Part shown: positions 1-64,000 of the stretch, in pieces
Layout of the letters: each line of letters opens with the position of its first letter
How positions within the stretch are numbered: position 1 is the stretch's first letter
IMG/VR virus record: IMGVR_UViG_3300032233_001072
Span: 30,949-94,948 of that record
DNA from: an uncultured virus (IMG/VR IMGVR_UViG_3300032233_001072)
Lineage: Duplodnaviria; Heunggongvirae; Uroviricota; Caudoviricetes
DNA length: 64,000 bases
Reading direction: 5' to 3' (one strand)
The notes under the pieces: model-generated
What the model was told of the DNA's origin: nothing
The model's database searches: none
The model's input: the letters and a program-made list of their open reading frames with translations, nothing else
Position numbers and translations under genes: made by a program

Positions 1-267
1 TTGGCGGTTGTTTCTCTTCCGCTCGGCTTTCTCAATAATGCCGATTTCCGCTAGGCGGTGGATAGCCCTGATGACTGTCCGCTTGTTGCACCCCATTTGG
101 TCAGCAATGTGCTGGTAAGAGGTGGTCAGTTGCTGGGAGTCATTATCCATGTACTGTAGAAAGAATAACAAAACGGTGTTCGCAACATGGTCTCCTCCCG
201 TGTAATCCAACACCCATCGGGGTACTGGGAGGAAGGGTCCTCCAAAGGTCGCCTTTTTCTTTACCAT
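1..267 (-). CDS. Winged helix-turn-helix protein (HTH_36/replication-initiator-like), truncated by window start
   Basis: Hand translation from ATG at 267: MVKKKATFGGPFLPVPRW...TSYQHIADQMGCNKRTVIRAIHRLAEIGIIEK; AAGGAG SD upstream; not in ORF track. Confidence 0.75.
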   Translation of the reverse strand, partial: MVKKKATFGGPFLPVPRWVLDYTGGDHVANTVLLFFLQYMDNDSQQLTTSYQHIADQMGCNKRTVIRAIHRLAEIGIIEKAERKRNNRQ

Positions 268-370
268 TTATTCTCCTTAGGTTGACTGCTTGTAGGGATG
301 TCATGATACACTCCTTGTCAACCAAGGGTACATGTGTGTGCATTTATTTCCTAGGTTGATTGCTCAGGTG

Positions 371-407
371 AATGGCTGGATATTGGCAGAAACTGTATCC
401 AGCCATT
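371..407. promoter_or_regulatory. 12-bp perfect inverted repeat in divergent intergenic region (candidate operator)
   Basis: AATGGCTGGATA (371-382) N13 TATCCAGCCATT (396-407). Confidence 0.45.
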
Positions 408-432
408 TGCCATTTATAGGGTAAAATGGGGC

Positions 433-594
433 ATGGCTAAAAAAGACGTGTGGGATAAACCAAACCCCAAGAAAAAGTCAGACAAGTTGACTCCTGAGCA
501 AAAGTCTGAAGCAAAATCTCGTGCTAAAAAAGCAGGACGTCCTTACCCAAATCTTGTAGACAATATGGCTGTGTCCAAGAAAGGAAAGAAGTAA
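433..594 (+). CDS. Small Lys-rich protein (53 aa)
   Basis: Hand translation MAKKDVWDKPNPKKKS...KKAGRPYPNLVDNMAVSKKGKK; TAAAAT 5 nt upstream; TAATG-coupled to next gene. Confidence 0.8.
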   Translation: MAKKDVWDKPNPKKKSDKLTPEQKSEAKSRAKKAGRPYPNLVDNMAVSKKGKK

Positions 595-821
595 TGGCAA
601 CTAAGAAAGATCAAAAACCAGCAACTATTTCTGCTGGCGGCGCACCTCATGTCATTTATGAAAAAGATAAGAAGATAGTTGCAGACCATCTTGGTAAAAC
701 TAGTGGAAAAAATGACAAGATCAATTTAACTAAGGTTGCTGGTGCAAAAACAGTTAAAGAAGGAGTTGCTGCTACTAAAGGTTGGCATTCAAAGCACCCT
801 CATAAGAAAGGAAAGAAGTAA
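594..821 (+). CDS. Small basic hypothetical protein
   Basis: ORF track; TAATG coupling at both ends. Confidence 0.75.
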   Translation: MATKKDQKPATISAGGAPHVIYEKDKKIVADHLGKTSGKNDKINLTKVAGAKTVKEGVAATKGWHSKHPHKKGKK

Positions 822-1102
822 TGGCTGTTAAAAAATCTGATGCGTGGCAACGCAAAGAAGGAAAAAACAAAGAGGGCGGGTTAAACGAAAAAGGACGCAA
901 GTCCTACGAAAAGGCCAACCCCGGTAGTGACCTTAAGCCACCTGTATCTAAAGAGCAGGCTAAGAAGTCTCCTAAGTCTGCGGCTCGTCGTGAATCTTTT
1001 TGTGCTCGTATGGAAGGCATGAAGAAGAAAAACACTTCATCTAAGACTGCCAATGATCCTGATTCACGCATAAACAAGTCACTTAGAAAATGGGATTGTT
1101 AA
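821..1102 (+). CDS. DUF6321-like small basic phage protein
   Basis: GGLNEKGR...RRESFCARMEGMK...SRINKSLRKWDC signature. Confidence 0.75.
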   Translation: MAVKKSDAWQRKEGKNKEGGLNEKGRKSYEKANPGSDLKPPVSKEQAKKSPKSAARRESFCARMEGMKKKNTSSKTANDPDSRINKSLRKWDC

Positions 1103-1539
1103 TGTCTAAGTTGACTGACGCTCTCAAAACAACTCTTGCTGATACCGTCACAATGTACTTTGTTGCACACGGTTACCATTGGAACGTAGAGGGTCAAGAC
1201 TTTAGTCAATACCATGCACTCTTTGCAGAAATCTATGAAGACGTTTACTCTGCTGTAGACCCACTTGCAGAAGACATCCGTAAGTTGGGGGAATACGCTC
1301 CATTTACCTTGAGCAAGTTCATTGACCTTCGCACAGTGGAATCAAAGGACGTTGATCCTTCTCCTAAGGCAATGGCAAAAGCCCTGCTCACTATCAACGA
1401 AGGTCTTATTAAAAGCGTTAATCTTGCTTTTAAAGCAGCCAACGAAGCCAATGAACAGGGCATTGCAAATTTCCTTGCAGAACGAGATGACATGCACAAG
1501 AAATGGGCATGGCAACTCAAAGCATCAACTAAGTCCTAA
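1102..1539 (+). CDS. dps: Dps / ferritin-like DNA-protection protein
   Basis: HGYHWNVEGxDFxxYHxLFxEIYE and DxLAE ferroxidase motifs; start placed at TAATG-coupled ATG 1102. Confidence 0.92.
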   Translation: MSKLTDALKTTLADTVTMYFVAHGYHWNVEGQDFSQYHALFAEIYEDVYSAVDPLAEDIRKLGEYAPFTLSKFIDLRTVESKDVDPSPKAMAKALLTINEGLIKSVNLAFKAANEANEQGIANFLAERDDMHKKWAWQLKASTKS

Positions 1540-2286
1540 TATCAATCGTGCTTCTGCCATAGTTGCAGGCGTAGATACAACAGTTCCATTAGGCATAACT
1601 ACTGTGATCATGCACTCTTTGTCATCAGATGTTTGGATGCTTTCACGCACTGGGTATGGGGTTGTAGACACACTTTTGACTTCAGGTACTTCTGGAATGT
1701 CACCCAACAAATGATTAATAATTTGCTCTTTGGACATGTAAGACGCATCAATGTTTTGATTCTTAGCACTCTTCTTTAGAACGCTAATTGGCATGTCTTG
1801 CAATTCCTTTTTAGTAAAAGGCTCTATCTCTACTTCTTCTTTTTGCACTTTTTCCTTAACTTCCGTTACGTCTGTCTCAACGACAATTGGAACAAGACCG
1901 TTGGTTAAGTCTTTTATTTCAATGCCAAGGTCAGTTGCGGTGAATACAATGTTTTCCATCTCTTCATTGTTTTCTTCATCCCACAACAAAAGCAAAACGC
2001 CTTTGCGCTTTTTAAGTTCTTTGAGAAAGAATTCAACATTTAAAGATTTGTTTGACACAAAGTGCAAAGCGTTTTCCATCAACGCTGTACTAGTTTCAGT
2101 GTTGTGCACCACGGTGTATGGAACTTCATGATCAGTCAACCAATCATGAACTCTTGCTTCTGAAGCGCTCAGTTTGTGTACACCGTAGACAAAGAACTCG
2201 TTGTCTTCGCCAAGTTCGTTTAATGCATCTTCAATTACATTTTTTTTAGTTGAGCCAGTGCCCAAAATTCCGTATGTTGCTAACAT
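1525..2286 (-). CDS. Hypothetical protein
   Basis: Long ORF; start reassigned to MLATYG with AAGGA SD. Confidence 0.7.
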   Translation of the reverse strand: MLATYGILGTGSTKKNVIEDALNELGEDNEFFVYGVHKLSASEARVHDWLTDHEVPYTVVHNTETSTALMENALHFVSNKSLNVEFFLKELKKRKGVLLLLWDEENNEEMENIVFTATDLGIEIKDLTNGLVPIVVETDVTEVKEKVQKEEVEIEPFTKKELQDMPISVLKKSAKNQNIDASYMSKEQIINHLLGDIPEVPEVKSVSTTPYPVRESIQTSDDKECMITVVMPNGTVVSTPATMAEARLILGLS

Positions 2287-2296
2287 GTGCTTGTCC

Positions 2297-2551
2297 TTAT
2301 TTGATTGATTTGCGGTGTGCCATGTCCCCAAGGAAGGTGACTAGCCTCATTAAACCATGGCATGCGCTTGCAATAGTAGCGATTACTAAACCTGCTGTCC
2401 ATTTATTTGGAACATCAAGAATGAAGGACACACCATATGCAAGAACAGTAGCCGCAGTTACTTTTACCCAAGGCATTGCTTCTTTAGGGGTTAACACATC
2501 TAAGATGTGTACTGCTTTGTATACTGCTAAACCTGCAATTATATAAATCAT
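2297..2551 (-). CDS. Small membrane protein
   Basis: 2-3 hydrophobic segments; ATGA overlap with upstream gene. Confidence 0.6.
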   Translation of the reverse strand: MIYIIAGLAVYKAVHILDVLTPKEAMPWVKVTAATVLAYGVSFILDVPNKWTAGLVIATIASACHGLMRLVTFLGDMAHRKSIK

Positions 2552-4152
2552 GCCTGCCCGGGGACACAATCGTACGTAATTGTGTATTTAGGTGAAACCC
2601 CACCTAACAATGTAACTGGCAAAATCTTAGGAAGCAACCGAGTCAAAGCATCTTGTGTCTTTTGACGGTTTGCTGTATATGTGGACAATGAAACGTGTTG
2701 ACTAATTTTCCACAGGTGGTCAGAAGATTGGTTTTGATATAAGTTTCCACCAAAGATAGTGTTGCCATCAAAGTAGGTACCAAAGTTATTTGGCTCTACC
2801 ATCCAATAATCTAAATTAATTGTTTGCCCAGCGTTTAGTTTAAAAACAAATACTGGGTAGTAGTTATTTTTTGAGGACACTGCCTTCATTTGGTATGCAT
2901 AGCGGTTTTCACCCAACGTATTTTGACTTACCGCCACAGTGCTCCCCCATGATGACCACGAAGCGCCAGTATGCCAAAGAGGTTCATAAACAACGTCGTA
3001 GTTACCAGTGATCTCCATAGACATGTAATAAGGAACAGTAGGTGAAACAGGTGCAGTTATCGTAGAACGTACTGCTACTTTGGTTGCAGTTCCTCCACAA
3101 GTAATGCTGATGCCATATGGGTTTGCGCTATTTACAGTTACACTGTTTTCTGAGGCAACAGTCCAGTTACCTTCGTTAACAAAACGAGGGTTACCAACTA
3201 AGTTAGCCCTTTGAGAATGTACAAAAAAACTGTAATAAGGTGCGGCACCAGCAACCACCACATCTACTGCTCCACCACTTACGGCAGTTAAGTAGCCTGT
3301 TATTGCCTCAACAGTTCCTTTTTTGCGCCGAAGGTGTCCAATGTCGTGTAGTAACGCACGGGTTCTTGTTACTCCAACGTCATTAACGGACACTTCTAGC
3401 CCAAGCATTTTTGCCAACTGATCTACTGCTTCAGCCTCTGCTAAAAGTGGATCGTATTGGGTCATCACAGCATCTATGAGAGTGCGTGTGGTGTCTAGTT
3501 CAAACCCAAAAGTACTTACAAATTTGTACAGTGTTGAGTCATCTGCTTCTCTATAGTACTTAGGAATACGCTTCCATAAATCTTCTGAACTTCCGTAGTT
3601 GTTAGGTACAAGGGTTTCTAGACTTACTAATTTATTATAGTAATAAGTACCGTTTACTCCGCTTTCGTTGTAATACCCAAACAACGAATAATACGCCCAT
3701 TTACCAGACGTTGGTTCGTACACAGTTTGGGGGCCTGCATCTGTAGTTATTACATAAGAAGATTGGTGAGTGTAAAAAGAGTCAGTGCCACTAGATGAAT
3801 AAATAACTACGCCATCTTTAACCGTTTCGGGATACCCTGTTTTTGAATAAACAATTGTTATTCCTATTAATTTAGTTTCTCCTCCCAACACGTTTTCTAT
3901 GGCAGTGAAGTTTTCCGAAAGAGTCCAGTTTAAAATAACACTGTTATACGACAAAGCATTTGCTTCAAAAACAGATTCTGGACTAGTGGGGACATCTATA
4001 ATAATGTTGTCAGACCGAAGAGCAGAGTCTTGGTCAACGCTTATAGCACCCGCTTGTGTTTGTAGACTGCTGGTTCCACGGTTAAATGAACCAACGCCTA
4101 CTACTTCACCACCAAATGTATTGCGCCGAAGATTAAAGGAAACCCGTGCCAT
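2548..4152 (-). CDS. Baseplate/tail protein (tail protein I-like wedge component)
   Basis: LWKRIPKYYR, LAKMLG, RRKKGT..AI motifs; follows baseplate J. Confidence 0.7.
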   Translation of the reverse strand: MARVSFNLRRNTFGGEVVGVGSFNRGTSSLQTQAGAISVDQDSALRSDNIIIDVPTSPESVFEANALSYNSVILNWTLSENFTAIENVLGGETKLIGITIVYSKTGYPETVKDGVVIYSSSGTDSFYTHQSSYVITTDAGPQTVYEPTSGKWAYYSLFGYYNESGVNGTYYYNKLVSLETLVPNNYGSSEDLWKRIPKYYREADDSTLYKFVSTFGFELDTTRTLIDAVMTQYDPLLAEAEAVDQLAKMLGLEVSVNDVGVTRTRALLHDIGHLRRKKGTVEAITGYLTAVSGGAVDVVVAGAAPYYSFFVHSQRANLVGNPRFVNEGNWTVASENSVTVNSANPYGISITCGGTATKVAVRSTITAPVSPTVPYYMSMEITGNYDVVYEPLWHTGASWSSWGSTVAVSQNTLGENRYAYQMKAVSSKNNYYPVFVFKLNAGQTINLDYWMVEPNNFGTYFDGNTIFGGNLYQNQSSDHLWKISQHVSLSTYTANRQKTQDALTRLLPKILPVTLLGGVSPKYTITYDCVPGQA

Positions 4153-4154
4153 TG

Positions 4155-5729
4155 TTAGCCTCCTGTGGCAACGATGCCACCACTAGCGTTGATTGTCCAT
4201 GACGCACTTTTGGCAAGCAAAGTATGTGCAGTTGGGGTAACGCCTATGAAAGTTCCAGAAGCATCAAGTACCGTGGTGCCATTGGTGGTTGTGAAGTTTG
4301 TTACGGTAAAGTAGTCTACCCCTTCAATTGCTAACGCTGTGCGGTAAACCGTTCCAAGTCCTACCGTTACGTCAAAATCAATATTGTCAAAAGAAAACAA
4401 ATCTTCAAGCGCACTAAACACTTTGCTTTGAACATCTTCTTGGACAAACCCTGCCATCACTCGCAGGTTTGCGGTTAATTTAACTGGAGAGAGGCTCACA
4501 GAGGCGCCCACGTTAGATGAGGCAAAAGCCATTTCACGAGGAGTTAAGTAATCATCAATTTCAGTGACTTTAGCATTTGAAAGAATAATTGGGTTAACTG
4601 CACCAAAGTTAGATTGTGGAACAACCGCACGCACTTGGACAACCCCACTACCATCCACCCATGCCGTAGATTTAACAACCCCCGGCACCCTCTTTACAAT
4701 GTCTATGTAGTCTTGTAAAGATACTGCACGGTCTTGGGAGCGGAAAGCGGCTGGAATGTTTGCTTTCAAAGAGTTGATTGACTCTACGTCAACACCTCCC
4801 GTAGCAGCAAGGGTATTAGGGGTTACGACAAGCCCGTCAAGGCTTGGTTTCCCCGCTACCGTGTTACTTTCTATTCTATTAATTGCTTGAGAGGCTACGT
4901 TACCTGCGGCACCACGGCTACGGCGATACGTAATTGTAATAGTTGAGTTGACTAATGGGATGCGTCCGTTGATTGCATTACCAAAATTAAGAACTGAATA
5001 GTTATCAGCAGAAATGTCTACGCTAAACACACGTTGGCTACTCGTTGCAGTAAGCAATCGTGGAACATACGTGTATTGCACGCTTGCCCCTCCTGCGCCT
5101 TCGTTAACAGTTACGATCATTCCATCAGTAACAACACCCGTTTTACGCAAAGTTATTTGTTGACCTGAAAGTCCTGTACTTGTATATGTTTCACTAAAGA
5201 TCTCACCTTCAGTAAGGAATGTTGTAATACTTTCAGTCTTAGGGTAAGTTGCGTAAGTAACTCCATCAAGATCTACAAGTGGTGTAGACGCTCCACCTGC
5301 CGTACCTGTAAAAGCAATCGCTGTATTGGTTGTAAAAACCACTGGAGAAGCAGTATCTACAAGAGGGGTGGCAAGGAAACGGGTATATTTTGGAATATAA
5401 ATAGGGGCTGTGTCAGTCGCTGAAGTGGCGTTAGCATTTAACGTAATGGTTGCGGTAGCCGCACGACGACCTGACGGTACATAGTCAAGCAAATTAGCAA
5501 TAGCCAGAACCGATTCACGCTGTGTAGCAGTGCCTAGAAAAGATTCCCCAGCCGCACGGTCTACGTAGTAATGAAGAATATCACCCATGTAAGCCCACAG
5601 ATCAACAAGAACCATACCGAAGTCAGATGGTTCCCTGTTTGTCCATTCAGGCAATAGAGTTTGGGCACGACGGAGAAGATCGTCTTGGATAGACGCATAA
5701 TCCCGACTTGTATAGTCAAATGTACTCAT
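4155..5729 (-). CDS. Baseplate wedge protein (baseplate J / T4 gp6-like)
   Basis: DYTSRDY, PEWT...SDFG, DRAAGESFLGTA, GGVDVES, DRAVSLQDY. Confidence 0.92.
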   Translation of the reverse strand: MSTFDYTSRDYASIQDDLLRRAQTLLPEWTNREPSDFGMVLVDLWAYMGDILHYYVDRAAGESFLGTATQRESVLAIANLLDYVPSGRRAATATITLNANATSATDTAPIYIPKYTRFLATPLVDTASPVVFTTNTAIAFTGTAGGASTPLVDLDGVTYATYPKTESITTFLTEGEIFSETYTSTGLSGQQITLRKTGVVTDGMIVTVNEGAGGASVQYTYVPRLLTATSSQRVFSVDISADNYSVLNFGNAINGRIPLVNSTITITYRRSRGAAGNVASQAINRIESNTVAGKPSLDGLVVTPNTLAATGGVDVESINSLKANIPAAFRSQDRAVSLQDYIDIVKRVPGVVKSTAWVDGSGVVQVRAVVPQSNFGAVNPIILSNAKVTEIDDYLTPREMAFASSNVGASVSLSPVKLTANLRVMAGFVQEDVQSKVFSALEDLFSFDNIDFDVTVGLGTVYRTALAIEGVDYFTVTNFTTTNGTTVLDASGTFIGVTPTAHTLLAKSASWTINASGGIVATGG

Positions 5730-6139
5730 AGAATTGATTCCTCGGTCAGGTAACTAGGGGCAGTAATACGGAAAGTAAAAGACGTTTGTGTAAAGGGTAA
5801 CATTTTATAACGAACCCATATTTCAAGTACGTTCTGTCCCTCATCTCCAGTTACTGGAACACTTAAGGGGCGGATGCGTATATCTGAAACAGTGGCAATG
5901 GTTAAGTTACGGTTTAGTTCTTGTAAAGCGTCCATTTTAAACTCAGAAAAAACAAGGTCATCCATAGGTTCAAACAACAGTTGTTGGGCACTTGCGCCAT
6001 AATCTGGGCGAAGTACCCGCTCAAACTTGTCGGTAGTGAGCACATCAATGATTTGTTGTTCAGCAACTACTTGTGGGTCAAGGGTTTTTGCCACTTTACC
6101 AGAAGCATTAATTGAAAAAGGTACTCGTATAGATGTCAT
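5726..6139 (-). CDS. Baseplate gp25/W-like protein
   Basis: LTTDKFERVLRPDYG...LLFEP motif. Confidence 0.9.
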   Translation of the reverse strand: MTSIRVPFSINASGKVAKTLDPQVVAEQQIIDVLTTDKFERVLRPDYGASAQQLLFEPMDDLVFSEFKMDALQELNRNLTIATVSDIRIRPLSVPVTGDEGQNVLEIWVRYKMLPFTQTSFTFRITAPSYLTEESIL

Positions 6140-6145
6140 TGTTAG

Positions 6146-6901
6146 TTAAAACTTTCTCACTGGGCTTACGTAGAGTGTAATCGTCTTAGGGTAGTTGATC
6201 TGGACCCCGACGCCGAAGTTCTGAATCCACGATTCCGACGAGTCGTTCTCAGACGAACTCCAATAGAGGCCAGACTCAAAACCACCAACACCCAAGTTAA
6301 TATGGAGCACATCGTAAACCATTTTGATTTCTGCTAACGAAGGTAAGTACCAGTCAGATTTACCACCCGATGTTAAATCATCACAGTATTTGGCGGCACA
6401 AGTTGCGGCAACGTTACCAGTCTGAGCAACTATGTCTAGGGTGTTCTGGTAACCACCACCCAATGCTTTTGAGTCAGCACCAGAAACTGCTGTTGATTGG
6501 TTTGAGTTCACATTCGTTGCCCAAGTTCTTTGAACCTGAGTACTGACTGGGGCTACTTCAAGATAGGTAAATCCTGAATGTTCATTGTAACGGTCAACAA
6601 AAAAGATGATTCCACCACCGGGACCAGTGTCTCCTACTTTATAAGCAAAAGTTGAAGGCACTACAGCATCTGTTTGTACCCAGAAAGCGTTAGTAAAGTT
6701 TGGGTCGTCAGCAGTGACCACTATTTGAGTTCCTACAGTAGGTACTGTCCACACTCCATCATGGGCACTTCGCCCAATTTTAGACAGTTCAATTGTGCTT
6801 TCTATTCCTAACAAAGAAGGAATACGCACAAATATTTGACCGTTAGCACTATTTGAAGATGCAACAATGGCTCGGTATACAGAGGGATCACACGTAGACA
6901 T
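6146..6901 (-). CDS. Baseplate spike (gp5-N OB-fold-like) fused to DUF1566/Lcl C-type-lectin-like domain
   Basis: N-term YRAIV..G.IFVRIP...VPTVGTQIVV; C-term YKVGDTGPGGGIIF, DWYLPSLAE, YWSSSE...VSPVRKF. Confidence 0.75.
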   Translation of the reverse strand: MSTCDPSVYRAIVASSNSANGQIFVRIPSLLGIESTIELSKIGRSAHDGVWTVPTVGTQIVVTADDPNFTNAFWVQTDAVVPSTFAYKVGDTGPGGGIIFFVDRYNEHSGFTYLEVAPVSTQVQRTWATNVNSNQSTAVSGADSKALGGGYQNTLDIVAQTGNVAATCAAKYCDDLTSGGKSDWYLPSLAEIKMVYDVLHINLGVGGFESGLYWSSSENDSSESWIQNFGVGVQINYPKTITLYVSPVRKF

Positions 6902-8057
6902 TGTTGTACTCCACTGATGTTTCCCAACGGTCACTTGTGTTTAAACGAGGCAAAGGGGGCAAGTTGTATGCCGCACTTGGGTTCACCGTAGGTTTAGATT
7001 TGCTTGTGCTGTCTGTGGACAACTTAAGTTCTGTAACAAAGTTGGAACGGGTTACCGTATGTTTAACGCCACGAACTAACCAATACCCATCAAAGTTTGA
7101 ATCGTAGTTGTCAAGTTTGGCGACAGATCCGGGGAGTGCTTCAGCAATGCCAGTAGTAATCGCTACAGCGTTGTATGGGTATGTATTCTTTTTCTTTGCT
7201 TTAGCAAAACGAGAAAGCATGTCAATAGACGAAACATTAGTAGTTATTTGATCAGTAAACCGAGAAGGTACACGCTCACCCAGTTCAGACCACATGTCAT
7301 CGGTATCTGTTTTGATAACATTACCTGCGTTGTCTATACCTACAAATTCAAACTTGTTAGACGACCCATCTGGGGTGATGTCTCCAAAGGTGCCATTAAA
7401 CTCCATTAACGCACCGGGAACATACTGAGGACTTCCTTGAGCGCCTCTAACTGTCTTTAGTTCAATGTAAGGGAGTTGGCGAGCAATTGCTTTGTAAGGA
7501 TCGTAGACATGGATGTGGGTACCATTTATGGTCAGCCCATAACCTAAAGAAGACACAACGCTAGACAGCAGCGCCCAGTCCGATTGTTTAGTTTGTACAA
7601 TGCGAGACCAAGTAAAGTGGTCTTCTGGAACTGAGTAAGACATGCTGTACGCCATAGCAAGTTCATCAACAATAGAAGGAATAGTGGCGTTAGTCCACGC
7701 TTTGTTCTTAGTGGACTTCATTTCATAACTAGCCCCGAAGCAAACAACTTCTGCGGTTTGAAATGGGCTGTTGTTTACAAGACCAGCACGGGAATACGAT
7801 TGAGGACTGTTGTACGCAACATACCCATAGAAAGAACAAATAGCCGCAGGGCTAGTGGCTATAGAAATAAACACTGGCGCACCTACATAATCTGTGATGG
7901 CTTTAGGAACTAATCCATTAAAAGTTAAAACTGCTATGTCGTGGGAGTGTTCACTGATATCAACAGACACAGACGTAATGGTTGTGTAGTCAACCAACGC
8001 TCCACTGATTATTACAGACACATCAGGAGAACCAGCAAAGGAACTCTTAAATATCAC
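6888..8057 (-). CDS. Baseplate hub protein (gp27/late control D-like)
   Basis: QTKQSDWALL and DGYWLVRGVKH motifs; position between LysM and spike genes. Confidence 0.8.
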   Translation of the reverse strand: MIFKSSFAGSPDVSVIISGALVDYTTITSVSVDISEHSHDIAVLTFNGLVPKAITDYVGAPVFISIATSPAAICSFYGYVAYNSPQSYSRAGLVNNSPFQTAEVVCFGASYEMKSTKNKAWTNATIPSIVDELAMAYSMSYSVPEDHFTWSRIVQTKQSDWALLSSVVSSLGYGLTINGTHIHVYDPYKAIARQLPYIELKTVRGAQGSPQYVPGALMEFNGTFGDITPDGSSNKFEFVGIDNAGNVIKTDTDDMWSELGERVPSRFTDQITTNVSSIDMLSRFAKAKKKNTYPYNAVAITTGIAEALPGSVAKLDNYDSNFDGYWLVRGVKHTVTRSNFVTELKLSTDSTSKSKPTVNPSAAYNLPPLPRLNTSDRWETSVEYNNVYV

Positions 8058-8308
8058 TTAGGAATCCTTATAGTTTCTCCAGCAGGTATTAAATCAGGAA
8101 ACTTAAGTTGTGGATTAATATCTGCAACACGCCAGTATTGAGATGGGTCACCGAATAGTTTAGTAGCGATGTTAATAAAAGAGTCACCGTCTCGTGCGGT
8201 GTATGTGCTGTACTGCACAAAAGAAGTGCTTTTACGAACAGCAATAACTATAGATGTTCCATCTTTTTCAGCAGATGTAGTGGTGTAACGAGAAGATGAT
8301 GACAACAT
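8054..8308 (-). CDS. LysM / tail X-like baseplate protein
   Basis: YTARDGDSFINIATKLFGDPSQYWRVADINP...GETIRIP. Confidence 0.88.
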   Translation of the reverse strand: MLSSSSRYTTTSAEKDGTSIVIAVRKSTSFVQYSTYTARDGDSFINIATKLFGDPSQYWRVADINPQLKFPDLIPAGETIRIPK

Positions 8309-9924
8309 TATAATCCTCCTGCTCTTGCTGGGTTGTTTGCACCGTCGTAGTATTCACTGTGGACTGTGGCGTCACTACCCATTGAAATATTGGTAGACCA
8401 ACTAACTTCTTTATCAATTTTAATTACCTGTAAACAATTTACAGTGCCACCTTCTGTACCTACAAGTACTGCTGTGTACGTTGTAATGAACTGGTATTTA
8501 GATCCATTAGATTTATCTAATATCTCATTTGCAACTTCTTGGCTTTGTTCTATTTTAAATTTTGCAGAGTCCCAAGGATCTCGTTTTGTATTATTTAATT
8601 GAGATATGTCAAGATCATATGACGCTGATTTAGAAAAGATAGTTTCGTTAACATCATAGGTAACTCCCGCTGGTGGGGTGCCACTGTTTCCTTTATATTT
8701 TATTTCTATATTTGCAGTTACTGTTACTTTTGTAATACTGCCTTTGTTGCTTATTTCATCTCGTAACGAGTTGGTTGCTAAAAAGCGTACCGTGAAATCT
8801 TTTGATCCTTTATCTTTATCAAAAAAGTCTTGAGGACGTACAACAAAGTTTGCGTTGCTTGGGTTTTCTATTTTTTTAAAAAGGTCAGATCCAAGGGTTC
8901 CTAACGCATCTGTTTCTGTGCGACTAGATGTCACCTTATCTTCAATGCTTTTTTTGTTGCTTTCAAAGGCTTTAGTAAAGAACGTGTCTTTCTTTCCAAA
9001 CCCCATGTACATAGCCTGCATTTGAATGCCTACTGTTGCTTGTACGGGTACCATTGTGGGCGTAAACTTATTAAACATTACAGTTGTAGATGTAACATAA
9101 CCTTCTACAATAAACAGCGATGAAAGCACTACACGAATTGGTTGGGCAATAAGAAACGCAGAGTTACCCCAGTTTGCTTGTAAGGCATTTTCAGTTTCTG
9201 TACGACTAAAAGACACTGTGGGTGTTTCGGGTGTTTTATCTTCATCATCACTTGTTGTGTCTTTTTTTGCTTCTGCGTCTCTGTAAGCCGCACCAGTTTC
9301 TGCCCGATCAACCATTGCTTGAATAAGTTGTGAGTTAAGACCTTGTCCAATTAGTTCATCAAAAACAATCAAGTCTGCAAGAACACCAATGTCTGTAACG
9401 CTGTATTGCCCTAACGTGCTATTGCCATTTGTAGGGAGGATTGCAGGAATGTTTGATGATATTGTTGTTTGCCCGTTTGCAGATATAAAAGGGGTGCCTA
9501 CATTTGTTGCAGTTCCTGAAGAGTATGTACCAGAATATACTTCTGCTTCTCGGTTAAACAATAATTCAAAAGCAAAGTTAGAATCACCCGGAACAGGTTG
9601 TGTCATTTGGGCAGGGTCCATGTTCATCCATAGTTGGATGTCATTTCGGGCAGCCACCGAACGGGTAATACTGTCGGGATTAAACTGAAAATGTAAACGA
9701 CGGCGACTAAGTGTTTCATATTCACTGCCAAGTAACTCACTCATCATACGAATGTAACCACGTTGAATAGGTGTGCTTTTACCTGTTACTGCATTACGTA
9801 AGTTATTTGAAGGGTATAAAAATGGAGGGTTATCAGTTGCCGCACTATTTTGAGATAAAGTACTGCTAAATGGTTCAAAAGAATCAAGGTTATAAAACTG
9901 ATTGGTTGCGTAACGCTCTGCCAT
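8308..9924 (-). CDS. Tail tube initiator-like protein
   Basis: FQFNPDSI motif and FTPTMVP; position after tape measure. Confidence 0.6.
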   Translation of the reverse strand: MAERYATNQFYNLDSFEPFSSTLSQNSAATDNPPFLYPSNNLRNAVTGKSTPIQRGYIRMMSELLGSEYETLSRRRLHFQFNPDSITRSVAARNDIQLWMNMDPAQMTQPVPGDSNFAFELLFNREAEVYSGTYSSGTATNVGTPFISANGQTTISSNIPAILPTNGNSTLGQYSVTDIGVLADLIVFDELIGQGLNSQLIQAMVDRAETGAAYRDAEAKKDTTSDDEDKTPETPTVSFSRTETENALQANWGNSAFLIAQPIRVVLSSLFIVEGYVTSTTVMFNKFTPTMVPVQATVGIQMQAMYMGFGKKDTFFTKAFESNKKSIEDKVTSSRTETDALGTLGSDLFKKIENPSNANFVVRPQDFFDKDKGSKDFTVRFLATNSLRDEISNKGSITKVTVTANIEIKYKGNSGTPPAGVTYDVNETIFSKSASYDLDISQLNNTKRDPWDSAKFKIEQSQEVANEILDKSNGSKYQFITTYTAVLVGTEGGTVNCLQVIKIDKEVSWSTNISMGSDATVHSEYYDGANNPARAGGL

Positions 9925-12737
9925 TACATGCTCCTCATTGCTGCAATTTTAATTTCTTTAACCATCATATTGGATACTTCTTTAGCGGCACGTTGAGCAT
10001 CAGCAGAGTTATTACCTGTTGATTGGATATAGATAGTAGGGGCAATTGTAATGTTGCTCCCGCCTTCAATACGTACAGATCCGCCTGAACGTACGGGAGT
10101 AGAGGTAGGGGCACCGTCGCCTGTCTTAATGTTAGGCCACTTGATTGCATTTTTGGCTACTGATTCAAAACCACCAATACCGGATGCTGGTTTAAACTTT
10201 CCTGTTTTAGGATCGTTGTACCCATCAAATGATGAGCGTTCTGCAATTTTAATCTGTTCTTCTGGCGTTGCTTTTTCTGCCCAGCGAGCAAATTCCCTAC
10301 CGCCATAGAAATCCCATACTTTATTGTGCATGGCTAAACCGCCACGGAACACTTTGGAATCGTTAACAAACTTCCAGTTTTTCTTAGTTTCTACTTGAGC
10401 AATGGCATCCCAGTCTGCTCGTGTAAAACGACGTTTAGGAATTTGGTAAGAACCCCAAACTTTATGATTTCTTGTAGTCATTCCCGACGAAGGTACTTTT
10501 TGAGATGAATACCCACTATCTGAGGCTTTTGTGTTACTTGATATTGCTACCGAAGAAACAGATTTAGTTCTACCCATCCCTCCACCTTGGGTCCCCAACA
10601 AATTTTGATTTGCCTGCCTAGAGGCAGCAATGCTTTCTGCAATAGACATTTGCCCGTAAGACTCTACGGATTGTTTTGCAATGCCTCTAGCACTAGATGA
10701 ACGGTCTCCTTGCACATCAGGGTTTCCGTTGAACTTTGATTCGGGGTCATATTGGCTACCCCCGGCGATTGTGCCCCAAGGAGAGTTTTTCTTTTCGTAT
10801 TCACTACGACCTTTAGGAAGTTCAGCAGGCTGTACGTGCCAAGGTTCATCATTGACATTTGCAAAAGTTTGCAATCCGTATTTAGCCGCATTCTTTTGAA
10901 CCCAGTCAAGGTCACCTGTGAGGTCAGCCGCTAAACCAATTTCGTGCATAGACATTCCGGGAGGAGCAGCATCTGGACCGCTGTGCTTTTTCCAAAATGA
11001 ACCGTTCCAGTATGTACCCGTATCTTCGGTAGTACGGCTGTAGCGACTTAAGAACATACTGCGTTGTTCGGTACTTGAGCGGTATCCATTGCCGATACCC
11101 ACGTTAGGGTTATCAGCCATCATCTTAAGCAAGCGTTCTTTAAACTTAGGATTTAGTTTAGAAAACGTATCTCGTTTTTCTAACTGTGCAAATTTACCTT
11201 TGCTTGAACTGCCCGAAACGGTGGGAGATTTAGAATTACTTTTATCAGCAGTACCGTCTCCAATTAATTTAGTGCCAGCACCAACTGCTATTCCACCACC
11301 AAGTACTCCGCCTACACCTCCAGTAAGTGCTGTAAATGCGGCACCCCCTCCTATTAAGCCAAGACCTAATAGGTTTTTTCCAATTTTCATAAATGGGTTG
11401 TTTCGGCTACTGATGCGAGCACCAATGATTCCTGACAACTTGTCTTCTAACATAGTAAACGCACTAATTAATTTTTGTGTATTGCGTTCAAGAGCGGCGT
11501 AGTTGTCTGCTTGGCGACGGTAGAACATTTCGTCACGTTGGTTACGGCGCACATCTGTAACCTCTGCTTCCATAGCAAAGTTCTTGTTAATGCCCATTGT
11601 TTTACGTTGCGACGCTTTACTAGGGTCATACATCCCTTGTTTTCCGCCACTCTTCTTTTGGAACTGTATGTTTTCTTGGGCGTACTGCAAAACGATGTCT
11701 TGCATGTCTTCAGGGACACCCATAGACGTAAGGCGTGCACGGGTTACTGACCCTTGTTGCATCCCAGAGTTAACCATTCTTTCGTTGGTAAGCCCTGCGC
11801 TTCTAACAATTTGTTGGGTAACTTCCATCGGGTTACGTTGTTTGCCACCAATACCGTAGATGCCCGTGCCCATTGTCATGGTCATACGATTGTTAATAGT
11901 GGGGGATGCCAGCGTGCTAATCATTTTTGTAATATCTTGAGTGGTGTATGAGAACCCACTAGCAACACGAAGAGCCTCAACACCGGGCATCATTACCTTG
12001 GATTGCAAACCTGTTTGTGCTTGAAGACCAAGAAGCGTATTGATACCGCCAGCACCTAATAGTCCACCAGCCAATGGTGCTCTAAATTGTTTAGCGTACT
12101 GGTTATTAGTAATACCTTGGGTTTGCTGATACAGCATTCCCATACGGTCAGCGGCTAGTGCTGGGGCATAACCTGCATCGGTACGTTTATCAATCATTTC
12201 AATAGGCATGCCAAGCGCACCAACTATTTGTTTTCCAAGGCCCATTCCCATGCCGCTTAATGGGTTCCCGCCACCCATTGCACCCCCGGCTTTACCCATT
12301 AAACCACTCATTGCACCACCGCCACCTGCGGCAGATGTACCAGTAGGCATAGAGCCACGGAAGTTTTTAAAGAAGCCACTTGCCGATGAAGGGCTAACAC
12401 CCATAGCAGCAGTTGAGGCTGGGGCACCTCCACTGCCAGAAACCATGTCTTGAGATTTAACAACGGCGTTGCTTACAGCACTGGCAGTGCTTGTACTGGT
12501 TGATGGGGAAGTATTTGCTGTAGAAACAGTGCCAAGAGCATTAGCAAGTTTGTTTACTTTGGCAATGGTCTTATCAAGGTTGTCGTGCATCCACTTGATA
12601 TCGGCTTTGATACTGCTAAAGCCTTTAACAAGTTTCTCCATTTGAGACGTGTCAACAGAGAACTTGGAGCGGACGTCAGCCATTGAACCGCCACCAGCGA
12701 GGTTGGGTTCTTTGCTTCCTTCACCAAAAATTGCCAT
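9924..12737 (-). CDS. Tape measure protein with M15B (VanY-like) peptidase and Rpf-like transglycosylase domains
   Basis: Gly/Ala-rich body; GYRS..EQ...AAPPGMSMHEIGLAAD...EPWHVQ; DWDAIAQVET..NW...GGL....W..YGG...ATPEEQIKIAE. Confidence 0.85.
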   Translation of the reverse strand: MAIFGEGSKEPNLAGGGSMADVRSKFSVDTSQMEKLVKGFSSIKADIKWMHDNLDKTIAKVNKLANALGTVSTANTSPSTSTSTASAVSNAVVKSQDMVSGSGGAPASTAAMGVSPSSASGFFKNFRGSMPTGTSAAGGGGAMSGLMGKAGGAMGGGNPLSGMGMGLGKQIVGALGMPIEMIDKRTDAGYAPALAADRMGMLYQQTQGITNNQYAKQFRAPLAGGLLGAGGINTLLGLQAQTGLQSKVMMPGVEALRVASGFSYTTQDITKMISTLASPTINNRMTMTMGTGIYGIGGKQRNPMEVTQQIVRSAGLTNERMVNSGMQQGSVTRARLTSMGVPEDMQDIVLQYAQENIQFQKKSGGKQGMYDPSKASQRKTMGINKNFAMEAEVTDVRRNQRDEMFYRRQADNYAALERNTQKLISAFTMLEDKLSGIIGARISSRNNPFMKIGKNLLGLGLIGGGAAFTALTGGVGGVLGGGIAVGAGTKLIGDGTADKSNSKSPTVSGSSSKGKFAQLEKRDTFSKLNPKFKERLLKMMADNPNVGIGNGYRSSTEQRSMFLSRYSRTTEDTGTYWNGSFWKKHSGPDAAPPGMSMHEIGLAADLTGDLDWVQKNAAKYGLQTFANVNDEPWHVQPAELPKGRSEYEKKNSPWGTIAGGSQYDPESKFNGNPDVQGDRSSSARGIAKQSVESYGQMSIAESIAASRQANQNLLGTQGGGMGRTKSVSSVAISSNTKASDSGYSSQKVPSSGMTTRNHKVWGSYQIPKRRFTRADWDAIAQVETKKNWKFVNDSKVFRGGLAMHNKVWDFYGGREFARWAEKATPEEQIKIAERSSFDGYNDPKTGKFKPASGIGGFESVAKNAIKWPNIKTGDGAPTSTPVRSGGSVRIEGGSNITIAPTIYIQSTGNNSADAQRAAKEVSNMMVKEIKIAAMRSM

Positions 12738-12741
12738 TTAT

Positions 12742-12894
12742 TTAATCTCCACTACTCTTCCATTTACCCATAGATGCCCAATAGCGCCTTTGGCGCACAG
12801 TCATGTGTTGTATGTCAGCGAGTGTGAAACCCTTGTAAACAGAAGCAATCAGGTCGTAATCCCAATATAAGTGTACAAGATTAGCCGAATAAAA
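12742..12894 (-). CDS. Frameshift-accessed C-terminal extension of tail assembly chaperone (+1 frame, 50 aa)
   Basis: Open frame FYSANLVHLYWDYDLIASVYKGFTLADIQHMTVRQRRYW... with no ATG/GTG/TTG near its 5' end; overlaps CTT TTA at 12895-12890. Confidence 0.65.
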   Translation of the reverse strand, partial: FYSANLVHLYWDYDLIASVYKGFTLADIQHMTVRQRRYWASMGKWKSSGD

Positions 12895-13660
12895 GTGAGG
12901 CCCAATTGAGCATAATAATCATTTGTTCTGAACAGTGTGCACAAGGGGCTTTCACCTCCCCGATCTGAGGGCCGGGTTGGGCGTCCAATAAAGCATTAAT
13001 GATTTCTGTACGGTCTGCCATGTTGAGGTTTCGTGCCCAGTCAGCCGCATTGTCCACACCAATTACACAGCGTGAGAGCATGATGGTATTTTGCTCTGGG
13101 GTGGTTTTGCCCTTAGTTGCCACAATCTTGCTGTCTAGGCCGTTAGGAAGGCGTAGAGAGACCTCTGAGCCGTTCTTGAGGGCAACCTTAAGAGGCTCTT
13201 TAAGATCATGTTTGGCTTCCCGAACTGGGAACTCGTCTACCCCAACGAACACGTCATTAGTCTCATTGCATGAATCACAGACAACTTGGTATTCCCGTGT
13301 GTTGCCGTAGGTAGCCTTGATAACTCCAAGGAATAAAGCGTCACGATCCCCAATAATTAACTCGTCAATTACTTGTGGGTTGTCTTTGATAATAACTGAC
13401 CCCACAGAAACAACAGCACGGCGTAACAGAAACGACATGTATTCTGCGTACACCGTGCTTTTGTTGTCATGAGAAGAAAGGGCTTCTTCGTCATAACCAT
13501 TGAGTTCTCTAACAACTGCGGAGGTTTCCCAAGTATCTAATTCTTTGTTGTACACCCCACGCATAAGTTTAACAACCGTGTCTGGGGCTGGTGCCATTTC
13601 TGGGACAGCCTCTTCTAGGGCGCTACTTAGCGCATCGGCTTGCGCCGCTATATTCTCCAT
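12881..13660 (-). CDS. Tail/baseplate assembly chaperone (T4 gp26-like, two CxxC)
   Basis: VRELNGYDEE, LIIGDRDAL..GVIKATYG, CDSC, CAHC; lies between tube and tape measure. Confidence 0.8.
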   Translation of the reverse strand: MENIAAQADALSSALEEAVPEMAPAPDTVVKLMRGVYNKELDTWETSAVVRELNGYDEEALSSHDNKSTVYAEYMSFLLRRAVVSVGSVIIKDNPQVIDELIIGDRDALFLGVIKATYGNTREYQVVCDSCNETNDVFVGVDEFPVREAKHDLKEPLKVALKNGSEVSLRLPNGLDSKIVATKGKTTPEQNTIMLSRCVIGVDNAADWARNLNMADRTEIINALLDAQPGPQIGEVKAPCAHCSEQMIIMLNWASLLFG

Positions 13661-13681
13661 GTTGTACTCCTATTTAATTGT

Positions 13682-14314
13682 TTATAGTGAAGCGAGTGAT
13701 TCAGAGCCTGACCAGTCAATGTAAAAACCTTCATGGTGAAGGGTCATTGATTGGATGATAATACCATTATCGCCTGCGTTGAGGTCAGTAAGGGCATAAG
13801 CACCGGGCCAGCAGTTATACAGTTTGAATTGGAATTTTACGTTACCCGGAACAATAGATGCTCCAAGTTGTTCGCCACCGTCGTATTGGTAACGAACACC
13901 AGTTGCGGTGTGTGGGTGGTCATAGACTTTTACAAGCACGTCACAGCGGTAGTCGCCATCACCTGTTGCCAAGCCAGCGCCACCTGAAACGCCGCCGCCT
14001 ACCCATGCGTGCATGAATTTCTGCCACTGCCAAACAGCATCTTGCTTGTTGCTATCTGTTGCGTTAAAAGCACCACGAGCAAAAGATACCGGAGCAAAGT
14101 CAGATTGCCCAACCATTTTATGTGGATGAGTGTTCATGCCACCTTCACGGTAGGAAATAACTTCGTTAGTAACTGAGATACCACTTACTTGAGCAAACCC
14201 AAGGTCTCCAATACCAGCCAAGGTAGTTGATAGGTTTCCAGTAGCCTTCTTTGGAATGATCTGTACACGAAACTTAAAGTTACGTAGTGGATCTGTGCGA
14301 AGAGTTGCAACCAT
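13682..14314 (-). CDS. Tail tube protein (T4 gp19-like)
   Basis: DPLRNFKFRV, GFAQVSG, YREGG, LYNCWP, LHHEG. Confidence 0.93.
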   Translation of the reverse strand: MVATLRTDPLRNFKFRVQIIPKKATGNLSTTLAGIGDLGFAQVSGISVTNEVISYREGGMNTHPHKMVGQSDFAPVSFARGAFNATDSNKQDAVWQWQKFMHAWVGGGVSGGAGLATGDGDYRCDVLVKVYDHPHTATGVRYQYDGGEQLGASIVPGNVKFQFKLYNCWPGAYALTDLNAGDNGIIIQSMTLHHEGFYIDWSGSESLASL

Positions 14315-14329
14315 TATGTACTGTGCTCC

Positions 14330-15862
14330 TTAAAGATTCGTGGTGGCGGTGCTTCCGCCAGCCCACTGTGTGAGATTAATAACAACAAATTCTGTTGGGT
14401 ACTGTAGTGCAACGCCAACTTCAACATTTACGTAACCATCTTCAATAGAAGATGAACTGTTGTTTGAAGCATCACACGTAATGTAAAAGGCTTGGTTTGC
14501 TGTATCACCTTTCAAGTTACCTTTAGCCCAGAAATCGGTAAGGGTACTGGAAAGACTTACTTTAATTTTGTCCCACAAACGATCATCGTTTGGTTCAAAC
14601 AGAGCGAACTGAGTCTGGTCTTGAAGGACAGTGTTTAGGTAAGAAAGCGTACGACGAATCGTGATGTACTTGTCAGGACGACGCTTGGCAAGGGTGCGAG
14701 CACCGTTGATGATTGTTCCACCACCGGGGATGTTGCGAAGGACGTTTACGTTACTTGTAGCGTAAAGTTCGCCTTGGTCAGCATCCGATAAAGTAGCAAC
14801 TAAACCAAACACGTTCTGAAGGTCAAGTGTGTAGCCAGCAGGTGCTTTAGCAACACCACGCAAAGTTTCTGACCGTACGAATGCACCAGCAATTGCGCCA
14901 CCACAGTAGGTGTTACGGATAGCAGTTGGTCCTGTTTTTGCAGGATCGTACATCTTCAAACCGGGATAGTACACTGCACCAAAACCACCGTATGCGTTGC
15001 TGTATCCAGATATTGCAGACTGAATGCTGTTTTTAGTTGTGGCGGCAAGGTCACCGTCAATAATTACAAAAGCATCTCCACGATCATAAGCCTCTTGCAA
15101 AGCGTAGTTAACACGGGTGCTAGAGAATTGTCCAACTAAGTTAATCAGTAATGGACCACCGACAGTTGCTAAGGCGTCAACTCCTGTAAACCAGTTAGCA
15201 TCAACAATAGCATCCCCAGCAGTTCCTGATGCAAAAGTAAGAACTAGTCCTGCTTGTGGGGTTACCGTTGTAGTAATTGTGGCTGGAGTTCCCTGCACTA
15301 CTACATAATTTGAATAAAGATCAAGAACACTCTTGTAGTAACGTGAAGAAGCAGGGCTGAAAGAAAGTTCTTGCCAACGCTCTACTTCTACTGTGTTGCT
15401 TCCTTGGATTAATGAAATAATTAAACTAAATTCTGTAGTGCTGTTAATTTTTCCAGTGTCAAGTGTGTTTGTATCAAAGGCAATAGTGGCACGGAGGTTG
15501 TTGCCCCATGTACCAACGGAAGTAGACCTGAGCGTAAACAGTGTACTTGCAGCAGAAGCGCCTGTAACAGTTCCTGTGAAGGCAACAGTTGCGTTAGTTG
15601 CGTTTGCACCAACTACTCGCTGAACGTAAGCATCTCGCCCACCGTTTGCAAAGTAATGGTAAATGGCGTAACCAAGATCATATGAGTCACTGATTTCTCC
15701 ATACAATGTTTTGTATGAGTTCCATGAACTAATAAGTGTTGGGGTGGTGGCACCACGTTCGGCAGTGCCAACAAATGCGGCAGTGGTTGCCGCTGAACGA
15801 GCGCCAATGTTAGATGTGAACGGGGTCTCTTTAACGTAGACTCCGGGGCGGGTATATGCCAT
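14330..15862 (-). CDS. Tail sheath protein
   Basis: PGVYVKE, YFANGG, GVAKAPA, GARTL, FEPND, PTEFV. Confidence 0.95.
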   Translation of the reverse strand: MAYTRPGVYVKETPFTSNIGARSAATTAAFVGTAERGATTPTLISSWNSYKTLYGEISDSYDLGYAIYHYFANGGRDAYVQRVVGANATNATVAFTGTVTGASAASTLFTLRSTSVGTWGNNLRATIAFDTNTLDTGKINSTTEFSLIISLIQGSNTVEVERWQELSFSPASSRYYKSVLDLYSNYVVVQGTPATITTTVTPQAGLVLTFASGTAGDAIVDANWFTGVDALATVGGPLLINLVGQFSSTRVNYALQEAYDRGDAFVIIDGDLAATTKNSIQSAISGYSNAYGGFGAVYYPGLKMYDPAKTGPTAIRNTYCGGAIAGAFVRSETLRGVAKAPAGYTLDLQNVFGLVATLSDADQGELYATSNVNVLRNIPGGGTIINGARTLAKRRPDKYITIRRTLSYLNTVLQDQTQFALFEPNDDRLWDKIKVSLSSTLTDFWAKGNLKGDTANQAFYITCDASNNSSSSIEDGYVNVEVGVALQYPTEFVVINLTQWAGGSTATTNL

Positions 15863-15904
15863 TAGATTCTCCTAGAAGATGTGGTACGGCGTGGAACAGA
15901 ATTT

Positions 15905-16543
15905 TTAATCATTTGTCTGTACAAGTGTAGTCTGAACAGAGGTAACCTGCTTAACTCCTATTAAGGCTTCAGACGACAATTCTGACGTCATCTGCAACGT
16001 GTATATTTTGCGGAAAATCCGCTTACGGTAGCCAGTCTCCTGATCTAGGAGATCGGCGTTCGCCCAGTCCAACATTTCTAGACGGCGAGACGTGTTGTCT
16101 GCCGCTATAAGGATGGACCCGAAACGATATGGTGTAACCGTAGTAAGCATTTTGGCGGTCAATTGACGGTCATGCTGGGCACTACGGCAGTAAGTAGATA
16201 CCTGATAGGTGATGTCTACAGGCATAAAATCGTTAACTCTTAAGAAATCTTGCCCCGCAGCATCTCCAATAAGGTCGGCTGTGCTGGGCCAATAAGTTAA
16301 ATTGTTAGGATGTTCTTCATAATTGGAGTACAAATATACTTCTGAGTGTTGACGTGTCCTAGCGTGGTTAATGTCAAGTAACTCAATGGTAATAAAAGGG
16401 TAGTGCTTTTCAGTTTCCCCTTCTGGGTAACGGAAAAAGACTTGTACAGGGCGAGTAGGCTCCCTATCATCGCTTACTGTTAAGCCAGTTAAACGAAGTT
16501 TGAGAGCCTCATCTTCAGCAAGAAGGAATCCAGACTTGCTCAT
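15905..16543 (-). CDS. Tail terminator / Pvc16-like protein
   Basis: PVDITYQVSTY; position upstream of sheath. Confidence 0.6.
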   Translation of the reverse strand: MSKSGFLLAEDEALKLRLTGLTVSDDREPTRPVQVFFRYPEGETEKHYPFITIELLDINHARTRQHSEVYLYSNYEEHPNNLTYWPSTADLIGDAAGQDFLRVNDFMPVDITYQVSTYCRSAQHDRQLTAKMLTTVTPYRFGSILIAADNTSRRLEMLDWANADLLDQETGYRKRIFRKIYTLQMTSELSSEALIGVKQVTSVQTTLVQTND

Positions 16544-16950
16544 TTCTTACCCAATTGCTTATCAATGCTTATATTAATTCGTTTTTCTAAACGCTTGGCG
16601 TTGCTGATTGCGGCTTTACGAAGTACTGGATTAGCCGCAGATTCTGGACCGCCGTACTCAAGGTTGCGGGCTGTATCCCCATAAGGTGCAGAAACTCCGT
16701 ATACAAATTGAGCGTTTTCAGCATCATAAGAGATATCAAAAAAATCCATAATTTCTTGGTAGTCACTATTCTTTTTAGTAACTTCCTTTTTAATTTCTGA
16801 CACTTCGTCATTAATTGCTTCATTAAGAGCCGTAGCCAAGATTGAAGGAGAGTTGCCTAAAGCATGCAACATATAGGTTAGAGGGGATGGAATTCCGCCA
16901 ATTAACGTACGAGAACCCTTGTTTATATAAGTTGAAGAAGAGCCATTCAT
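16540..16950 (-). CDS. Neck/tail completion hypothetical protein
   Basis: LEYG..P.LR motif typical of neck proteins; synteny. Confidence 0.5.
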   Translation of the reverse strand: MNGSSSTYINKGSRTLIGGIPSPLTYMLHALGNSPSILATALNEAINDEVSEIKKEVTKKNSDYQEIMDFFDISYDAENAQFVYGVSAPYGDTARNLEYGGPESAANPVLRKAAISNAKRLEKRINISIDKQLGKK

Positions 16951-17016
16951 GGCGATATCCTCACAAAGTTCTCGGCGTTGGACCTCTTGGCGCTCACCAA
17001 GATTACATTTAGTTTA

Positions 17017-17553
17017 TCAAAGATTAGCAATGGTTGAAGGCCAAGGTAGGTTTTGAATAGTCATGGAGGCAGGACCCGGGTCAAAAAGGAGTTCTTCATT
17101 GATATATATTTCGTATCCTTGTATTAATACAAACAAGTCATCTTTGGCTCTCCCCCGTACACGGTAAGTACCAATCCCGTAATACCGCCCGTCGTACAAA
17201 AACATGTCGTTTAGGTGGTTCTGGTATTCAAACGGGTTGACAACTCCTGCACTACGAAGGTCCTCCACAGAAGCAATAAACTCAACAACTTGTACAGGCT
17301 GGCGACCTTCGGGAATTGCCCGTTTCTGGTCTTCTGTTTCCTCAATGTGCAAAACAGGCAACTGGATACCAGTTTTGTATTTACGACCACTTGACCCAAT
17401 GATGCCTTCGTCATATACGCTGTCGTACTGGGAGCCAACACTAGCGGGTGTGGTAGCCGTCACATACTCAAAGTAAACAACTGTTTCACCATACACACGA
17501 GTATGGTTTCGTAAGTGTTTACGTATTTGGGAAAGTTCTCGGCGGGGGTCCAT
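17017..17553 (-). CDS. Head closure / neck protein
   Basis: YDSVYDEG motif; synteny. Confidence 0.55.
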   Translation of the reverse strand: MDPRRELSQIRKHLRNHTRVYGETVVYFEYVTATTPASVGSQYDSVYDEGIIGSSGRKYKTGIQLPVLHIEETEDQKRAIPEGRQPVQVVEFIASVEDLRSAGVVNPFEYQNHLNDMFLYDGRYYGIGTYRVRGRAKDDLFVLIQGYEIYINEELLFDPGPASMTIQNLPWPSTIANL

Positions 17554-18350
17554 TAGTAGTAAGTATTTGTCACAATGCCAGTAGTAGGTGGCTCCATGTC
17601 CAAGAAGATATCTTCTCGTAGACTGTCGCTTTCAGATTCAATTTGAATATGCCCTGTGTTTTCTTCAGCAAAGAGGCGTTCAATAGGAGCGTAGTCTCCA
17701 ATTTCTTGAGAAACGTATAGAGGAACAAGACGGTTTGTTGCACGGGAAACACGACGAAGGTTCATAATATCTATGCGTTCTGGGCCAATGTTAAGGTTAT
17801 TGGCGTGTTTACGGTATTCTGCTTCCCACATAGCAATTAAAGATTGAAGCATACGGAAACGCTGGGAACCGGGGATGTGGATGGATTCAGAGGTGCTTAC
17901 GTCAATATCTCGTGCATACTCTGTAACAAGGGCTTGTAGAGCCTCTACAAGGGCGCCTAAGCCCACCACGTCAAAGACTGCGGGTATTACGCCACTTAAC
18001 GGTACTTTAACCGTATGCTCATGGTAGTTAATTGATCGTTGTGAATAAAACGTAAGGTCTTCTGGAAGAATCCATTCGTAGTAGTAACCTTCTACAAGGA
18101 TCTTTGTGTTAGCCGCAGGGGTTGTCGCCAACCGTAAAATACCGTTACGAACATCTAAAGAGTAATTGGCGGCACTGAGCGTTGAAACGGAAGCGCCACT
18201 CGTAGAGGCGATCCAAAGAGTAGTGGTGTCAAGGTTGGTGACACCCAGTTCATAAGTACGCCCAACGGCGTCAAAAGATACTTGAAAGAACTTAGGGAAG
18301 TCCCGTAAGTAAGTTCGGGCAATTTCGGCTACACGCTCAACAATAGTCAC
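17553..18350 (-). CDS. Head-tail adaptor protein
   Basis: Long ORF with GTG start 6 nt after TAAACT; synteny. Confidence 0.55.
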   Translation of the reverse strand: MTIVERVAEIARTYLRDFPKFFQVSFDAVGRTYELGVTNLDTTTLWIASTSGASVSTLSAANYSLDVRNGILRLATTPAANTKILVEGYYYEWILPEDLTFYSQRSINYHEHTVKVPLSGVIPAVFDVVGLGALVEALQALVTEYARDIDVSTSESIHIPGSQRFRMLQSLIAMWEAEYRKHANNLNIGPERIDIMNLRRVSRATNRLVPLYVSQEIGDYAPIERLFAEENTGHIQIESESDSLREDIFLDMEPPTTGIVTNTYY

Positions 18351-18368
18351 GTTAATAGTTTACTTCAA

Positions 18369-18521
18369 CTACTGATCGCCTGAGCCGTCACCGGGCACAG
18401 AGTCACTAAGGGGTTGGTTTAGTTCAGGTTGTGTTTCCCTACGACGGTTAGCCATCATACGAAATACTTTAATAATGTCAGTAGGAGTTCCTGAAGGTGT
18501 GGGGATAGGGCGGTCAGCCAT
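18369..18521 (-). CDS. Small hypothetical protein (50 aa)
   Basis: Hand translation MADRPIPTPSGTPTDIIKVFRMMANRRRETQPELNQ...; TAATG-coupled. Confidence 0.6.
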   Translation of the reverse strand: MADRPIPTPSGTPTDIIKVFRMMANRRRETQPELNQPLSDSVPGDGSGDQ

Positions 18522-20206
18522 TATGGTCCTTCCCATTGAACAAGCACAAAACCTTTGTGTCCATTGCCACCTGATCCTTTAGCGCCACCGCCGCCTCCAC
18601 CACCCCATGTGGTTGCAGGTTCTCCTCCTTCGTAGCCGCCGTTTCCGCCACCGTCTACTCCTATCGCTGCTGTTGGTAAATACCCGTAATCATAATAAAC
18701 ACCTGCTCCGCCTCCGCCACCGCATTGTCCGTTTACACCGGGACCACCTTTTCCGGCTGAATAGGTAGTAGAAGAATCTCCAGCACCATTGTTTCCAGCA
18801 CCTCCACCACCAGTGGAATACCCGTATGTAATGTTGTCATATCCAGCGCCACCGGGTTGGGTAACCCCGGAGTTACCACCATTTGGCGCTCCAAGAAAAG
18901 CAGACACCCCACCAACACCGCCTAGGGCTGAAAAACTAGACCCTGTAGGAGAGCAAGTGATTGTAGATGTTCCTCCATTAAACCCACTCTTAGCACCGTT
19001 GGCTACGGAAGCACCTTGACCTTGTTCACCTACGTCAAGGGTTGCACTATTTCCATTTATGGTTAAGACTCCGTCAACACGCCGACCGCCTCCCCCACCA
19101 CCGGCTCCAGCATAGGTTATTCCAGAAGATGTGTATTTACCTGCTCCTCGTGCACCACCTCCGCCACCGCCAACAACTATCACATTCACAGTGTTTATTT
19201 GTGAGCCACCTGTTGGGATAGCGGGATAACTCCACGTAGCAGGACCGGGAGTAGTAAAGTATTGATAACGATATCCATAAGTATTAAATGTAGTTGTATT
19301 GCCTGTTACACTCTTGTTTGCAATTGTTACAGACACCACATTTCCATAAGAAGTACCACCAGCATTAGTGGCTTCTACACGGTAGTAGTATGTTCCTGCT
19401 GGCAAACTCTGAGTTGCTATTATGTATTGGGGAGTTGTATTTGTAACAAGAGCGTTACTAGCAACAACGGTACCACCACCGGCTTCAACAACCGCTGAAC
19501 TTGTAGCGTACCTAAACACAGAAGTTGTACTGCTGTTGTTAGGGTTTACAATGCCGTTAAAGGTTAATTGTGGTGAGTTATTTTGAGCAACTAATTGAAT
19601 TATTTGTAACCTATCTTCTTCCAGTGCCACAGATAATGATGGGCTTGTAGTACTGGCTGTATTTCCAGTACTTGTAGATACCGGGACACCAGAAACATAG
19701 TATCCCCGTAGAAAGAAGCAATGTGTTGCATTTGTAGCAGTTCCATTAAGAGTTGCGCTATAGCGTGCGATGTTACTTGCGTTTGTTGTAGTGGCAGTAG
19801 GAGTTGCTGTAGAGTCATTCCCCGCACTTGTAGTAACTGTAGGTGGTCTCACAGGCACAGTTGCTGATCTAATTTCCCCTAATGCAGTTCCACCCAAGTT
19901 TGTAGACACAACTCTGTAATAATAAGTTGTGCCAGCGTTATCTGCATTTAACCCCGTTTGGGTAAAGAAAACGTCATAGGTGTTGGTACCGTTGGCAACA
20001 GCAGTTGCTGGAGAAGTCGTAAGATATGACGCCAAAGTTGACGAAGTGCCATAGTGGAATACAACACTGTTATCACTGTTACCAGCACGTTCTATACGCC
20101 CGCTAAAAGTTAATTGGGTGTACTGCGTAGGCACAGGAGTAATACTGTTAGTGCTAACTACTGGAGGGTATTTGTGCCCCCCTGCTACGGCGCCGGGGAT
20201 CATCAT
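18521..20206 (-). CDS. Virion protein with Fn3-like repeats and Gly-rich C-terminal domain
   Basis: Two TYYYRV..TN.GGT repeats; VVGGGGGG Gly-rich domain. Confidence 0.75.
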   Translation of the reverse strand: MMIPGAVAGGHKYPPVVSTNSITPVPTQYTQLTFSGRIERAGNSDNSVVFHYGTSSTLASYLTTSPATAVANGTNTYDVFFTQTGLNADNAGTTYYYRVVSTNLGGTALGEIRSATVPVRPPTVTTSAGNDSTATPTATTTNASNIARYSATLNGTATNATHCFFLRGYYVSGVPVSTSTGNTASTTSPSLSVALEEDRLQIIQLVAQNNSPQLTFNGIVNPNNSSTTSVFRYATSSAVVEAGGGTVVASNALVTNTTPQYIIATQSLPAGTYYYRVEATNAGGTSYGNVVSVTIANKSVTGNTTTFNTYGYRYQYFTTPGPATWSYPAIPTGGSQINTVNVIVVGGGGGGARGAGKYTSSGITYAGAGGGGGGRRVDGVLTINGNSATLDVGEQGQGASVANGAKSGFNGGTSTITCSPTGSSFSALGGVGGVSAFLGAPNGGNSGVTQPGGAGYDNITYGYSTGGGGAGNNGAGDSSTTYSAGKGGPGVNGQCGGGGGAGVYYDYGYLPTAAIGVDGGGNGGYEGGEPATTWGGGGGGGAKGSGGNGHKGFVLVQWEGP

Positions 20207-20208
20207 AG

Positions 20209-21210
20209 TTATACGATGTCTCCAAATACCACCCAATTAGTTGCGTCGTATCTAACTGCTGTAGCAACAGACCACTGTGTACGCAGTTTAGGTGTAGCCC
20301 CTACAGCAGAGTTGAGAGTGCCACTAGCAACACTAAACGAAACTTGTGTGGCAGTTGTTTGCATAAAATGAATTGTGGTGCCGACAACAACAGTTGTGTT
20401 TAATTCAGCAACCGGGGTGCTTGCTCCCATTCGTATAATGGTGTTTTCATCACCCGCTACGATTGCCCGAGTTCCTGTAGCAACACTGCTTAAAGTTACT
20501 GAGCCAAGTTTAGCGCTTGAAATGCTGGCATTAGAGATTGTTGCTACTGCTCCACTAGTGGTCACGTCGCCAGTTAACTGGGCGTACTCAGCAAGGTTTT
20601 CCCATGTGGTTGCTTCAACTTTTACGTATAACTGGGATTGACGACCAGCAGTGGAAAGGTCCGAACGAACATATAGATCGCCTACATTTCCCAAACTGTT
20701 TGCAGGCGCCCCACTCCCTGTACGCACAGGACTAGTGGTTGCAAACACACGTTTGTCAATAGTTATTTTATTGATAGCCGTGCTGTTAAGCCCACTCTTT
20801 ACATAGATGGCATATAAAGGAAGTTGACTATCAGTAAGGGTAGGAAATATAGGGTTTGTAGCGCTGTTAGTTCCGGGGACTATTGCGTAACCGCAGGATG
20901 CTCCATTTACTTGGGCACATACAAAGTCAAAGCGTGCGTTTACAGGAGCGGCTCCTGAGATAACAGTTGCGGCTGGCACAGAGTAAATAACACCATTAAC
21001 CATTACTTCAGAGGCGGTAAGAGCAATGTTTACGTACGCAGGAGTTGCGTTACCTGCGGCAGTTGTAAGGGTGGCGACGGCACCAGTAAAAACAGCGTTA
21101 CGACGATTACCTACAATTTGGAAATCAAGTGAGTCTGGCTCTGACTGGTCTAGGGATGCAATTACTGACGCAGCAAGGTCAGTAGCATTAGGTACGGTAA
21201 AACCAGACAT
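20209..21210 (-). CDS. Minor virion / fibre-like protein
   Basis: GSGAP..LG.VGDLY and KLRTQWSVAT...WVVFGD modules. Confidence 0.65.
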   Translation of the reverse strand: MSGFTVPNATDLAASVIASLDQSEPDSLDFQIVGNRRNAVFTGAVATLTTAAGNATPAYVNIALTASEVMVNGVIYSVPAATVISGAAPVNARFDFVCAQVNGASCGYAIVPGTNSATNPIFPTLTDSQLPLYAIYVKSGLNSTAINKITIDKRVFATTSPVRTGSGAPANSLGNVGDLYVRSDLSTAGRQSQLYVKVEATTWENLAEYAQLTGDVTTSGAVATISNASISSAKLGSVTLSSVATGTRAIVAGDENTIIRMGASTPVAELNTTVVVGTTIHFMQTTATQVSFSVASGTLNSAVGATPKLRTQWSVATAVRYDATNWVVFGDIV

Positions 21211-21218
21211 TGATTACC

Positions 21219-21449
21219 TCACAAGGTGTCGTAGATATTTCCGCTCTTCCGCAAGTATGCAAAAAGGTCACGGGGGATTTGGTAACGCTTACCGTCTTCA
21301 AAGTTAAAAACTAATGCGCCCCAGTGCATGGTCCATGTACCTTTGATACGGGCAGAAATAGAGTCGTCTTTAATTTCTACCGTAGGGGTGGCTTCTTCAG
21401 CAATTTCTTCTACTGGTTCTGCGAATTGACGAGATGATTTGGTTGACAT
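21219..21449 (-). CDS. Hypothetical protein
   Basis: ORF with AAGGAG SD. Confidence 0.7.
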   Translation of the reverse strand: MSTKSSRQFAEPVEEIAEEATPTVEIKDDSISARIKGTWTMHWGALVFNFEDGKRYQIPRDLFAYLRKSGNIYDTL

Positions 21450-21483
21450 AAATTCTCCTTTAGTAGTCCTTCAGATTGTACAC

Positions 21484-21524
21484 AAAAAAGAAGAAGGGAG
21501 TGGAGCGTTAACCCCACTCCCTTC
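21484..21524 (-). terminator. Rho-independent terminator after major capsid gene
   Basis: 11-bp stem GAAGGGAGTGG/CCACTCCCTTC followed on minus strand by TTCTTTTTT. Confidence 0.85.
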
Positions 21525-21537
21525 AACTAATTAACAC

Positions 21538-22629
21538 TTAGGACTGAGCGATTGCTCCACCCTTAGTGTTGATAAGCACACGGGACTCGTGGGTGATAAC
21601 ACCGAAGCCCCAGATTGCGTACCATGACAAACCATGCTCACGACCGAAGTCAATGACGCCACCGTCACGGAGTTCCACTGGCAATGCAATGGCTTGTCCG
21701 AAGGCGTTGTCACCAATCATCATCGCTGAGTATGAGTCAGCCGTTGGGTCCTGATAACCGGCAGATGCTGGGTTGAGGTCAACAATATCTGTGCCAGCCT
21801 GACCCTTAAGAACCTGAGTGGTTTCAATGAACACTACGTCGTAAATGCGTCCGATTTCACCGAGCATGAAGTTGCCGGGAGCGGCGTACTTCGTGACTTC
21901 AATGAATTCAGGCCAGTCACGCAATGAACGTGCCTGTGATGGATGTACGAAACAAACATAGGTGTCGCCAAGGCGTGGGATGTTCTGGTTAGCCAAAACT
22001 TCAACTGCGTCTTTAACGGTTGCAGGTGAAAGGTATCCCGGAGCCGAAGCCGAGCCAGCAGCCGAGTATTCGTAAGGAGCAATAGAGCCACGGCTTGCGG
22101 CAACATTGCGACCGAACACAACACTTGGAGCAACAGCCGCACCGCCACCGAAAGGAATTCCGGGGCTGTAAAGGGTGTTGCGTGCTTGGATGTCCATGGA
22201 CTGTGCCATGTGGCGACCGAGCAAGCGGCTGGACGAAGCCATTACGTCGTCAAATGATGCGTTGAGCAACAATTCGGTGACGGCAACAGCCTGACCTTGT
22301 TCTTTAACTGTGATCTGAATCTGGCTTGCGGACAGAGCGACTGGCTCCATACGTACACCTTCGGTCAATTCTGCTCCAGAGTAATCATTAACCGAGAGGT
22401 TGTTGTAACGCATGAAGTTGATTGTGAGACCGGGCATAACACCGAGTTCAGTTTTCTTTACAGCAAACTGCTCAAAACGAAGCACTGGCATCGCTTGAAA
22501 CAAGATTTCTTTTGACCAAATTTGCTGGATTGCGGGAGAGAGCGTTGCATCACTTGAGTAACCAGTCGTGGTAATTGAACCGAGACCGGCACCTGTAATA
22601 GCACCACCTTGGGGGGCTGGAAGGGCCAT
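21538..22629 (-). CDS. Major capsid protein (N4-gp56 family)
   Basis: WSKEILFQAMP.LRF.QFA, GEIGRIYDV.FIET, DFGREH.L.WYAIWG. Confidence 0.93.
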   Translation of the reverse strand: MALPAPQGGAITGAGLGSITTTGYSSDATLSPAIQQIWSKEILFQAMPVLRFEQFAVKKTELGVMPGLTINFMRYNNLSVNDYSGAELTEGVRMEPVALSASQIQITVKEQGQAVAVTELLLNASFDDVMASSSRLLGRHMAQSMDIQARNTLYSPGIPFGGGAAVAPSVVFGRNVAASRGSIAPYEYSAAGSASAPGYLSPATVKDAVEVLANQNIPRLGDTYVCFVHPSQARSLRDWPEFIEVTKYAAPGNFMLGEIGRIYDVVFIETTQVLKGQAGTDIVDLNPASAGYQDPTADSYSAMMIGDNAFGQAIALPVELRDGGVIDFGREHGLSWYAIWGFGVITHESRVLINTKGGAIAQS

Positions 22630-22669
22630 TGTGTTTAATCCTCCGTGGATTAGTAGTTATGTTGGATTT

Positions 22670-23452
22670 TTAAAACCTGCCCCGTGAGGAGCGGGCATTT
22701 AGGAGCCTGTCACGCATCTTTTCGTACTGATCCATTGTCATATTGCGAATATCATCCGCAGTCACTGTCTGGTATTCCGTTTGAGTTTCCATTGGCCCAA
22801 TAGGTGGAGCCGTTACCGGCGCCCCCCGCAAGCGTCCCTGAGATTGCTGAGCCGCTTGTTGGATTGATTCAAGGATAGCAGAACTGCGATCCCTAAGTAC
22901 ACTAATAGATGTTTCAATTTCTTCTTCCGAATTACCACTAACTAAATCTAATAATTCTGGAATGATGTTCTCTGATTCGGCGTGGATACGACCTTGACGG
23001 TATGTATTCAATTCTTGCAGGCGACGTTCTTTGTCAAGGAGCGCTTCTTGAGTCTGACGTTGCATTTCAATTTCTTCAAAACGCTTACGATAATCAGATT
23101 CTAGATCTTGGATCTTGGCGTTAAACTCGTCTTCACGCTTGAGAAGTAGTTCCTTAGCCGACATTTCGTCAATTTCACGCTGGCGAAGCAATTCTGTTTC
23201 CTGCTTGGCACGGTCTTCAGCCTCTTTACGGGCTGCTTCACGTTCCTGAGCGATGGTGTTCATCTGCTCTTCCATTGCTTTTGTACGAAAGTCTGCTTCT
23301 TCAATCCGCTTATACAGTTTATCTTTTTCCTGTTTGCGGATACTTTCTACTTCATCTTCCGTAAAGACTTTGCTCTTGGGAGCCTCTTCTTTTGGAGTTG
23401 GGGTGTCACTGGGGATAATGAGGACGTCGCCCTCAGAGGGTTGGTTACCCAT
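22670..23452 (-). CDS. Capsid scaffolding protein
   Basis: Coiled-coil, acidic; between portal and capsid. Confidence 0.8.
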   Translation of the reverse strand: MGNQPSEGDVLIIPSDTPTPKEEAPKSKVFTEDEVESIRKQEKDKLYKRIEEADFRTKAMEEQMNTIAQEREAARKEAEDRAKQETELLRQREIDEMSAKELLLKREDEFNAKIQDLESDYRKRFEEIEMQRQTQEALLDKERRLQELNTYRQGRIHAESENIIPELLDLVSGNSEEEIETSISVLRDRSSAILESIQQAAQQSQGRLRGAPVTAPPIGPMETQTEYQTVTADDIRNMTMDQYEKMRDRLLNARSSRGRF

Positions 23453-23505
23453 ATGTATTCCTACCTTGTTTAGTTGGTCAAATATGAACTTTGTTAATGA
23501 TTCTT

Positions 23506-25200
23506 CTAGTCATCCTCATCCGGTACTCGTCTCTGAGCGAAACGGGCACCGTATGCTTTACTTACCAAGTTGTTTACCATCTGTTCTGCCATCGGACTGA
23601 TAGCAGGACCCGGTAGTGGTGCGGCACCGCCGCCTCCACCACCTGCTTGAGATACATTAGCACCTCCAGCAGAAGCCATCTCGGGACCACCGGGTCCCGG
23701 GATCATCCCAGTAGCAAGCATTACTGCTTGACTAATCTGAGCACGAAGCATGTCAAGAGCGCCTTGGTCTTCGGCGTCATCTTGTAGTTCTTCAAAGATT
23801 TCCAGCATCTTCTCATTCGGGAATTCTTCACCAAGTGTGCGTAGAGCACCACGCTTGGATTCAAGACCGAGAGCCATCTTTGCTTGAACTTCATTGAGTT
23901 TGATAAGAGCATCAACAGGAAGCGGCTCAGGCCAGTGGACACTTGTACGGTATGTCAAAGGGTCAGCAGGATCTAATTGAGGAAGTTGATCACGCTCTGG
24001 TGGAGCCGCTTTAGTTGGATCGTACACAAGCAACTGTGGCTCAAACAGGGCACAAGTACGAATGATGATTTCGTTTACCCGTTCTAAACCCTTAGTAAAG
24101 TGCACTTTCTTCATGCTGAAACGGTTCATCATTGGCTGGTATTGGATAGCCAATGCGGTACCTGATGTGTTAGATACTGGTTGGAACTGCCCAAGTGCTG
24201 TCTCAGGAACACCCGTGATTTCATGCATTGTACGTTTGAGGAACATGATGAACTCCATAGCGCCTGCCATGTTTCCACTAGATTCAAGGTTGAAAACGCT
24301 TGCATCTTTAGGAAGACCTGCCCAAACTTTCTTAGGTCCACGCTCTAGTTGAGAAGCCTTAGCACCTGTGATGATGGTCACTGGGGCAGCATGGTAGTTA
24401 ATGATGTCAGAAACTTCTGCCATCTTCTCATTGAGTTCACGGTTAAGAGGGATAACGTCCCAAATATCCGACTGACCCCAAGGTGATGATGAAATAGTTG
24501 TGTTTGGAATATGCACAACAGGTACAGTTCCAATTGCATTGGGGTATTCGTCAATCAACTCATCGTTAATAAACTGCTGTACTAGGTCATCTGTAAGGAT
24601 TTCCGTGAAGGTGTACACCTGACGGGTACCTTCTGGAGATGTGCCCCAGAAACGGTATTTAAGTTTAAAGCGAAGCAAGCGGTCACGGTCGTGAGGGTGG
24701 TACTCAGGGAAGCAATGTGCTGGGTTCAAAGGAATGATGCGAACACGACCTTCGTGTGGGATGTTCGCCCCATCAACGTAAGGTTCTTCATAGGCAACTT
24801 TGACAAAGCAGTCACCTGTTACAGAAGCCAACTGCCCCATTTCCCAAAGAACGTAGTGCTTGTTATTATCTATATCCCATACTTTGTGGAGTAGGTGGGG
24901 GATAATTGCACCGTTTTGTTCTGGGCAACGAAACTGAACGCCTTTACCAAAACAGAAGTTGGTGATGTAATCCGACATGGTACGGACATAGTTCATGTAG
25001 AACTGTGACTCACCCATCTCACGGCGGTACGACCAGTGGTGACCGAGGTACCATGCCCATGCCGCTGAGTATCTATTTAATCGTGGTCCGTGTACTTCAA
25101 ACTCTTCGTCAGCAAGTTCTACAAGTCCAAGAGGGGAGATGGCAACCGTGAGGTCGCTAGAAGATGCTCTATATGATGGTGACCAAAAGTCAATTGACAT
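23506..25200 (-). CDS. Portal protein (SPP1 gp6-like)
   Basis: GDCFVKV, G.VPVVHIPN, GQSDI, SGTAL motifs; size and synteny. Confidence 0.9.
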   Translation of the reverse strand: MSIDFWSPSYRASSSDLTVAISPLGLVELADEEFEVHGPRLNRYSAAWAWYLGHHWSYRREMGESQFYMNYVRTMSDYITNFCFGKGVQFRCPEQNGAIIPHLLHKVWDIDNNKHYVLWEMGQLASVTGDCFVKVAYEEPYVDGANIPHEGRVRIIPLNPAHCFPEYHPHDRDRLLRFKLKYRFWGTSPEGTRQVYTFTEILTDDLVQQFINDELIDEYPNAIGTVPVVHIPNTTISSSPWGQSDIWDVIPLNRELNEKMAEVSDIINYHAAPVTIITGAKASQLERGPKKVWAGLPKDASVFNLESSGNMAGAMEFIMFLKRTMHEITGVPETALGQFQPVSNTSGTALAIQYQPMMNRFSMKKVHFTKGLERVNEIIIRTCALFEPQLLVYDPTKAAPPERDQLPQLDPADPLTYRTSVHWPEPLPVDALIKLNEVQAKMALGLESKRGALRTLGEEFPNEKMLEIFEELQDDAEDQGALDMLRAQISQAVMLATGMIPGPGGPEMASAGGANVSQAGGGGGGAAPLPGPAISPMAEQMVNNLVSKAYGARFAQRRVPDEDD

Positions 25201-25211
25201 TGTTTAAAACA

Positions 25212-25520
25212 CTACTTCTTTGTAGGAGTTTTGGGAGCGGCTGGTTTTTTAGCAGCCGCTTTTTTAACTGGCTTAACAACCTTTGTCTCTTCAATTTCTT
25301 CTTTAATAGCAGGTAGTTCTTTGATTACTTTGGTAATAAACGAAGCAATTTTTGGATCACCAAACTTGGTACTTGCGTAAGCAAGAACAATAGTAACTAC
25401 AGGAACAACGGATGCAATGTACTCAGCGTCTACGTTTGCTTTTGTCAAACCATACACAACTGCACCTAGAACAACACCTTTAAGGGTTTGGTCAGTAACT
25501 TGGGAACGGGCATTATTCAT
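25212..25520 (-). CDS. Small membrane protein (holin-like) with basic tail
   Basis: Two hydrophobic segments, KKAAAKKP tail. Confidence 0.45.
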   Translation of the reverse strand: MNNARSQVTDQTLKGVVLGAVVYGLTKANVDAEYIASVVPVVTIVLAYASTKFGDPKIASFITKVIKELPAIKEEIEETKVVKPVKKAAAKKPAAPKTPTKK

Positions 25521-25552
25521 TAGGACTCCTTGGGCTTTCTTTAACTATGATA

Positions 25553-26155
25553 CTAGTTTTGAACAACACAGTTGAACGGGGGTCCAGTGTGTGGGTCAAA
25601 TCTAGAGGCAATTTGTAGGGCTAGGAGCGCTTCTGAGCGGGCTTTAGCCATTGTGTAGTCCTTCTTAGGCTTTCGGGCATGCAAAGCGCCTACGGCATAC
25701 TGAGCACCTGATCCGAGGGCGTAGATGCCACTACGGTCGTTAGACCATGAATAATCGCCATTTACAACGTAGATAGTGCTATTGATGACAGCAAGGATGG
25801 TTGACCCTTGTTCTGCAACATGCGCCGAACTATCTTTGGTAGGCATGGCATACCCTTGTTGCTCAAAGCACCCTCTTAGCGCAGGGATAAATTTCATTGT
25901 AAAAAACTTATCTAGTTTTTGACCTTCACATCCTGCTGGTGGTAAGGGAGGGGTAAAAACGTGGTGAAGGATGTTGATAGCACGAACATCCCCAGCCGCC
26001 CCTAATAGGTACTTACCATTGACGGCTACTTTTGCCGAAGTTCCTTTTAGGGTTGTGGTCATACTTACGTAGCCACTTTCGTCTACATCGCAGATACGGG
26101 AATCTGAACCGACTAGGGAAAAGCCTTCTCCTTGGATTGCCACAATAGTAGTCAT
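25553..26155 (-). CDS. Ntn-hydrolase (HslV/proteasome-beta-like peptidase)
   Basis: MTTIVAI...SDSR N-terminal Thr, GAAGD, ALGSGAQYAVGAL, DPHTG. Confidence 0.85.
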   Translation of the reverse strand: MTTIVAIQGEGFSLVGSDSRICDVDESGYVSMTTTLKGTSAKVAVNGKYLLGAAGDVRAINILHHVFTPPLPPAGCEGQKLDKFFTMKFIPALRGCFEQQGYAMPTKDSSAHVAEQGSTILAVINSTIYVVNGDYSWSNDRSGIYALGSGAQYAVGALHARKPKKDYTMAKARSEALLALQIASRFDPHTGPPFNCVVQN

Positions 26156-27309
26156 TAGGCTGTGTACTCCTTGTTGTGGTACATCGCCCAACCTTCACGG
26201 ATAGGGATCATTTCAAGGTTAAATTCAGCATCACCATCTTTGTAACTAACCACACAAAGCCCTTGTTGCCAGTTCTCAGTAATGATCATCGGACGACCAT
26301 CAAGGTCAATCCCACCTTTAGTGGAAGGAACTACTCCATCAACACGAGCAAGACAGCCCGCAGAGGCCGCTAGGATCGTCTTACGCCCGTCATAATCCTC
26401 ACGAGTCACTTCTGCCCACTCACGGCGATGAATGTGCCCATAGAGCACTGAGGTCTTTTCGTTAGCCAAATACATGTGTGCGGTAGAGCCATTGCTCTTG
26501 ACACGGGTACCGTGAATAACTTTTAACTTCTGATTGATCCAGTAGTAGCCAGCAGGGTAGCCGGGGACGTACTTGACATTGAAGTCATCAAAACGACAGA
26601 GGAAGGGCACTGAAAGAACAGGCCAGTTGTCAGGGGTATCCCCACGACGTAGCCCAAAAGAAGCCTTTGCATTATCTAACGTGTAGTTAACAAGACGCTC
26701 TTCGTGGTTACCAGCAAGCCAAACAATTTCAGCATCAGGGGCAACTGCACGTAGACGAGCCATCAAGATGGTTGCGTAGTCAATGGCTCTTTGAGTAGTC
26801 AGTGCGTATGCAGGACTAAGGCGGTATTTACCAAACTCAGCAAAGTCAAGGTTGTCACCATGCATGACTACTTTGGCTGGCTTTAAGTCTTTGATCATTG
26901 CAACACAAATATCAATAGCCGCTTCATCATGGATGGCTTCTAGTTCACCTGCCACGTTACGGAAATAACCAATCTGCATGTCAGGTAGGACTACCGCAGT
27001 GTTCCATTCTGTTTTCTTTGGTGTTTTGGTTACATTACTTGTGGGTAACTTAACTGCTGGCCCTTGGTGGACTGGGTCCCATTCAGGTCCTTCTGCCCAC
27101 TTAGGAGAGAATTGAATAGCAGCAAGGTCGTGAATCTGTGCTTCACCTTCTTGGTCTTTGGTTAAAGACTGGTAAAGCGATACACGTTTTACAGAGCCAA
27201 TTTCATTGATGTCAATGTTCTGACGATCAAGGATTTCAACAAGGCGACCAAGCGCTTGTGATTTGGATTCTGTTGGTCCTTTTTTTAATTCACTTGATAA
27301 TTCGCTCAC
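26155..27309 (-). CDS. Calcineurin-like metallophosphoesterase
   Basis: PDMQ, GDNLD, GNHE, IHG, GHIH motifs. Confidence 0.85.
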   Translation of the reverse strand: MSELSSELKKGPTESKSQALGRLVEILDRQNIDINEIGSVKRVSLYQSLTKDQEGEAQIHDLAAIQFSPKWAEGPEWDPVHQGPAVKLPTSNVTKTPKKTEWNTAVVLPDMQIGYFRNVAGELEAIHDEAAIDICVAMIKDLKPAKVVMHGDNLDFAEFGKYRLSPAYALTTQRAIDYATILMARLRAVAPDAEIVWLAGNHEERLVNYTLDNAKASFGLRRGDTPDNWPVLSVPFLCRFDDFNVKYVPGYPAGYYWINQKLKVIHGTRVKSNGSTAHMYLANEKTSVLYGHIHRREWAEVTREDYDGRKTILAASAGCLARVDGVVPSTKGGIDLDGRPMIITENWQQGLCVVSYKDGDAEFNLEMIPIREGWAMYHNKEYTA

Positions 27310-27568
27310 AAGAACACTCCTTGTTTACATGTCGTTGAACACTACTTACGCTTATGTCATGACCAACACTTCTTAGAATCTTTGCTAACCACGAAGTGCT
27401 GTATTGTTTGGATTTACCCATGCTTACGTCGTTACGAATAAGCAAAATAGACTCATTAATATTGGTTTTGTCTTCTTCGTCAAGAACATTAAACACTTGC
27501 ATAAACTTACAAGCGTTTGCACCTGCTGGGTGTCTAGGCGCTTTTAAAGCGTCTGAAAGTGCACTCAT
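27290..27568 (-). CDS. Hypothetical protein (possible HTH/Zn site)
   Basis: C...ISVSSVQRH...CSC. Confidence 0.6.
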   Translation of the reverse strand: MSALSDALKAPRHPAGANACKFMQVFNVLDEEDKTNINESILLIRNDVSMGKSKQYSTSWLAKILRSVGHDISVSSVQRHVNKECSCERIIK

Positions 27569-27648
27569 GTTGGCTCCTTGTGATAATTGTTTATCTGTTC
27601 ACAAACACTATCACAATGTTAACAACATTGTATTCAACTATGCAAGCG

Positions 27649-27858
27649 TTACTTCTTCAGATGCCAATCAATATGATCGTCTAAACGCTCTGCTACTTTG
27701 TCTACACCAGTCTGCACATTATCTAATTTACGCATAACAGCACCGTGGTCTTCATTATTGCTTTTTCGCATACCACGGAATTCTTTAATTGATAACCCGA
27801 CAAGACCACCAATGGTCGTGATTACGGCAACAACAATGGTAGCGAGTGCAGGGTCCAT
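27649..27858 (-). CDS. Small membrane protein with coiled-coil C-terminus
   Basis: N-terminal TM, ...RLDDHIDWH. Confidence 0.7.
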   Translation of the reverse strand: MDPALATIVVAVITTIGGLVGLSIKEFRGMRKSNNEDHGAVMRKLDNVQTGVDKVAERLDDHIDWHLKK

Positions 27859-29048
27859 TATTCTCCACGGAAAGAAGAGTTGCGACCCTTGCGAGGCGAT
27901 AATGAAATTGGGGTAGAAGAAGGTTCAACAGGTGCGCTACCATCCCCTTTCCATTCTCCATGTCGTTGAAATTTGGCAACTTGACGAGAAGGGTCTACTT
28001 CACGAATAAAAGTAGTGTCAACTACCGCTTTCTTTCCAGTTTCCTTATCTGCAACTTTCTTACCACCTAAGTAAAGAAGCCCTCCTTCAATTCCAGATAA
28101 GTCTCTGTCTGTGTTTCTAGTGTCAGAAAGGTCACCTAAAGACCTACCATCACTAGTTAGTAGTGGAGGTATTTTTACTGTTTTTCCAAAATTGTCAACA
28201 AAGATACCCGTGTGTGACTCAGGATCTGTACTGTACCGTGCTTTAGGAGATCTGCTGACAGGGACTGCAACCGCTCTGCCTTGTTCTTCTGAAGATTGAC
28301 GCACCCGATCAGCAGTTGTTTCTTCAGTTGCACTAGTTACAATTGTAGTGTTTGGATGGTTTGGTTCATAAAACTCAGAACGTGGAATAACACCACGACT
28401 ATGCGTTTTGCTGTATTCTACTTTTGCAATGTCAGGGTTTGGATGAAAAGATGCTTCGGAACCTTGGAACATGTCAAACATTCCTTCGTGTGTTCCACCT
28501 GTTCTAATCAATGTTTCTAAATGGTTTTGAATGTTGTAAGCATGAAACATATTGGCTTCATGGGTCATTACCCCCCAATACATGGCTGGATTTTCAAAAC
28601 CAAATGAAGTGCGTGCTTGACGAGCAACGTGTGCGTTAGGAAAAGACATACGCCCGGACTCTGCCAAACATGCAGCACTACAACCTTTAGTTGCGTACCC
28701 ACACGTATTGCAGCCACCGCCATGTACGTTATGGGGTTCTAGATAAGAAGTAATTTGGTTAATATTTTCAATACGTGGAATGCCAGAAGTCCTGTTTGCC
28801 GCCATCTTGGCGCTTTCCGTAGTAAAAATACTAGGGTTAGGTCCGCCCCTATACGTTGTACCATTATGTTCTAAAACAGTATTTTGGGAAATGTTAGAAA
28901 AAGTTGCTTTTGCTTCTTCAAGACCACCTTTAGGGTCTGAGTAATACGCCACTTCTTCTGGGGTAACTTTTGCTAACCCTTGCTGAAATCTTGTTAGTTT
29001 TAATCCCCAAGGATTAGAAAAGTCTCGTGGGTTAAAATACTGAGCCAT
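27858..29048 (-). CDS. Gp88-like Cys-cluster protein
   Basis: NTCGYATKGCSAACLAESGR...ARQART and GDLSD.R motifs. Confidence 0.55.
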   Translation of the reverse strand: MAQYFNPRDFSNPWGLKLTRFQQGLAKVTPEEVAYYSDPKGGLEEAKATFSNISQNTVLEHNGTTYRGGPNPSIFTTESAKMAANRTSGIPRIENINQITSYLEPHNVHGGGCNTCGYATKGCSAACLAESGRMSFPNAHVARQARTSFGFENPAMYWGVMTHEANMFHAYNIQNHLETLIRTGGTHEGMFDMFQGSEASFHPNPDIAKVEYSKTHSRGVIPRSEFYEPNHPNTTIVTSATEETTADRVRQSSEEQGRAVAVPVSRSPKARYSTDPESHTGIFVDNFGKTVKIPPLLTSDGRSLGDLSDTRNTDRDLSGIEGGLLYLGGKKVADKETGKKAVVDTTFIREVDPSRQVAKFQRHGEWKGDGSAPVEPSSTPISLSPRKGRNSSFRGE

Positions 29049-29056
29049 TACTTAAA

Positions 29057-29251
29057 TCACTTTCTACAAGAAGCATGTCCATCATTGAAGCACTTACGAC
29101 GCAAGTACTTATTGGCAAAGCCTGCAAACACTGGTGCAATGGGCAACCCAGATTGGGTAGTAGTGAGGGGAGCGTCGCCGCTCCCCTCTCCGCCTGCACT
29201 GGCGTCTACTGAACCGCTGCCGCCTTCTGTGGATGAAGCGGCGGAATCCAT
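29057..29251 (-). CDS. Hypothetical protein
   Basis: ORF track; tight packing. Confidence 0.5.
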   Translation of the reverse strand: MDSAASSTEGGSGSVDASAGGEGSGDAPLTTTQSGLPIAPVFAGFANKYLRRKCFNDGHASCRK

Positions 29252-29653
29252 TTAGTCGCTAACGACCGTGGCATTCATGCGGTTGGTGTGTGTGCCCGGG
29301 TTGAAGGCACGCTCAAACTGTGGCATTCCGTCGCCAGCCATTGCGCCTTGAACGAAGTCAGACAATACAGTTGGGGCTTCAATCCACGATGCGGAACCTA
29401 CGTGAGCACGCTCACGCATGGTGTCCATAGGGTGTTTGAAAACACCTTCAGGGTTGTTGTGGTTCATGCGACCGGGAGCCGATGAGGTGTCAAAGTAAGC
29501 GCCACGGGCAAAGTCATTTGGAACGTCGGTGTCAGTTGCGACACCTTCCTCAAAACGAAGCGGTCCCTTGTTCATCGGGATGCTAGGTGCATAGGTACGT
29601 TCAAAGACGTTTGGTGAACGCTCTGGGAACATTGGTGCGGGTGCTACATTCAC
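29252..29653 (-). CDS. Hypothetical protein (actinophage-type, GPLRFEEG motif)
   Basis: GPLRFEEGVATDTDVP..., RERAHVGSASW; GGAGGA SD. Confidence 0.75.
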   Translation of the reverse strand: MNVAPAPMFPERSPNVFERTYAPSIPMNKGPLRFEEGVATDTDVPNDFARGAYFDTSSAPGRMNHNNPEGVFKHPMDTMRERAHVGSASWIEAPTVLSDFVQGAMAGDGMPQFERAFNPGTHTNRMNATVVSD

Positions 29654-29702
29654 TTATTTCCTCCAAATGGGGGGTTTGATACTACGTACTAGATTACCAC
29701 TT

Positions 29703-31268
29703 TTAACGACTGAAAAATGGATTGTTTGCTACTTGCACCGTTGGAAGTGTTTCGTAGATAGTCATGGCACATGCGATAGCAAGAGAATCGGGGTAGTCGT
29801 CAAAGGCTCCCTTTTCATTTGGGGCTTCTGCCAACATAAAAGGACCTTTATAAACCTTCTCAAGGTCTCCCATTTGTTGCGTAAACCGTTTCCAAGATTT
29901 AACTCTCTTAGCCTTAGAGTGGGCTGGAATGACTAATTGGTCTCTCTGAATCAATTCGGTAAGATGTACCCAACGCTCGTGCTGTGCCCGAGAATCAGAA
30001 GAAACCCCGATGACTTCAATGTTAGGGAGAAGTAATTGGAGACGTTCCGCCACAGCCCCACCAACACCTTGGGAGTCAACTCCAATGCGTAGGCAGTCGT
30101 AGTTTCTCAAGAAGTCAATGATCTGAAAGTATTGAGATTCCCATTCCTCGTTGTTAATTTCCAACCAGTTAAGAATGCGGTGTTCATAGAAACCAAATGG
30201 ATCTGGATGATCCCAGTCAACCCACAGAACAGTAACCACCGTGGAGTCAGTAGATCGGGCAACGTCAATACCGACTACAACAGGGGTGCGCCACCAACTT
30301 CTTACGAGTGGCATCTGTATGTCAAATAAACGCTCTAAGCGTTCTTCGGTTACAAACATTCCTCGTTCCAACATGAACCTGTTGCAGTAGGACATTTGGA
30401 ATTCTTCGGAGTCTTCACCAATGCGTAGTTTTTCTTTAGAAATAAACTTGGCATAGTTAGGGTTGTATTTAGCCGCAACCCTCCAGTCATACTCAAAATG
30501 GCATTGGCGTACTTTGCGTCCACCGTTTACTTCACGCCTTTTGTTGTACTGGATCATTTTATAGAAGTAGGACTTCTGGCGGTTAGCCGTACCTGTGAGG
30601 CAGATAGAACCGTTGTTAAACGCCAACATCGGTTTAATTGACTTGGTAACCATAAACTCGTCTGCTTCTTGAGCCTCGTCAATAAGGACGAAGTGATAAG
30701 TCTTAGATTCAATCTTTGCCTTGGGGTTACAAGTCTGCATACGGCAAAGTGATCCAGAATTCTTTAGGGTGATAATTCGCCCTTTTCCTCGTGATCCACC
30801 AGACATCGCCTTGTCGTCAATCTCAGGGTCAAGCAAAAAGTCCATTGCATGGTCGCTAGTTAACTTGCTTACGATACGTCCAAACACAGTGTCTGCTTGG
30901 TCTTCTACGGGAGCAAAAACGCCAACCCAGAATCCTTTTTCAAATTTACCAAGCCACGTTGGATAGACCTTGGCAAGTTTGGGAAGGAGCACCATCATGG
31001 CAGAAAGCACGTTAGACAGTACTTCCGATTTACCTGACTGGCGTGTAGCAATCACTGTCATTTCATCGCCGTCACCAAGAATCACTGATTCAATTAAACG
31101 GTACGCAATAGGTAACTGGTAAGGGAAGAATTTAGTGTCAGTAAAGGCTTCGGTGAATATGACTCCCCGTTTTACTAACTCATCTAAAAACTCTGCCGAC
31201 GTATCGTCAAGTTCTGTGAATTCGTCTTCGGGGATTAGGTTTTCTTCTAGTTCTTCATCTGTAAGCAC
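29703..31268 (-). CDS. terL: Terminase large subunit
   Basis: Walker A TRQSGKS, Walker B LIDEAQ, GIDVAR and DDYPDS nuclease motifs; start reassigned to GTG 6 nt after TATGAT. Confidence 0.93.
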   Translation of the reverse strand: MLTDEELEENLIPEDEFTELDDTSAEFLDELVKRGVIFTEAFTDTKFFPYQLPIAYRLIESVILGDGDEMTVIATRQSGKSEVLSNVLSAMMVLLPKLAKVYPTWLGKFEKGFWVGVFAPVEDQADTVFGRIVSKLTSDHAMDFLLDPEIDDKAMSGGSRGKGRIITLKNSGSLCRMQTCNPKAKIESKTYHFVLIDEAQEADEFMVTKSIKPMLAFNNGSICLTGTANRQKSYFYKMIQYNKRREVNGGRKVRQCHFEYDWRVAAKYNPNYAKFISKEKLRIGEDSEEFQMSYCNRFMLERGMFVTEERLERLFDIQMPLVRSWWRTPVVVGIDVARSTDSTVVTVLWVDWDHPDPFGFYEHRILNWLEINNEEWESQYFQIIDFLRNYDCLRIGVDSQGVGGAVAERLQLLLPNIEVIGVSSDSRAQHERWVHLTELIQRDQLVIPAHSKAKRVKSWKRFTQQMGDLEKVYKGPFMLAEAPNEKGAFDDYPDSLAIACAMTIYETLPTVQVANNPFFSR

Positions 31269-31285
31269 ATCTCTATCATACAAAA

Positions 31286-31320
31286 GTAAATGCCCCCGGT
31301 GTTAAACCGAGGGCATTTAC
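31286..31320 (-). terminator. Terminator-like hairpin upstream of terL
   Basis: GTAAATGCCC...GGGCATTTAC stem followed by TTTT on minus strand. Confidence 0.65.
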
Positions 31321-31373
31321 AAACTCTTGGGGAGGAGGTCACACGGAAAGGGGGAACGTGATGAACCCAAGAG

Positions 31374-31577
31374 TTAGAACAATGTTAGTTGATTTTCACT
31401 AGGTACGGTGGGCATATGGTGATCTTTTAGGAACTCTAAAGCCTCTTCTAAAACACAGAAAATGTCATTACTACTGATTACAACTTTACCATGTGCGTCA
31501 AGTTCTGCAACTTGTTTGGGGTACCCGTAAACAATATCTGCCATTTCATTCAACATGTTTACTACTGTTTTGCTCAC
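31374..31577 (-). CDS. Hypothetical protein ending in QLTLF
   Basis: ORF track; C-terminal clamp-binding-like pentapeptide. Confidence 0.6.
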   Translation of the reverse strand: MSKTVVNMLNEMADIVYGYPKQVAELDAHGKVVISSNDIFCVLEEALEFLKDHHMPTVPSENQLTLF

Positions 31578-31578
31578 T

Positions 31579-31809
31579 TTAGTCCTTTTTGTTTTGGCGT
31601 GACACGTACTCTAGCCAGAGAGTATTCACAATGTCAACTTGTTCACTAACAAGTTCTAAAGGAGCATCATGGAAACGCCACTGGTCGTAAGCGCCACCAA
31701 GAAACATGATGCTGTTGTTTAGCCAATCCAGTAGATCAGCATTTGACATCTTCTGTATGCGAGAAGGAGAAGGGATTGAATCATCTGATTTCTTTTTAAA
31801 TATCGCCAT
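31579..31809 (-). CDS. Hypothetical protein
   Basis: ORF track; coupled. Confidence 0.7.
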   Translation of the reverse strand: MAIFKKKSDDSIPSPSRIQKMSNADLLDWLNNSIMFLGGAYDQWRFHDAPLELVSEQVDIVNTLWLEYVSRQNKKD

Positions 31810-32141
31810 TACCAGTTGCCAATCTCGTGAGCAGTTGTGTCTAGCATACGCCCACCAACAGCATTTAAGATGCCTTCTTCGTCATTTTTAGGGGCTGTTT
31901 TTTTACAAAACCCTATTTGAAAACTATGTTTTCTAAAGCGAAATTGAACGCCTTTGCCAGTTCTCCACGGTTTATCAAGTTCATGCATAAACCCAAGAGA
32001 CACTATTGGGGTGCCTTTACGAACGTAGTTACGGGTAATCCAATACAGATTGCCCACGGATTGCACAAGGTTCATAGAATCTTTAAACAGAAACCAAGAT
32101 GCGACAAGTACTACAACAACTAATATACCTACGATGATCAT
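31809..32141 (-). CDS. Membrane-anchored hypothetical protein
   Basis: N-terminal TM; coupled. Confidence 0.7.
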   Translation of the reverse strand: MIIVGILVVVVLVASWFLFKDSMNLVQSVGNLYWITRNYVRKGTPIVSLGFMHELDKPWRTGKGVQFRFRKHSFQIGFCKKTAPKNDEEGILNAVGGRMLDTTAHEIGNW

Positions 32142-32579
32142 TTACATATCCTGAAAGTAAGCGGCTTCTTCGTCTTTAGTAACCCTACTATACGGGTATT
32201 TGTCAAGCACTTCTCTAATAAACACCCCTTTAGACGGGGCTGAGAAAAAAGAAATATAAGTTGTATTGGGCACATCCGTATATTTCCACGGAGTATCCCT
32301 GTTAATAAACCTAACAAAGATAGTACCGTATAGGTTTCCAAAACCTTTTTCGGTAACGGGGATAAACTTAAAGGCTCTTACACGACTACTTTCATCTGGT
32401 GGATGATTGTTTCCGGGTACCCAAGCAATTTCAGTCAACGCAGTGGTGGGGAAAGAAGATTCTCGCCCTTCACGGATACGTGCACGTTCTTGCTCAATGC
32501 GCCCAGCACCCGTGTAAGTAGAAGTACCTCTGAAGTCTTGTATTTTACTGGGGTTCATGCCCCCTTTACGACGTGCCAT
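32142..32579 (-). CDS. KTSC-domain-like protein
   Basis: SSRV...FVRF...Y.DVP..Y..F..APSKG.FI. Confidence 0.7.
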   Translation of the reverse strand: MARRKGGMNPSKIQDFRGTSTYTGAGRIEQERARIREGRESSFPTTALTEIAWVPGNNHPPDESSRVRAFKFIPVTEKGFGNLYGTIFVRFINRDTPWKYTDVPNTTYISFFSAPSKGVFIREVLDKYPYSRVTKDEEAAYFQDM

Positions 32580-32598
32580 TTAGTTATATTAGCAAGTA

Positions 32599-33156
32599 TT
32601 AAGCAGGCTTCAACGCTGGTGGCACTTTATCAGCAATGGCGTACTGCCAGTGCCATGCTTCAAACTCTGCTGACTTAGGGTCAGAACCTTGAAGGTAGAA
32701 ACCATACTTAGGACCATTGGTGCACATCCATGCAAGCATCTTAGGGTGAGCCGAAAGGCTTTCAATCTTGCCCTTGATTTCTACACCAAGGTCAATAGCA
32801 AGACCCCATCCGTGGTTTGACTTGCCGGGAGTTGAGCAGGGGGCCATTCCGGGCTTGAGGTACCAAGTCACACCTTCGTAGGTACGGGTTACTTGTGGCT
32901 TGCGACCTTTGTCTTCTTTGGAGTAACGGTCAAGAAAAAGCGCCAATGCTGGCTCAAGTGGGCGGTAGTCACCAATGTTTTTAAGTTCAATACCAGCGGC
33001 TAAAGCAGCGTCGTACAAAGCATTAAAGGATTTAGCGGCGGTAGTCCACATTTGACCACCACACTTTACTTTTGCAAGTAAAGCGGCATCCATTTTACCG
33101 TTAGGCACTTTTGCAAGTGAGGGGGGCATGACCAGTTTGATGTAAGGATATTCCAT
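32599..33156 (-). CDS. Endolysin, peptidase M15B (D-Ala-D-Ala carboxypeptidase-like)
   Basis: DYR, PGKSNHGWGLAID, EAWHWQY. Confidence 0.88.
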   Translation of the reverse strand: MEYPYIKLVMPPSLAKVPNGKMDAALLAKVKCGGQMWTTAAKSFNALYDAALAAGIELKNIGDYRPLEPALALFLDRYSKEDKGRKPQVTRTYEGVTWYLKPGMAPCSTPGKSNHGWGLAIDLGVEIKGKIESLSAHPKMLAWMCTNGPKYGFYLQGSDPKSAEFEAWHWQYAIADKVPPALKPA

Positions 33157-33218
33157 GGACCCAGTTTATCGTAGTTAGAACCAATATGCCATCGCAGTTA
33201 GAACAGTGATGACACTAA

Positions 33219-33944
33219 TCACCCAGCAATCTCCATAGCCGTAATGGTAGACGACAACCTGCCTGTGGTGGAAGCATTGGTGTCACCTGCACATTGATTA
33301 ACAACAAATGAGTATGTTCCGCCAAATGGACTATAAGCAGCCACTTGATATGTTGTTGCTGAAACCGTAGACGGGGAATCTAAATAAGTAAACGAAATGT
33401 TTGCGTTAATATCAGGTCCGTTAGAGTATCCACCACTAGCGTTAATACTCACTCTGCTCCCAGCAGTAGTACCACCGCCTATAAGTGTTGCTCCACGTTT
33501 TAGTTGTGCAGCGAAATATGCTCTGTAACTTCCCGCAACATCAACCATTCCGTGCATATTAACAGTTATTAAAACTTTTGAAGTAGTTGATTTTGGTGTA
33601 ATAGAAACGCTTAAACCTGTTACGTCTGCTGATGCACCCGGAGCAATGGTTGATGAAGTGATAGTTGTCAAAGTTGTACTTTGAACTTGTAAGACTGAAC
33701 CGCTAGTTGCGCTTGTGGCTGCAATGTACCGCCAAGCAGTACCGTTCCAAATAGCAAGCATATCCGTATCGGTTTCATAGATAAACTGCCCCTCATACGG
33801 GGCTGTGGGGCGTGTGCTACTAGTAAACACACCAACCCCAGCCACAGCGTTTATCGCCCACTTGCCGTCAGTGTATGACCATACTTTACCACCAACCGTA
33901 AAGGTGTCTCCGGCGGTTGGTGAGTTTGGGAAATCTATAGCCAT
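33219..33944 (-). CDS. Tail fibre / virion appendage protein
   Basis: MAIDFPNSP module, SSTRP.AP..GQ.IYETDT, LDSPST...TYQV. Confidence 0.75.
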   Translation of the reverse strand: MAIDFPNSPTAGDTFTVGGKVWSYTDGKWAINAVAGVGVFTSSTRPTAPYEGQFIYETDTDMLAIWNGTAWRYIAATSATSGSVLQVQSTTLTTITSSTIAPGASADVTGLSVSITPKSTTSKVLITVNMHGMVDVAGSYRAYFAAQLKRGATLIGGGTTAGSRVSINASGGYSNGPDINANISFTYLDSPSTVSATTYQVAAYSPFGGTYSFVVNQCAGDTNASTTGRLSSTITAMEIAG

Positions 33945-33978
33945 ATACGCCTATTTTACACCATATGGAGTTGGGGGC

Positions 33979-34263
33979 CTATGCCCACCAAAAGTGCTTA
34001 AGTATTGCTAAGGAAGCAAGCACAATCCAGACTACGTTGAAAAGGATGATGGTAGGAAGGGTCTTCTTAGTGGAAGTCCAAATAAGACTTGCGCTTGAAA
34101 CAATGGCAAAGATGTAAAGCCACCACCACTGTTTACCAAAGAGAAGACCGGGGAAGATGATGGCAATCTTTGTTGAAAAGCCCCATGCTTCTACGGTATT
34201 GACACGGTTCCAATACTTCTTGGAACTCATGGTTTTGACGGCGTTGAATACCTTGTTGTTCAT
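33979..34263 (-). CDS. Small multi-pass membrane protein
   Basis: Three hydrophobic segments; SD before MNNKV. Confidence 0.7.
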   Translation of the reverse strand: MNNKVFNAVKTMSSKKYWNRVNTVEAWGFSTKIAIIFPGLLFGKQWWWLYIFAIVSSASLIWTSTKKTLPTIILFNVVWIVLASLAILKHFWWA

Positions 34264-34338
34264 CTTTTGTTCCTTTTTAATAAACGGTTTGTATGTGTCC
34301 CCAAGTAGGGAGGATAAATCTTCCATTAAAACAGTTCC

Positions 34339-35028
34339 TCAGAAAAGGTCAAGAGGACTCTTTGGACGTTGAGTGTCTATCTTTGATTTTAGCCACAAAA
34401 CAAACTGTTCTGACATATCAGGAATATTAGAAGGTCTTTCTTGAGCAAGAACATCTCCTTTTAAATACCTGTAAAGGTGCATGTCGGGAAGTTGCTTGAT
34501 TTCATTTACAATATCTTCAGGGATGTCCATAAGTTCTAATGAGTACTTTGAGTACTCAGCCATTATTTCCCTATTGTTAAAAGGCTCTTCATACACAGAT
34601 GCCCACTCAAACATGTTTTTAAGAAGTTCCTGCATTGTCCTAGCAAACCATAATCTGCCCTTGTCTTTTGTTGTTTCATATTTACTATCAAAATAAGTAA
34701 ATGTAGTGGCAGAAGAAATTGCTTTTATTTCAGGAATCTCAACATAAATGATATAAAAATAAGGAGAGTAATCAAGCACTATTTCAAAAGTTTGTAAATG
34801 GGAAAGACTAGGAATCCAACTAGGACCAAACGGAAACTCAGAACCTTCTTCCCAAAGAAGTCCTTGTGGACCATAACCGCCCGAGTCACAACGAACCAAT
34901 GAGTCCTCTAAACCAAATGAATCAACGAGGATAGCCTTGGTTAGGATAAACAAACCTTGTCTATCATTTTGTCCAACCACTTTTAAGAACTTAGAATAAT
35001 CTATCGGTTCCATGTTTTTTGCCACCAT
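34339..35028 (-). CDS. Hypothetical protein
   Basis: ORF track. Confidence 0.7.
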   Translation of the reverse strand: MVAKNMEPIDYSKFLKVVGQNDRQGLFILTKAILVDSFGLEDSLVRCDSGGYGPQGLLWEEGSEFPFGPSWIPSLSHLQTFEIVLDYSPYFYIIYVEIPEIKAISSATTFTYFDSKYETTKDKGRLWFARTMQELLKNMFEWASVYEEPFNNREIMAEYSKYSLELMDIPEDIVNEIKQLPDMHLYRYLKGDVLAQERPSNIPDMSEQFVLWLKSKIDTQRPKSPLDLF

Positions 35029-35834
35029 TTCTTATTTAGTAAGTCTTTTTCTATTTTACTATCTACGGTACGCCTATTCTGCCTATATGGAGTTGCTGTA
35101 GAAGAACCCGACGGGAATGTTGGGCCAGCGTTAAACCCTCTACTTGCTACAAAGCGTGTCCACGAGGAATCTTCAAATTTTACTGTTGGTGTGCCGTGTT
35201 TTCTTTCAAATGGAATTAAATGAAACACTGGCGTTCCATACTTTATTGTAAATTCTTTGTCGGTTTTAATGTTCAGAACAAGATTCATAATGTGATAAAA
35301 GTCTGTATGAACTACCGCTGGCACTACATCGTAGTCTAAATTTGGTTCAAACAAAACGGGAAGCACCAACGTAGACCAACCCGGTGCTGTAATGAATGAC
35401 CACGGGTTGATGATCTTAGGGTAACAAGAGTCCTCTATTTTTCTTACTTCAGTCATTGGACATGCGCCAGTTTGACCAAAACCAAAGGATTCCACATTAA
35501 ATATTTCTTCGCCCGTGTTTCCTAGCCTAATTTGGTCTAAGTTAACATTCCACTTTCTATCAGTGCTTGCATCTGGAGAAAAAACAGCGTTTGTCCACAT
35601 TGGAACGGTAATTCCCATGTTTAAAAAGTCCTGTGTCCCTGCACACCCTCTTATAGAGCCTGTGTACTTACCAATACTACGAAACCACTTTGGAGTATTG
35701 GAAACGGTGTTTGCGTAAGGTTTACCCTGCTCCTCCATTAAACTTGGGTGTTGCGGAATCAAAAGGATTTCCCCCGGTTTAGGTTTCTTCAGGTGTTCAT
35801 AGTTTTTATTCTTTATTGAGCGAAACCTAGTCAT
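35001..35834 (-). CDS. Hypothetical protein (KIINPW..TAPGWS..D family)
   Basis: Motif pattern I associate with phage 2OG-oxygenase islands. Confidence 0.65.
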   Translation of the reverse strand: MTRFRSIKNKNYEHLKKPKPGEILLIPQHPSLMEEQGKPYANTVSNTPKWFRSIGKYTGSIRGCAGTQDFLNMGITVPMWTNAVFSPDASTDRKWNVNLDQIRLGNTGEEIFNVESFGFGQTGACPMTEVRKIEDSCYPKIINPWSFITAPGWSTLVLPVLFEPNLDYDVVPAVVHTDFYHIMNLVLNIKTDKEFTIKYGTPVFHLIPFERKHGTPTVKFEDSSWTRFVASRGFNAGPTFPSGSSTATPYRQNRRTVDSKIEKDLLNKKWWQKTWNR

Positions 35835-37302
35835 TATATAGATCCTTCAATGATTGGGCGTGATCTACAGTTTCATGGTCAAATCTTGCTAACATAACAT
35901 TAGACATTTGTTGTGCAATTTGTCCTCTAATGTTTAGCCTTTCAAGAAGAGTAGAAGACGAATTACGGTTTAAGAGATTCTGTCCCTGAGCAACGTGTAT
36001 TAAATGTGCTGGCAAAAAGAGTTCCCCATTAGTTGCGGAAACATCTTCACGCATTGGGAGTCTCTCGCTCCAAAGTGCCAACAATTCCTCAAGAGCAGGG
36101 TTAAGGGGCATCTCCGAAACGGCTCTCCAGAATGGGGTATCAGCACGATCTGAGACATAATGTAAACGAATCATTGTTAGCACGTTGTCCATCATTAAGT
36201 TTATTTTCTTATTGTAGAACTTTTGCATGTGCTGATTGGTTTCATTATAAGAAGATAGGTTTCCTACCAAACTTATAACTTGTTGGATCGTTGTACCAAT
36301 GCTAGTTGCCTCAAGAGGTTCAACAAAAGCAGAGGCCAAACCTACGGCGCAACAGTTTTTAACCCATGTCTGCTCAAGATGGCCTGCATCAAACTTGAAC
36401 GATTTATGAGAATCTACTGAGTACCCAGTTACTGTCTGTACTTCATTGACTGCTTCTTCTTCTGTAATAAAGTCAGATGCAAATACGTAGCCATTGCCCC
36501 TTCTTTGCTGTGTAGGAATTTCCCATATCCACCCAGACGATGCGGCTCTTGCCCTTGTGTATGGTCGTATTTCTCCACTTGGATCTGATTCTGTTGGAAA
36601 AGCAATTGCTGAATCTACAAGCAAATACTTACTAAAAGAGTTCCACTTTGCTGCGCCCAACTTCGTCATTAAAAGGCGTTTAAGCCCAGTTGCGTCAATC
36701 CAAAAATCAGCCTCTACTGTTGCTGTATTTTCAAGGACAACAGACTCTATGTTTCCATTTTCTACATTTAATGTTATATCTTTGACTTCTGCATCAATAA
36801 CTTTAATTCTTCTTTCAAAACAAAGTTTCTCAAAAAAAGCATTAAGTTTCATTGTGTCAAAATGATATTGATTTGTATTACTATGCAGATTGTATTTGCG
36901 AATTCTGTTTTTTAGAAAACCATCTGTAGTCATTGCCGTTGTTAGAAATTGGTTTTTTTCTATAAACCCTGCGTATAGTCCAAAGTTACTCCAGTAATAA
37001 CCTGAATCATCACCGCTTACACTGTGGAAATAATCTGTATTCTTAGTGTGCCAATTTTCAAAACGAATCCCATACTTATGGGTAGCGTCTGTTTGTGTCA
37101 GCAAGTCGTGCAATGGAATTTCACATAAATCCATGAACCTTTTCCAGTGCTCTGTACTACCCTCGCCTACTCCTATTATTCCTATTTTTGATGAAGAGAT
37201 AATAGTTACATCTGAAGACGGAAAAGCCTGTCTAATGATTATTCCAGCAATCATTCCTGCTGTGCCAGAACCAACTATGCCTATAGAAAAGTTGTTACTC
37301 AT
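35827..37302 (-). CDS. Tryptophan halogenase-family flavin-dependent enzyme
   Basis: GSGTAG, IIGVGEGS, THKYGI.F.NW, WIDATG, GWIWEIP, FVEPLEATSI. Confidence 0.92.
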   Translation of the reverse strand: MSNNFSIGIVGSGTAGMIAGIIIRQAFPSSDVTIISSSKIGIIGVGEGSTEHWKRFMDLCEIPLHDLLTQTDATHKYGIRFENWHTKNTDYFHSVSGDDSGYYWSNFGLYAGFIEKNQFLTTAMTTDGFLKNRIRKYNLHSNTNQYHFDTMKLNAFFEKLCFERRIKVIDAEVKDITLNVENGNIESVVLENTATVEADFWIDATGLKRLLMTKLGAAKWNSFSKYLLVDSAIAFPTESDPSGEIRPYTRARAASSGWIWEIPTQQRRGNGYVFASDFITEEEAVNEVQTVTGYSVDSHKSFKFDAGHLEQTWVKNCCAVGLASAFVEPLEATSIGTTIQQVISLVGNLSSYNETNQHMQKFYNKKINLMMDNVLTMIRLHYVSDRADTPFWRAVSEMPLNPALEELLALWSERLPMREDVSATNGELFLPAHLIHVAQGQNLLNRNSSSTLLERLNIRGQIAQQMSNVMLARFDHETVDHAQSLKDLYND

Positions 37303-37871
37303 GGAAACCACGTCACTAACGAGTATTTAATACCGTCGTTTACAGGGTGTGCTTGATGATCGTAAGTAAGCCCAGACGGAAATAAAACAACTGAACCCGG
37401 GGTAGCCTCAATTTCTACTTTATGAAATGGAAATTCCAATACTCCCCCACTAGACGTATTTTCTAAAATAGCAACCAAACTAAAAAGTCTATTCACGCCT
37501 CCACCAGTATCAAGGTGTGTTCCGTATCTGGCTCCATTTTCATATTTCAGCATTTGCATAGGCTCATGATACCCACTTTTTGCCATAAAGTAAGAAGAGT
37601 AATCTAGAAAGCAATCCTGCAAAGGTAAGTAAACATCGTTTCTGAACATGTCATATAGATGATGTGTCTTGCCGGGATTCATAATCCATTGCAAATCACA
37701 ACTGTCTGATGTTCTGTACTCTTTTGCTTCTCCATTGGCTCCAATTAGGGATTTTGTCCAAAAAGTCTCTGCCCCTCGCAAACATTCTTTTTCTAATTCT
37801 TGAATAAAGTTTGTCCCATCAAGAACATCTTGATAAACAAAAATTCCCGTTGATTTTTCTTGTAGTTTCAT
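37299..37871 (-). CDS. 2OG-Fe(II) oxygenase
   Basis: HLD...R.FS...GG.LEFP...LFPS...H.AHPV..G.KYS. Confidence 0.9.
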   Translation of the reverse strand: MKLQEKSTGIFVYQDVLDGTNFIQELEKECLRGAETFWTKSLIGANGEAKEYRTSDSCDLQWIMNPGKTHHLYDMFRNDVYLPLQDCFLDYSSYFMAKSGYHEPMQMLKYENGARYGTHLDTGGGVNRLFSLVAILENTSSGGVLEFPFHKVEIEATPGSVVLFPSGLTYDHQAHPVNDGIKYSLVTWFP

Positions 37872-38287
37872 TAGGTTACCTGAAAGCACTCCTCTAAGAC
37901 ACACACATCTTTTGAATAGATTTTAAAAGTGTATTTGCCAGTCAGTTGTGGTCTATACAAAAAGCGAAGATGATGCTCTTCGTGAATAATCGGAAGAACC
38001 TTGTCTTGGTTAGTTAACCCGTTGCTCATAATACAATAGTCGGTTTTACTAAAGGTAACCCAATCATTTGTGTAGTAAATGCACTGAATAAAATTTAGTT
38101 TAACTGTCTCTTCAAAATGGCAAGTATTACTTGTTGGTATAAACAATAATTGAACAATTTCTTCATCAAAAGTTAGATCATTCATTGATTTACTTTTACC
38201 AATTGTAATTGGCAACTTTGTTTGAAGTGACAAAGTTTCTGCTTGTTCCATGTCCCCATTGACAGGGCAATAAATCACCCTTTGCAT
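37871..38287 (-). CDS. Hypothetical protein
   Basis: ORF track; coupled. Confidence 0.65.
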   Translation of the reverse strand: MQRVIYCPVNGDMEQAETLSLQTKLPITIGKSKSMNDLTFDEEIVQLLFIPTSNTCHFEETVKLNFIQCIYYTNDWVTFSKTDYCIMSNGLTNQDKVLPIIHEEHHLRFLYRPQLTGKYTFKIYSKDVCVLEECFQVT

Positions 38288-38521
38288 TTACAAGTTGTTG
38301 AGTTTATTATTGATGTTTACTACTCTTTTACACAATTCGCTTAATTGATACGAATCACCCATTGGCATATCGTTTTCCGGCTGGTATGTGCTTGGGTCAA
38401 AAGTTTCTGTATCTATGCCAAGAAAAACGCATAGACGAAAAATGTCAGATAGCGTATTCTTCTTATACATATTCAAAGCGTTAATTTTATCTTGCTCTGA
38501 GATTTCATTAAAAATGGTCAT
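38288..38521 (-). CDS. Hypothetical protein
   Basis: ORF with AGGAG SD. Confidence 0.7.
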   Translation of the reverse strand: MTIFNEISEQDKINALNMYKKNTLSDIFRLCVFLGIDTETFDPSTYQPENDMPMGDSYQLSELCKRVVNINNKLNNL

Positions 38522-38528
38522 ATTTCTC

Positions 38529-40271
38529 CTATTGGTTTAAAATAATATACGAAAAGCCACTAGCGGCTGCATATGTGTCTGTATCTGCTGTTAATCCGCT
38601 TCTTGTATCATAGGACAAAGCAGTTGGAGTAGTTTCCGTAACGATGATTATACCCCCTCCACCACCTGCTCCGCCTCTTTTGCCAGTACCTCCCGTACCA
38701 GATGATGGAGCAGCAGCACCTCCAGCGCCGTTTGTCCCGGGAGTTCCTGCTGCACCTGCCGCACCATTTGTTCCGTTTGTTCCTGCTGTACCCGCTGCAC
38801 CCGCCGCACCCCCTGCTGGTGCAGCGGAATGCTTTGCTGGGTAGTGTATGTGAACGGGGTTATTTTCTACGCCGATGTAAACGTGGGGTTGATATTTTCT
38901 ATAACCGCCATGACCATGAACATTGCCATCCCAATATCGCAAAACATTAGTAGCGGCAAAACTGTGCCCGTTTTGATGGGTACTGTCTTGCATATGGGGG
39001 TGTGCAGCGTGGTAAGTACCATTAGTAAAACGATGAGCATTGTGCCCATGCCCATGACCCGGGTGTGGATGACCTGCGTGATACGTGCTTGAGTTGTTTG
39101 TCGGCCCAGCAGTGTGGGAATGAAGCCTGTAAGTGTTATGGAGATGTGGTGTATTGTGGTGGGAGTTTAAGGCAGGGTGGTGAGCAGCAACACCCGGTGA
39201 ACCTGCTGAGCCAGCAGAACCTGCTGCACCATTTGTAGCGCCAGTTCCTGCCGTACCCGGTGAGCCTGCTGTAGCGCCAGTTCCCGGTGCACCTGCTGTA
39301 CCCGGTGCCCCCGTAGTACCAACAGAACCAGCAGAACCTGACCTTCCAAGACTAATTACTTTTCCAGTTCCCGTGATGTTCTTGGCAACAATTAAAACTA
39401 AGCCACCTCCAGAACCTGCTGTTCCACCTGCTCCTCCAACTCCGGGTGTTGCTCCAGTGGCTGTTCCGGGACTTCCTGTTGAACCCACACCGTTTGTTCC
39501 GGGAGTTCCATGTGTACCTGCTGCACCGTTTGTTCCGGGAGTTCCGGGTGTTCCTGCCGTACCTGCCGGGGCGTGCAGAAGAGCATGAGAATGGTTATCG
39601 TATTGTCCTTTAGTGTAATACCGAGTTTCTTGGTGTGCATAAGGTGCAGCCGCACCGCCCGCACCGCCCGCACCGGCACCCGAACCTGCTGTACCTGCAC
39701 CACCTGCTGTAGCACCTGTACCGTTGGCTCCTGTTGAACCTGCCTTACCAAGCCAAGTATCAGCATTTGTTAACGCAGGATAAGTTGTTCCTTGACTTCC
39801 CGTTGTGCCTTTACCGCCACCTTTAATAGCAACAACTCCAGACGGGGTTACAACCGTAGCCGCAATTAAAGAATTTATATGATTGCGATAAGACTTAGGA
39901 AGTTGTGTTGCACCCGGTGAACCAACACCACCGCCACCTGTTCCACCTACGGAATAGACAATTGACGACGACGCTGTTTCAACGCCAGAAACAGTACCAG
40001 TAGCAATATCGGAACTTGGTTCCCCAACAACGCTTCCCGTAAATGTGCCCAGTCCTATAGCGCCATTTATGGTAAGGGTATTTTTAACAAACACCCGAAA
40101 TCCATTTGTGAGCAGAAATGCACCACTATTTATTGTCAGGTTATTGTAATACATGTCAGAAGTGAGGGTGGTTGGATTGCCTGTAATAATTACATCGCCG
40201 TCAGTTCCCGGACCGTAAACCTCGTCATTGCCAAGACTTGAAACACTTGATTCGTATCTAGATATAGCCAT
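38529..40271 (-). CDS. Collagen-like Gly-rich virion protein with His-rich inserts
   Basis: G-X-Y runs (GTPGTNGAAG) flanking two His-rich segments. Confidence 0.8.
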   Translation of the reverse strand: MAISRYESSVSSLGNDEVYGPGTDGDVIITGNPTTLTSDMYYNNLTINSGAFLLTNGFRVFVKNTLTINGAIGLGTFTGSVVGEPSSDIATGTVSGVETASSSIVYSVGGTGGGGVGSPGATQLPKSYRNHINSLIAATVVTPSGVVAIKGGGKGTTGSQGTTYPALTNADTWLGKAGSTGANGTGATAGGAGTAGSGAGAGGAGGAAAPYAHQETRYYTKGQYDNHSHALLHAPAGTAGTPGTPGTNGAAGTHGTPGTNGVGSTGSPGTATGATPGVGGAGGTAGSGGGLVLIVAKNITGTGKVISLGRSGSAGSVGTTGAPGTAGAPGTGATAGSPGTAGTGATNGAAGSAGSAGSPGVAAHHPALNSHHNTPHLHNTYRLHSHTAGPTNNSSTYHAGHPHPGHGHGHNAHRFTNGTYHAAHPHMQDSTHQNGHSFAATNVLRYWDGNVHGHGGYRKYQPHVYIGVENNPVHIHYPAKHSAAPAGGAAGAAGTAGTNGTNGAAGAAGTPGTNGAGGAAAPSSGTGGTGKRGGAGGGGGIIIVTETTPTALSYDTRSGLTADTDTYAAASGFSYIILNQ

Positions 40272-40273
40272 GT

Positions 40274-41065
40274 TTACACCTGTTGAATATAAATACTAGT
40301 TCCTGCGTTTGCGCCTGTTACATCAGTAGAGATGGATGCAGGAAGTGCAGAAGCAGACGATACAACGATAATGACACCGCCTCCACCGGGGGATGTTGCA
40401 GGGGCTTTGATATAACCAGTTCCAGAAGATGGGCCAGAGATATAACGAGCGGCAACAATTACTACTCCTCCACCAGCCTGAGTAGTTCCTCCAGCACCCC
40501 CACGCAGGGGCGTAGGACCGCCAGAAGCGGTTATTGAATAACCAGTAACTGCTTGCTGTGCAACTCTAAAATACTTAGTCCCACCCTGAGAGGCGGTTGG
40601 GGCAGTTGCCGTGTACGTGGCTGCTGCGTTTCCACCAAGACTGCACGTAACAGATGTGCCTACGCTTCCCGTAGTAGAACCGCCTTGGGCAATAGACCCA
40701 GCAGTAGAAAACCCAGCAGTGTACCCAATAACTGAGTTGTTGTTTAACTTTAAAATACCTTTTACAAAAACACGGTAACCGTTAGGTTCTAAGCGCACGC
40801 CTGCGTTAATTGTTAGATCATTGAAATAAACATCTTGCGTTATGGTGTAAACGCTTGATGATGGATTAACAGTTGTGGAGTCACCCAATGTAAGAGTGGT
40901 GGTTCCATCTAGTGTCTTGTTACCGTCGTAACCGTTTCCATAAACAATGTCTGGGCTTTCGTTGTAGTAGGAAACCCAATATGAGCCGTCCCACTGCCAA
41001 CTTTTAGAGCCGACAGTGTAAACCTGATACTGGTAAGGAGAAGCAGGAAAGGTAATCGCTGGCAT
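40274..41065 (-). CDS. Virion appendage protein (N-domain paralogous to 38529-40271)
   Basis: Shared YG.G.DG...D.Y.N.LTIN.G..L..NG.RVFVK..L. Confidence 0.75.
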   Translation of the reverse strand: MPAITFPASPYQYQVYTVGSKSWQWDGSYWVSYYNESPDIVYGNGYDGNKTLDGTTTLTLGDSTTVNPSSSVYTITQDVYFNDLTINAGVRLEPNGYRVFVKGILKLNNNSVIGYTAGFSTAGSIAQGGSTTGSVGTSVTCSLGGNAAATYTATAPTASQGGTKYFRVAQQAVTGYSITASGGPTPLRGGAGGTTQAGGGVVIVAARYISGPSSGTGYIKAPATSPGGGGVIIVVSSASALPASISTDVTGANAGTSIYIQQV

Positions 41066-41067
41066 GA

Positions 41068-42480
41068 CTAGTTATTCCTATAGCCATACACACGGACTGT
41101 TCCCGTGATTGTCCCCGAAACAGGAATCAAACTAATGCCGTCAAAACTTGTAGATGCTTTCATAACATTGGATTGGTTGCGTATATAAGCCTCACCGACA
41201 AAAGAACCATTTTGTACAAGCATGCCCGTTTTCGCAGTTTCAAATGGGCTATACACAGTAATATCAAAAAACGATAGATCTGACAGTACCATTTGTCCAA
41301 GGTCGCCTATGCTTTGGATAGTTGACCTTGCTGCGCTAACCGTAGTTGAATCTGCCACAAGTGCTTGGTTACTGTAGTTTAAAGTTTGGTTATCTGAGCC
41401 TGACGTTCTAAAACGGTATTGCAAAAGTACTTGGCTAGAATTTGTTATTGATATCTCAATTTTATAGTTTTGGTACAACGCAGAAAAGCACCCGTTAATG
41501 CTCGCTGCTGACGCTGCTGAAAAAGTTACCGTACTGGAAGTTAGGGTTACGTTTGTGCCCGCAACAGAAGTAGGTGTAATCAGTTCTAAACCTGTTGGGT
41601 TTTGTGCAGGGCTGTTAGGAACAACCCATGCTGTACCGTTCCACACAAGTAAACGGTTCGTATCAGTCTCATAAGTTGTTTGACCAGTCCACGGCGCAGA
41701 AGGACGGGTAGAAGATGTTGCTTGGTATGGCGACATCGTGCCACCACCTAGTTCAACCCATGCTGAGTTGTAATAGATGTAAGAAGCACCAGTAGTTGTA
41801 TCAAACCAGACTTGACCAGCAGACGGGGATACTGGGGCGGTTGCAGAACTGGTAATTGCTATAGGACCTGTTGCGCCTGTAGGACCAGTGGCTCCCGTGG
41901 CACCAGTAGGACCAGTCGGGCCTACGGGTCCCTGTGTTTGTGGTCCAATCTCAATCCACTGAGAATCGTAGTAAACAAAAGTTTTACCTGTGTCGGATTC
42001 AAACCAAATCTGACCAGCAGCAGGAGAACTTGGAGCGGTGTCTGAGATTGTTGCCCCACCTGCGGCAGAAGCGTTTACCCACGCCGTGCCGTTGTATTGC
42101 AATACCTGATTAGTGGCAACGCTGGTTATTGTTACGTCTGAAAGATCATCAATAGATCCAACAGTGCTGGCTGTGCCCGGGGCAAACTTGGCTCCGTCAA
42201 ATTTAAGTACTTGGTTGCTAGTAGCACCAGTTGTGTCTACTTCAATGCCATCAATGAAGAGAGTAGGTACTTTTAGGGTGTCGTCTGTTTTGAGTACGTT
42301 CGCTGCGTCACGGTAGAGGTTTACGTCACCAATAGCAGTTCCGTCACCCCATACAAGGCGACCTCCACCTTGAACTTGAAGTCTTGCATAGGCATCTTGG
42401 TCTACAAAAATAGTCAACCCGTCAGAGCCAGCAGTTGTTAACTGCCTGATTGTAATTGGGGTTATAAATTTCTGTGCCAC
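41068..42480 (-). CDS. Tail fibre protein with repeated modules and short collagen run
   Basis: Two SP.AGQ.WF...TG...YY.S.W.E.G repeats; GPTGATG. Confidence 0.8.
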   Translation of the reverse strand: MAQKFITPITIRQLTTAGSDGLTIFVDQDAYARLQVQGGGRLVWGDGTAIGDVNLYRDAANVLKTDDTLKVPTLFIDGIEVDTTGATSNQVLKFDGAKFAPGTASTVGSIDDLSDVTITSVATNQVLQYNGTAWVNASAAGGATISDTAPSSPAAGQIWFESDTGKTFVYYDSQWIEIGPQTQGPVGPTGPTGATGATGPTGATGPIAITSSATAPVSPSAGQVWFDTTTGASYIYYNSAWVELGGGTMSPYQATSSTRPSAPWTGQTTYETDTNRLLVWNGTAWVVPNSPAQNPTGLELITPTSVAGTNVTLTSSTVTFSAASAASINGCFSALYQNYKIEISITNSSQVLLQYRFRTSGSDNQTLNYSNQALVADSTTVSAARSTIQSIGDLGQMVLSDLSFFDITVYSPFETAKTGMLVQNGSFVGEAYIRNQSNVMKASTSFDGISLIPVSGTITGTVRVYGYRNN

Positions 42481-42528
42481 GACCTCAATCGCTTCCTATG
42501 TTGTGACCCCTCAAGGTCTATTTAATTA

Positions 42529-43857
42529 TTAGCCTACTACAACGATTGTGTAATCGTTAGCGGAAATAGTACCGTAGAGAACAACGGAGAGAGCATCTGC
42601 GTTAGAACGGGTTACATCCCCAATAACGGTTGCACCAGTTGATACTTCGTAAATCTGTACGTTTACATCAGTAGTATTAAAGTTGTGAGTAACTACGGTA
42701 GTAGAAACACCTGTGCTAGAAGCAGCACATCCCTGTTTAGCAACACGGGCAAGTGTAGAAGCGCTTGTAGTGACTGCACCAGCAGTTGTTTTAATACCAA
42801 GGTTTGTACGAGCAGTCGCTGCATCCGAGGCACCAGTACCACCGTCTGCGACAGCAACGTCTGTGCCGTTCCATGTACCACTCGTGATTGTGCCAAGTGT
42901 TGTGATTGAGGACTGACCAACATAGTTGGCTGAAATGTCAATAGCATCAGACGTAATTGCTGTTCTGTTAGCGGTTACGTTGACATTGACTTGCGTGCCG
43001 GTCTTTGAGAGTCCGTCACCAGCCTCAAACGAGCCAGCACCAGAGAACTGCGTCCAAGTAATTCCTGTTGAGCCAACAGTTATTGTTCCGTCTGTGGAAA
43101 CAACAAAACCCGAATCAAAGTTAACGGTTCCTTCTTCAACAAAAGCAAAAGTTCCTGACTTGAGTTCACCAGTATCGGCTGTTCCGTTAGCGTCGGACGA
43201 ACGAGATGCCGCACCTGAAGCGACGGCAACGTAGATACCGGTTTCTGATGTAGTAGTTTGGTTTTTGAGAAGTACACGGTCACCAGCGACAAGTGTTACC
43301 CCGTCAATTATGTCTCCGGCTTCAAGTCCAGTTGAAATGGCTACGTTTGCAGTTGATGCCACTCTTACTGATTGTTTTACATCAAGACCTTGGCGGGCCG
43401 AGTCAACATAGCCCTTGGTGGCAATATGTGCTGCAAGTGTTGGGGTAGCAATTTTAGCGTTACCGCTTGCATCACGTATTACTAATTTACTAGCAGTTGC
43501 CTCAGAAGTAGCGTCAGCAAGTTTGGTAAAATCTGCTGCGGTTAAAAGACCAGCAATTGATGATGTTGCAAGATTTGGCGTAATTGTTGTTTGACCATTT
43601 GACTCAGTAATTGTAAGACCAGCCGCATAGGTACCACCAGAGATTACGCCATTAGCAGCACCACCAGTTTGAGCAGTTGACGCAAGAAGCGTTCTCCACG
43701 CAGTGCCAGACCAAACCTTGATGGTGTCTTCAGTGCTGTTATAGATAAGGCGGCCTTCAAAGTTGCCACTTGATGGGTCGGTAGCCAAAACCTCAAACTT
43801 AGCGCTAACCAGTTGGTTCTGGTTGAGGTCAATGTTAGTTAGAAATTTCTGAGCCAT
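42529..43857 (-). CDS. Tail fibre protein
   Basis: ATKGYVD...GLDVKQSVRVAST, GDRVLLKNQ...GIY, WTQFSG. Confidence 0.8.
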   Translation of the reverse strand: MAQKFLTNIDLNQNQLVSAKFEVLATDPSSGNFEGRLIYNSTEDTIKVWSGTAWRTLLASTAQTGGAANGVISGGTYAAGLTITESNGQTTITPNLATSSIAGLLTAADFTKLADATSEATASKLVIRDASGNAKIATPTLAAHIATKGYVDSARQGLDVKQSVRVASTANVAISTGLEAGDIIDGVTLVAGDRVLLKNQTTTSETGIYVAVASGAASRSSDANGTADTGELKSGTFAFVEEGTVNFDSGFVVSTDGTITVGSTGITWTQFSGAGSFEAGDGLSKTGTQVNVNVTANRTAITSDAIDISANYVGQSSITTLGTITSGTWNGTDVAVADGGTGASDAATARTNLGIKTTAGAVTTSASTLARVAKQGCAASSTGVSTTVVTHNFNTTDVNVQIYEVSTGATVIGDVTRSNADALSVVLYGTISANDYTIVVVG

Positions 43858-43866
43858 TAAGGTTCC

Positions 43867-44292
43867 TTACGTGAGATAGGCAAATCCGGAGAACGCTGAT
43901 GTAAAGTTTACTACAACTTGTGTAGTGCTTATGTAGTTAATTTCCCCAACAACCACTGTTTTAGCGCTATCTACAATGGTTACCGAAGGGTAGCCCCCTA
44001 AAGCATGGTTAATCGTCCATGCCGTTGAAACAGTCCCTTGGGTATGGATATGGCGAGCAGAAGTAGGGTAAACAAGATTTAATACTTGGTTTGGGGCAAC
44101 GCCAGTAATAGTGGCGCTTGCATTGGTGGCGGTTGTAACTGTTCCAATAGTAAGAACATTTGGAGGTCCGGCAACACCGGGATCGCTTACTTCCAGCACC
44201 TGTTCTGCTGGTGCAACTACAGTAGATAGGTTTTTCTGTTGAGTAACAGTTATATACCTATTAGGTGCCCTTGTAACTTCTATAGTGCTCAT
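43867..44292 (-). CDS. Virion structural protein
   Basis: W.INH.LG.YPSVTIVDS...F...FSG.AYL. Confidence 0.7.
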   Translation of the reverse strand: MSTIEVTRAPNRYITVTQQKNLSTVVAPAEQVLEVSDPGVAGPPNVLTIGTVTTATNASATITGVAPNQVLNLVYPTSARHIHTQGTVSTAWTINHALGGYPSVTIVDSAKTVVVGEINYISTTQVVVNFTSAFSGFAYLT

Positions 44293-45008
44293 ACAGGCGG
44301 TGCTGAAATTGCTGCCTCAACTACAAGAGTTCCTGATGATATGGAATCCCAATCACCTGCTGAGTCTTGTACAAAGAGGTCAAATGAGTAAGAACCTGCG
44401 GCAATGGTGTTTGCGTTAGAAACGTGTAATTCTAAGGTGGCACCAGTTGCTGGAGCCAGATAACCACGCTTGTTGGCGGGGGTTAGGGCAATTACAGTGT
44501 TTTCAGATGGTTTGGTGGAATACCAGCGCAAGTCTAGAACGGTAGTGCCAGTAGATGTCTTAGCCTGCATAAAGGCACTCTGGACAGAGATAACAACCCC
44601 ATCTGCGTCTTTCCAAGTAAAGGTACGGCGGTAATCCGTGTATTGCTTGAATCGGATTTCCATAGCCTTTGAGTCCTCCAGTGGGGTTACAGTATCTAGT
44701 GCGGTCACACTAATTGTACCTTCAACAACGGGGCGCTGAATCCCTTTTACAGTTGCAAGCACATCGTACTGAAGGTCTCCCAAAGGGAGGTCTTGGGTTT
44801 CTTCCGCAGTTAAACTAAGCATAATCCCGTTTTCACGGGTAATTGCCGTAGTGATTTCCATTTTTGCCAGATCACCTGTTTTAATGAAGGAACGGCTGTC
44901 CGTAGGCTTTAACATACTGTGCGTACGTCGGTCTTTCAGGATAAGAAGACGCTCAAAAGGAAGACCACGAGTTATGTTGTAATTGACTGTTCTAACGGTG
45001 GGAGGCAT
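44289..45008 (-). CDS. Virion structural protein (duplicated beta-sandwich)
   Basis: Two halves each ending YD/FD...GT..V; TACACT 7 nt upstream of ATG. Confidence 0.65.
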   Translation of the reverse strand: MPPTVRTVNYNITRGLPFERLLILKDRRTHSMLKPTDSRSFIKTGDLAKMEITTAITRENGIMLSLTAEETQDLPLGDLQYDVLATVKGIQRPVVEGTISVTALDTVTPLEDSKAMEIRFKQYTDYRRTFTWKDADGVVISVQSAFMQAKTSTGTTVLDLRWYSTKPSENTVIALTPANKRGYLAPATGATLELHVSNANTIAAGSYSFDLFVQDSAGDWDSISSGTLVVEAAISAPPV

Positions 45009-45030
45009 ACTATCTAGTGTACTTCAGTGT

Positions 45031-45198
45031 TCAGTCATCTTTTTTTACAAGCACTCCACCAATGTGGACAATTAGGGCAGAAACACTGATGGCAAGAGCA
45101 TAAGACTGTACCTGACCAGATAAAGTAATTAAAACTAGACCTGTACCAGCCAAAGTCCATGCCAAACCATGTAATTCTTTGATTAGTTTCTTAAACAT
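45031..45198 (-). CDS. Small 2-TM membrane protein (55 aa)
   Basis: Hand translation MFKKLIKELHGLAWTLAGTGLVLITLSG...; coupled to upstream gene. Confidence 0.7.
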   Translation of the reverse strand: MFKKLIKELHGLAWTLAGTGLVLITLSGQVQSYALAISVSALIVHIGGVLVKKDD

Positions 45199-46565
45199 TA
45201 ATTCCTCATACCAAAACGGCGCTTACGGGACTCAGATGAACCGCTGGTATCACTTCCTCCCCCACCTCCGCCAGACGGGCTTGGAGCCGGTGCTGAAGGG
45301 CTGGAAGGGGGCAAAGAAACAGTTGGTGCTACAAATAATACACCCGTTGCGGCTATCAGCGTTTTACGGGTTTTTACGTTGACTTTAGAGTCAACAGGAA
45401 CGTATGTACCAAAATTCTCACCGAATATGTTAATCTCCGATTCAAAGGCGTTACGGACCGATTCAGGGGCGTCCTGTACCGCTGTGATGAGTTGTTCGGC
45501 TTGCACTGTAGACAATTCACCCGTATCAATGGCATCAAAGATTTCAGTTGCTTGACTCGTAGTTAGAACTGCAAGTACCTCGGAATTAGTAGCAAGAGCC
45601 ACAGCCTCTTTATCATTCACTCCGCTAGAGATAATGTCCTCAACAGCAGATTGAATTTCATCTTGACTCTTGTCCATTAGCGTAGTTATCAGGGCTGCTA
45701 CGGCAGGATCTACTTGTTCAGGAGTTGGTGCAAGTGTTGTAGTTGGAATTGCTATAGTAGTGGGGGTTTCAACAACAATGGAGGTAGTAGATGCGACACT
45801 TGTGGAAGGCTCTGGGAGCGTTGTTCTTGGTATTGTGCTGGTGGTTGTGGCGGCAGCAGTCGTCGTTGTGGCAACGGTTGTCAAAGGAACATAGGTTTGA
45901 GTAGTAGTTGTAGGGGGAACAGTTGACGACGTTGTTGTGGTCGTTGGCAATTCCGTTGTTGTTGTTTGCAACATGGTGGTTGGGACCACGAGAATAGTTG
46001 TTGTGGTTGGTTCCTGAGTTGTAGTCGTAGGCGGCACTGTTGTTGTAGTGGTCGTAGTTGTAGAAGTAGTTGTAGAAGTAGTCGTGGTTGTACTAGTTGT
46101 AGTTGTGGTCGGCTCTTCAGTTGTTGTCGTAACTTCTGGCTGAGTAGTGCTTGTAGTTGTTGTGGGCACGTTTGTTGGGGCAGAGTCTGATTCCACCATG
46201 TAGAACCGGTTGTACCATCTATTAGGGTCGCCACAGCAAACACTTGTGCGTAGACGGTAAACACCTGATTCTTGAACATTATATGAAATGTATGAATCCA
46301 GACCAAACCAGTCGTCATTTACGGCTACGACGGTGTTGGCGCTGTTGTACAACCACAACTGACTGTCAATACCGTATTGCCATGCATAGGTTCTTAGGGT
46401 AAAAGTTGTGCCTGACTCTAATTCAAAGTAGTAGTCGTTGGCACCTTCGGTCCGAAACGACTCTGCGTTGGCTGAGGACACGGGGTAAATGGCTATAATG
46501 CTAAGTAATACGGGAAGTAATGATATGGGGCGACTAATTGTCCTACGAAAATTAAATCGTAACAA
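45198..46565 (-). CDS. Secreted/membrane protein with PPC-like domain and Thr/Pro-rich stalk
   Basis: Signal peptide ending ANA; DSQLWLY...NDDW.GLDS; about 150-aa poly-Thr region. Confidence 0.8.
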   Translation of the reverse strand: MLRFNFRRTISRPISLLPVLLSIIAIYPVSSANAESFRTEGANDYYFELESGTTFTLRTYAWQYGIDSQLWLYNSANTVVAVNDDWFGLDSYISYNVQESGVYRLRTSVCCGDPNRWYNRFYMVESDSAPTNVPTTTTSTTQPEVTTTTEEPTTTTTSTTTTTSTTTSTTTTTTTTVPPTTTTQEPTTTTILVVPTTMLQTTTTELPTTTTTSSTVPPTTTTQTYVPLTTVATTTTAAATTTSTIPRTTLPEPSTSVASTTSIVVETPTTIAIPTTTLAPTPEQVDPAVAALITTLMDKSQDEIQSAVEDIISSGVNDKEAVALATNSEVLAVLTTSQATEIFDAIDTGELSTVQAEQLITAVQDAPESVRNAFESEINIFGENFGTYVPVDSKVNVKTRKTLIAATGVLFVAPTVSLPPSSPSAPAPSPSGGGGGGSDTSGSSESRKRRFGMRN

Positions 46566-46686
46566 TCATTCTCCTCTAACTAATGGCATGTACTAATTTT
46601 ACCATTAGACACGAAGAGGGACCGCTCGCAAGCAGCCCCCCTCGGTGGGTTAGACCTCGTTAATAATTATACACAATTAGGTATAA

Positions 46687-47046
46687 TTAGTCTTCCCACC
46701 GTTTTTTCATTGGTTTACCTACCATTGCGCCAGCAATTTGCCCTAGGTCACGCACATCACGAATTTTCCAGTGAAGGTTACCAAGTGCTCTAGAGGTGGC
46801 GTGTGAGCCTGCGCCAGCCTTGGTAGCCCCTGCTTCATCATCTCTAAAGACCATGCTTTGTTCAACATGGCTTACATTTATAGAAGCACGTCCAAAATGG
46901 TGAACATTGATGTAAGGAGATTTACCTTTACGTTCATATGTAAAGCCTCTTGAATCGTCGGATTCATCTTCTAAATAAGTTTGAAGAGCAGATTCTTGCG
47001 CTGGGGTTATTTTAAATTGCCTACTAATGTGATCGGATGCACTCAT
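46687..47046 (-). CDS. Hypothetical protein (tag MSASDHISRQF)
   Basis: ORF track; TGATG coupling. Confidence 0.7.
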   Translation of the reverse strand: MSASDHISRQFKITPAQESALQTYLEDESDDSRGFTYERKGKSPYINVHHFGRASINVSHVEQSMVFRDDEAGATKAGAGSHATSRALGNLHWKIRDVRDLGQIAGAMVGKPMKKRWED

Positions 47047-47186
47047 CAATAAACTCCCTCACAGCAGGCATCTCTTTGCCCGCACTGGTTACAACGATAA
47101 TGGGCATGTTCCTGCCTCATGTCCCCACCACACCAGACACACTGTTCTGAGGTGTCTAACGAGTTACTTGGAGTTTCACTGACCAT
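47046..47186 (-). CDS. Small Zn-finger protein (46 aa)
   Basis: Hand translation ...CVWCGG..RQEHAHYRCNQCGQRDACCEG. Confidence 0.7.
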   Translation of the reverse strand: MVSETPSNSLDTSEQCVWCGGDMRQEHAHYRCNQCGQRDACCEGVY

Positions 47187-47314
47187 GATCCTACTCCTGT
47201 GGGTCGGATTTCTAACAAAACCGGCGTTTTGTACCCTTGTGAAGTCGCCATTCGTTTAGCCATTTCAATGGCATCACTCATTGCTGGTGTTTGTATTGGG
47301 TATGTGACAATCAT
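47156..47314 (-). CDS. Small hypothetical protein (52 aa)
   Basis: Hand translation MIVTYPIQTPAMSDAIEMAKRMA...SWSVKLQVTR. Confidence 0.55.
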   Translation of the reverse strand: MIVTYPIQTPAMSDAIEMAKRMATSQGYKTPVLLEIRPTGVGSWSVKLQVTR

Positions 47315-47354
47315 TGTGTGTATAGTGTATATCAAATGTAACGAGAGGTCTGAG

Positions 47355-48143
47355 GTGACAAATCTACAAGATTTAACAATCCCATATAACCCCGATAATG
47401 CTATTGACTGGAACGAAGATGGGGTGGTGGTTCTAAAAAACTTTATCCCTGAGGAGTTAATGGTCGCTTATGAAGAGTGTTGGCTCCGTCAAAACGGACC
47501 AGAAGGAGTAAACCCAAGGTTAGGCGGGTGGGATTACTGTACCCCTTACCGCCAGCATAAAGAAATACGTGACATCCTTTGCTATGGACCATTACAAGAG
47601 GAAATGCAGAAGTTAATTGGCGAACCAGCAGGTGTACATCTTAATTTAACGGGTTGGAAGTCAACCACCCGTAACTGGCACCAAGACTCCTATTTGAACC
47701 CTCCACACGTCGGGGACTATTATGTTGCTGCTTGGATTGCCTTAGACACTATCCACCCTGACTCGGGACCTTTTCAGTACGTCAAGGGTTCCCACAAGTG
47801 GCCTTTAGTCACACGGGAAAAGATACTTGCGGCTCTTGACCCTTCAGAACGTGACCACAGGTGGCCTACTCATTCAGAACGTCTACTTACCCCATTGTTT
47901 ACCGAAGAGATTGAATCTAGGAACGCAGAAATAACTTCACACTTACCAAAGCGTGGAGATGTGCTTTTATGGCATGGGCGTTTATTACACCGTGGTTCTC
48001 TCCCCAATGTCCCTGATATGGAGCGTAAATCTTTAATTGCCCATTATTCGGGTATTAATCACCGACAAGATATGCCCGAAGCATATACGCACGGTGACGG
48101 TTATTGTTTTCCAGTAGACGATGAAAGTAGTTCACTCAAATGA
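47355..48143 (+). CDS. Phytanoyl-CoA dioxygenase (PhyH)-family 2OG oxygenase
   Basis: WHQD, AWIALD..HPDSGPF.YV.GSH, GDVLLWHG.L.HRG; start reassigned to GTG 47355 after GAGAGG. Confidence 0.88.
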   Translation: MTNLQDLTIPYNPDNAIDWNEDGVVVLKNFIPEELMVAYEECWLRQNGPEGVNPRLGGWDYCTPYRQHKEIRDILCYGPLQEEMQKLIGEPAGVHLNLTGWKSTTRNWHQDSYLNPPHVGDYYVAAWIALDTIHPDSGPFQYVKGSHKWPLVTREKILAALDPSERDHRWPTHSERLLTPLFTEEIESRNAEITSHLPKRGDVLLWHGRLLHRGSLPNVPDMERKSLIAHYSGINHRQDMPEAYTHGDGYCFPVDDESSSLK

Positions 48144-48724
48144 AATTATTAAATGTAGGTTGTGGCACACATTATGCACAGGGTTGGGTAAATTCAGATA
48201 CGTGGGAAACTGAAGATACTAAGCCAGATGTGAAAGTAACTCCCGGTGAACCGTATCCATTTGAAGACAATACGTTTGATGCCGTATACATGGGGCACGT
48301 ATTGGAGCACATTCCATGGTTAGAAGTATCTACATTTCTTAAAGATATGCAACGTATTGCTAAACCCGGTGCACCAATGCTTGTTGTTGGTCCAGACGTT
48401 CATAAAACTATTAAACGCTGGAAAGAAGGCTCAGAACCATGGTGGTTGGTAGAGTCAGTTATGGAACATTTAGATGTTCCTGATACGCATGTTCCCGGAC
48501 TGGAATGGTGGGATGGTGCCCATCATCATTGGAATTGCCACGAGACAAGGGTTGAGAAATTGTTGAATTCCTTGGAGTTCAGTAATGTTGTCAATGTATT
48601 TGACGTAATCCCAAATGACCCAAGTGGCACGTCATGGTACGAAGAGAGCACGGGCATTACTTGGCCTGTAGTAGGAAAATACTATTGGCAGTTGGCCTAT
48701 AGATTCTGTAATATAGATGAATGA
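48140..48724 (+). CDS. Class I SAM-dependent methyltransferase (type 11)
   Basis: LNVGCG, PFEDNTFD, HVLEH, RIAKPG. Confidence 0.88.
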   Translation: MKLLNVGCGTHYAQGWVNSDTWETEDTKPDVKVTPGEPYPFEDNTFDAVYMGHVLEHIPWLEVSTFLKDMQRIAKPGAPMLVVGPDVHKTIKRWKEGSEPWWLVESVMEHLDVPDTHVPGLEWWDGAHHHWNCHETRVEKLLNSLEFSNVVNVFDVIPNDPSGTSWYEESTGITWPVVGKYYWQLAYRFCNIDE

Positions 48725-48858
48725 TTCTTTTCTTCATTCTTCTTATTGCTGGAGTTGTTTCTACACTAGTGGTACAAGCAGTACTTCTAGCAAAAGAGTT
48801 TGATTACCACCGTAAAGCGGTAAGAGAAGAAAGCCTCAAACGTCAAGACAAACGCTAA
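48721..48858 (+). CDS. Small membrane protein (45 aa)
   Basis: Hand translation MILFFILLIAGVVSTLVVQAVLL...; ATGA overlap. Confidence 0.55.
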   Translation: MILFFILLIAGVVSTLVVQAVLLAKEFDYHRKAVREESLKRQDKR

Positions 48859-49089
48859 TTAAACGCCTTTTTTGTCAACTTTGTTGAAAACAGCGTTAAT
48901 CTCATCTTTAGTCAATCTGCCGTCGTCCATGTAGGCACGGGCAAGTCCTTCAACAACAAAGGCTACGCCACCGATACCAGCCATTAAACAGGCTTTCCAC
49001 ATAGGAACACCAGCGATAGCGCCTGCTCCCATCACTGAAAGCCCAGTTGATGCGAAGGCAGCGAGAATACGAAAAAGAATGTCTTTCAT
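48859..49089 (-). CDS. Holin-like small membrane protein
   Basis: Two TMs, ARAY.DDG.LT.DEINA.F. Confidence 0.6.
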   Translation of the reverse strand: MKDILFRILAAFASTGLSVMGAGAIAGVPMWKACLMAGIGGVAFVVEGLARAYMDDGRLTKDEINAVFNKVDKKGV

Positions 49090-49142
49090 GGGTGTGTGCG
49101 TCCATTTCAAGTTGCTCAAAGTGTTTAGATACTTAGTATACC

Positions 49143-49409
49143 TTAATCAAATGGTAGTTCTAATTGTTTGAACTGTCCCCAGTTGATGTGTGGTTTTGCT
49201 GGGCGGAATACCGTAATTTCCCGATCTTGTCTGAGCAACTCATCTCGGGTGCGTTCAACGTGTGCTTTGTGTTGACGATCTAAACTATCTTTGTATTCCC
49301 GTGAGTTCTTTTCTTTGCGCCACTTGTTTATCTTGTCTTCACGGCTTGGCTTCCATGGGTCTTCCTCCCAGTCGCCTGCATCTCCTGCGTAGTCGCCGTC
49401 TTTGATCAT
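49143..49409 (-). CDS. Hypothetical protein ending QLELPFD
   Basis: ATG 6 nt after TATAAT. Confidence 0.65.
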   Translation of the reverse strand: MIKDGDYAGDAGDWEEDPWKPSREDKINKWRKEKNSREYKDSLDRQHKAHVERTRDELLRQDREITVFRPAKPHINWGQFKQLELPFD

Positions 49410-49423
49410 TAAACAATTATACT

Positions 49424-49597
49424 TCAACCACCATTGCGGTAAAAGCCCTTACCAACAAGGTTAATTGCTGGGGCGTTATAAGTACGTTTTAACTGTTCTG
49501 AGCAGTGTGGACACAACATTAGAGGCTCCTCATCACGGATTCCTCGTTCTTGCTCCCAGTGGTGGTCGTTTGGACACTTGTATTGGTACGTTGGCAT
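49424..49597 (-). CDS. FmdB-family zinc ribbon protein (57 aa)
   Basis: Hand translation MPTYQYKC...H...CPHC...KR...GKGFY. Confidence 0.85.
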   Translation of the reverse strand: MPTYQYKCPNDHHWEQERGIRDEEPLMLCPHCSEQLKRTYNAPAINLVGKGFYRNGG

Positions 49598-49612
49598 GGC
49601 AAAGATTATAGG

Positions 49613-50437
49613 CTAAAAACCATCCATACCGGGAAGCGGAACGTCTTTAAATTGTGGCGACATGTGTTGTTTAGGTTCCCGTCCAAGCAATCCACGTAAA
49701 TGTTGCCGTGCGTCTTTTACCTCGTGGTCTGGTATAGGAACAAACCCCATATGTTTTTGCATGGTTCCGTTTACGTAAGCAGTTCCCATTCTTTGTGGTG
49801 TTCTACCATTGTCATTAATATCATTGGTTTGCAACATGTCAGTGTTTTCTGAATGGGAAACAACAGGTAACCCTCTTTCTTGTGCGTTTTTACCTATTGC
49901 ACTGCTCCATTTAGACAAATTACGGGATGCTGTAAGAGGGACACCATGTTCTTTATGAATCATTGCGGCAACTGTTAAAAAAGAAGAGTTTAAAGAAGGG
50001 TCAAAATGTGCTGTTTTTATTTCAACAGATTTAGGAGTTGTTGTAAAAAGTTCTGTTGGTTGAAATTCCGGATCATTTTTAAGATTTTTTATGTTTTTAG
50101 CGTAGTGGATTCCGTCATACCGGGCAAAAGATGTTCCTCGGTTATCTGCAATGCTTCGGGCACTGGCTAGGGCATTAAAAGTGTCAAAGTTTTCATGGGC
50201 ATCTAAGTATTCTCCTGATATCCCAATATTTCTAGCAACTTTTTTATGGGTATGGGGGGTGGATGGTTCACTAAAATCAAAGTTAGGGAAATTACGTTCT
50301 TTGGTAACTTCTGCTGTTACTTCTCCGTAAGCAACTGTACGGTCACTGTCTTCATCATTTGCAACAACTTTATAACTATCGGTGTACGTATTAGGTTCAG
50401 CGGGGTAGGCTATACGAGATTTAAAATACCTAGGCAT
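49613..50437 (-). CDS. Tandem paralog 1 of unknown family
   Basis: RNFPNFDF, PTELFTT, MIHKEHG, LPGMDGF. Confidence 0.8.
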   Translation of the reverse strand: MPRYFKSRIAYPAEPNTYTDSYKVVANDEDSDRTVAYGEVTAEVTKERNFPNFDFSEPSTPHTHKKVARNIGISGEYLDAHENFDTFNALASARSIADNRGTSFARYDGIHYAKNIKNLKNDPEFQPTELFTTTPKSVEIKTAHFDPSLNSSFLTVAAMIHKEHGVPLTASRNLSKWSSAIGKNAQERGLPVVSHSENTDMLQTNDINDNGRTPQRMGTAYVNGTMQKHMGFVPIPDHEVKDARQHLRGLLGREPKQHMSPQFKDVPLPGMDGF

Positions 50438-51276
50438 TAGAAGCCTTCCATACCGGGCAATTGGTTTTGAGAAAATTGGGGAGATAGATGCTGGCTAGTG
50501 TCTTTAGGGGGATGCCCTAACAAAGTACGCAAATGCTGTCGTGCGTCTTTTACTTCATGTGTTGGTATTTCAGTGAATCCCAGATAGTTTTTCATATTGT
50601 TTTCTACATAGTCACTGTACATTCTTTTAGGAACCCTACCCTCCTGTTGCATTTCATTAGTTTGGTCCATATCAGGGTTATATTCGTGACTAACAACCGG
50701 TAACCCTCTTTCTTTAGCATTTTTACTTATTGCGCTACTCCATTTAGATAGGTTGTCAGACGCTGTGATAGGGATTCCATGTTCTTTATGAATCATTGCG
50801 GCAACTGTTAAAAAAGAAGAGTTTAAAGAAGGGTCAAAATGTGCCGATGTTATTGTCGCTGATCTAGGAGTTGTTGTAAATAGTTCTGTTGGTTGCAATA
50901 AATAATCATTTTTAAGATCTTTTATATTTTTAGCGTAATGAATTCCTGTACTTCTGGCGTATGGGTTTCCTCGGTTATTTAAAATACTTCGGGCACGACT
51001 TACAGCATTAAAAATATTATGGTTTTCATGGGCATCTAAGTATTCTCCTGATATCCCAATATTTCTAGCAACTTTTTTATGGGTATAGTTAGTAGGTTGG
51101 TCACTAAAATCAAAGTTAGGGAAACTACGTTCGTCATTAATTTCTACCTGCACTTCTCCGTATGGGACTCGTTGTAGGTAGTCTTCATTAGACCCAATAA
51201 CTTTATAGTTATCAAGGAACTGGTACCTAGTGCCGCCGCCGTTATTCCTAGATGACGCTTTAAAATATCTAGGCAT
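50437..51276 (-). CDS. Tandem paralog 2
   Basis: Same motifs. Confidence 0.8.
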   Translation of the reverse strand: MPRYFKASSRNNGGGTRYQFLDNYKVIGSNEDYLQRVPYGEVQVEINDERSFPNFDFSDQPTNYTHKKVARNIGISGEYLDAHENHNIFNAVSRARSILNNRGNPYARSTGIHYAKNIKDLKNDYLLQPTELFTTTPRSATITSAHFDPSLNSSFLTVAAMIHKEHGIPITASDNLSKWSSAISKNAKERGLPVVSHEYNPDMDQTNEMQQEGRVPKRMYSDYVENNMKNYLGFTEIPTHEVKDARQHLRTLLGHPPKDTSQHLSPQFSQNQLPGMEGF

Positions 51277-52004
51277 TAGAAACCTTCCATTCCGGGGAGG
51301 GGTACATCTTTAAATTGGTTAGACATATGCTGTTTGGGTTCTCGCCCAAGTAGCCCACGTAAATGGTTTTTTGCTTCTCGTACTTTGTCAGGGTGTATTT
51401 CTACAAAATCATCCATTACTTCATCTTGCTCGGCTTGGTCAGAGAAATAGTGCTCGCCACCTGAAACAGTATTGTTTTGTTTAAAAGTTGGGTTACCTTC
51501 ATGTCCCATAACCGGAAGGCCCTTTTTCTGTGCATTTCTAGCAAGTTTGCTACTCGCTGTAGATAAGGATTCATCAGCAGTGATAGGGATTCCATGTTCT
51601 TGATGGATCATTGCACCAACTATAGGCATGGCATGCTTTAACGACGGGTCAAAAACCGCAGATGTAATAGTGGTTTTACGGGGTTCCGTAGTAAACAGTT
51701 CTGTTGGTTTTGGAATATCACTTTCAATGTGAAAGTTCTCATCTTTATTCAATGGGTTATCAAAATGGTTTAGAACTTGTGTAGATATGTATTGAGGTGA
51801 CCAGCCAGTGCTCTTAGTATGGCGGGAATATAAATTGTCAGGGTCAGGTTCTCTAAAATCAAAGTTAGGGAAGTTACGTTCTCTAGTTGAAGTTACTTCA
51901 AGATTAGCGGCAGGTGTAAACCCTCGGCTATCCTTCTTACCAGTAACCATGTAAGAGTCATACTTGTCTAGGAGTTCAAAACTTTTCTTATAATACCGAG
52001 CCAT
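51276..52004 (-). CDS. Tandem paralog 3
   Basis: Same motifs; ATG 6 nt after TATAAT. Confidence 0.8.
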   Translation of the reverse strand: MARYYKKSFELLDKYDSYMVTGKKDSRGFTPAANLEVTSTRERNFPNFDFREPDPDNLYSRHTKSTGWSPQYISTQVLNHFDNPLNKDENFHIESDIPKPTELFTTEPRKTTITSAVFDPSLKHAMPIVGAMIHQEHGIPITADESLSTASSKLARNAQKKGLPVMGHEGNPTFKQNNTVSGGEHYFSDQAEQDEVMDDFVEIHPDKVREAKNHLRGLLGREPKQHMSNQFKDVPLPGMEGF

Positions 52005-52018
52005 CCAACAATTATACG

Positions 52019-52453
52019 TTAAGTGGTTGCCCTAAAAATGCCATCAGGACCTAGGCGCACGGTGCCTATGTAGGAAGACACATCTTTACCCGTTTTGACG
52101 TCAGTAACAGACCCGGGGGCAACTTTTATAGCAGAAGTGACCTTACATGAAGGAGAAACAATCCCAGAGATAAAGGTGTTGCGGGTTTTAGCCTTAGTAG
52201 GACTATTTAAATGATTTAAAAGTTCTCGCCTGTTTACCTTCATTTTGGCGCTTACAAGGTAGATATCGTCGGTTTGCCCAACAACTTTACCTTTAACAAG
52301 AACACTAAATATAGGTCGCCCCAAAACCTTGGTTGCAGGTGTATGCATGTGCACATCAACTTTTATACCTAGCAACTTTTTCAAACCCTGTTCACTAATG
52401 ATGCGAACAGGCACTCCCCGAACAGTGTGTGTTTCTTTGTATATAGTCTCCAT
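52019..52453 (-). CDS. Hypothetical basic protein
   Basis: ORF track. Confidence 0.65.
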   Translation of the reverse strand: METIYKETHTVRGVPVRIISEQGLKKLLGIKVDVHMHTPATKVLGRPIFSVLVKGKVVGQTDDIYLVSAKMKVNRRELLNHLNSPTKAKTRNTFISGIVSPSCKVTSAIKVAPGSVTDVKTGKDVSSYIGTVRLGPDGIFRATT

Positions 52454-52484
52454 ATTAGGATTTAGTATACAGAGCGTTTTTCGT

Positions 52485-52856
52485 TTACTTATGCCCTTCG
52501 TACCTTTTATTTAAGTATGGGTGTTCTTTCATAATGGCGTTATCATCTTCATAAGAGTTCCCATACACAACTGGCATAAATTGATCGGGATTTAAACGGT
52601 GTGCGGCTGCAACACGGTGATGACCATTATTAACGCTATTGAATAGCATATTTAAAGATATGGGGAGACCTACACCTTTTTCTTTAATGTCCCCCATAAG
52701 GCCACTTTTGTCGGCTTCATCTGCTTTTCTGTCCCAAAGTTCTTCATTTGTTTCTTTTCTGTTATGTTCTGCATTCCATTTATTTTCAAATGGATTTGGA
52801 TCATAATTGTCCATGATCTCCTGTGGAGTCATAAACATGCGTAGTTGCTTGTCCAT
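52485..52856 (-). CDS. ParB/sulfiredoxin N-terminal-domain protein
   Basis: IKEKGV..PI...NGHHRVAAA...PVVY. Confidence 0.8.
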   Translation of the reverse strand: MDKQLRMFMTPQEIMDNYDPNPFENKWNAEHNRKETNEELWDRKADEADKSGLMGDIKEKGVGLPISLNMLFNSVNNGHHRVAAAHRLNPDQFMPVVYGNSYEDDNAIMKEHPYLNKRYEGHK

Positions 52857-53261
52857 TTAATGATGGAAGTGGCTGTTGCCAACAGTGGTATGTGGATATT
52901 CGGAAGCAAATTCTCCAGCGGTATGATCATGGCTATGCAAGTTATGAAGATCGGCATGGTCAAGTGCAGGAACAGTGCCACTACCCCAGTCACGTCGTCT
53001 ATGCTCTATGGAAGGAATATGTGAATGGCTGGTTTCATCGTAGTAATCAAGTTCGTGTGAACCCATGTCATGGGCAGTCATTAAGTGTTGTTTTAGTGAA
53101 AGCATGTCACCTAAATTAGTTGGTTGTACACGCATATGTTCTTCCATGGCGCCTTGGTTACGAGACAAGTTTGCCACACCCTGCATAAACTCTACCGTTT
53201 CACGGGGAATGCGAATAAAATCTTTACCATGATCTTTATCAAAGTTTTCGTTGCGAGCCAT
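52857..53261 (-). CDS. His-rich hypothetical protein
   Basis: L..HL...H...LH...H pattern. Confidence 0.7.
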   Translation of the reverse strand: MARNENFDKDHGKDFIRIPRETVEFMQGVANLSRNQGAMEEHMRVQPTNLGDMLSLKQHLMTAHDMGSHELDYYDETSHSHIPSIEHRRRDWGSGTVPALDHADLHNLHSHDHTAGEFASEYPHTTVGNSHFHH

Positions 53262-54160
53262 TAAAACCCCTCCATACCGGGCAATTGTGTTTTTTCATAT
53301 GTTTTTTCAACAGGGGTATCCACACGCCTAGGGTAAGGGTCAAGACCTGATGCGTGTCTAAAAGACAAAATGCGGTTCATAGAGAAGCGCTTTTGGTCTC
53401 CCGCTTCGTCAAAGCCTTCAGGACGGTATCCAGCCGATGGGTTTAAACGTGCATCATTGCCACGACGCATACCACGGGTAATACGGTTGGTAGCCAATCT
53501 AAAACCTTCAGCACGCCCTTCTAACGCTGGACTAGCCATCAACCCACCGTCTTCAGCGTTGTACCAAGAACGGTTGTAATCATTCTGTTGAAAATCGTCA
53601 GGTTCATGTAAGTAGTCATTTAGATGACCTAACTCATGCATAGTGATCTGACTAGCAACAGTTCCAGAAGTGTCTTCCCATATTTTGTTATTTTTTGTTT
53701 TTCCCAAAACCCTAGGGTTTATTCCAACTTCCATAGCATGATGGTCAAATTGCCCAAAATCTGTATCGTCATCAATGGATACAGAAGCATTCTCTGTCAT
53801 TGTTCTGAGCATGTCAACGGGAACAGTAGACCGAGCCATTGTTTCAGAAACTTTGTTTGCTAAATGGGCAGAATGGTCGGTGCCTACGTTATCGCTAATA
53901 AACCCTGACGTAGCGTCAACAACACCTCGCATACGTTCTGGTGTGTATCCTTTAGGCCAAACGTGCTCGTGGAACATTTTTAACTGTCCACCTTTACCTA
54001 CAGGATACTTTTGCCCTTTTTTGACTTCTGTGTACTTTGGAACATTCGCTACAACACGGTCCATACTAGAATCATTTAACTCTTGAGATTGCTGACGAAC
54101 GGCATCCCAGTCAATTTGATTCTTACGTACTCTAGATACTTGGTTATAGAGAGAAGTCAT
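53261..54160 (-). CDS. Zincin-like metallopeptidase
   Basis: TMHELGH plus downstream EG.AE; start reassigned to ATG 7 nt after TAAACT. Confidence 0.7.
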   Translation of the reverse strand: MTSLYNQVSRVRKNQIDWDAVRQQSQELNDSSMDRVVANVPKYTEVKKGQKYPVGKGGQLKMFHEHVWPKGYTPERMRGVVDATSGFISDNVGTDHSAHLANKVSETMARSTVPVDMLRTMTENASVSIDDDTDFGQFDHHAMEVGINPRVLGKTKNNKIWEDTSGTVASQITMHELGHLNDYLHEPDDFQQNDYNRSWYNAEDGGLMASPALEGRAEGFRLATNRITRGMRRGNDARLNPSAGYRPEGFDEAGDQKRFSMNRILSFRHASGLDPYPRRVDTPVEKTYEKTQLPGMEGF

Positions 54161-54170
54161 AATTACTAGT

Positions 54171-54809
54171 TTACTCCCTAATTTCGTCAGCACGTTTATG
54201 AAGTTGTTCTGTATCTGGGTTATATGTGTACCTATTAACTTTGAAGCCGTCTCCTGTATGTATAACATCAATAAGACCAGAAAAAACAGGCAATGGGTGA
54301 GTAAAAACTTTTATGTTTTCATTAATATTTTTAAGTCTTCCCTCTGCACCCCAATTGGTAGTATCAATTTTATTATGTGTTGCTAAATGTTCATGAATAT
54401 TTTTAACTGTGGAATTAGCGTTATCACGGGAGGGCAACCATAGACCGTTTGTAGTTTGACTGTTTTCTTCAAGAAACCCGTCATGCCCAGAACCTTCTTC
54501 ATCATGCATCTCAAACCCACCTTGTGGGTGTGGAATCCATGCGTCTGTACGACGATAGTGGAGTCCCATTGTGGGACTACTATTAGTACGAATTTCAGAA
54601 ACAACTGGTTTTTCGTCTTGCAACACATTGGAACTTAACAGATTGCGAAAATTACCAGTATCTCCTATTGATAAAGTATGGCCTAGCGCCATTCCATATT
54701 TTTTCCCATCAATATGGACAGTTCGGGGGTCTGTTAAAGCATCATGCCCAAGACGAGCCTGATGTTGTAGTGCTTTTTGGACATGGGTAACATTAAAAGA
54801 TTTGTTCAT
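54171..54809 (-). CDS. Hypothetical protein
   Basis: ORF track; leaderless-type start. Confidence 0.7.
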   Translation of the reverse strand: MNKSFNVTHVQKALQHQARLGHDALTDPRTVHIDGKKYGMALGHTLSIGDTGNFRNLLSSNVLQDEKPVVSEIRTNSSPTMGLHYRRTDAWIPHPQGGFEMHDEEGSGHDGFLEENSQTTNGLWLPSRDNANSTVKNIHEHLATHNKIDTTNWGAEGRLKNINENIKVFTHPLPVFSGLIDVIHTGDGFKVNRYTYNPDTEQLHKRADEIRE

Positions 54810-54819
54810 AACTACTAGT

Positions 54820-55518
54820 TTAGCGCCCTATTGACTTAAGGTAATCAATGTTGCCCTGTCGGGAGTGTTCATAGTCCCATTGGGCTTCATTATTAGTTCT
54901 ACTTACAATTTCTGATAATACCGCAGCCGTAGCCCCAAACTGCATATGTCCCAAGTATTTAGTGGCTTTACCCATTAACTCTGCTGGCTGGTGGTACACG
55001 GGTAACTTACTGTGCTCATTAGCGTAATGTTTACCTACAATCAGGGCGGTATCCCAATTAGCGTCAGGAGCCTCAGGTGCTGTTTTGCCGGGCATTATAA
55101 ATGTAGAGTTGGTTCTTAGGTTTTCTCTCATTTCCCGCTCAAACCCATAAGGGTTTGTTAAAACATCATAAACTTTTGATGCCTTATTTCTTACAGCACC
55201 CATTTCATTATGACCCCAATGTTGCGTATGGTGGGTGCGCCAATACATATCGCCCGTGTGCTCAGCAGCCCATGTGTAAAGACCACTACCTAATTTTTTG
55301 CTAATGCCGTGCGGTTCTCCAAACACAGCACCTTCAGCACCATGGGGACCATTACCATGCCATCGTTGAAGATCTCCTGTATGCCCTAGTACTGAACGGT
55401 GTTCGGCATCACTCATTCCTTCAAAATCTTTAGATGAATAAGGTGTGCCCCGGTGGAATCGGTCAATTACGTCATCCCCTATTTGTCGGTGTGTTTCGTC
55501 ACTTACGCTGAAATCCAT
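54820..55518 (-). CDS. Hypothetical protein
   Basis: ORF track; leaderless-type start. Confidence 0.7.
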   Translation of the reverse strand: MDFSVSDETHRQIGDDVIDRFHRGTPYSSKDFEGMSDAEHRSVLGHTGDLQRWHGNGPHGAEGAVFGEPHGISKKLGSGLYTWAAEHTGDMYWRTHHTQHWGHNEMGAVRNKASKVYDVLTNPYGFEREMRENLRTNSTFIMPGKTAPEAPDANWDTALIVGKHYANEHSKLPVYHQPAELMGKATKYLGHMQFGATAAVLSEIVSRTNNEAQWDYEHSRQGNIDYLKSIGR

Positions 55519-55527
55519 AGGTTTAGT

Positions 55528-55722
55528 TTACTTTAATATGCCCCATGTTGGGTTGGGCAGGAACCTGATGTCATTAGACTCAAAGTGCTTTACAATGCCG
55601 TCATTGAGCACAACCACCCAGCAGGTGTTAGCGCCCCAACCGTAGTCAATCAAAAGTAGTGCAACGCCGTCACCTAAAGGAGTAGAAACTTCTAGAGGCT
55701 GTTTGAACTCATGAATGTTGAT
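55528..55722 (-). CDS. Small protein with non-canonical ATC start (or start-loss pseudogene)
   Basis: Open frame INIHEFKQPLEVSTPLGDGVALLLIDYG...NPTWGILK; ATC sits 6 nt after TAAAAT. Confidence 0.55.
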   Translation of the reverse strand: MNIHEFKQPLEVSTPLGDGVALLLIDYGWGANTCWVVVLNDGIVKHFESNDIRFLPNPTWGILK

Positions 55723-55731
55723 ATAACTATT

Positions 55732-56046
55732 TTACTCTACATGCTTTAGCATGTACGGGTGAATGTCGTGCTTGAGCACATGACCATTACCCGCCCAATC
55801 CCAAGGTGCGGAATCAGGAAGTTCTACCGAAAATACTGAATCTCCATACCCACGAGCGCCTTCCAGACTTTGTGCTAGGTATACACCTGTAGGATGCCCC
55901 GGTACGTGCGTTTCACCCTCTTCTAGACCTTCATAACCCTCTGCTGGGTTATGGGCCTTTAAACCATGCCTTTTGATGGATGCCACATTATGTGGTTGTG
56001 TACCGTGGTAATAAGTACGAAACTGATGTGGATTAAGGGAAGCCAT
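55732..56046 (-). CDS. ADP-ribosyltransferase-like protein (H-type)
   Basis: YYHGT......IKRHGL, GVYL, A..YG..VF.V. Confidence 0.7.
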   Translation of the reverse strand: MASLNPHQFRTYYHGTQPHNVASIKRHGLKAHNPAEGYEGLEEGETHVPGHPTGVYLAQSLEGARGYGDSVFSVELPDSAPWDWAGNGHVLKHDIHPYMLKHVE

Positions 56047-56093
56047 CTATCTAGTTTACTCCACAACCGGCAATTTTTTAGCCCTCTACCGCT

Positions 56094-56534
56094 CTAGAAC
56101 TCCTCTTTCCGTGCTTGAGGGTAGCGTTGCTCGTATTCACTATTCTTCGTACCTTTGGAGTTCCAGATACCTGTGTAGTTCCAGTCTTGGTCATACATCA
56201 CTGGGACATACAGTTCTTTGCCTTCTTTAGCCAAGTCACTAGACGCTTGGACACGGTGATGGCCTTGACCCATTGTGAAAGTGCCGTCACGGTTAGGAAC
56301 TATGGTGACGTGACGTTGGACACCCTCTTTAGCAAGAGTGTTTTTTAACGTAGTAGTCTTTTTTTCTTCCCACAGGTCATCCATGGTTTGTGCAGGTACC
56401 GTGACGGAGTAGCCGGGGCGATAAATTGTGTGCCCCGTTAAACGGTCTACTGAATCGGACACAAGGTCTTTAATCTCGTCACCAGTCATGAACAACTTGT
56501 ACTGGTAAGGGCTGAGATGGTTTTTTGCTGCCAT
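56094..56534 (-). CDS. ParB/Srx-like protein
   Basis: KEGV..HV...QGHHRV...PVMY; similar to 52485-52856. Confidence 0.75.
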   Translation of the reverse strand: MAAKNHLSPYQYKLFMTGDEIKDLVSDSVDRLTGHTIYRPGYSVTVPAQTMDDLWEEKKTTTLKNTLAKEGVQRHVTIVPNRDGTFTMGQGHHRVQASSDLAKEGKELYVPVMYDQDWNYTGIWNSKGTKNSEYEQRYPQARKEEF

Positions 56535-56770
56535 TAGAGCAAGTTTCTCCATTTGGCTTCTTTTTCAAAATCTGTACCAGAACCAAGTTGTGCAACTTTC
56601 ATTAACTCTGCATCTGGCATGTTTTTTAAACTGTTACCCCCATAATCGGGTTTAAGTGCTTTGCGGCGAGCAGTTACAACGCTAGGGTCAGAAGCCCTTC
56701 TAGGGCCAAAATACTTTGCTAGATGAGGGTTTTGTAAACTAACTGAGGAGAAATGCATGTTACGAGTCAT
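56534..56770 (-). CDS. Hypothetical protein
   Basis: ORF track; ATG 7 nt after TAAACT. Confidence 0.65.
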   Translation of the reverse strand: MTRNMHFSSVSLQNPHLAKYFGPRRASDPSVVTARRKALKPDYGGNSLKNMPDAELMKVAQLGSGTDFEKEAKWRNLL

Positions 56771-56785
56771 GTCTACTAGTTTACG

Positions 56786-56953
56786 TTAAAAAAACGAACC
56801 CGTAGCCTTCTTGTAGGTTTCGGCAGATAAATTAGATTGTTCCTGCTCATTACCTTTTGGGTTGGTAGGACCAGTTGATTCATCAAGTTCGTTACCTGAC
56901 GGTGCTTCTGGTGTCTTTTTTGCTCCAAATTGGATTTTGTTAAGTTTACTCAT
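56786..56953 (-). CDS. Small hypothetical protein (55 aa, tag MSKLNKIQF)
   Basis: Hand translation; ATG 6 nt after TAAACT. Confidence 0.65.
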   Translation of the reverse strand: MSKLNKIQFGAKKTPEAPSGNELDESTGPTNPKGNEQEQSNLSAETYKKATGSFF

Positions 56954-56965
56954 ACGTCTAGTTTA

Positions 56966-57409
56966 CTATGCCTTAAACCTACGACGGAAAGGGTCGTTAA
57001 CAATTGTTTTTTCGTTATTAGCGTTGTCTTCATCGTAAAGGTGCATCCGCAAAACATGGACGGGGGCACCCGGGCGTACTGTGCTTTCTTGTTCTTGACT
57101 ACCAGAATGCTGTACGGCAGCAAAACCTTGCCAATCTTGACCTTCTTGAGATTCTGGGTCAATAATATGACGTCTATGGACTTTGGCTTCAATAACGGTT
57201 CCGTACCTGCTGTTTACGTCATCCATGTCCCCTACGATGCCATCGTCATGGGGCCAGCCTTCAACGTCCCGATCTGTAGCAAAGTTGTAAGCAACTTCGT
57301 GTGATCTAGACCAATGAGGTCCTACATCAGTAGTTTTTACTTCATCAGGGGAGACATTAGAGAGTCCTCTATACAAAGTGACAAATTGTGGTCCAGTGGG
57401 CTTAGGCAT
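56966..57409 (-). CDS. ADP-ribosyltransferase-like protein (R-S-E type)
   Basis: TLYRGL...GPHWS...VA..FA...EQE..VRPG. Confidence 0.7.
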   Translation of the reverse strand: MPKPTGPQFVTLYRGLSNVSPDEVKTTDVGPHWSRSHEVAYNFATDRDVEGWPHDDGIVGDMDDVNSRYGTVIEAKVHRRHIIDPESQEGQDWQGFAAVQHSGSQEQESTVRPGAPVHVLRMHLYDEDNANNEKTIVNDPFRRRFKA

Positions 57410-57453
57410 ACGTCTAGTTTACATGTATACAACAGGTATACAAGTTCAATACA

Positions 57454-57469
57454 TGTTCCACGTAGAACA
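57454..57469. promoter_or_regulatory. parS-like site (1 mismatch)
   Basis: TGTTCCACGTAGAACA, intergenic. Confidence 0.6.
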
Positions 57470-57471
57470 AT

Positions 57472-58158
57472 TTACCATGTGGTTGGTGGGAAAGAGGTGC
57501 GAACTCGTAAAGGTTCTTCAAACTGGTGGTGGTTCATCATACTGCCATAACGCACAGTAACGCCAGTAACAGGAATCTGTGATTTTGATTTCATAATGAT
57601 TTCTTCTTCGGCTAAATCCCCATGTTTGCCGTAACCGGGTCTACCGTCAGTGCGACCAGAATGGCGTGATCTCCAATCAGTGCTTGACCAGTTTCTCGTT
57701 ACTCCTGCGTCATCGTCAAAATGACCGCTATCAAAAGAAACTTTTGAAGGGTCTATTGCTGAATGGAGGATAAAACTAACTCTTTGTTCGTTTTCTTTTG
57801 GTTCATTGCCAAATCGTTCCCTTTTAGCAAAAGAATCGGCTACTAGTTGGTGAGTAGACCAACTTTTACCTGTGGTTCCTTGATTTTCAGGGAACATATG
57901 TCCAATAATTTCGCTAGTTGTACGAAGATTGGCAGGTACGTTTTTACTGTCACCACGATAAATAGGCTGTCCGGCTCTAAAAAAGCGTTCCATGTCGTTT
58001 GGAATCAATGCGGCTTCAGCAGCACTCCTAGCAGCAGCACCTGCTTGGTTGTTTGCATGGACTTTGGCTCGTCTAGCGTCCCTATCTAGTGCTAAAGCCT
58101 CTCCAAACTTACGTTTTTCGGACTCAAACAGTTTTTGATTGAAGATTTCGTTAGCCAT
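57472..58158 (-). CDS. ADP-ribosyltransferase-like protein (R-S-E type)
   Basis: IYRG...GKSWST...VA..FA...EEEII. Confidence 0.65.
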   Translation of the reverse strand: MANEIFNQKLFESEKRKFGEALALDRDARRAKVHANNQAGAAARSAAEAALIPNDMERFFRAGQPIYRGDSKNVPANLRTTSEIIGHMFPENQGTTGKSWSTHQLVADSFAKRERFGNEPKENEQRVSFILHSAIDPSKVSFDSGHFDDDAGVTRNWSSTDWRSRHSGRTDGRPGYGKHGDLAEEEIIMKSKSQIPVTGVTVRYGSMMNHHQFEEPLRVRTSFPPTTW

Positions 58159-58178
58159 ATACCTAGTATAGGGTTATT

Positions 58179-58532
58179 TTACTGATACTTATTTTCTGGG
58201 AGGTTTCCACCAACTTTTTGTGCCCATGCGTCACCGGCTTCTGTGCGTGCATCAGAATGTTCAGGGGGAGTGATACGTCCTCCACTATTCTTTGCAATTT
58301 CTTTAGCATGCTGGTACATCGCCGTTCCCAGACCACGACGTTGGTGCTCCTCATGCACCCCCACATCCCAAATACGTCCTCCCCATTCTTCCCCAGACCA
58401 CTGCAAATGTCCTATTGGCTTACCAGTCTCTTTGTCTATTGCATGTACTGAATGGCGCATTTCAGGTTCATAGTTTTTTGGGAGAGGTTGATACCGTAAT
58501 TGGTACCTATTCAAGTGTTCAGACGCTGACAT
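58179..58532 (-). CDS. GNAT-family acetyltransferase-like protein
   Basis: VGVHEEHQRRGLGTAMY...HS..RT.AG.AW. Confidence 0.8.
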   Translation of the reverse strand: MSASEHLNRYQLRYQPLPKNYEPEMRHSVHAIDKETGKPIGHLQWSGEEWGGRIWDVGVHEEHQRRGLGTAMYQHAKEIAKNSGGRITPPEHSDARTEAGDAWAQKVGGNLPENKYQ

Positions 58533-58687
58533 GCTTCCAGTATAGGGCTATTTGGGGCGGTTTTTTTGGTTAGGCAAGTTGCAGAATAGGGCTATTGGGC
58601 AATTTGGGTGTTGGTGCGATGCGACCCCTACTGCCCTATATATTATAGGCTCGCACTTAACCATGGGGGGGTCGCCCCCTGCCCCAA

Positions 58688-58703
58688 TGTTCCACGTGGA
58701 ACA
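58688..58703. promoter_or_regulatory. parS site (perfect palindrome)
   Basis: TGTTCCACGTGGAACA within a 20-bp palindrome (58686-58705); fits the bacterial chromosomal parS consensus. Confidence 0.75.
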
Positions 58704-59190
58704 TTACCCGTGGGTAACATGAACATTAGGTGAACAAAGTACACTAGCCCTTGACAAGCACCGCAACCCTTGCTCACCCCGCCATTGCCCCCTATATGGC
58801 TCGTAGAGCGCTTGGGGCAATTGCCCGCACCCACAGGTCATTTAGAGATTTTAAATGGATTCTGAGGCTCTACAGAGGCTGTTTTTAAATGCCCTCAGAC
58901 GCCCCTATTTTGCGTTCTAAGCGGAGCACCCCTGAAATGGGGCAATGGGTCATTCAGAGCGTTTAAACAGATCCTGAGGCATTCTGTACACCTATAAAAA
59001 GGGCTATAACCCTTACTGGGCAAGGGTTTGCGGGCTAACAGTAGGTTTCCACATTCCCTCAGAATCCCCGATCTTGCTATCCCCTGCACCATTGCTCCAT
59101 ATCCCCCCTGCTCCTCTCTACGCCCCTTCTAGCCCCCTCTGAGAGGATTGCTGGGAATGGTTGCTTCGGGCGATTTTCGGCGCCCCTAAT

Positions 59191-59545
59191 GCCCTCGTAG
59201 ACCCAGCCTCGCTGACAGTAAATAAATTGGGGGTTGTGTACTCCGTACCAAGGGGGTAGTATTCCTCGTGGAGGTCACATATCCGCCTCTTGGGGGGGTC
59301 GCCACTAGGGCACCCAGTCCCGCCAGTTCCTTGAAAATTGAAGAGTCCGCAAAAGTCCTAATAGGCATCGCTTCGCTCCCTCCCTCGTGTGTGACTGAGG
59401 AGTCCTGATTGATAATCCGCCTCGGAGATCAGAGCAAGCGCCGTCAATTGCATCATCAATGCAGGAGACGCCAAGTCCCTCGTAAGGGGGGCGTTCGGGG
59501 AATGTAACCACTACCGAATGGATTGATGCGGAACCCAACGAGGGC
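59191..59545 (-). ncRNA. Candidate ~355-nt structured RNA
   Basis: Terminal GCCCTCGT/ACGAGGGC pairing, several internal hairpins, no convincing ORF; strand uncertain. Confidence 0.3.
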
Positions 59546-59595
59546 GTGATTGCCCCATGAATGGTTGGGAGGTTTTTTATGATTCAAAATTCCTC

Positions 59596-59690
59596 AGGGT
59601 GCCATCACTTCGGTGATGGTGCCCTCAGAGCACTCAGAGCAAGTATCTGAATGTTGTGAGGGCAAAAGCCCTTTTAAAGCCTGAGGAGGC
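59596..59690 (+). promoter_or_regulatory. Structured operon leader (UUCG hairpin, overlapping helices, SD hairpin)
   Basis: AGGGTGCCATCAC-TTCG-GTGATGGTGCCCT; GCCCTCA/TGAGGGC; AGGGC-AAAA-GCCCT; GCCT-GAGG-AGGC. Confidence 0.6.
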
Positions 59691-59693
59691 ATC

Positions 59694-59921
59694 ATGAACA
59701 ACGATCCAAAATTCGTGTACATCATCACATGGTCAGATGGTCTTCAAGAGACAGTGCGCAAAAGCCATCAAGGCTTCCACTGGGGTCTTGGCTCCATCTC
59801 CTCTCATGTGGATGGCATGCGAATGAGTGTTGAAGGTTTGGGCGGGAGCATTTCCCGTCAAAAGAATCCATCTTGGGTCAACCCGAAGACCCCAGCGAAT
59901 CCTTTCGCCAAGTTCTTCTAA
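59694..59921 (+). CDS. Ribozyme-array ORF 1, hypothetical
   Basis: GAGGAGG SD. Confidence 0.8.
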   Translation: MNNDPKFVYIITWSDGLQETVRKSHQGFHWGLGSISSHVDGMRMSVEGLGGSISRQKNPSWVNPKTPANPFAKFF

Positions 59922-59926
59922 CCAAA

Positions 59927-59980
59927 ATGACGAAACGCCCGTGAGGGCGTCTACGGCTTGTAGTCGTACTGATGAGTCAT
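59927..59980 (+). ncRNA. Hammerhead ribozyme type II, copy 1 (predicted cut after 59951)
   Basis: ATGAC GAA ACGCCC-GTGA-GGGCGT C TACGGC-TTGTA-GTCGTA CTGATGA GTCAT. Confidence 0.93.
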
Positions 59981-60010
59981 CAGCAAAACGCCTGAGGAGG
60001 CACGAAAATC

Positions 60011-60529
60011 ATGAGTTACCGAGCAGACTGGGGCAACACCCCCGCATTCAAGGCACACGTCGCAGAACACGGCAATGGTGATTCATTCACCAATGATCAG
60101 GGTTATCCGAAAGAGCCTGTGAATTCCATCATGTGGCAGATGATCAGCATCAGCATGTCGTCAATCACCGAGAGCAACATTTCGGAGGTTTACGCACGGC
60201 TGAAGTTGGTTGAGAAAACCTTCAAATGTGGTGTGTGGGGTCAGCGATACATCGGCACCGATGGTGAGTATTCACATTCCCGCAACTGGGAGGATTACAC
60301 ACTCACCCCCGAGCACGTTCAGCAAGTCATGCACTTGTCGGTCAACATCTCCACCAAGTCACGCACTGCGTGGATCAAGGATGTTGTGTCGCTGATTCAG
60401 CGTGACACGTACATGGAGGAGGCACGGGAGATGTTCTTCGGGCACACACTGACCCCGAACAAGATCATCAATCTTGAGGTAAACGGGTGGAAGAAGTATT
60501 ACGAAGAGCGCATCAGCGTCAACGCATAA
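60011..60529 (+). CDS. Ribozyme-array ORF 2, hypothetical
   Basis: SD hairpin 59990-60001. Confidence 0.85.
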   Translation: MSYRADWGNTPAFKAHVAEHGNGDSFTNDQGYPKEPVNSIMWQMISISMSSITESNISEVYARLKLVEKTFKCGVWGQRYIGTDGEYSHSRNWEDYTLTPEHVQQVMHLSVNISTKSRTAWIKDVVSLIQRDTYMEEAREMFFGHTLTPNKIINLEVNGWKKYYEERISVNA

Positions 60530-60534
60530 CCCAA

Positions 60535-60588
60535 ACGACGAAACGCCCGTGAGGGCGTCTACGGATTACATCCGTACTGACGAGTCGT
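60535..60588 (+). ncRNA. Hammerhead ribozyme type II, copy 2 (cut after 60559)
   Basis: ACGAC GAA ACGCCC-GTGA-GGGCGT C TACGGA-TTACA-TCCGTA CTGACGA GTCGT. Confidence 0.93.
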
Positions 60589-60614
60589 CAGCGATGCCTG
60601 AGGAGGCAAAGATC

Positions 60615-61085
60615 ATGGGAATTTATTCATACGGAATCAGCGGTTCACGCATTCTTGACGAAATCGGTGTGGTGTCAACCATCCGCTTTCGCTTCAGCCG
60701 TAGTCACATGGATCGCCAGCGTGTTGCTCACCAAGAAAAATTGGATGAGCAGTACGAGGCACGTTGGGCTGGGAAGAGTTTTTCCCGACTCATAGCGTCG
60801 GGCGACCAGTTGCGGGTGTGGGCGGGCACAGACAGCCCGATCTGCGATGACTTTGAGCCACGTTCATCTTTTCCGCTCACTTGGCACTCTTTTGGAAAAC
60901 TGAGTGTTGATGAGCAGATGTCGTTGCCAATGTGGGTGCTGGGCGCCATGAGCGCAGTAGAGGAGGGCGAATTGCCTTTCGTGCCGACTACCAAGAAGGC
61001 GTACTACGAGATGGTGGACAAAGCATGCACAAAGCGTCTAATTGATGCAGGTTGGCTGAATGCACAGCCGTTGTTAACTAAATGA
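60615..61085 (+). CDS. Ribozyme-array ORF 3, hypothetical
   Basis: Start reassigned to MGIYSY after SD hairpin. Confidence 0.8.
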   Translation: MGIYSYGISGSRILDEIGVVSTIRFRFSRSHMDRQRVAHQEKLDEQYEARWAGKSFSRLIASGDQLRVWAGTDSPICDDFEPRSSFPLTWHSFGKLSVDEQMSLPMWVLGAMSAVEEGELPFVPTTKKAYYEMVDKACTKRLIDAGWLNAQPLLTK

Positions 61086-61135
61086 CGAAACACCCTTCGG
61101 GGTGTCTACGGCTTTCAGCCGTACTGACGAGTCAT
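61082..61135 (+). ncRNA. Hammerhead ribozyme type II, copy 3 (cut after 61106)
   Basis: ATGAC GAA ACACCC-TTCG-GGGTGT C TACGGC-TTTCA-GCCGTA CTGACGA GTCAT. Confidence 0.93.
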
Positions 61136-61167
61136 CAGTTATTACTCATTAGACCTGAGGAGGTCAT

Positions 61168-61458
61168 ATGTCATCATCAACCAACGTCCATTCCGTGACG
61201 AAGATTAAACCCGTGATCAATCACTTTGAAACTGGGGGCAAACATTCATTCACAACAATGAATTTAGAAGTCTTCGGCAAGGTGTGGATCAAAGGTGTTC
61301 TGCACGAAAACGTGGAAATCGCAACGCTTGAGTTTTTCTTTGACACTCAAGAAGAGTTCCACGAGGCTGTAGAGCCTCTTTGCCACATGCTCGTCGGGCG
61401 CCTCATGCCCAACATGAGCAAGCGTATAGAAACCAAGTCATTGACAGAACACATCTAA
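61168..61458 (+). CDS. Ribozyme-array ORF 4, hypothetical
   Basis: SD hairpin 61152-61165. Confidence 0.8.
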   Translation: MSSSTNVHSVTKIKPVINHFETGGKHSFTTMNLEVFGKVWIKGVLHENVEIATLEFFFDTQEEFHEAVEPLCHMLVGRLMPNMSKRIETKSLTEHI

Positions 61459-61461
61459 TAA

Positions 61462-61513
61462 ACGACGAAACGCCTTCGGGCGTCCATGGTTCAGAACCAT
61501 GCTGACGAGTCGT
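61462..61513 (+). ncRNA. Hammerhead ribozyme type II, copy 4 (cut after 61484)
   Basis: ACGAC GAA ACGCC-TTCG-GGCGT C CATGGT-TCAGA-ACCATG CTGACGA GTCGT. Confidence 0.93.
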
Positions 61514-61541
61514 CAGAATTATCGCCTGAGGAGGCAACATC

Positions 61542-61868
61542 ATGAATCAATTCCTTTGTGGAACCCCCACCGAGACCAACGAAGTCGCACCACTCACATG
61601 GGCAATGGAGACCATTGACTATCGCTTGCGTGGCATGGCACAACAGATTGAGCAACAACTTGCGGAAATTCAAGAGCATGCTCAACGGTTGCCAAGCGAA
61701 TTCGGATTCGGAGTCATCACTGGACGAGAGGCACACAGCACTGGGTATCAAGCCCAGCGTTCACTGGAGTCACTCGGGGACAAAGTACGGCGGGTCGCCA
61801 TGCTCAACGAACAGCACCTTGCGCTGGTCTTGTTGCGACGTGACCTTGCGTACTCGCTCAACTCATAA
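61542..61868 (+). CDS. Ribozyme-array ORF 5, helical hypothetical
   Basis: SD hairpin 61524-61535. Confidence 0.8.
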   Translation: MNQFLCGTPTETNEVAPLTWAMETIDYRLRGMAQQIEQQLAEIQEHAQRLPSEFGFGVITGREAHSTGYQAQRSLESLGDKVRRVAMLNEQHLALVLLRRDLAYSLNS

Positions 61869-61872
61869 CCAA

Positions 61873-61926
61873 ACGACGAAACACCCTTCGGGGTGTCCAT
61901 GGCTGAAAGCCATGCTGACGAGTCGT
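61873..61926 (+). ncRNA. Hammerhead ribozyme type II, copy 5 (cut after 61897)
   Basis: ACGAC GAA ACACCC-TTCG-GGGTGT C CATGGC-TGAAA-GCCATG CTGACGA GTCGT. Confidence 0.93.
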
Positions 61927-61955
61927 CAGAGATAGACCTGAGGAGGTCATTAATC

Positions 61956-62195
61956 ATGAAGTACAACATTGAATTCGTGTTCACAGGCACACGCCACGAC
62001 GGCACTTTTTATCTTGCCAATACTGGAGACACTTTCGTGAGAGTCTCCACTACACCTCATCAAGATATTGCTAAAAGGTTCGCCAGTTTTGGCGACGCTC
62101 TTGCTTTTGCAAGACGGCATGGCACCGATGGCGCAAAGTACAACCCGTTTAGTCATGGCACATGGACAGTCGTCCCAGCACTTGACACATTTTAA
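61956..62195 (+). CDS. Ribozyme-array ORF 6 (paralog of ORF 8 N-terminus)
   Basis: Start reassigned to MKYNIEF. Confidence 0.8.
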   Translation: MKYNIEFVFTGTRHDGTFYLANTGDTFVRVSTTPHQDIAKRFASFGDALAFARRHGTDGAKYNPFSHGTWTVVPALDTF

Positions 62196-62199
62196 TTAA

Positions 62200-62253
62200 A
62201 TGACGAAACACCCCTCGGGGTGTCCATGGCTTGGAGCCATGCTGATGAGTCAT
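62200..62253 (+). ncRNA. Hammerhead ribozyme type II, copy 6 (cut after 62224)
   Basis: ATGAC GAA ACACCC-CTCG-GGGTGT C CATGGC-TTGGA-GCCATG CTGATGA GTCAT. Confidence 0.93.
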
Positions 62254-62279
62254 CAGAGATGCCTGAGGAGGCAACAATC

Positions 62280-62618
62280 ATGGAATTAATCACAATCACA
62301 AAAGTCGCTCCAGCAACCCCAAAAGTTGGTGATGGTGCATCTCTTATCTTTTGGTCTGACCGTCATGCATGCACTGTCATAGCAGTCAGCCCCAGTGGCA
62401 AGAAGATCACCGTCCAGCAGGACAAAGCAACTCGGGTGGATGGCAACGGCATGTCTGACATGCAGAACTATTCCTTTGAGTGCAATCCGAACGGCGCCAT
62501 CTACCAATTCAGCCTTCGCAAGAATGGTGAGTGGTGCATGGTGGGCGATTCCTCCCGAGGGGGAGGCGTCGTCTGCTCCCTTCACGGGCGCTACGAGTAC
62601 TACGACTTTTCGTTCTAA
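62280..62618 (+). CDS. Ribozyme-array ORF 7, phage hypothetical
   Basis: PKVGDGA....WSDRHACTV...SPSGK...FSLRKNG.W...YYDFSF; start reassigned to MELITI. Confidence 0.85.
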   Translation: MELITITKVAPATPKVGDGASLIFWSDRHACTVIAVSPSGKKITVQQDKATRVDGNGMSDMQNYSFECNPNGAIYQFSLRKNGEWCMVGDSSRGGGVVCSLHGRYEYYDFSF

Positions 62619-62670
62619 ATGACGAAACGCCTTCGGGCGTCTGCGATTCATAATCGCACTGATGAGTCAT
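62619..62670 (+). ncRNA. Hammerhead ribozyme type II, copy 7 (cut after 62641)
   Basis: ATGAC GAA ACGCC-TTCG-GGCGT C TGCGAT-TCATA-ATCGCA CTGATGA GTCAT. Confidence 0.93.
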
Positions 62671-62698
62671 CAGCAAGCGACCTGAGGAGGTCAAAATC

Positions 62699-63073
62699 AT
62701 GAAGTACAACATTCAAATTACTCATGCGAACTCACGCATACCGAAGTACCTGAAAGCGCACATGATGCGTGGGGGCAAAATTGTCACCACTCGTTGGCAA
62801 CAAAGCGCTCGTGGCTTCAAGTCGTGGGAAGAGGCACAAGAGTTCATAGACAATGTCGGCACGTACTTTCGTGGTACGTGGACGGTCGTGGAATTTACTC
62901 TTGTCAACCAATTGAGTTACAGAGAGTTCAAAGTGGAAACTGACGGGACAATCGTCTGTTTTGATTGCGAGGAGAACTTCCCCAAGGAAGCCATCTTCGG
63001 TGATCCACGCTGGAGTGACCCACGTTGTGGCGACTGCTACGACGCCCACAAGTATGAAAGGAGCGCACAATAG
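62699..63073 (+). CDS. Ribozyme-array ORF 8 with C-terminal Zn finger
   Basis: MKYNIQI...GTWTVV; CFDC...CGDC. Confidence 0.85.
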   Translation: MKYNIQITHANSRIPKYLKAHMMRGGKIVTTRWQQSARGFKSWEEAQEFIDNVGTYFRGTWTVVEFTLVNQLSYREFKVETDGTIVCFDCEENFPKEAIFGDPRWSDPRCGDCYDAHKYERSAQ

Positions 63074-63087
63074 GTTCACGCCTAACA

Positions 63088-63141
63088 ACGACGAAACGCC
63101 CCAAGGGGCGTCCATGACTCATAGTCATGCTGACGAGTCGT
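63088..63141 (+). ncRNA. Hammerhead ribozyme type II, copy 8 (cut after 63112)
   Basis: ACGAC GAA ACGCCC-CAAG-GGGCGT C CATGAC-TCATA-GTCATG CTGACGA GTCGT. Confidence 0.93.
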
Positions 63142-63172
63142 CAGTTAACAAGACCTGAGGAGGTCATTAATC

Positions 63173-63349
63173 ATGAAAGATATAGCAGAAATCGTCATCA
63201 AGTTGACTGCACGTAATGCCGAACTCCTTCGTGAGTTTGAGCAGAACATGCCCGTAGGTGAAGCCCGAGCACACTTGTTCGGGAGCGTCAACGGCATCAA
63301 CACAGCCCTTGACATCATTGAAGAAATCATGGCAAGGGAGAACGTGTGA
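63173..63349 (+). CDS. Ribozyme-array ORF 9 (58 aa)
   Basis: Hand translation MKDIAEIVIKLTARNAELLREF...IMARENV; SD hairpin 63152-63165. Confidence 0.8.
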   Translation: MKDIAEIVIKLTARNAELLREFEQNMPVGEARAHLFGSVNGINTALDIIEEIMARENV

Positions 63350-63612
63350 TGCAGATTTATACAACAACTGAGTTGCGTTACATTGCCTTCACAGCGTTCA
63401 AGACTGACTTGTTCATTGTCCATAACCCCAAAGACCTTCCCATAAGTTTCTTGGGCTGGACATTGGACAACATCTACGACTGGCTCAACGAAAATGGTTA
63501 CTGGGAGTCGGGTGAGTTAGAAATCACTGATGACCAATTAGTGTTCATTGAAGTCAATCAACTTGATGGCATGCAGGACGAAGTAGTCGTCGCTGTAGAA
63601 ATCAAAATGTAG
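63349..63612 (+). CDS. Acidic hypothetical protein
   Basis: TGATG-coupled to ORF 9. Confidence 0.75.
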   Translation: MQIYTTTELRYIAFTAFKTDLFIVHNPKDLPISFLGWTLDNIYDWLNENGYWESGELEITDDQLVFIEVNQLDGMQDEVVVAVEIKM

Positions 63613-63723
63613 GCACATCACGGGGTGTCCCCCCGCCCCGTGGTGTCCTCAAAGGTCATCAGCAGGTTGCTGGTGGCTTTTGAGGGCATACAATTGCCCG
63701 TTACACCTAGACCTGAGGAGGTC
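63613..63723 (+). promoter_or_regulatory. Second structured leader (same architecture as 59596-59690)
   Basis: ACATCACGGGG/CCCCGTGGTGT; TGTCCTCAAAGGTCATCAGCA/TGCTGGTGGCTTTTGAGGGCA; GGGCA/TGCCC; GACCT-GAGG-AGGTC. Confidence 0.6.
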
Positions 63724-63729
63724 AAAATC

Positions 63730-64000
63730 ATGAACCAAAACTTAAACGAACTTCGGTCGTTCCTTGCCAGTCTTGACAAGGCACCTGAGCCAATGCACGT
63801 CTCGTCTGAATTGCACGCACTATCAAGTGCCAGCGATGCAGACATTGACATTGTGCTGGATCGTGCGCTCTACCCATTTCAACGTGCTGGTGTGGCTTAT
63901 GCCCTCCGCCAGCGCCGATGCATCATCGGTGATGAGATGGGGCTGGGCAAAACGATTCAAGGTATCGCTGTCGTCGCTCAGGCTCACAAAGAGGGAATGA
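63730..64000 (+). CDS. SNF2-family helicase, N-terminal part (truncated by window end)
   Basis: Hand translation ...LYPFQRAGVAYALRQRRCIIGDEMGLGKTIQ...; SD hairpin upstream; this frame is not in the ORF track. Confidence 0.92.
   Translation, partial: MNQNLNELRSFLASLDKAPEPMHVSSELHALSSASDADIDIVLDRALYPFQRAGVAYALRQRRCIIGDEMGLGKTIQGIAVVAQAHKEGM

Follow-up and report, generated by a model that had tools for sequence, protein, structure and literature searches.

What lies between the nine small early genes at this locus, and what would it do to their transcript? The window analyzed here is a stretch of 64,000 nucleotides (positions 30,949 to 94,948) from IMGVR_UViG_3300032233_001072, the 94,948-bp genome of a 95-kb, myovirus-like phage that carries sheath, baseplate, portal and terminase genes. 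Its early plus-strand block consists of nine small ORFs, which a tenth overlaps at the 3' end:

59694-63349, plus strand: g1-g9 block, nine small ORFs
59694-59921, plus strand: g1
60011-60529, plus strand: g2
60615-61085, plus strand: g3
61168-61458, plus strand: g4
61542-61868, plus strand: g5
61956-62195, plus strand: g6
62280-62618, plus strand: g7
62699-63073, plus strand: g8
63173-63349, plus strand: g9
63349-63612: tenth ORF (g10), overlapping g9, no ribozyme in front

The ATG of each of g1 to g9 has CCTGAGGAGG upstream, 4-10 nt away. There are ten of these Shine-Dalgarno motifs, each within a 4-5 bp mini-hairpin (GCCU..AGGC or GACCU..AGGUC):

59680 (59680-59689), 59991, 60597, 61154, 61525, 61937, 62262, 62681, 63154 and 63712, plus strand: CCTGAGGAGG Shine-Dalgarno motifs

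Searches of g1 to g9 against Pfam and PADLOC gave no matches, and g7 alone matched a PHROG (phrog_19789, function unknown). The spacers that lead from each stop codon to the next CCTGAGGAGG ribosome binding site and ATG are 80-99 nt long, contain no terminator-like sites and leave no room for a promoter; no sigma-70-like promoter was found upstream of g1. They are filled by a hammerhead motif, with one type II copy, always in the coding strand, at each of the eight junctions:

59927-59983 (including the 3' CAG tail), plus strand: hammerhead 1, predicted cut after 59951, RF02276 36.4 bits
60535-60591, plus strand: hammerhead 2, predicted cut after 60559, RF02276 32.7 bits
61082-61138, plus strand: hammerhead 3, predicted cut after 61106, RF02276 28.2 bits
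61462-61516, plus strand: hammerhead 4, predicted cut after 61484, stem III of 4 bp with UUCG
61873-61929, plus strand: hammerhead 5, predicted cut after 61897
62200-62256, plus strand: hammerhead 6, predicted cut after 62224, RF02276 35.1 bits
62619-62673, plus strand: hammerhead 7, predicted cut after 62641
63088-63144, plus strand: hammerhead 8, predicted cut after 63112, RF02276 28.4 bits

Judged from its sequence, the early plus-strand module is one transcription unit of small ORFan genes whose spacers hold genuine type II hammerheads. The motif consensus is AYGAC-GAAA-(stem III hairpin)-GUC-(6-bp stem I, 5-nt loop)-CUGAYGA-GUCRU-CAG. The order of its parts (stem II 5' strand, GAAA, stem III hairpin, GUC, stem I hairpin, CUGAYGA, stem II 3' strand) is the type II permutation, with stem II open and stems I and III closed by loops. 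The hammerhead core, as defined for Rfam clan CL00010, comprises C3 U4 G5 A6 N7 G8 A9, G12 A13 A14, the A15.1-U16.1 pair and H17 (not G). It is complete in all eight copies, which share CUGAYGA (CUGANGA), GAAA, A15.1-U16.1 closing stem III, C17 of GUC and an invariant G10.1-C11.1 pair (G53-C8) at the base of stem II. The core nucleotides are also invariant in 15 of 15 copies once the seven of a related contig, IMGVR_UViG_3300003413_000045, are added.

Do the helices behave as paired RNA? Across the eight copies 136 of 136 helix cells pair, and stem II is divided between four U:A and four C:G versions. When the helices were slid by 1-3 columns as a control, only 16-47% of cells paired, and the motif pattern read backwards had no match in the whole genome. 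In the 15-copy set 98.8% of cells are paired, with covariation at all six pairs of stem I. A covariance model trained on the eight copies recovered exactly these eight in the 94,948-bp genome (80-87 bits; next best 17 bits) and no further copies elsewhere in it. G.U pairs, present in one helix of hammerhead 1 and in flanking structured elements, fit an RNA made from the plus strand.

The original prediction had placed eight plus-strand hammerheads, one per junction, at start positions (59927 to 63088) that match ours exactly. Its type II identification is backed by sequence, covariation and family match, the invariant core that it described is found in eight of eight copies, and its variants of stems I, II and III and four UUCG loops were listed correctly. 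The compensatory helix changes that it reported are borne out in seven of the 17 pairs, which changed on both sides. The Rfam scan that it suggested supports the family assignment in part. Five of the eight copies matched Hammerhead_II (RF02276) end to end (28.2-36.4 bits, E 8e-5 to 0.011), but none reached the gathering score of 37 bits (best 36.4), and copies 4, 5 and 7 were not reported at E <= 10. The scores fall just short of the curated threshold, at which the scan therefore gives no match. The RF02276 model is built around a stem II of 2 bp and a tail that forms a pseudoknot. The copies here share with RF02276 members the permutation, the full core, the GUC triplet and an intergenic location beside small phage genes; they differ in a stem II of 5 bp rather than the usual 2-4, in scores just below the gathering score and in a 3' tail that pairs with the core strand instead of forming a pseudoknot with loop I.

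How would such an array act? The best explanation, and in our judgment a probable one, is that the polycistronic early RNA is cut by its hammerheads into single-gene mRNAs with structured ends. We infer cleavage in the cell, the order of folding and the effects on RNA stability and translation as follows. AYGAC, just past the upstream stop codon, would pair with GUCRU as stem II, stems III and I would fold as hairpins, and the motif would cut itself 3' of the C of GUC. The upstream product would have the stem III hairpin and a 2',3'-cyclic phosphate at its 3' end, and the downstream product would begin with a 5'-OH right at the base of the stem I hairpin and carry a standard 55-61 nt leader terminating in the Shine-Dalgarno mini-hairpin. 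The 5-bp stem II would then be the only link between the products, and they would separate. The freed CUGAYG strand could next pair with the invariant CRUCAG tail in a "lock" hairpin, so that re-ligation would be blocked and the new 5' end would bear two hairpins. The result would be one mRNA per gene, with structured ends that resist exonucleases and presumably with no need for host RNase. The cut sites predicted earlier, and the fragments of 608, 547, 378, 413, 327, 417 and 471 nt that they would give, are arithmetically right. Processing is how such clusters are usually interpreted in the literature (PMC3088659, PMC6765202), and it is plausible here. Cleavage has been shown, both in vitro and in vivo, for type II hammerheads and for triple arrays of prophages (PMC3088659), and three type II copies beside phage-like genes cleave in Desulfovibrio vulgaris cells (PMC8782182).

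Would the lock form only after cleavage? The same element ends every copy at its 3' side, as in this example:

59969-59983, plus strand: lock palindrome CTGAYGAGTCRTCAG, hairpin CUGAYG-AGU-CRUCAG

The lock hairpin is perfect in 14 of the 15 copies of the lineage, is retained in a variant copy with a GGAC:GUCC stem II and was found in 28 of 168 other phage type II hammerheads. Among the same 168, a C-N-UC-R-G tail is correctly placed in 30, and N7 complements the tail base every time (22 U:A, 8 C:G, 0 mismatches). Since the lock recurs and covaries in other phages, it looks selected. In seven of the eight copies the predicted minimum-energy fold consists of three hairpins, among them the lock, which sequesters the CUGAYG core strand. 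This fold is predicted to be 2.9-3.6 kcal/mol more stable than the hammerhead secondary structure, by nearest-neighbor energies that do not count tertiary contacts or Mg2+ stabilization of the hammerhead core. Hammerhead 3 stands apart: its lock contains a C.A mismatch, found in no other of the eight, and it alone has the hammerhead as its minimum-energy fold.

Because the three-hairpin fold is predicted to be more stable, the lock might precede cleavage, slowing or gating it. Most transcripts would then remain uncut and the array would tune or time the expression of each gene, opened possibly by 30S loading on the Shine-Dalgarno 9-20 nt downstream, by a change in Mg2+ or temperature, or by a protein. 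Besides the predicted energy difference of about 3 kcal/mol and the conservation and covariation of the lock across phages, the position of its tail favors gating: it lies directly after stem II and would therefore emerge from the polymerase only 3 nt later. The pseudoknot associated with fast cleavage is also missing. Requiring that loop I form at least 4 bp with the nucleotides that directly follow stem II, we found no complementarity at any fixed register in the eight copies, and loop I gave only 3-5 nt matches, at variable distance, to the CUGA of the ribosome binding site. This pseudoknot occurs in most type II members without being obligatory. Fast cleavage at low Mg2+ depends on it: at 0.5 mM Mg2+, type II hammerheads deprived of it are more than 100-fold less active (PMC3088659). 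Regulated cleavage of phage hammerheads was raised by Perreault et al. in the same study (PMC3088659). However, the energies ignore what stabilizes the core, the same hairpin is equally well explained as a trap for the cleaved product, and no sensor element or ligand pocket is evident. Moreover, the mismatch in copy 3 means that the lock is not strictly required. We therefore regard gating or attenuation as possible, if doubtful.

The three-hairpin fold could also be the whole function, with the hairpins serving as RNase barriers, translation insulators or protein binding sites and the core surviving as a relic. The Rfam scores under threshold and the absence of a detected tertiary contact agree with such a non-catalytic structure. 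Yet GACGAAA, unpaired in the three-hairpin fold, is invariant in 15 of 15 lineage copies, and the catalytic nucleotides are all intact in every copy from two diverged genomes, whereas a relic would be expected to decay. The covariation of stem II also argues against this reading, which we consider very unlikely.

If the hammerheads cut, might the excised units be ligated into circular or spliced RNA? An excised unit would have, at its 5' end, the 3' half of the hammerhead that precedes it and, at its 3' end, the 5' half of the hammerhead that follows, and hammerheads are capable of ligating. However, the neighbor-hybrid stem II would have an A.C mismatch in three of the seven units, the lock would sequester the strand needed, and the phage genome encodes neither RtcB nor an RNA ligase. 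Perreault et al. looked for circular or spliced products of such arrays and found none (PMC3088659). Ligation after cleavage is thus extremely unlikely.

The related contig, whose shared parts are 88-97% identical, offers a view of how the block changes. It has orthologues of g1, g2, g4, g5, g7, g8 (C-terminal part) and g9 at 50-98% protein identity; g3 and g6 are missing from it, and it carries an additional gene of 66 codons between g1 and g2. The breakpoints of all three cassette differences fall inside ribozyme-RBS units, one of which is a hybrid of copies 2 and 3. These units of about 85 nt might thus serve at the DNA level as portable recombination junctions for single-gene cassettes, with RNA cleavage secondary; gene content between hammerheads is also inconstant in published clusters (PMC3088659). 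Recombination, however, needs similarity alone and leaves unexplained the invariant core, the compensatory changes and the fixed strand and placement with respect to stop and start codons. In addition, the repeats play no part in a fourth difference, in which g8 lacks its N-terminal half through a deletion. A mainly DNA-level role is unlikely; recombination is more naturally viewed as something that the layout brings about than as a rival to RNA processing.

Is the array a new kind of element? The original prediction implied that a one-per-gene array was novel, a claim that did not survive. Clusters of prophage hammerheads flanking single genes were published in 2011 by Perreault et al., who proposed polycistronic RNA processing and showed cleavage of triple arrays (PMC3088659). 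Examples include the Agrobacterium tumefaciens ardA triple array, Clostridium scindens and Azorhizobium caulinodans (PMC3088659; reviewed in PMC6155905 and PMC6765202). As in those clusters (PMC3088659), several same-strand ribozymes here flank small non-conserved ORFs and content varies by cassette; the differences are that this array has eight copies, skips no junction and uses one nearly identical subtype, each copy fused to a standard RBS.

Arrays of equal or larger size were also found in other phages. IMGVR_UViG_3300038560_000007 has nine copies (1201-7641), each followed by a Shine-Dalgarno motif and ATG; the cultured Streptomyces phage R4 (NC_019414.1, 41776-49461, minus strand) has nine matches above the Rfam cut-off (39-54 bits), unlike the copies here; and three other IMG/VR phages have slightly smaller arrays, of seven copies each. 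The layout of stop codon, hammerhead, Shine-Dalgarno motif and ATG recurs in unrelated viral contigs. Both nine-copy arrays likewise set same-strand type II copies amid small early genes, but the intervals between their copies are less even and hold one to several genes, and they have no sequence similarity to this phage outside the ribozyme. The eight-copy array is a clean example of a known element, not a new kind, and it leaves knowledge of hammerheads as such unchanged.

Two better-known systems invite comparison. In phage T7, the early polycistronic mRNA is divided by a host protein, RNase III, which cuts at structured sites between the genes and yields single-gene mRNAs that end in hairpins; here the cutting would be done by the RNA itself, with 5'-OH and cyclic phosphate ends as the result. 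RiboJ is an engineered insulator derived from a satellite RNA hammerhead, in which a hammerhead and hairpin before the RBS standardize the leader whatever lies upstream. The array shares this hammerhead-hairpin-RBS order but is natural and type II.

Why does this locus matter? The role of many phage-genome hammerheads is an open question (PMC6765202, PMC6155905), and this array is an unusually clean natural case: a near-identical ribozyme and standard RBS stand at every junction of a nine-gene block, and a relative gains and loses cassettes. It makes three ideas testable: that the ribozymes insulate and stabilize single-gene early mRNAs without host RNases, that a conserved hairpin locks or gates the ribozyme, and that ribozyme-RBS units are portable gene-exchange junctions. 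The nine-copy array of the cultured phage R4 is a possible laboratory system for them. A broader and rather unlikely proposal is that early-module junctions use interchangeable RNA devices, two of them undescribed: the lock hairpin as a switch or trap, and a structured element flanking the array as a self-processing or processing-site RNA. If so, the lock would be a built-in switch, which might for example permit cleavage once a ribosome loads on the next gene, or a trap that holds the product irreversibly, and the flanking element would do the hammerheads' job at junctions lacking one.

This element brackets the hammerhead array in two copies:

59596-59680, plus strand: E1, unclassified structured element upstream of g1
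63613-63711, plus strand: E2, second copy of E1, between g10 and an SNF2-like helicase gene starting at 63730

E1 consists of a 13-bp hairpin, a UCAGRG..CYCUGA hairpin and a GGGCA..GCCC hairpin, in that order. The same three-hairpin element also occurs at genome positions of about 2140-2256 and 2800-2915, at junctions without a hammerhead.

We found that each of the eight consecutive junctions between nine small plus-strand ORFs (g1-g9) carries a motif that, by its sequence, is a type II (open stem II) hammerhead ribozyme. Direct reading of 59500-64000 together with a regular-expression scan confirmed all eight plus-strand copies of the original prediction, starting at 59927, 60535, 61082, 61462, 61873, 62200, 62619 and 63088. 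Each copy reads, 5' to 3', AYGAC, GAAA, a 4-5 bp hairpin, GUC, a 6-bp hairpin, CUGAYGA, GUCRU and CAG. The first hairpin, stem III, is closed by a C-G pair and has a GUGA, UUCG, CUCG or CAAG tetraloop, and the 6-bp hairpin, stem I, has a 5-nt loop of the form U-NNN-A. We make the type II assignment because, in hammerhead numbering, this order corresponds to the 3' half of stem II, G12-A14, stem III from A15.1-U16.1, C17, stem I, C3-A9 and the 5' half of stem II from G10.1, and because every core nucleotide is present in all eight copies, as had been predicted.

The proposed compensatory changes in the helices also held. Across the three helices of the eight-copy alignment, 136 of 136 cells are paired and two-sided changes occur in 7 of 17 pairs; pairing fell to 16-47% when partners were slid by 1-3 columns. 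A backwards control pattern gave 0 matches in the genome. A covariance model built from the eight copies found exactly those eight genome-wide, at 80-87 bits, with the next match at 16.6 bits. The arithmetic of the predicted cut sites and fragment lengths is correct. The suggested Rfam scan bore out the reading in part: a permissive run returned full-length Hammerhead_II (RF02276) for five of the eight copies at 28.2-36.4 bits, none of which reached the cut-off of 37, and gathering thresholds gave no match in the whole window. This shortfall arises because stem II is longer than in the Rfam model and the tail misfits the model's pseudoknot region. Over the remaining 31 kb of the genome, Rfam found nothing relevant. 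Altogether, the sequence gives good support to the ribozyme reading, and catalysis is predicted.

Is such an array exceptional? The original prediction regarded an eight-copy, one-per-gene array as possibly undescribed, and this did not survive a look at the literature: the arrangement and its proposed role were already published (PMC3088659). In prophages, single genes or short runs of genes are often bordered by several hammerheads, and three-ribozyme arrays cleave in vitro, the Agrobacterium ardA array also in vivo (Perreault et al. 2011, PMC3088659). A 2019 review termed hammerhead function still open (PMC6765202), and cleavage of type II copies adjoining phage-like genes has been reported in Desulfovibrio cells (PMC8782182). 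The array is therefore a very clean further case of an arrangement known since 2011. The parts worth a further look are a hairpin formed by the ribozyme core and tail, the cassette breakpoints and a second structured element.

Array size elsewhere leads to the same placement. A pattern scan of IMG/VR returned at least 120 contigs, and the covariance model was then applied to those loci and to some complete records. Among the matches listed, this model found nine same-strand copies in IMGVR_UViG_3300038560_000007, seven in IMGVR_UViG_3300005436_000034, seven in a further IMG/VR contig (L100) and many arrays of 3-6. The cultured Streptomyces phage R4 (NC_019414.1), reached through a short blastn match, has nine matches to RF02276 that exceed the gathering score, all on one strand, at 41776-49461. 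Since other phages have arrays of seven and nine copies, eight copies at eight consecutive junctions stand at the dense end of the known distribution, inside it. Three of the R4 matches coincide with the tiny annotated CDSs gp75.1, gp67.1 and gp60.1, which are probably ribozymes, not genes. The R4 array lies in the early region adjoining an OCR-like antirestriction gene, and positions in it are also given, under the locus handle L145, as 45-107, 687-752, 2994-3062 and 5362-5430. A blastn search of our array against 50,697 phage records gave no match, the cultured phages with the closest terminases (Streptomyces phages LuckySocke and BRock, and Bacillus phage BCD7) showed no hammerheads, and neither large arrays nor Streptomyces phage hammerheads were the subject of any paper in the literature searched.

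In the majority of type II hammerheads, loop I and the 3' tail form a pseudoknot of at least 4 bp, whose loss lowers the rate at 0.5 mM Mg2+ more than 100-fold (PMC3088659). In the array copies, loop I and the 3' tail show no pairing at a fixed register. Another tertiary contact may be present, possibly involving the invariant loop I residues U and A or the conserved AA that precedes stem II.

The 3' tail pairs elsewhere in the predicted folds. For seven of the eight copies, ViennaRNA predicts three hairpins, namely stem III, a stem I lengthened by the loop's U-A, and CUGAYG-AGU-CRUCAG, in which the core strand pairs with the tail (the lock hairpin); the hammerhead secondary structure is predicted to be less stable than this fold by 2.9-3.6 kcal/mol. 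Copy 3 alone is predicted to fold as a hammerhead, and its lock hairpin has a C.A mismatch. Stem II has one covarying position, which covaries also with the free core position N7, and therefore covariation within the lineage cannot separate the hammerhead from the three-hairpin fold. Three observations suggest selection on the lock hairpin itself. First, the CAG tail is invariant, though dispensable for the hammerhead. Second, a variant copy in the close relative IMGVR_UViG_3300003413_000045 has GGAC:GUCC as stem II, yet keeps a perfect CUGAUG/CAUCAG lock hairpin with a 4-nt loop. Third, a 6-bp lock hairpin is present in 28 of 168 distinct type II hammerheads from ~100 other viral contigs, and in the 30 of the 168 whose tail has the form C-N-UC-R-G at the appropriate position, N7 complements the tail base every time (22 U:A, 8 C:G, 0 mismatched). 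When tails were permuted among copies, the mean was 15.7 and the maximum 23. Because the copies are not phylogenetically independent, we regard this result as suggestive, short of a formal test. No description of the lock hairpin was found in the literature searched. In the nine-copy contig IMGVR_UViG_3300038560_000007, CCGAUGA replaces CUGAUGA (U4 to C) in the copies at 1201-1262 and 1939-2001; the latter has the tail CAUCGG, and its lock hairpin is still complementary to the changed core.

How might the array work? Most likely, a single early transcript would run from upstream of g1 through g10, the ORF that overlaps g9, and each hammerhead would cut itself 3' of its GUC. After the cut, the 5-bp stem II would melt and the 3' product would refold into stem I and the lock hairpin, its 5'-OH flush with a helix, while stem III and a cyclic phosphate would form the end of the 5' product. 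In bacterial mRNA decay, such ends are expected to resist 5'-end-dependent RNases and 3' exonucleases. A leader of 55-61 nt would display the Shine-Dalgarno sequence in a small hairpin, and this leader would be the same for every gene, regardless of the upstream sequence. We infer the transcript, cleavage, refolding and leader steps alike; in the main alternative, the lock hairpin would form first and gate cleavage.

The window forms the final 64 kb of a 94,948-bp IMG/VR virus record with a completeness rating of 100%. This contig is classified as linear, and no terminal repeat is present; an SNF2-like helicase gene begins at window 63730 and resumes at genome position 1, so that its halves lie at the two contig ends. 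Because the contig breaks inside this gene, the genome is circularly permuted and its assembly represents a permuted circle. A minus-strand structural module, with tail sheath, baseplate, portal and large terminase, takes up most of the window; the terminase shares 47% identity with its Streptomyces phage counterparts. A minus-strand ORF in this structural/late region (35827-37311) strongly matches phrog_2928, annotated as tryptophan halogenase (E 2e-106).

At ~59.6 kb, transcription switches to the plus strand and G+C rises from ~0.44 to 0.51. The nine ORFs have 58-172 codons, and a tenth overlaps the ninth. The stop-to-ATG gaps of 80-99 nt are occupied by the ribozyme and the ribosome binding site (RBS), CCTGAGGAGG, which lies upstream of each ORF with the ATG 4-10 nt on. 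This sequence occurs 13 times ahead of start codons in the plus-strand early module (window 59680-63721; genome 1407, 2257 and 2916), is absent from the other strand and from the structural module, and has a fourteenth copy within the helicase gene (genome 584). It always lies inside a mini-hairpin of 4-5 bp, and the closing pairs of this hairpin (GCCU..AGGC or GACCU..AGGUC) covary. Pfam, PADLOC and a protein atlas gave no match for the array ORFs; g7 alone has a PHROG match, of unknown function, and g6 is paralogous to the N-terminal half of g8. Family profiles detected no RtcB, RNA ligase or T7-like RNA polymerase in the phage, the polymerase profile having no positive control. Over 58500-64000, a sigma-70 scan found no plus-strand promoter upstream of g1, and the minus-strand candidates of an intrinsic terminator scan were rejected as stem III read backwards, their count not exceeding that of shuffles.

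The motif search in related genomes proposed originally proved productive: the covariance model found seven hammerheads in IMGVR_UViG_3300003413_000045, which is 88-97% identical to the phage in nucleotide sequence in the common parts. Comparison of the arrays (1294-3678 of the relative versus window 59927-63144) gave orthologues of g1, g2, g4, g5, g7, g8 (C-terminal part) and g9, with protein identities of 50-98%; the relative lacks g3 and g6 and has an additional 66-codon gene between g1 and g2. All three differences have alignment breakpoints within the ribozyme-RBS unit, and the relative's copy preceding g4 is a copy 2/copy 3 hybrid. The repeats thus mark the gain and loss of cassettes and probably mediate them by homologous recombination. 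In the relative's g8, the N-terminal g6-like domain is gone by a precise 220-bp deletion. Over the 15 copies of phage and relative, the core is invariant and all six stem I pairs covary.

A second structured element occupies plus-strand module junctions without a hammerhead:

Window 59596-59680, plus strand: second element E1, at the junction before g1
Window 63613-63711, plus strand: second element E2, at the junction before the helicase gene
Genome ~2140-2256 and ~2800-2915, plus strand: further copies, at junctions without a hammerhead
Genome ~1290-1406: a variant of the second element

Its parts are, in order, a long hairpin, a hairpin closed by UCAGRG/CYCUGA, GGGCA-loop-GCCC and the Shine-Dalgarno hairpin. 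Rfam gave no match to it in a permissive run of the window or in the other 31 kb, and a pattern search of 130 other viral loci turned up chance matches within coding regions and nothing else. In seven sequences, 11 predicted pairs are preserved through two-sided changes and several are G.U pairs, a pattern that fits a plus-strand RNA. Candidate roles are as a processing site, as a terminator or leader structure, or as a switch of translation. The element also contains CCUCAG, which complements CUGAGG in the ribosome binding site and could pair with it.

Follow-up and report, generated by a model that had tools for sequence, protein, structure and literature searches.

The window analysed here is a 64-kb stretch (64,000 nucleotides) of a freshwater phage genome, in which one plus-strand operon carries ten small ORFs (g1 to g10), all without known function, and a helicase gene. 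Using a regular expression that combined the hammerhead core with the SD motif, we identified exactly eight type II hammerhead modules (HH1 to HH8) on this strand (Table 1). The hammerheads occupy the 80-99 nt spacers that separate consecutive small ORFs, the ribozyme starting -4 to +14 nt relative to the upstream stop codon and the next AUG lying 23-29 nt past the end of the conserved core and palindrome. The UGA stop of g3 (61083-61085) is contained in the 5' strand of HH3 stem II, the TAA stop of g7 immediately adjoins HH7, and g9 and g10 overlap at TGATG, forming one two-gene unit behind HH8. Promoter-like or terminator-like sites were not found on the plus strand inside the array.

Table 1. 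Positions of the putative ribozyme modules, SD hairpins and ORFs in the window (the palindrome comprises core and anti-core tail).
Feature	Position	Strand	Predicted cut before	Palindrome	SD hairpin	ATG	Leader	RF02276 (bits)
SD mini-hairpin without hammerhead (leader of g1)	59679-59690	+
Ten small ORFs, no known function	59694-63612	+
g1	59694-59921	+
HH1	59927-60010	+	59952	59969-59983	59990-60001	60011	59 nt, g2	36.4
HH1 stem II 5' strand	59927-59931	+
g2	60011-60529	+
HH2	60535-60614	+	60560	60577-60591	60596-60607	60615	55 nt, g3	32.7
g3	60615-61085	+
HH3	61082-61167	+	61107	61124-61138 (imperfect, C7 opposite A)	61153-61164	61168	61 nt, g4	28.2
g4	61168-61458	+
HH4	61462-61541	+	61485	61502-61516	61524-61535	61542	57 nt, g5	
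g5	61542-61868	+
HH5	61873-61955	+	61898	61915-61929	61936-61947	61956	58 nt, g6	
g6	61956-62195	+
HH6	62200-62279	+	62225	62242-62256	62261-62272	62280	55 nt, g7	35.1
g7	62280-62618	+
HH7	62619-62698	+	62642	62659-62673	62680-62691	62699	57 nt, g8	25.8
g8	62699-63073	+
HH8	63088-63172	+	63113	63130-63144	63153-63164	63173	60 nt, g9	28.4
g9	63173-63349	+
g10	63349-63612	+
SD mini-hairpin without hammerhead (leader of helicase gene, start 63730)	63711-63722	+

Ribozyme identity and the anti-core palindrome

By sequence, the eight modules are consensus type II hammerhead ribozymes. The core nucleotides C3-U4-G5-A6-N7-G8-A9 and G12-A13-A14 are present, CTGAYGA and GAAA being invariant in all eight modules, and GAAAC...GTC, likewise found in every module, provides the A15.1-U16.1 pair and a non-G nucleotide (C17) at cleavage position 17. 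In the eight-module alignment all 17 pairs are paired throughout (136/136 cells, 100%), compared with 16-47% pairing in slid controls, and seven pairs covary with changes on both sides. The topology is that of type II, with stems I and III closed by loops and stem II open, its strands lying 45 nt apart and enclosing both hairpins. The modules are diverged paralogues with a mean column identity of 75%; that every helix was kept by compensatory changes and the core remained intact at this divergence shows that selection acted on the RNA.

The Rfam family RF02276 (Hammerhead_II) matched six of the eight modules at 25.8-36.4 bits when an E-value threshold was applied, HH4 and HH5 going unreported, and the search at the gathering threshold gave zero matches, the best module score falling short of the 37-bit cut-off. 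The low scores are due not to the core but to the greater length of stem II and to a tail that does not resemble the pseudoknot tail of the family. Most type II hammerheads owe their speed at low Mg2+ to a tertiary contact, the loop I-tail pseudoknot. By eye, no consistent pseudoknot of this kind was found in the eight modules, a 4-bp loop-tail pairing being possible in HH1 only; loop I is flanked by the same U and A in every module, and these may form another kind of contact.

The palindrome CTGAYGAGTCRTCAG occurs eight times against a chance expectation of 0.22 and pairs the core CUGAYGA with the downstream UCRUCAG. Among other phage type II ribozymes, 29 of 137 and 23 of 134 have the NUCAG tail, compared with 3.2 and 3.9 in shuffles, and in 47 of the 52 core position 7 is complementary to its N (Fisher p = 2.9e-9). 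Pairing of the tail with the upstream flank, which would extend stem II, was rejected as the cause of the position 7 covariation, as few loci fit it. From these sequence patterns, the palindrome appears to be a hairpin pairing the spent catalytic core in approximately 20% of phage type II hammerheads, a feature that appears to be new.

Leader length and cassette exchange

RNAfold of the 3' products gave, for seven of the eight modules, a stem I hairpin from nucleotide 1, a palindrome hairpin at nucleotides 18-32, a linker of 3-7 nt, the SD hairpin and then 8-12 nt to the AUG. The order of parts described in the initial annotation stood in these seven and did not in HH3, where the palindrome has a C-A mismatch; its distances from predicted cut to ATG were reproduced exactly, and the ATCATG it called usual at the starts was seen in seven of eight modules. 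Fixed parts account for 44 nt of each 55-61 nt leader (stem I 17 nt, palindrome 15 nt, SD hairpin 12 nt), and the leader is uniform because these parts of fixed size are joined by minimal spacers. The regularity is, on the sequences compared, far beyond chance, yet the modules are diverged paralogues. Selection on total leader length was rejected, as the two variable spacers show no mutual compensation and the leader of a relative's orthologue measures 64 nt.

For comparison, we used about 270 other phage type II hammerheads, which were pattern-selected and given crude, rule-based start and stop calls; on these terms, the cut-to-start distance in the GAC/GUC class has a median of 54 nt (IQR 49-58, n=127), with a median stop-to-ribozyme gap of 2 nt (n=132) and 25.5 nt from the ribozyme 3' end to the start, and the corresponding values in the GGC/GCC class are 57 nt (IQR 52-61, n=105), 3 nt and 27 nt. 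The standardised leader had been taken for a special device; it follows from type II geometry with minimal spacers and is the norm in these other hammerheads, so that the uniform leader is, as judged from the predicted cuts, simply how phage type II hammerheads are generally packed. Within other arrays the RBS regions had an ungapped identity of 0.43, against 0.35 between arrays, a measure too crude to use. Tight packing is equally expected from genome compaction alone.

Possibly, although we find it doubtful, the regularity of the leader is without a function in itself, since any 55-nt ribozyme inserted into the minimal spacers of a phage would necessarily abut both stop codon and RBS. The minimal flanks (0-4 nt from stop to ribozyme, 21-31 nt from ribozyme end to start) and the uncompensated spacers agree with this, but such an account addresses length and not the ribozymes, and leaves unexplained both the covarying anti-core tail and the choice of type II, the sole topology that leaves a hairpin on both products.

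The SD hairpin is a separate element of the operon. CCTGAGGAGG occurs 10 times in the window (chance expectation 0.03), and the hairpin itself is present at 14 sites in the operon, of which six are without a ribozyme (five gene leaders and one inside the helicase gene). It is predicted to pair three of the five GGAGG bases at -5.9 to -6.3 kcal/mol, and the effect of cleavage on predicted RBS accessibility is small (8.3 +/- 0.7 versus 9.3 +/- 1.1 kcal/mol, a gain of about 1 kcal/mol). With six ribozyme-free sites and half of the SD sequestered, the suggestion that this hairpin belongs to a ribozyme-hairpin composite was not borne out.

Among related phages the locus was found in three states: g2-HH-g3-HH-g4 in the window, g2-HH-new 88-aa ORF-HH-g4 in one relative (L156) and g2-HH-g4 in another (L129), the joints of the latter also being present in two runs from two studies. 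Breakpoints coincide either with ATG+2 or with the stop codon or the beginning of the ribozyme (60617 and 61074-61101; 61958 and 62197; 62702), and segment identities between relatives are mosaic (80-97%). One module is found before different ORFs and one ORF behind different modules, the sole indirect indication that expression may be independent of the upstream context. The proposal that genes could be gained or shuffled agrees with the relatives, in which ORFs are gained, lost and replaced between modules with breakpoints at the module edges; such exchange exactly between modules appears, from the sequences aligned, to be a new observation. Outside the window, the exact composite of palindrome and CCTGAGGAGG was found only in close relatives, namely five metagenome contigs and a single IMG/VR contig, and megablast of the region against GenBank phages gave no match. 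No Pfam family was found for the cassette proteins, g7 alone matched PHROGs (two, both of unknown function), and the three proteins searched against PDB (g2, g3 and g7) gave no relatives; all cassette genes are ORFans. The sequence MKYNI is common to g6 and the N-terminus of g8, and blastp found no similarity between them. The helicase shows only ~33% identity to phages of Arthrobacter, Thermus and others, and the actinobacterial host assumed in the initial annotation remains a guess.

The same observations could mean that the ~85-bp modules persist mainly as dispersed repeats for homologous exchange, deletion or insertion of ORFs, in which case RNA cleavage would be of secondary importance and the leaders would be alike simply because one module had been copied. 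Relatives differing by whole ORFs at module edges, the mosaic identities and the ORFan nature of every cassette gene are in line with this explanation; nevertheless we regard it as unlikely, since a pure DNA repeat has no need of covariation and the modules, at 75% identity, have kept their helices by compensatory changes and their core intact. Recombination between modules is also compatible with cutting of the transcript; the two are not mutually exclusive.

Processing of the operon transcript

In constrained folds of the uncut RNA, from which HH5 was left out, the inactive anti-core hairpin is 2.5-4.5 kcal/mol more stable than stem II by nearest-neighbour energies, which ignore tertiary energy. 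The anti-core hairpin might accordingly be read as a pre-cleavage off-switch setting the ratio of polycistronic to monocistronic RNA; together with a stop codon at or in stem II, this would make cutting depend on upstream translation, Mg2+ or a protein. Regulated cleavage was raised for phage hammerheads by Perreault et al. (PMC3088659), and both the minimum-free-energy fold of the uncut RNA, which is the anti-core hairpin, and the position of the stop codon (within -4 to +14 nt of stem II in the modules, median 2-3 nt in ~260 others) speak for it. It seems improbable to us, as there is no aptamer-like extra domain, a ribosome terminating at the stop would cover the stem II strand and so block rather than promote cleavage, and the tail is absent in 80% of phage type II hammerheads. 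Reassembly of the half-ribozymes on either side of an excised gene unit, with ligation into circular or rearranged RNAs, is very improbable: every module has one or the other of two compatible stem II sequences and the possibility is mentioned by Perreault et al., but they sought such products and found none (PMC3088659), the hybrid stem II would have an A-C mismatch in three of seven units, and the anti-core hairpin should oppose reassembly.

On balance, we favour as the probable explanation of the whole that hammerheads cut the operon RNA into end-sealed single-ORF mRNAs, with the modules acting as homology arms. The operon would be transcribed as a single RNA and each ribozyme would cut after C17. 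The upstream piece would end 21-39 nt past its stop codon with the GC-rich stem III hairpin and one nucleotide bearing a 2',3'-cyclic phosphate; these predicted 3' ends have a 1-nt overhang and hairpin energies of -8 to -14 kcal/mol, and the terminal hairpin that predicted cleavage would leave on the upstream mRNA appears to be a new point. The downstream piece would open directly with the stem I hairpin, its first nucleotide being base-paired and bearing a 5'-OH. Because the 5-bp stem II alone joins the halves, they would part, and the spent core CUGAYGA would then pair with UCRUCAG, locking the ribozyme off and providing a second 5' hairpin. The 55-61 nt leader would consist of the ribozyme remnant (32 nt), a short linker, the operon-standard SD hairpin and a spacer. 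The outcome would be a separate mRNA for each ORF with hairpins sealing both ends and a common short RBS context, and such ends would be poor substrates for 5'-monophosphate-dependent RNases, 3' exonucleases and polyadenylation. At the DNA level, the repeated modules could serve as homology arms for ORF swapping. Cleavage, stabilisation and insulation at this array are what we infer from its sequence, which was not found in any of the RNA runs listed.

For the question of what the thousands of hammerheads in bacteria and phages do (PMC6765202, PMC8782182), the array offers an unusually clean test bed: it combines eight successive single-gene cassettes, natural module/ORF variants and a tail-core pairing that two point changes could break and restore. 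More tentatively, we propose an undescribed design rule, in which a stop codon at or in stem II, a ribozyme end ~25 nt before the start, hairpins on both products and, in about one fifth, an anti-core lock would together with a standard RBS make a plug-and-play intercistronic adaptor. If so, every accessory ORF would be an autonomous end-sealed mRNA, swappable within its adaptors with its neighbours undisturbed, and bacterial and phage hammerheads would gain a concrete function. The comparison of ~270 ribozymes turns this into testable rules on stop and start position, product hairpins and anti-core lock. Should these rules hold, they would account for type II being the topology used by phages between genes and supply natural host-independent parts for operon design.

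Comparison with known systems

The early polycistronic transcript of phage T7 is reportedly cut by RNase III in each intercistronic spacer, as described by Dunn and Studier. Both systems would yield single-gene mRNAs whose upstream products retain a protective 3' hairpin, whereas T7 employs a host enzyme leaving 5'-phosphate and 3'-OH ends, and the array is predicted to cut itself, independently of the host, leaving 5'-OH and cyclic phosphate.

The hammerheads of Perreault et al. (PMC3088659, RF02276) have the same catalytic core and type II topology. Arrays flanking single variable phage genes, and the idea that they cut transcripts into single-gene mRNAs, were published in 2011, and for hammerheads clustered in phages cleavage has been shown both in vitro and in vivo (PMC3088659). 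Cleavage in Desulfovibrio vulgaris has been shown for three hammerheads of type II (PMC8782182). The idea that phage hammerheads divide a polycistronic RNA into mRNAs that differ in stability or translation was already in print (PMC3088659, PMC6765202); the searchable text of PMC3088659 does not describe a stop codon at stem II, a cut-to-start distance of ~55 nt or an anti-core hairpin. The modules differ from the family in a stem II of 5 bp (consensus ~2 bp), a tail fully complementary to the core, a run of eight cassettes in succession, the lack of a recognisable loop I-tail pseudoknot and scores just below the cut-off.

RiboJ, which consists of the sTRSV hammerhead and a 23-nt hairpin thought to expose the RBS (PMC6206723), also has its upstream RNA removed by a hammerhead (here predicted), leaving an mRNA whose 5' end is structured and standard in front of the RBS, and its terminal hairpin is thought to increase stability, as we propose by analogy. 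It is of type III, so that the downstream product only keeps a hairpin, in contrast to the type II modules; its extra hairpin lies upstream of the RBS, while the phage hairpin contains the SD and would need ~6 kcal/mol to open; and the phage operon uses the SD hairpin with or without a ribozyme. Of the RiboJ-like insulator first suggested, a leader of the same architecture starting at a base-paired 5'-OH nucleotide would survive, if the RNA is cut; the SD hairpin, as predicted, would not keep the RBS exposed. The leaders are alike in sequence, not identical, and on the predicted structures the analogy holds partially.

Finally, the PeSL motifs of T4-type phages are repeated intergenic regulatory motifs around variable ORFan genes (PMC2839356, PMC4122927). 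Like the hammerhead modules, they mark the breakpoints of insertion, deletion and replacement between close relatives, but they are promoter-terminator DNA motifs, whereas the repeat described here is a predicted self-cleaving RNA joined to an RBS.

Hammerhead modules and their operon

The window is the final 64 kb of a 94,948-bp IMG/VR record rated complete by CheckV, and most DNA runs with this phage or its close relatives are freshwater metagenomes. A + strand operon begins in the 59.6-64 kb region and continues at the beginning of the record. Across the array, the + strand holds a single weak promoter-like match (9/12), which extends from the HH8 palindrome to the g9 ATG, and a single terminator-like match, which lies within g8; these counts do not exceed shuffle expectation, which fits a single polycistronic RNA. 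The ORFs g9 and g10 overlap as TGATG with no ribozyme between them, so that the last array unit is a translationally coupled two-gene block.

Alignment of the eight modules (HH1-HH8) identifies them as predicted type II hammerheads: all copies share the core, the GAAA, the A15.1-U16.1 pair and C17 without variation, and the 17 helix pairs are paired in 8/8, seven of them with compensatory double changes. When the partner column was slid as a control, pairing fell to 16-47%. The Rfam Hammerhead_II model matched six of the eight modules with scores under its 37-bit cut-off, HH7 at 25.8 bits and the other five at 28-36 bits; the scores are lowered by the length of stem II and by the atypical tail rather than by the core. 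No further hammerheads were found elsewhere in the genome. Self-cleavage of the predicted ribozymes is very likely. The U and A beside loop I are also invariant in 8/8 copies (alignment columns 38 and 42), and all other stem I pairs except one covary; these two bases may make a tertiary contact replacing the usual pseudoknot.

A regular expression captured the design shared by the eight copies: A(U/C)GAC-GAAAC-hairpin-GUC, predicted cut, hairpin-CUGA(U/C)GA-GUC(A/G)U-CAG, linker, N-CCUGAGGAGG-N, spacer and AUG. The palindrome within it, in which the spent core can pair with the following tail, occurs 8 times against 0.22 expected, and the Shine-Dalgarno (SD) motif 10 times in the window against 0.03 expected. 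The search returned cut-to-ATG distances identical to those of the initial annotation (59, 55, 61, 57, 58, 55, 57 and 60 nt). The order of parts it proposed was reproduced by RNAfold for seven of the eight 3' products, with stem I starting at nucleotide 1, nt 18-32 folded as the palindrome hairpin, then a linker of 3-7 nt, the SD hairpin and 8-12 free nt up to the AUG; it failed for HH3, whose palindrome carries a C-A mismatch.

Coordinates of features in and around the array (window positions, unless a relative or the record start, L138, is named)
Feature	Position	Remark
Second intergenic family, window	59596-59672; 63613-63700	
Second intergenic family, record start	L138:530-650; 1385-1500; 2050-2160	
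g1	59694-59921	
U and A beside loop I	59958; 59962	example copy
Contig junction	60592 to 61168	
Synteny lost	60617; 61958; 62702	ATG+2
Synteny regained	61074-61101; 62197	stop codon or ribozyme start
g6 start	61956	MKYNI
g8	62699-63073	MKYNI
g8 N-terminal part	62703-62922	75 aa
g9/g10 overlap	63347-63351	TGATG
Extra hammerhead and cassette	L129:1297-1375	64-aa ORF

Packing, leader length and transcript ends

The modules are packed tightly between the ORFs. The upstream stop codon lies -4 to +14 nt relative to the stem II strand (that of HH3, a UGA, sits within the strand), the predicted cut falls 21-39 nt beyond the stop codon, and the spacers between array ORFs (80-99 nt) contain the ribozyme and the ribosome binding site (RBS) and nothing else. 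For comparison, we compiled two pattern-defined IMG/VR sets of type II hammerheads, with near-duplicates removed and neighbouring starts and stops called by a simple rule.

Spacing around type II hammerheads in the two IMG/VR sets (nt)
Stem II class	Cut to start	Stop-to-ribozyme gap	Ribozyme 3' end to start	Whole spacer
GAC/GUC	median 54 (IQR 49-58), n=127, 77% within 40-59	median 2 (IQR 0-4), n=132	25.5 (IQR 21-31)	80
GGC/GCC	median 57 (IQR 52-61), n=105	median 3	27	

Since both sets show similar cut-to-start distances, the 55-61 nt leader is not the special feature of this locus that it had been taken for, and lies within the normal range. Fixed parts account for 44 nt of the window leaders, no compensation is seen between the two variable spacers (4-14 and 3-9 nt), and one orthologous leader, from a relative, measures 64 nt; from these sequence comparisons we conclude that the constraint acts on the leader parts and not on the total length. 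Genome compaction alone would yield the same leader lengths.

To our knowledge, type II is the sole hammerhead topology that leaves a hairpin on both products. The upstream mRNA would end in stem III (predicted fold -8 to -14 kcal/mol) plus one nucleotide bearing a cyclic phosphate, and the downstream mRNA would begin with a base-paired first nucleotide carrying a 5'-OH. Single-stranded ends with a 5'-monophosphate are the preferred targets of RNase E and RNase J, and 3' exonucleases and poly(A) polymerase require a 3'-OH tail. We infer that both capped ends resist attack, and stabilisation and insulation of the mRNAs by the modules is plausible.

The anti-core palindrome

In 7/8 window copies, a tail base pairs with core position 7 (U or C), and the same tail base also pairs in stem II in 8/8; because one base serves both, the window cannot distinguish the two pairings. 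In type II hammerheads of other phages, stem II does not include the tail. There, a NUCAG tail 3' of stem II was present in 29/137 and 23/134 ribozymes (shuffles gave 3.2 and 3.9), and its N complements position 7 in 47 of 52 (A with U in 29, G with C in 18; Fisher p = 2.9e-9), the A/U and G/C states often both occurring within one array. This covariation argues that the palindrome is a real and general feature. The accessible portion of Perreault et al. (PMC3088659) holds no mention of such a hairpin.

Pairing of C3 to N7 precludes catalysis, and the anti-core hairpin would thus be an inactive conformer. As the cleaved products are joined by the 5-bp stem II alone, we read the hairpin as a probable post-cleavage lock. 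It is possible that it acts before cleavage, as an off-switch: nearest-neighbour energies favour the hairpin by 2.5-4.5 kcal/mol already in uncut RNA, but these energies leave out the tertiary energy.

The SD hairpin, cassette exchange and known systems

The SD hairpin motif has 14 sites genome-wide, all within this operon (ten at the end of the record, four at its start), and its closing pair covaries as G-C or A-U. Because six of these sites, one of them inside the helicase gene, have no hammerhead, the SD hairpin does not belong to the ribozyme device. Upstream of SD hairpins without a hammerhead we observed a second structured intergenic family, which comprises three hairpins: one variable, one long and closed by CUCAGRG/CUCUGAG, and one short (GGGCA..UGCCC). 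For its five copies RNAalifold gave 33 pairs, 14 with compensatory changes, and an Rfam search returned no match. The element may be a processing site of the host RNase III type or, since other ribozyme classes are known as neighbours of hammerheads, one of these.

Opening of the SD hairpin was computed to cost ~6 kcal/mol, with 3/5 GGAGG bases hidden. The predicted opening cost of the RBS was 8.3 +/- 0.7 kcal/mol in cleaved and 9.3 +/- 1.1 in uncleaved RNA, so that the modelled effect of cleavage is small. In RiboJ, the hairpin upstream of the RBS is thought to expose it (PMC6206723), whereas the SD hairpin here hides part of the GGAGG.

Relatives found by protein search, composite pattern search and in public contigs share these modules, with leaders of 55-64 nt, and differ in their genes. 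The window order g2-g3-g4-g5-g6-g7-g8-g9 becomes gX-g2-g4-g5-g7-short g8-g9 in the relatives L129/L154 and g2-new 88-aa ORF-g4-g5 in L156. In two runs from two studies, contigs bridge one junction via an SD leader of their own. These gene orders and breakpoints show one module serving different ORFs, and g4 standing behind different modules. The proposal that genes are gained or shuffled between modules is thereby supported at the DNA level; the swaps do not establish insulation as the reason.

Several variants accompany these exchanges. The g8 of the relatives consists of the C-terminal 49 aa only, with two CxxC pairs, and begins directly after the HH7 leader; the N-terminal part of the window g8 is missing there. 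Unrelated cassette ORFs share their first few codons: g6, g8 and an L155 variant start with MKYNI and the new L156 ORF with MKYKV, which may place the exchange junctions several codons into the ORFs. The g1 protein shares 50% identity with its L129 counterpart between flanks of 93% DNA identity, which looks like allele replacement at the array head. Furthermore, the extra hammerhead of L129 has a stem II of the commoner AGGAC/GUCC type and an AUCAG tail, so that two stem II types occur within one array.

Overall, the initial annotation was right in its observations, and its reading as natural RiboJ-like insulators is partly supported: for the ORF shuffling at the DNA level, not for a special leader or for the SD hairpin as a RiboJ-like part. 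The accessible text of a 2011 study already describes phage hammerhead clusters flanking single genes, shows that they cleave within transcripts of ~2 kb and puts forward single-gene mRNAs as the outcome (PMC3088659). That the products differ in stability or translation has been stated as a hypothesis, the function being still open (PMC6765202); the locus therefore belongs to a kind described before. The searchable part of the literature yielded neither the packing rule nor the capped ends on both products, the anti-core lock or the natural ORF swaps, and these are apparently additions to it. Finally, the ORF exchange at the modules resembles that seen in T4-type phages at their PeSL motifs (PMC2839356).

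Follow-up and report, generated by a model that had tools for sequence, protein, structure and literature searches.

In viroid and satellite RNAs, hammerhead ribozymes adopt inactive alternative folds that sequester the catalytic core, and conformation controls both self-cleavage and ligation. RiboJ insulators, which are synthetic, combine an engineered type III hammerhead with an unrelated hairpin added ahead of the ribosome-binding site. The closest described relatives of the ribozymes reported here are the type II hammerheads of prophage arrays (RF02276), in whose consensus loop I forms a pseudoknot with the 3' tail and stem II is often only 2 bp long (Perreault et al. 2011, PMC3088659). 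The role of self-cleaving ribozymes in bacteria and phages is still open, and a 2019 review states that 'additional work is needed' (PMC6765202).

The window analyzed here is a 64,000-nucleotide stretch of DNA from an uncultured Caudoviricetes virus. A near-identity search of its ribozyme array against GenBank phages returned no match. Between positions 59927 and 63144, each of the eight junctions between small phage genes contains one complete type II hammerhead with CAG directly behind it. The unit runs AYGAC-GAAA-stem III hairpin-GUC-stem I (7 bp, closed by a triloop that varies between copies)-CUGAYGA-GUCRU-CAG, with cleavage predicted directly after GUC, and the pattern CGAAAC...GTC...CTGANGAG is matched exactly by 8/8 copies. 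Each contains the conserved core (C3 U4 G5 A6 N7 G8 A9 ... G12 A13 A14, with the pairs G10.1-C11.1 and A15.1-U16.1). Stems I and III read as loop-closed and stem II as open, and the strands follow the type II order: stem II 3' strand, GAAA, stem III, cut, stem I, CUGANGA, stem II 5' strand. By sequence, all eight copies are type II hammerheads, and they are predicted to self-cleave. They share with the prophage-array ribozymes the core, the GUC triplet, the permuted topology and the multicopy arrangement between small phage genes, but unlike the described consensus they have a stem II of 4 to 5 bp and a tail predicted to pair with the core rather than with loop I (PMC3088659).

The 3' end of every complete hammerhead is an exact 15-nt palindrome, CTGAYGA-G-TCRTCAG (8/8 copies), and CTGAYGAGTCRTCAG matches exactly on the + strand at 59969, 60577, 61124, 61502, 61915, 62242, 62659 and 63130. 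The palindrome pattern had no match in 100 shuffles (chance expectation, 0). CAG is invariant (8/8), and the A-rich sequence upstream offers it no partner. R10.4 is complementary to Y11.4 in all eight copies and N7 to R10.4 in seven, copy 3 being the exception (C 61128 opposite A 61134). Our counts thus agree with a preliminary description of this DNA, which had claimed a palindrome over the core with an invariant CAG at eight sites and agreement of N7 with stem II in all copies except copy 3. The features are as follows.

59927 to 59983, + strand: hammerhead 1 (U type); RF02276 at 36.4 bits and pattern match
59927 to 59931 and 59952 to 59968, + strand: stem II 3' strand and stem I of hammerhead 1; predicted cleavage at 59951/59952
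59969 to 59983, + strand: core-clamp palindrome 1; N7 is U 59973, 10.4 is A 59979, 11.4 (stem II partner) is U 59928
60535 to 60591, + strand: hammerhead 2 (C type); predicted cleavage at 60559/60560; RF02276 at 32.7 bits
60577 to 60591, + strand: core-clamp palindrome 2; N7 is C 60581, 10.4 is G 60587, 11.4 is C 60536
61082 to 61138, + strand: hammerhead 3; predicted cleavage at 61106/61107; RF02276 at 28.2 bits
61124 to 61138, + strand: core-clamp palindrome 3, the exception; N7 is C 61128, opposite 10.4, A 61134; 11.4 is U 61083
61462 to 61516, + strand: hammerhead 4 (C type); predicted cleavage at 61484/61485
61502 to 61516, + strand: core-clamp palindrome 4; N7 at 61506, 10.4 at 61512, 11.4 at 61463
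61873 to 61929, + strand: hammerhead 5 (C type); predicted cleavage at 61897/61898
61915 to 61929, + strand: core-clamp palindrome 5; N7 at 61919, 10.4 at 61925, 11.4 at 61874
62200 to 62256, + strand: hammerhead 6 (U type); predicted cleavage at 62224/62225; RF02276 at 35.1 bits
62242 to 62256, + strand: core-clamp palindrome 6; N7 at 62246, 10.4 at 62252, 11.4 at 62201
62619 to 62673, + strand: hammerhead 7 (U type); predicted cleavage at 62641/62642
62659 to 62673, + strand: core-clamp palindrome 7; N7 at 62663, 10.4 at 62669, 11.4 at 62620
63088 to 63144, + strand: hammerhead 8 (C type); predicted cleavage at 63112/63113; RF02276 at 28.4 bits
63130 to 63144, + strand: core-clamp palindrome 8; N7 at 63134, 10.4 at 63140, 11.4 at 63089

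Some phage type II hammerheads form a subclass in which an arm (R)UCAG behind the core is complementary to core positions C3 to N7, and usually to G8 as well. In the window this arm comprises the stem II 5' strand plus CAG, so that one strand is common to two mutually exclusive folds. In the active fold GUCRU would pair with AYGAC, which lies some 45 nt upstream; in the alternative hairpin, CUGAYG-AGU-CRUCAG, which we call the core clamp, C3, G5, A6 and G8 would be buried and stem II lost. Five of the eight copies match RF02276 at an E value of ≤0.01 with 28 to 36 bits, below the gathering score of 37, at which threshold the window has no hits; the other three were not reported by the model even at E values up to 10. 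These low scores arise because stem II is 4 nt longer and the pseudoknot tail is missing, and not because of the core. Most clamp-class copies in four other loci likewise fall below the gathering threshold, as do all eight here. Complementarity of at least 4 nt between loop I and the tail was found in none of 30 clamp-class hammerheads (longest, ≤3 nt) versus 22/139, the pseudoknot being a majority feature of the RF02276 family and not an obligatory one.

The window alone proves little about the clamp, and the decisive evidence comes from unrelated DNA. Each paralogue keeps its own state across six related contigs (L202, L287, L294, L313, L315 and L321), which means that the 7/8 agreement represents two inherited types rather than seven independent events. 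Orthologues of copy 3 in two of these contigs (L313:724-788 and L321:2414-2478) have U7/A10.4, implying that the mismatch of copy 3 arose recently in this genome by a single change.

To survey other phages, we used pattern scans that were unbiased in allowing any base at both N7 and its partner, parsed the matches by exhaustive enumeration of alternative parses, and obtained 276 unique type II hammerheads. Independence was set by BLAST clustering of whole loci, which grouped 90 loci into 35 clusters without mutual DNA similarity. UCAG lies 2 to 8 nt after G10.1 in 101 of the 276 hammerheads, and among these 101, N7 and the base before UCAG form a Watson-Crick pair in 90, a U.G pair in 3 and a mismatch in 8 (93/101 paired). 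Window copy 3 is one of the eight mismatches, and U.U exceptions occur at L131 and L137. U.G and C.A exceptions are equally frequent (three each, n = 101), and wobble pairs therefore carry no strand signal. Depending on the lineage, the partner of N7 sits at position 10.2, 10.4, 10.5, 10.6 or 10.7; both U-A and C-G are found in registers 2, 4, 5 and 6, and C-G also in register 7. At the level of the 35 clusters, U-A occurs in 22, C-G in 14 and both in 7 (Fisher p = 1e-5). In control hammerheads, which share the 4-bp stem II but lack UCAG, N7 and the next base showed no association (p = 0.54), and nonhammerhead matches of the same pattern, which lie in coding DNA, carry many N7/partner combinations. 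The preliminary description had named an absence of N7 covariation from homologous arrays among the observations that would speak against its proposal; homologous and nonhomologous arrays alike show the covariation.

Two alignments gave the same picture. The N7 pair is U-A in 33, C-G in 10, U-G in 2 and other in 2 sequences of alignment A1, and U-A in 17, C-G in 13 and other in 2 of alignment A2. In A2, column 10.4 also covaries with 11.4 (U-A in 18, C-G in 12), a triple covariation of 11.4, 10.4 and N7 of the kind that follows from one strand choosing between two helices; in this alignment, then, exclusive helices with a common strand are both backed by covariation. The hammerhead stems are themselves well supported: the five pairs counted in stem I all show double changes and are 100% standard in both alignments, stem II is 98 to 99.5% paired with covariation at 10.4-11.4 and 10.2-11.2, and stem III covaries too. 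Four clamp pairs are invariant in A1 and A2 because the search pattern and the conserved core dictate them, so that the evidence for the clamp consists of the N7 pair and enrichment in the unbiased scan. TCAG outnumbers every other 4-mer at offsets 4 to 8 after G10.1 in that sample (27/169 versus a mean of 3.25), and the reverse word, GACT, occurs there once. The phages and prophages that carry the motif have links to at least five bacterial phyla. The clamp is optional, being absent from roughly four fifths of the type II hammerheads sampled, and its frequency is similar in multi- and single-ribozyme loci (20/97 versus 15/81; p = 0.85), a comparison limited by fragment length.

Nearest-neighbor energies place the clamp 2.4 to 2.7 kcal/mol below the hammerhead secondary structure in seven of the eight window copies; for 82 others it is favored by 1.5 to 5.0 kcal/mol, and the barrier is approximately 9 to 11 kcal/mol. 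Copy 3 is the only window copy for which the hammerhead is the predicted minimum-energy fold. RNAalifold chose the clamp and not stem II on both alignments. In the predicted 3' product the clamp has a pair probability of 0.86 to 1.0 in seven of eight copies (0.90 to 0.94 in copy 1), and in an energy model without tertiary or Mg2+ terms it dominates before cleavage as well, with a stem II probability of about 0. Covariation across unrelated phages and these energetics together strongly support a selected RNA structure, formed by C3 to G8 and the 3' tail, that is predicted to exclude stem II and the active core. The preliminary description had proposed that a CUGAYG/CRUCAG hairpin competes with the active fold, and it is the structural part of that proposal that these two lines of evidence uphold.

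What the clamp does is less certain, and we see a roughly even chance that it acts after cleavage, as a product lock and leader insulator. Before cleavage the clamp and hammerhead folds would interconvert on a time scale of about a second, and stabilization of the core by tertiary contacts and Mg2+, which lies outside the energy model, would let the hammerhead form and cut. Once it has cut, the topology suggests that the 4- to 5-bp stem II would be the sole link between the two pieces; the clamp would then displace the upstream piece and make cleavage effectively irreversible. The downstream mRNA would be base paired from its first nucleotide, with stem I stacked on the clamp and followed by an A-rich spacer, the Shine-Dalgarno sequence (SD) and AUG. 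The ribozyme remnant would thereby become two abutting hairpins that insulate the ribosome site, a compact, context-independent leader in which the remnant is kept off the ribosome-binding site and other ribozyme halves. When the arm was reversed in silico, the unpaired probability of the downstream SD dropped from a median of 0.79 to 0.64 (Wilcoxon p = 0.0015), a modest effect among mutually dependent sequences. An intermolecular stem II of 4 to 5 bp would, however, dissociate unaided, so the lock is not thermodynamically required, and since the clamp is predicted to dominate before cleavage, a gate fits equally well.

Such a gate or timer, in which the clamp holds the ribozyme off until the shared strand shifts to stem II and so makes junction cleavage conditional or delayed, we regard as possible but doubtful. 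In all 82+7 cases the clamp is predicted to be the more stable of the two secondary structures, and arm and stem II use one strand, as in riboswitch expression platforms and in keeping with the triple covariation of 11.4, 10.4 and N7. With variable triloops and no loop I-tail pseudoknot in the window, tertiary stabilization may also be small. However, no conserved trigger element was found, and a barrier of that height would allow exchange within about a second, slowing cleavage without blocking it. A ribosome departing from the upstream stop codon, which adjoins the stem II 3' strand, could be the trigger: a stop codon lies ≤12 nt upstream of stem II in 74/81 clamp hammerheads, but such proximity is equally common without the clamp (145/175). 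Tested prophage-array type II hammerheads, none of them known to carry a clamp, cleave efficiently during transcription (PMC3088659, PMC8782182). The narrower proposal of a two-state switch, in which events in the upstream cistron, such as a terminating ribosome over the stem II 3' strand, would allocate the shared strand, seems to us unlikely. If it were true, the junction would be cut, and the downstream message released and stabilized, only after the upstream gene had been translated, and the 'free' hammerhead position N7 would be under selection for an inactive fold.

It is very unlikely that the complementarity has no function of its own and stems from duplication of ribozyme units or from a neutral effect of stem II sequence choice. 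The window lineage lacks independent switches, with paralogue states kept across its six related contigs, and most type II hammerheads lack the arm. Against this, both states recur in the 35 unrelated clusters and five registers, with 7 clusters mixed; the association vanishes without UCAG; no word is more enriched than TCAG behind stem II in the unbiased sample; and CAG is partnerless in the hammerhead fold. Highly improbable is a DNA-level site (an operator, recombination or methylation site) built on the inverted repeat CTGAY...RTCAG, an alternative raised in the preliminary description. The palindrome is perfect in the window, cassette gain and loss end points among relatives fall in ribozyme-plus-leader repeats, and the equal numbers of U.G and C.A exceptions show no strand asymmetry. 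Yet the two arms stand 3 to 8 nt apart depending on the lineage, a variability not typical of protein sites, and the left arm coincides with the ribozyme core, which is invariant. In all the phages and prophages concerned, with their links to five or more bacterial phyla, the motif sits in a complete hammerhead and on its sense strand, and the end points are explained by the whole 90-nt repeat rather than by the palindrome. Barely credible is the idea, in part also an earlier suggestion, that the partner of the UCAG tail is CUGA in the SD hairpin downstream, or that the tail makes a tertiary contact with N7 while the ribozyme is in its active fold: although every window SD hairpin contains CUGA 7 to 19 nt after the tail, CUGA follows within 30 nt in only 2/81 clamp hammerheads from other lineages, predicted folds keep clamp and SD hairpin apart and never use UCAG-CUGA pairing, and N7 covaries only within the UCAG helix context and in variable registers, which fits a hairpin with a variable loop and not a fixed three-dimensional contact. 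We also considered the tail as an extension of stem II and rejected it, its upstream partner being A-rich in the window and elsewhere offering only occasional 3- to 4-nt matches.

The core clamp differs from its nearest parallels. The competitor in viroid and satellite RNAs is a global rod or branched fold of a circular replicon; here it would be a local 6-bp hairpin of an mRNA leader, made from the ribozyme's own stem II strand. As in RiboJ, self-cleavage is predicted to strip the upstream context and leave a folded 5' end with an accessible ribosome site behind it, but the clamp is a natural hairpin that draws on the catalytic core itself. One strand serving two exclusive helices, one of which masks the core, is also the design of engineered cis-blocked hammerheads (PMC3553993) and of riboswitch platforms; unlike these, clamp hammerheads show no evident trigger, be it a ligand, a trans-activator or something else. 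For type II hammerheads, neither pairing between core and tail nor covariation of N7 was found described in the searchable literature, which excludes most subscription journals, and the clamp sequences were not found in the accessible portion of the supplementary files of PMC3088659. What we describe is thus a known ribozyme with a selected second, inactive fold, for which the literature searched holds no earlier description.

Because the clamp subclass lies mostly below the Rfam threshold, annotation at that threshold has largely missed it. Being natural and compact, the clamp may serve as a model for designing ribozyme insulators for synthetic operons, and it explains why N7 is nonrandom in this subclass of hammerheads. 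It also gives the vague idea of 'mRNA processing' a specific, testable form. A second fold that is kept by covariation, lies wholly within the 3' product and would silence the core suggests that selection on these phage ribozymes acts beyond the cut.

The window forms the final 64 kb of an IMG/VR virus record of 94,948 bases, and between 59.7 and 63.3 kb it holds eight small plus-strand genes, each followed by one element of ~57 nt; no PHROG match was found for seven of the ten genes tested. Every element runs AYGAC-GAAA-hairpin-GUC-hairpin-CUGAYGA-GUCRU-CAG and is, judged by its sequence, a complete type II hammerhead, with the core (C3-A9, G12-A14, A15.1-U16.1, C17), a stem III of 5 to 6 bp with a tetraloop, a stem I of 7 bp with a variable triloop, and an open stem II. 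The Rfam type II model scores five copies at 28 to 36 bits, below its gathering score of 37, and leaves three unreported even at E up to 10, such that all eight fall below gathering, because stem II is 4 nt longer and the pseudoknot tail is absent. Two GC-rich structured elements that flank the array (59596-59672 and 63613-63700) are not hammerheads, and a permissive Rfam scan of 59400-64000 gave only chance-level non-hammerhead matches, all with E above 6 and well short of gathering; one overlaps the element at 59596-59672.

The preliminary description had pointed to an invariant CAG that completes a palindrome over the core, and this was borne out: all eight copies match the 15-nt palindrome CTGAYGA-G-TCRTCAG exactly, and none of 100 shuffles contained it. 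No upstream partner for the CAG was found in the window copies. The hammerhead fold uses GUCRU to pair with AYGAC (R10.4 and Y11.4 covary in 8/8 copies), and GUCRU-CAG also complements the core from C3 to G8, so that a single strand can be drawn into stem II or into a hairpin, CUGAYG-AGU-CRUCAG, hereafter the clamp. In the established hammerhead structure C3 pairs with G8, and the active site includes G5 and A6; catalysis is precluded once C3-G8 is taken up in a helix, so the clamp fold would be inactive. The covariation of the free core position N7 with stem II in seven of eight copies likewise held, the sole exception being copy 3, where C at 61128 faces A at 61134. Taken alone, this agreement is weak evidence. 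In six related contigs (L202, L287, L294, L313, L315 and L321) each paralogue, recognised by its stem I, retains its U-A or C-G state, and the 7/8 in the window therefore amounts to two inherited types.

Public collections were scanned with N7 and its presumed partner both left unconstrained. Viral contigs were searched with three patterns (GAC-GAAAC...GTC...CTGANGAGTC; CTGANGAGTCCNTCAG; CGTC...CTGANGAGTCNTCAG), and hammerhead-anchored versions were run on metagenomes and on one genome per prokaryote species. An exhaustive parser retained sites with C-GAAA, two proper hairpins, U-H and CUGANGAG; because it demands C11.1-GAAA and CUGANGAG, core variants are missed from the 330 hammerheads (276 distinct) that it returned. 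UCAG begins 2 to 8 nt after G10.1 (the register) in 101 of the 276, and N7 pairs with the base before UCAG in 93 of these 101 (90 Watson-Crick and 3 U.G pairs; 8 mismatches). The partner is 10.2, within stem II (GRUC/GAYC), in register 2; it is 10.4, also within stem II, in register 4, the form seen in the window; and it lies 1 to 3 nt past a 4-bp stem II (GUCC/GGAC) in registers 5 to 7. Both U-A and C-G were seen in registers 2, 4, 5 and 6, with C-G in register 7 too. Pair counts were 33 U-A, 10 C-G, 2 U-G and 2 other among 47 register-5 sequences, and 17 U-A, 13 C-G and 2 other among 32 distinct register-4 sequences. The register-4 partner column also covaries with 11.4 (18 U-A, 12 C-G), and such triple covariation of 11.4, 10.4 and N7 is the pattern expected of a shared strand.

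The 90 loci fell into 35 clusters between which DNA similarity is undetectable; 22 clusters contain U-A and 14 contain C-G, with both states in seven. With each cluster-state counted once, N7 and its partner are associated at a Fisher p = 1e-5; the number of independent events is here a lower-bound estimate by DNA clustering and not a phylogenetic test. Where a 4-bp stem II lacks UCAG, N7 is unlinked to the next base (59/7 versus 31/6, p = 0.54), and non-hammerhead matches to the pattern were coding DNA with many N7/partner combinations. In the unbiased first scan, which fixed only GAC/GUC, TCAG was the most frequent of the 256 four-letter words at offsets 4 to 8 after G10.1 (27/169 versus a mean of 3.25), outnumbering even Shine-Dalgarno (SD) words, while the reverse, GACT, occurred once; the arm, the (R)UCAG tail that pairs with the core, was present in ~18% of that sample. 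The conserved core dictates the four invariant clamp pairs, as does the search pattern in our register-5 and register-4 alignments, and the evidence therefore consists of the N7 pair and its reliance on helix context, together with the shifts of register and the TCAG enrichment. The proposal that a hairpin competes with the active fold was thus upheld by covariation in 35 unrelated clusters that is lost without UCAG.

Folding predictions agree. The isolated palindrome has a folding energy of -4.4 kcal/mol in its U-A form and -5.8 kcal/mol in its C-G form, and stems I and III plus the clamp form the minimum-energy structure in seven of eight window ribozymes, 2.4 to 2.7 kcal/mol under the hammerhead secondary structure. 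For 82 clamp hammerheads taken from elsewhere the minimum is the clamp every time, with a gap of 1.5 to 5.0 kcal/mol and a direct-path barrier to the hammerhead of ~9 to 11 kcal/mol, which would imply fold exchange on the order of a second. RNAalifold returned stems III and I plus the clamp independently from both alignments. The energy model omits core non-canonical pairs, Mg2+ and tertiary contacts, so the fold balance before cleavage may differ from the predicted one; in the 3' product, clamp pair probabilities are 0.86 to 1.0 in seven of eight window copies.

Functional readings here draw on sequence, covariation and nearest-neighbour energies, and cleavage of the window copies is itself predicted. 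The cut would yield a 5' piece ending in stem III with a cyclic phosphate and a 3' piece beginning with stem I, followed by CUGAYGA and the stem II strand, the two joined solely by a 4- to 5-bp stem II; the predicted 3' pieces of the eight window copies begin at 59952, 60560, 61107, 61485, 61898, 62225, 62642 and 63113. The clamp would be contained entirely in the 3' piece, starting right after stem I, which favours a role after cleavage; the stem I and clamp hairpins would abut, leaving the RNA paired from its first nucleotide. Beyond the clamp lies a spacer rich in A and poor in G (49% A, median length 9 nt), followed by the SD, with the start codon ~20 nt away. In this position the clamp may strip the shared strand off the upstream piece, conceal the ribozyme remnant and give all cistrons one uniform compact 5' leader. 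Stripping would matter because tertiary-stabilised hammerheads can religate appreciably; a figure cited in PMC2553840 puts the Schistosoma hammerhead at about one third ligated at equilibrium. When the arm was reversed in silico, predicted SD accessibility fell (median 0.79 to 0.64, p = 0.0015), an effect that is only suggestive, since these sequences share ancestry and the model is a crude one. That the clamp is a product fold acting after cleavage is, in our judgement, an even call.

The main rival, which we consider unlikely, is that the clamp acts as a gate or timer ahead of cleavage. By prediction the clamp also prevails in the precursor, and in 74 of 81 clamp cases a stop codon is no more than 12 nt from stem II; since it adjoins or overlaps the stem II 3' strand, a terminating ribosome would cover stem II and, on the gate reading, leave the shared strand to the clamp. 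However, stop codons are placed alike without the clamp (145/175), and no conserved trigger was found. Taking the upstream ribozyme edges in the window (59919-63090) together with 256 hammerheads from other loci, ~85% of the type II hammerheads sampled have a stop codon that overlaps the stem II 3' strand or stands at most 12 nt upstream of it, with or without a clamp; at copy 3 the UGA (61083-61085) forms part of AUGAC.

The remaining weight goes to neutral inheritance, a DNA site or other pairings. The suggested DNA operator or recombination site has the perfect palindrome of the window in its favour, but its left arm is ribozyme core and the arm spacing varies, which a DNA-binding site would not tolerate. 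Such a site would also have to coincide with the core across phages and prophages that the one-genome-per-species scan tied to Actinomycetota, Acidobacteriota, Verrucomicrobiota, a candidate-phylum (Peribacteria) bacterium and Salinivenus. Pairing of UCAG with CUGA of the downstream SD hairpin, also suggested, is confined to the window lineage (CUGA lies within 30 nt in 2 of 81 others) and was never selected in predicted folds. A tertiary contact of the active fold is ruled out by an N7 partner at 10.2, 10.4, 10.5, 10.6 or 10.7 depending on lineage, a shift that the 3- to 8-nt loop of an RNA hairpin accommodates, and extension of stem II by the tail fails for want of a matching upstream sequence. 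A predicted RNA hairpin of core C3-G8 with the tail explains the covariation, unlike these other structural readings.

Seven of the eight start codons share a conserved context, mostly with one more A before it.

AUCAUG(A/G) start contexts in the window, plus strand
60005-60013, start context
60609-60617, start context
61536-61544, start context
61950-61958, start context
62274-62282, start context
62693-62701, start context
63167-63175, start context

Its UCAU complements the AUGA found in the stem II 3' strand of U-type copies; RNAfold joins the two by 4 bp in the copy 1, 6 and 7 precursors, a pairing that is probably too weak to matter. A different tail was seen in the cultured Streptomyces phage Rooney (MZ648033.1), which carries three unannotated hammerheads in intergenic gaps.

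Type II hammerheads in Rooney (L331)
about 1600-1690, intergenic hammerhead
about 3010-3095, intergenic hammerhead
about 3995-4075, intergenic hammerhead

In this class GUCC (stem II 5' strand) is followed within 5 to 8 nt by AAGGAGGAC, an SD that closes with another copy of GGAC, the upstream stem II strand. GUCC could thus take as its partner either the upstream strand (active) or the SD region. Tails of this type are also present in L058, L100, L016 and L036.

Inactive alternative folds of viroid hammerheads and RiboJ-type insulators are conceptual relatives of the clamp, as are engineered cis-blocked ribozymes and riboswitch-like shared-strand switches. Prophage arrays of type II hammerheads around single genes were described in 2011 (PMC3088659), so the array as such is not new, and cleavage in vivo has been shown for three such ribozymes in Desulfovibrio (PMC8782182). 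The literature searched yielded no account of a helix between core and tail or of N7 covariation in type II hammerheads. The characteristic tertiary element of the prophage ribozymes is a loop I-tail pseudoknot (PMC3088659), whereas the clamp subclass lacks pseudoknot potential (0/30 versus 22/139). It also lies mostly below the threshold of the Rfam type II family, with just one clamp-class copy across four other loci passing gathering, and annotation at that threshold therefore misses most of the subclass.

Relatives of the window phage differ in array content. L202 and L287 hold a register-5 copy within the same array as register-4 copies; both lack the gene between ribozymes 2 and 3 (60615-61085) and, together with L321, an initial stretch of ~220 nt in the gene after ribozyme 7 (62703-62922). 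The leader CAAGCGACC... is found behind different ribozyme paralogues in different relatives. Cassette gain and loss therefore ends in the ~90-nt ribozyme-plus-leader repeats, which are 75 to 84% identical between paralogues. Because the copy 3 orthologues in L313 and L321 carry U7/A10.4, the exception in copy 3 is a recent point change in the window genome. Among the window copies, only copy 3 has the active hammerhead as its predicted energy minimum, and its N7 mismatch offers a ready-made natural experimental control.
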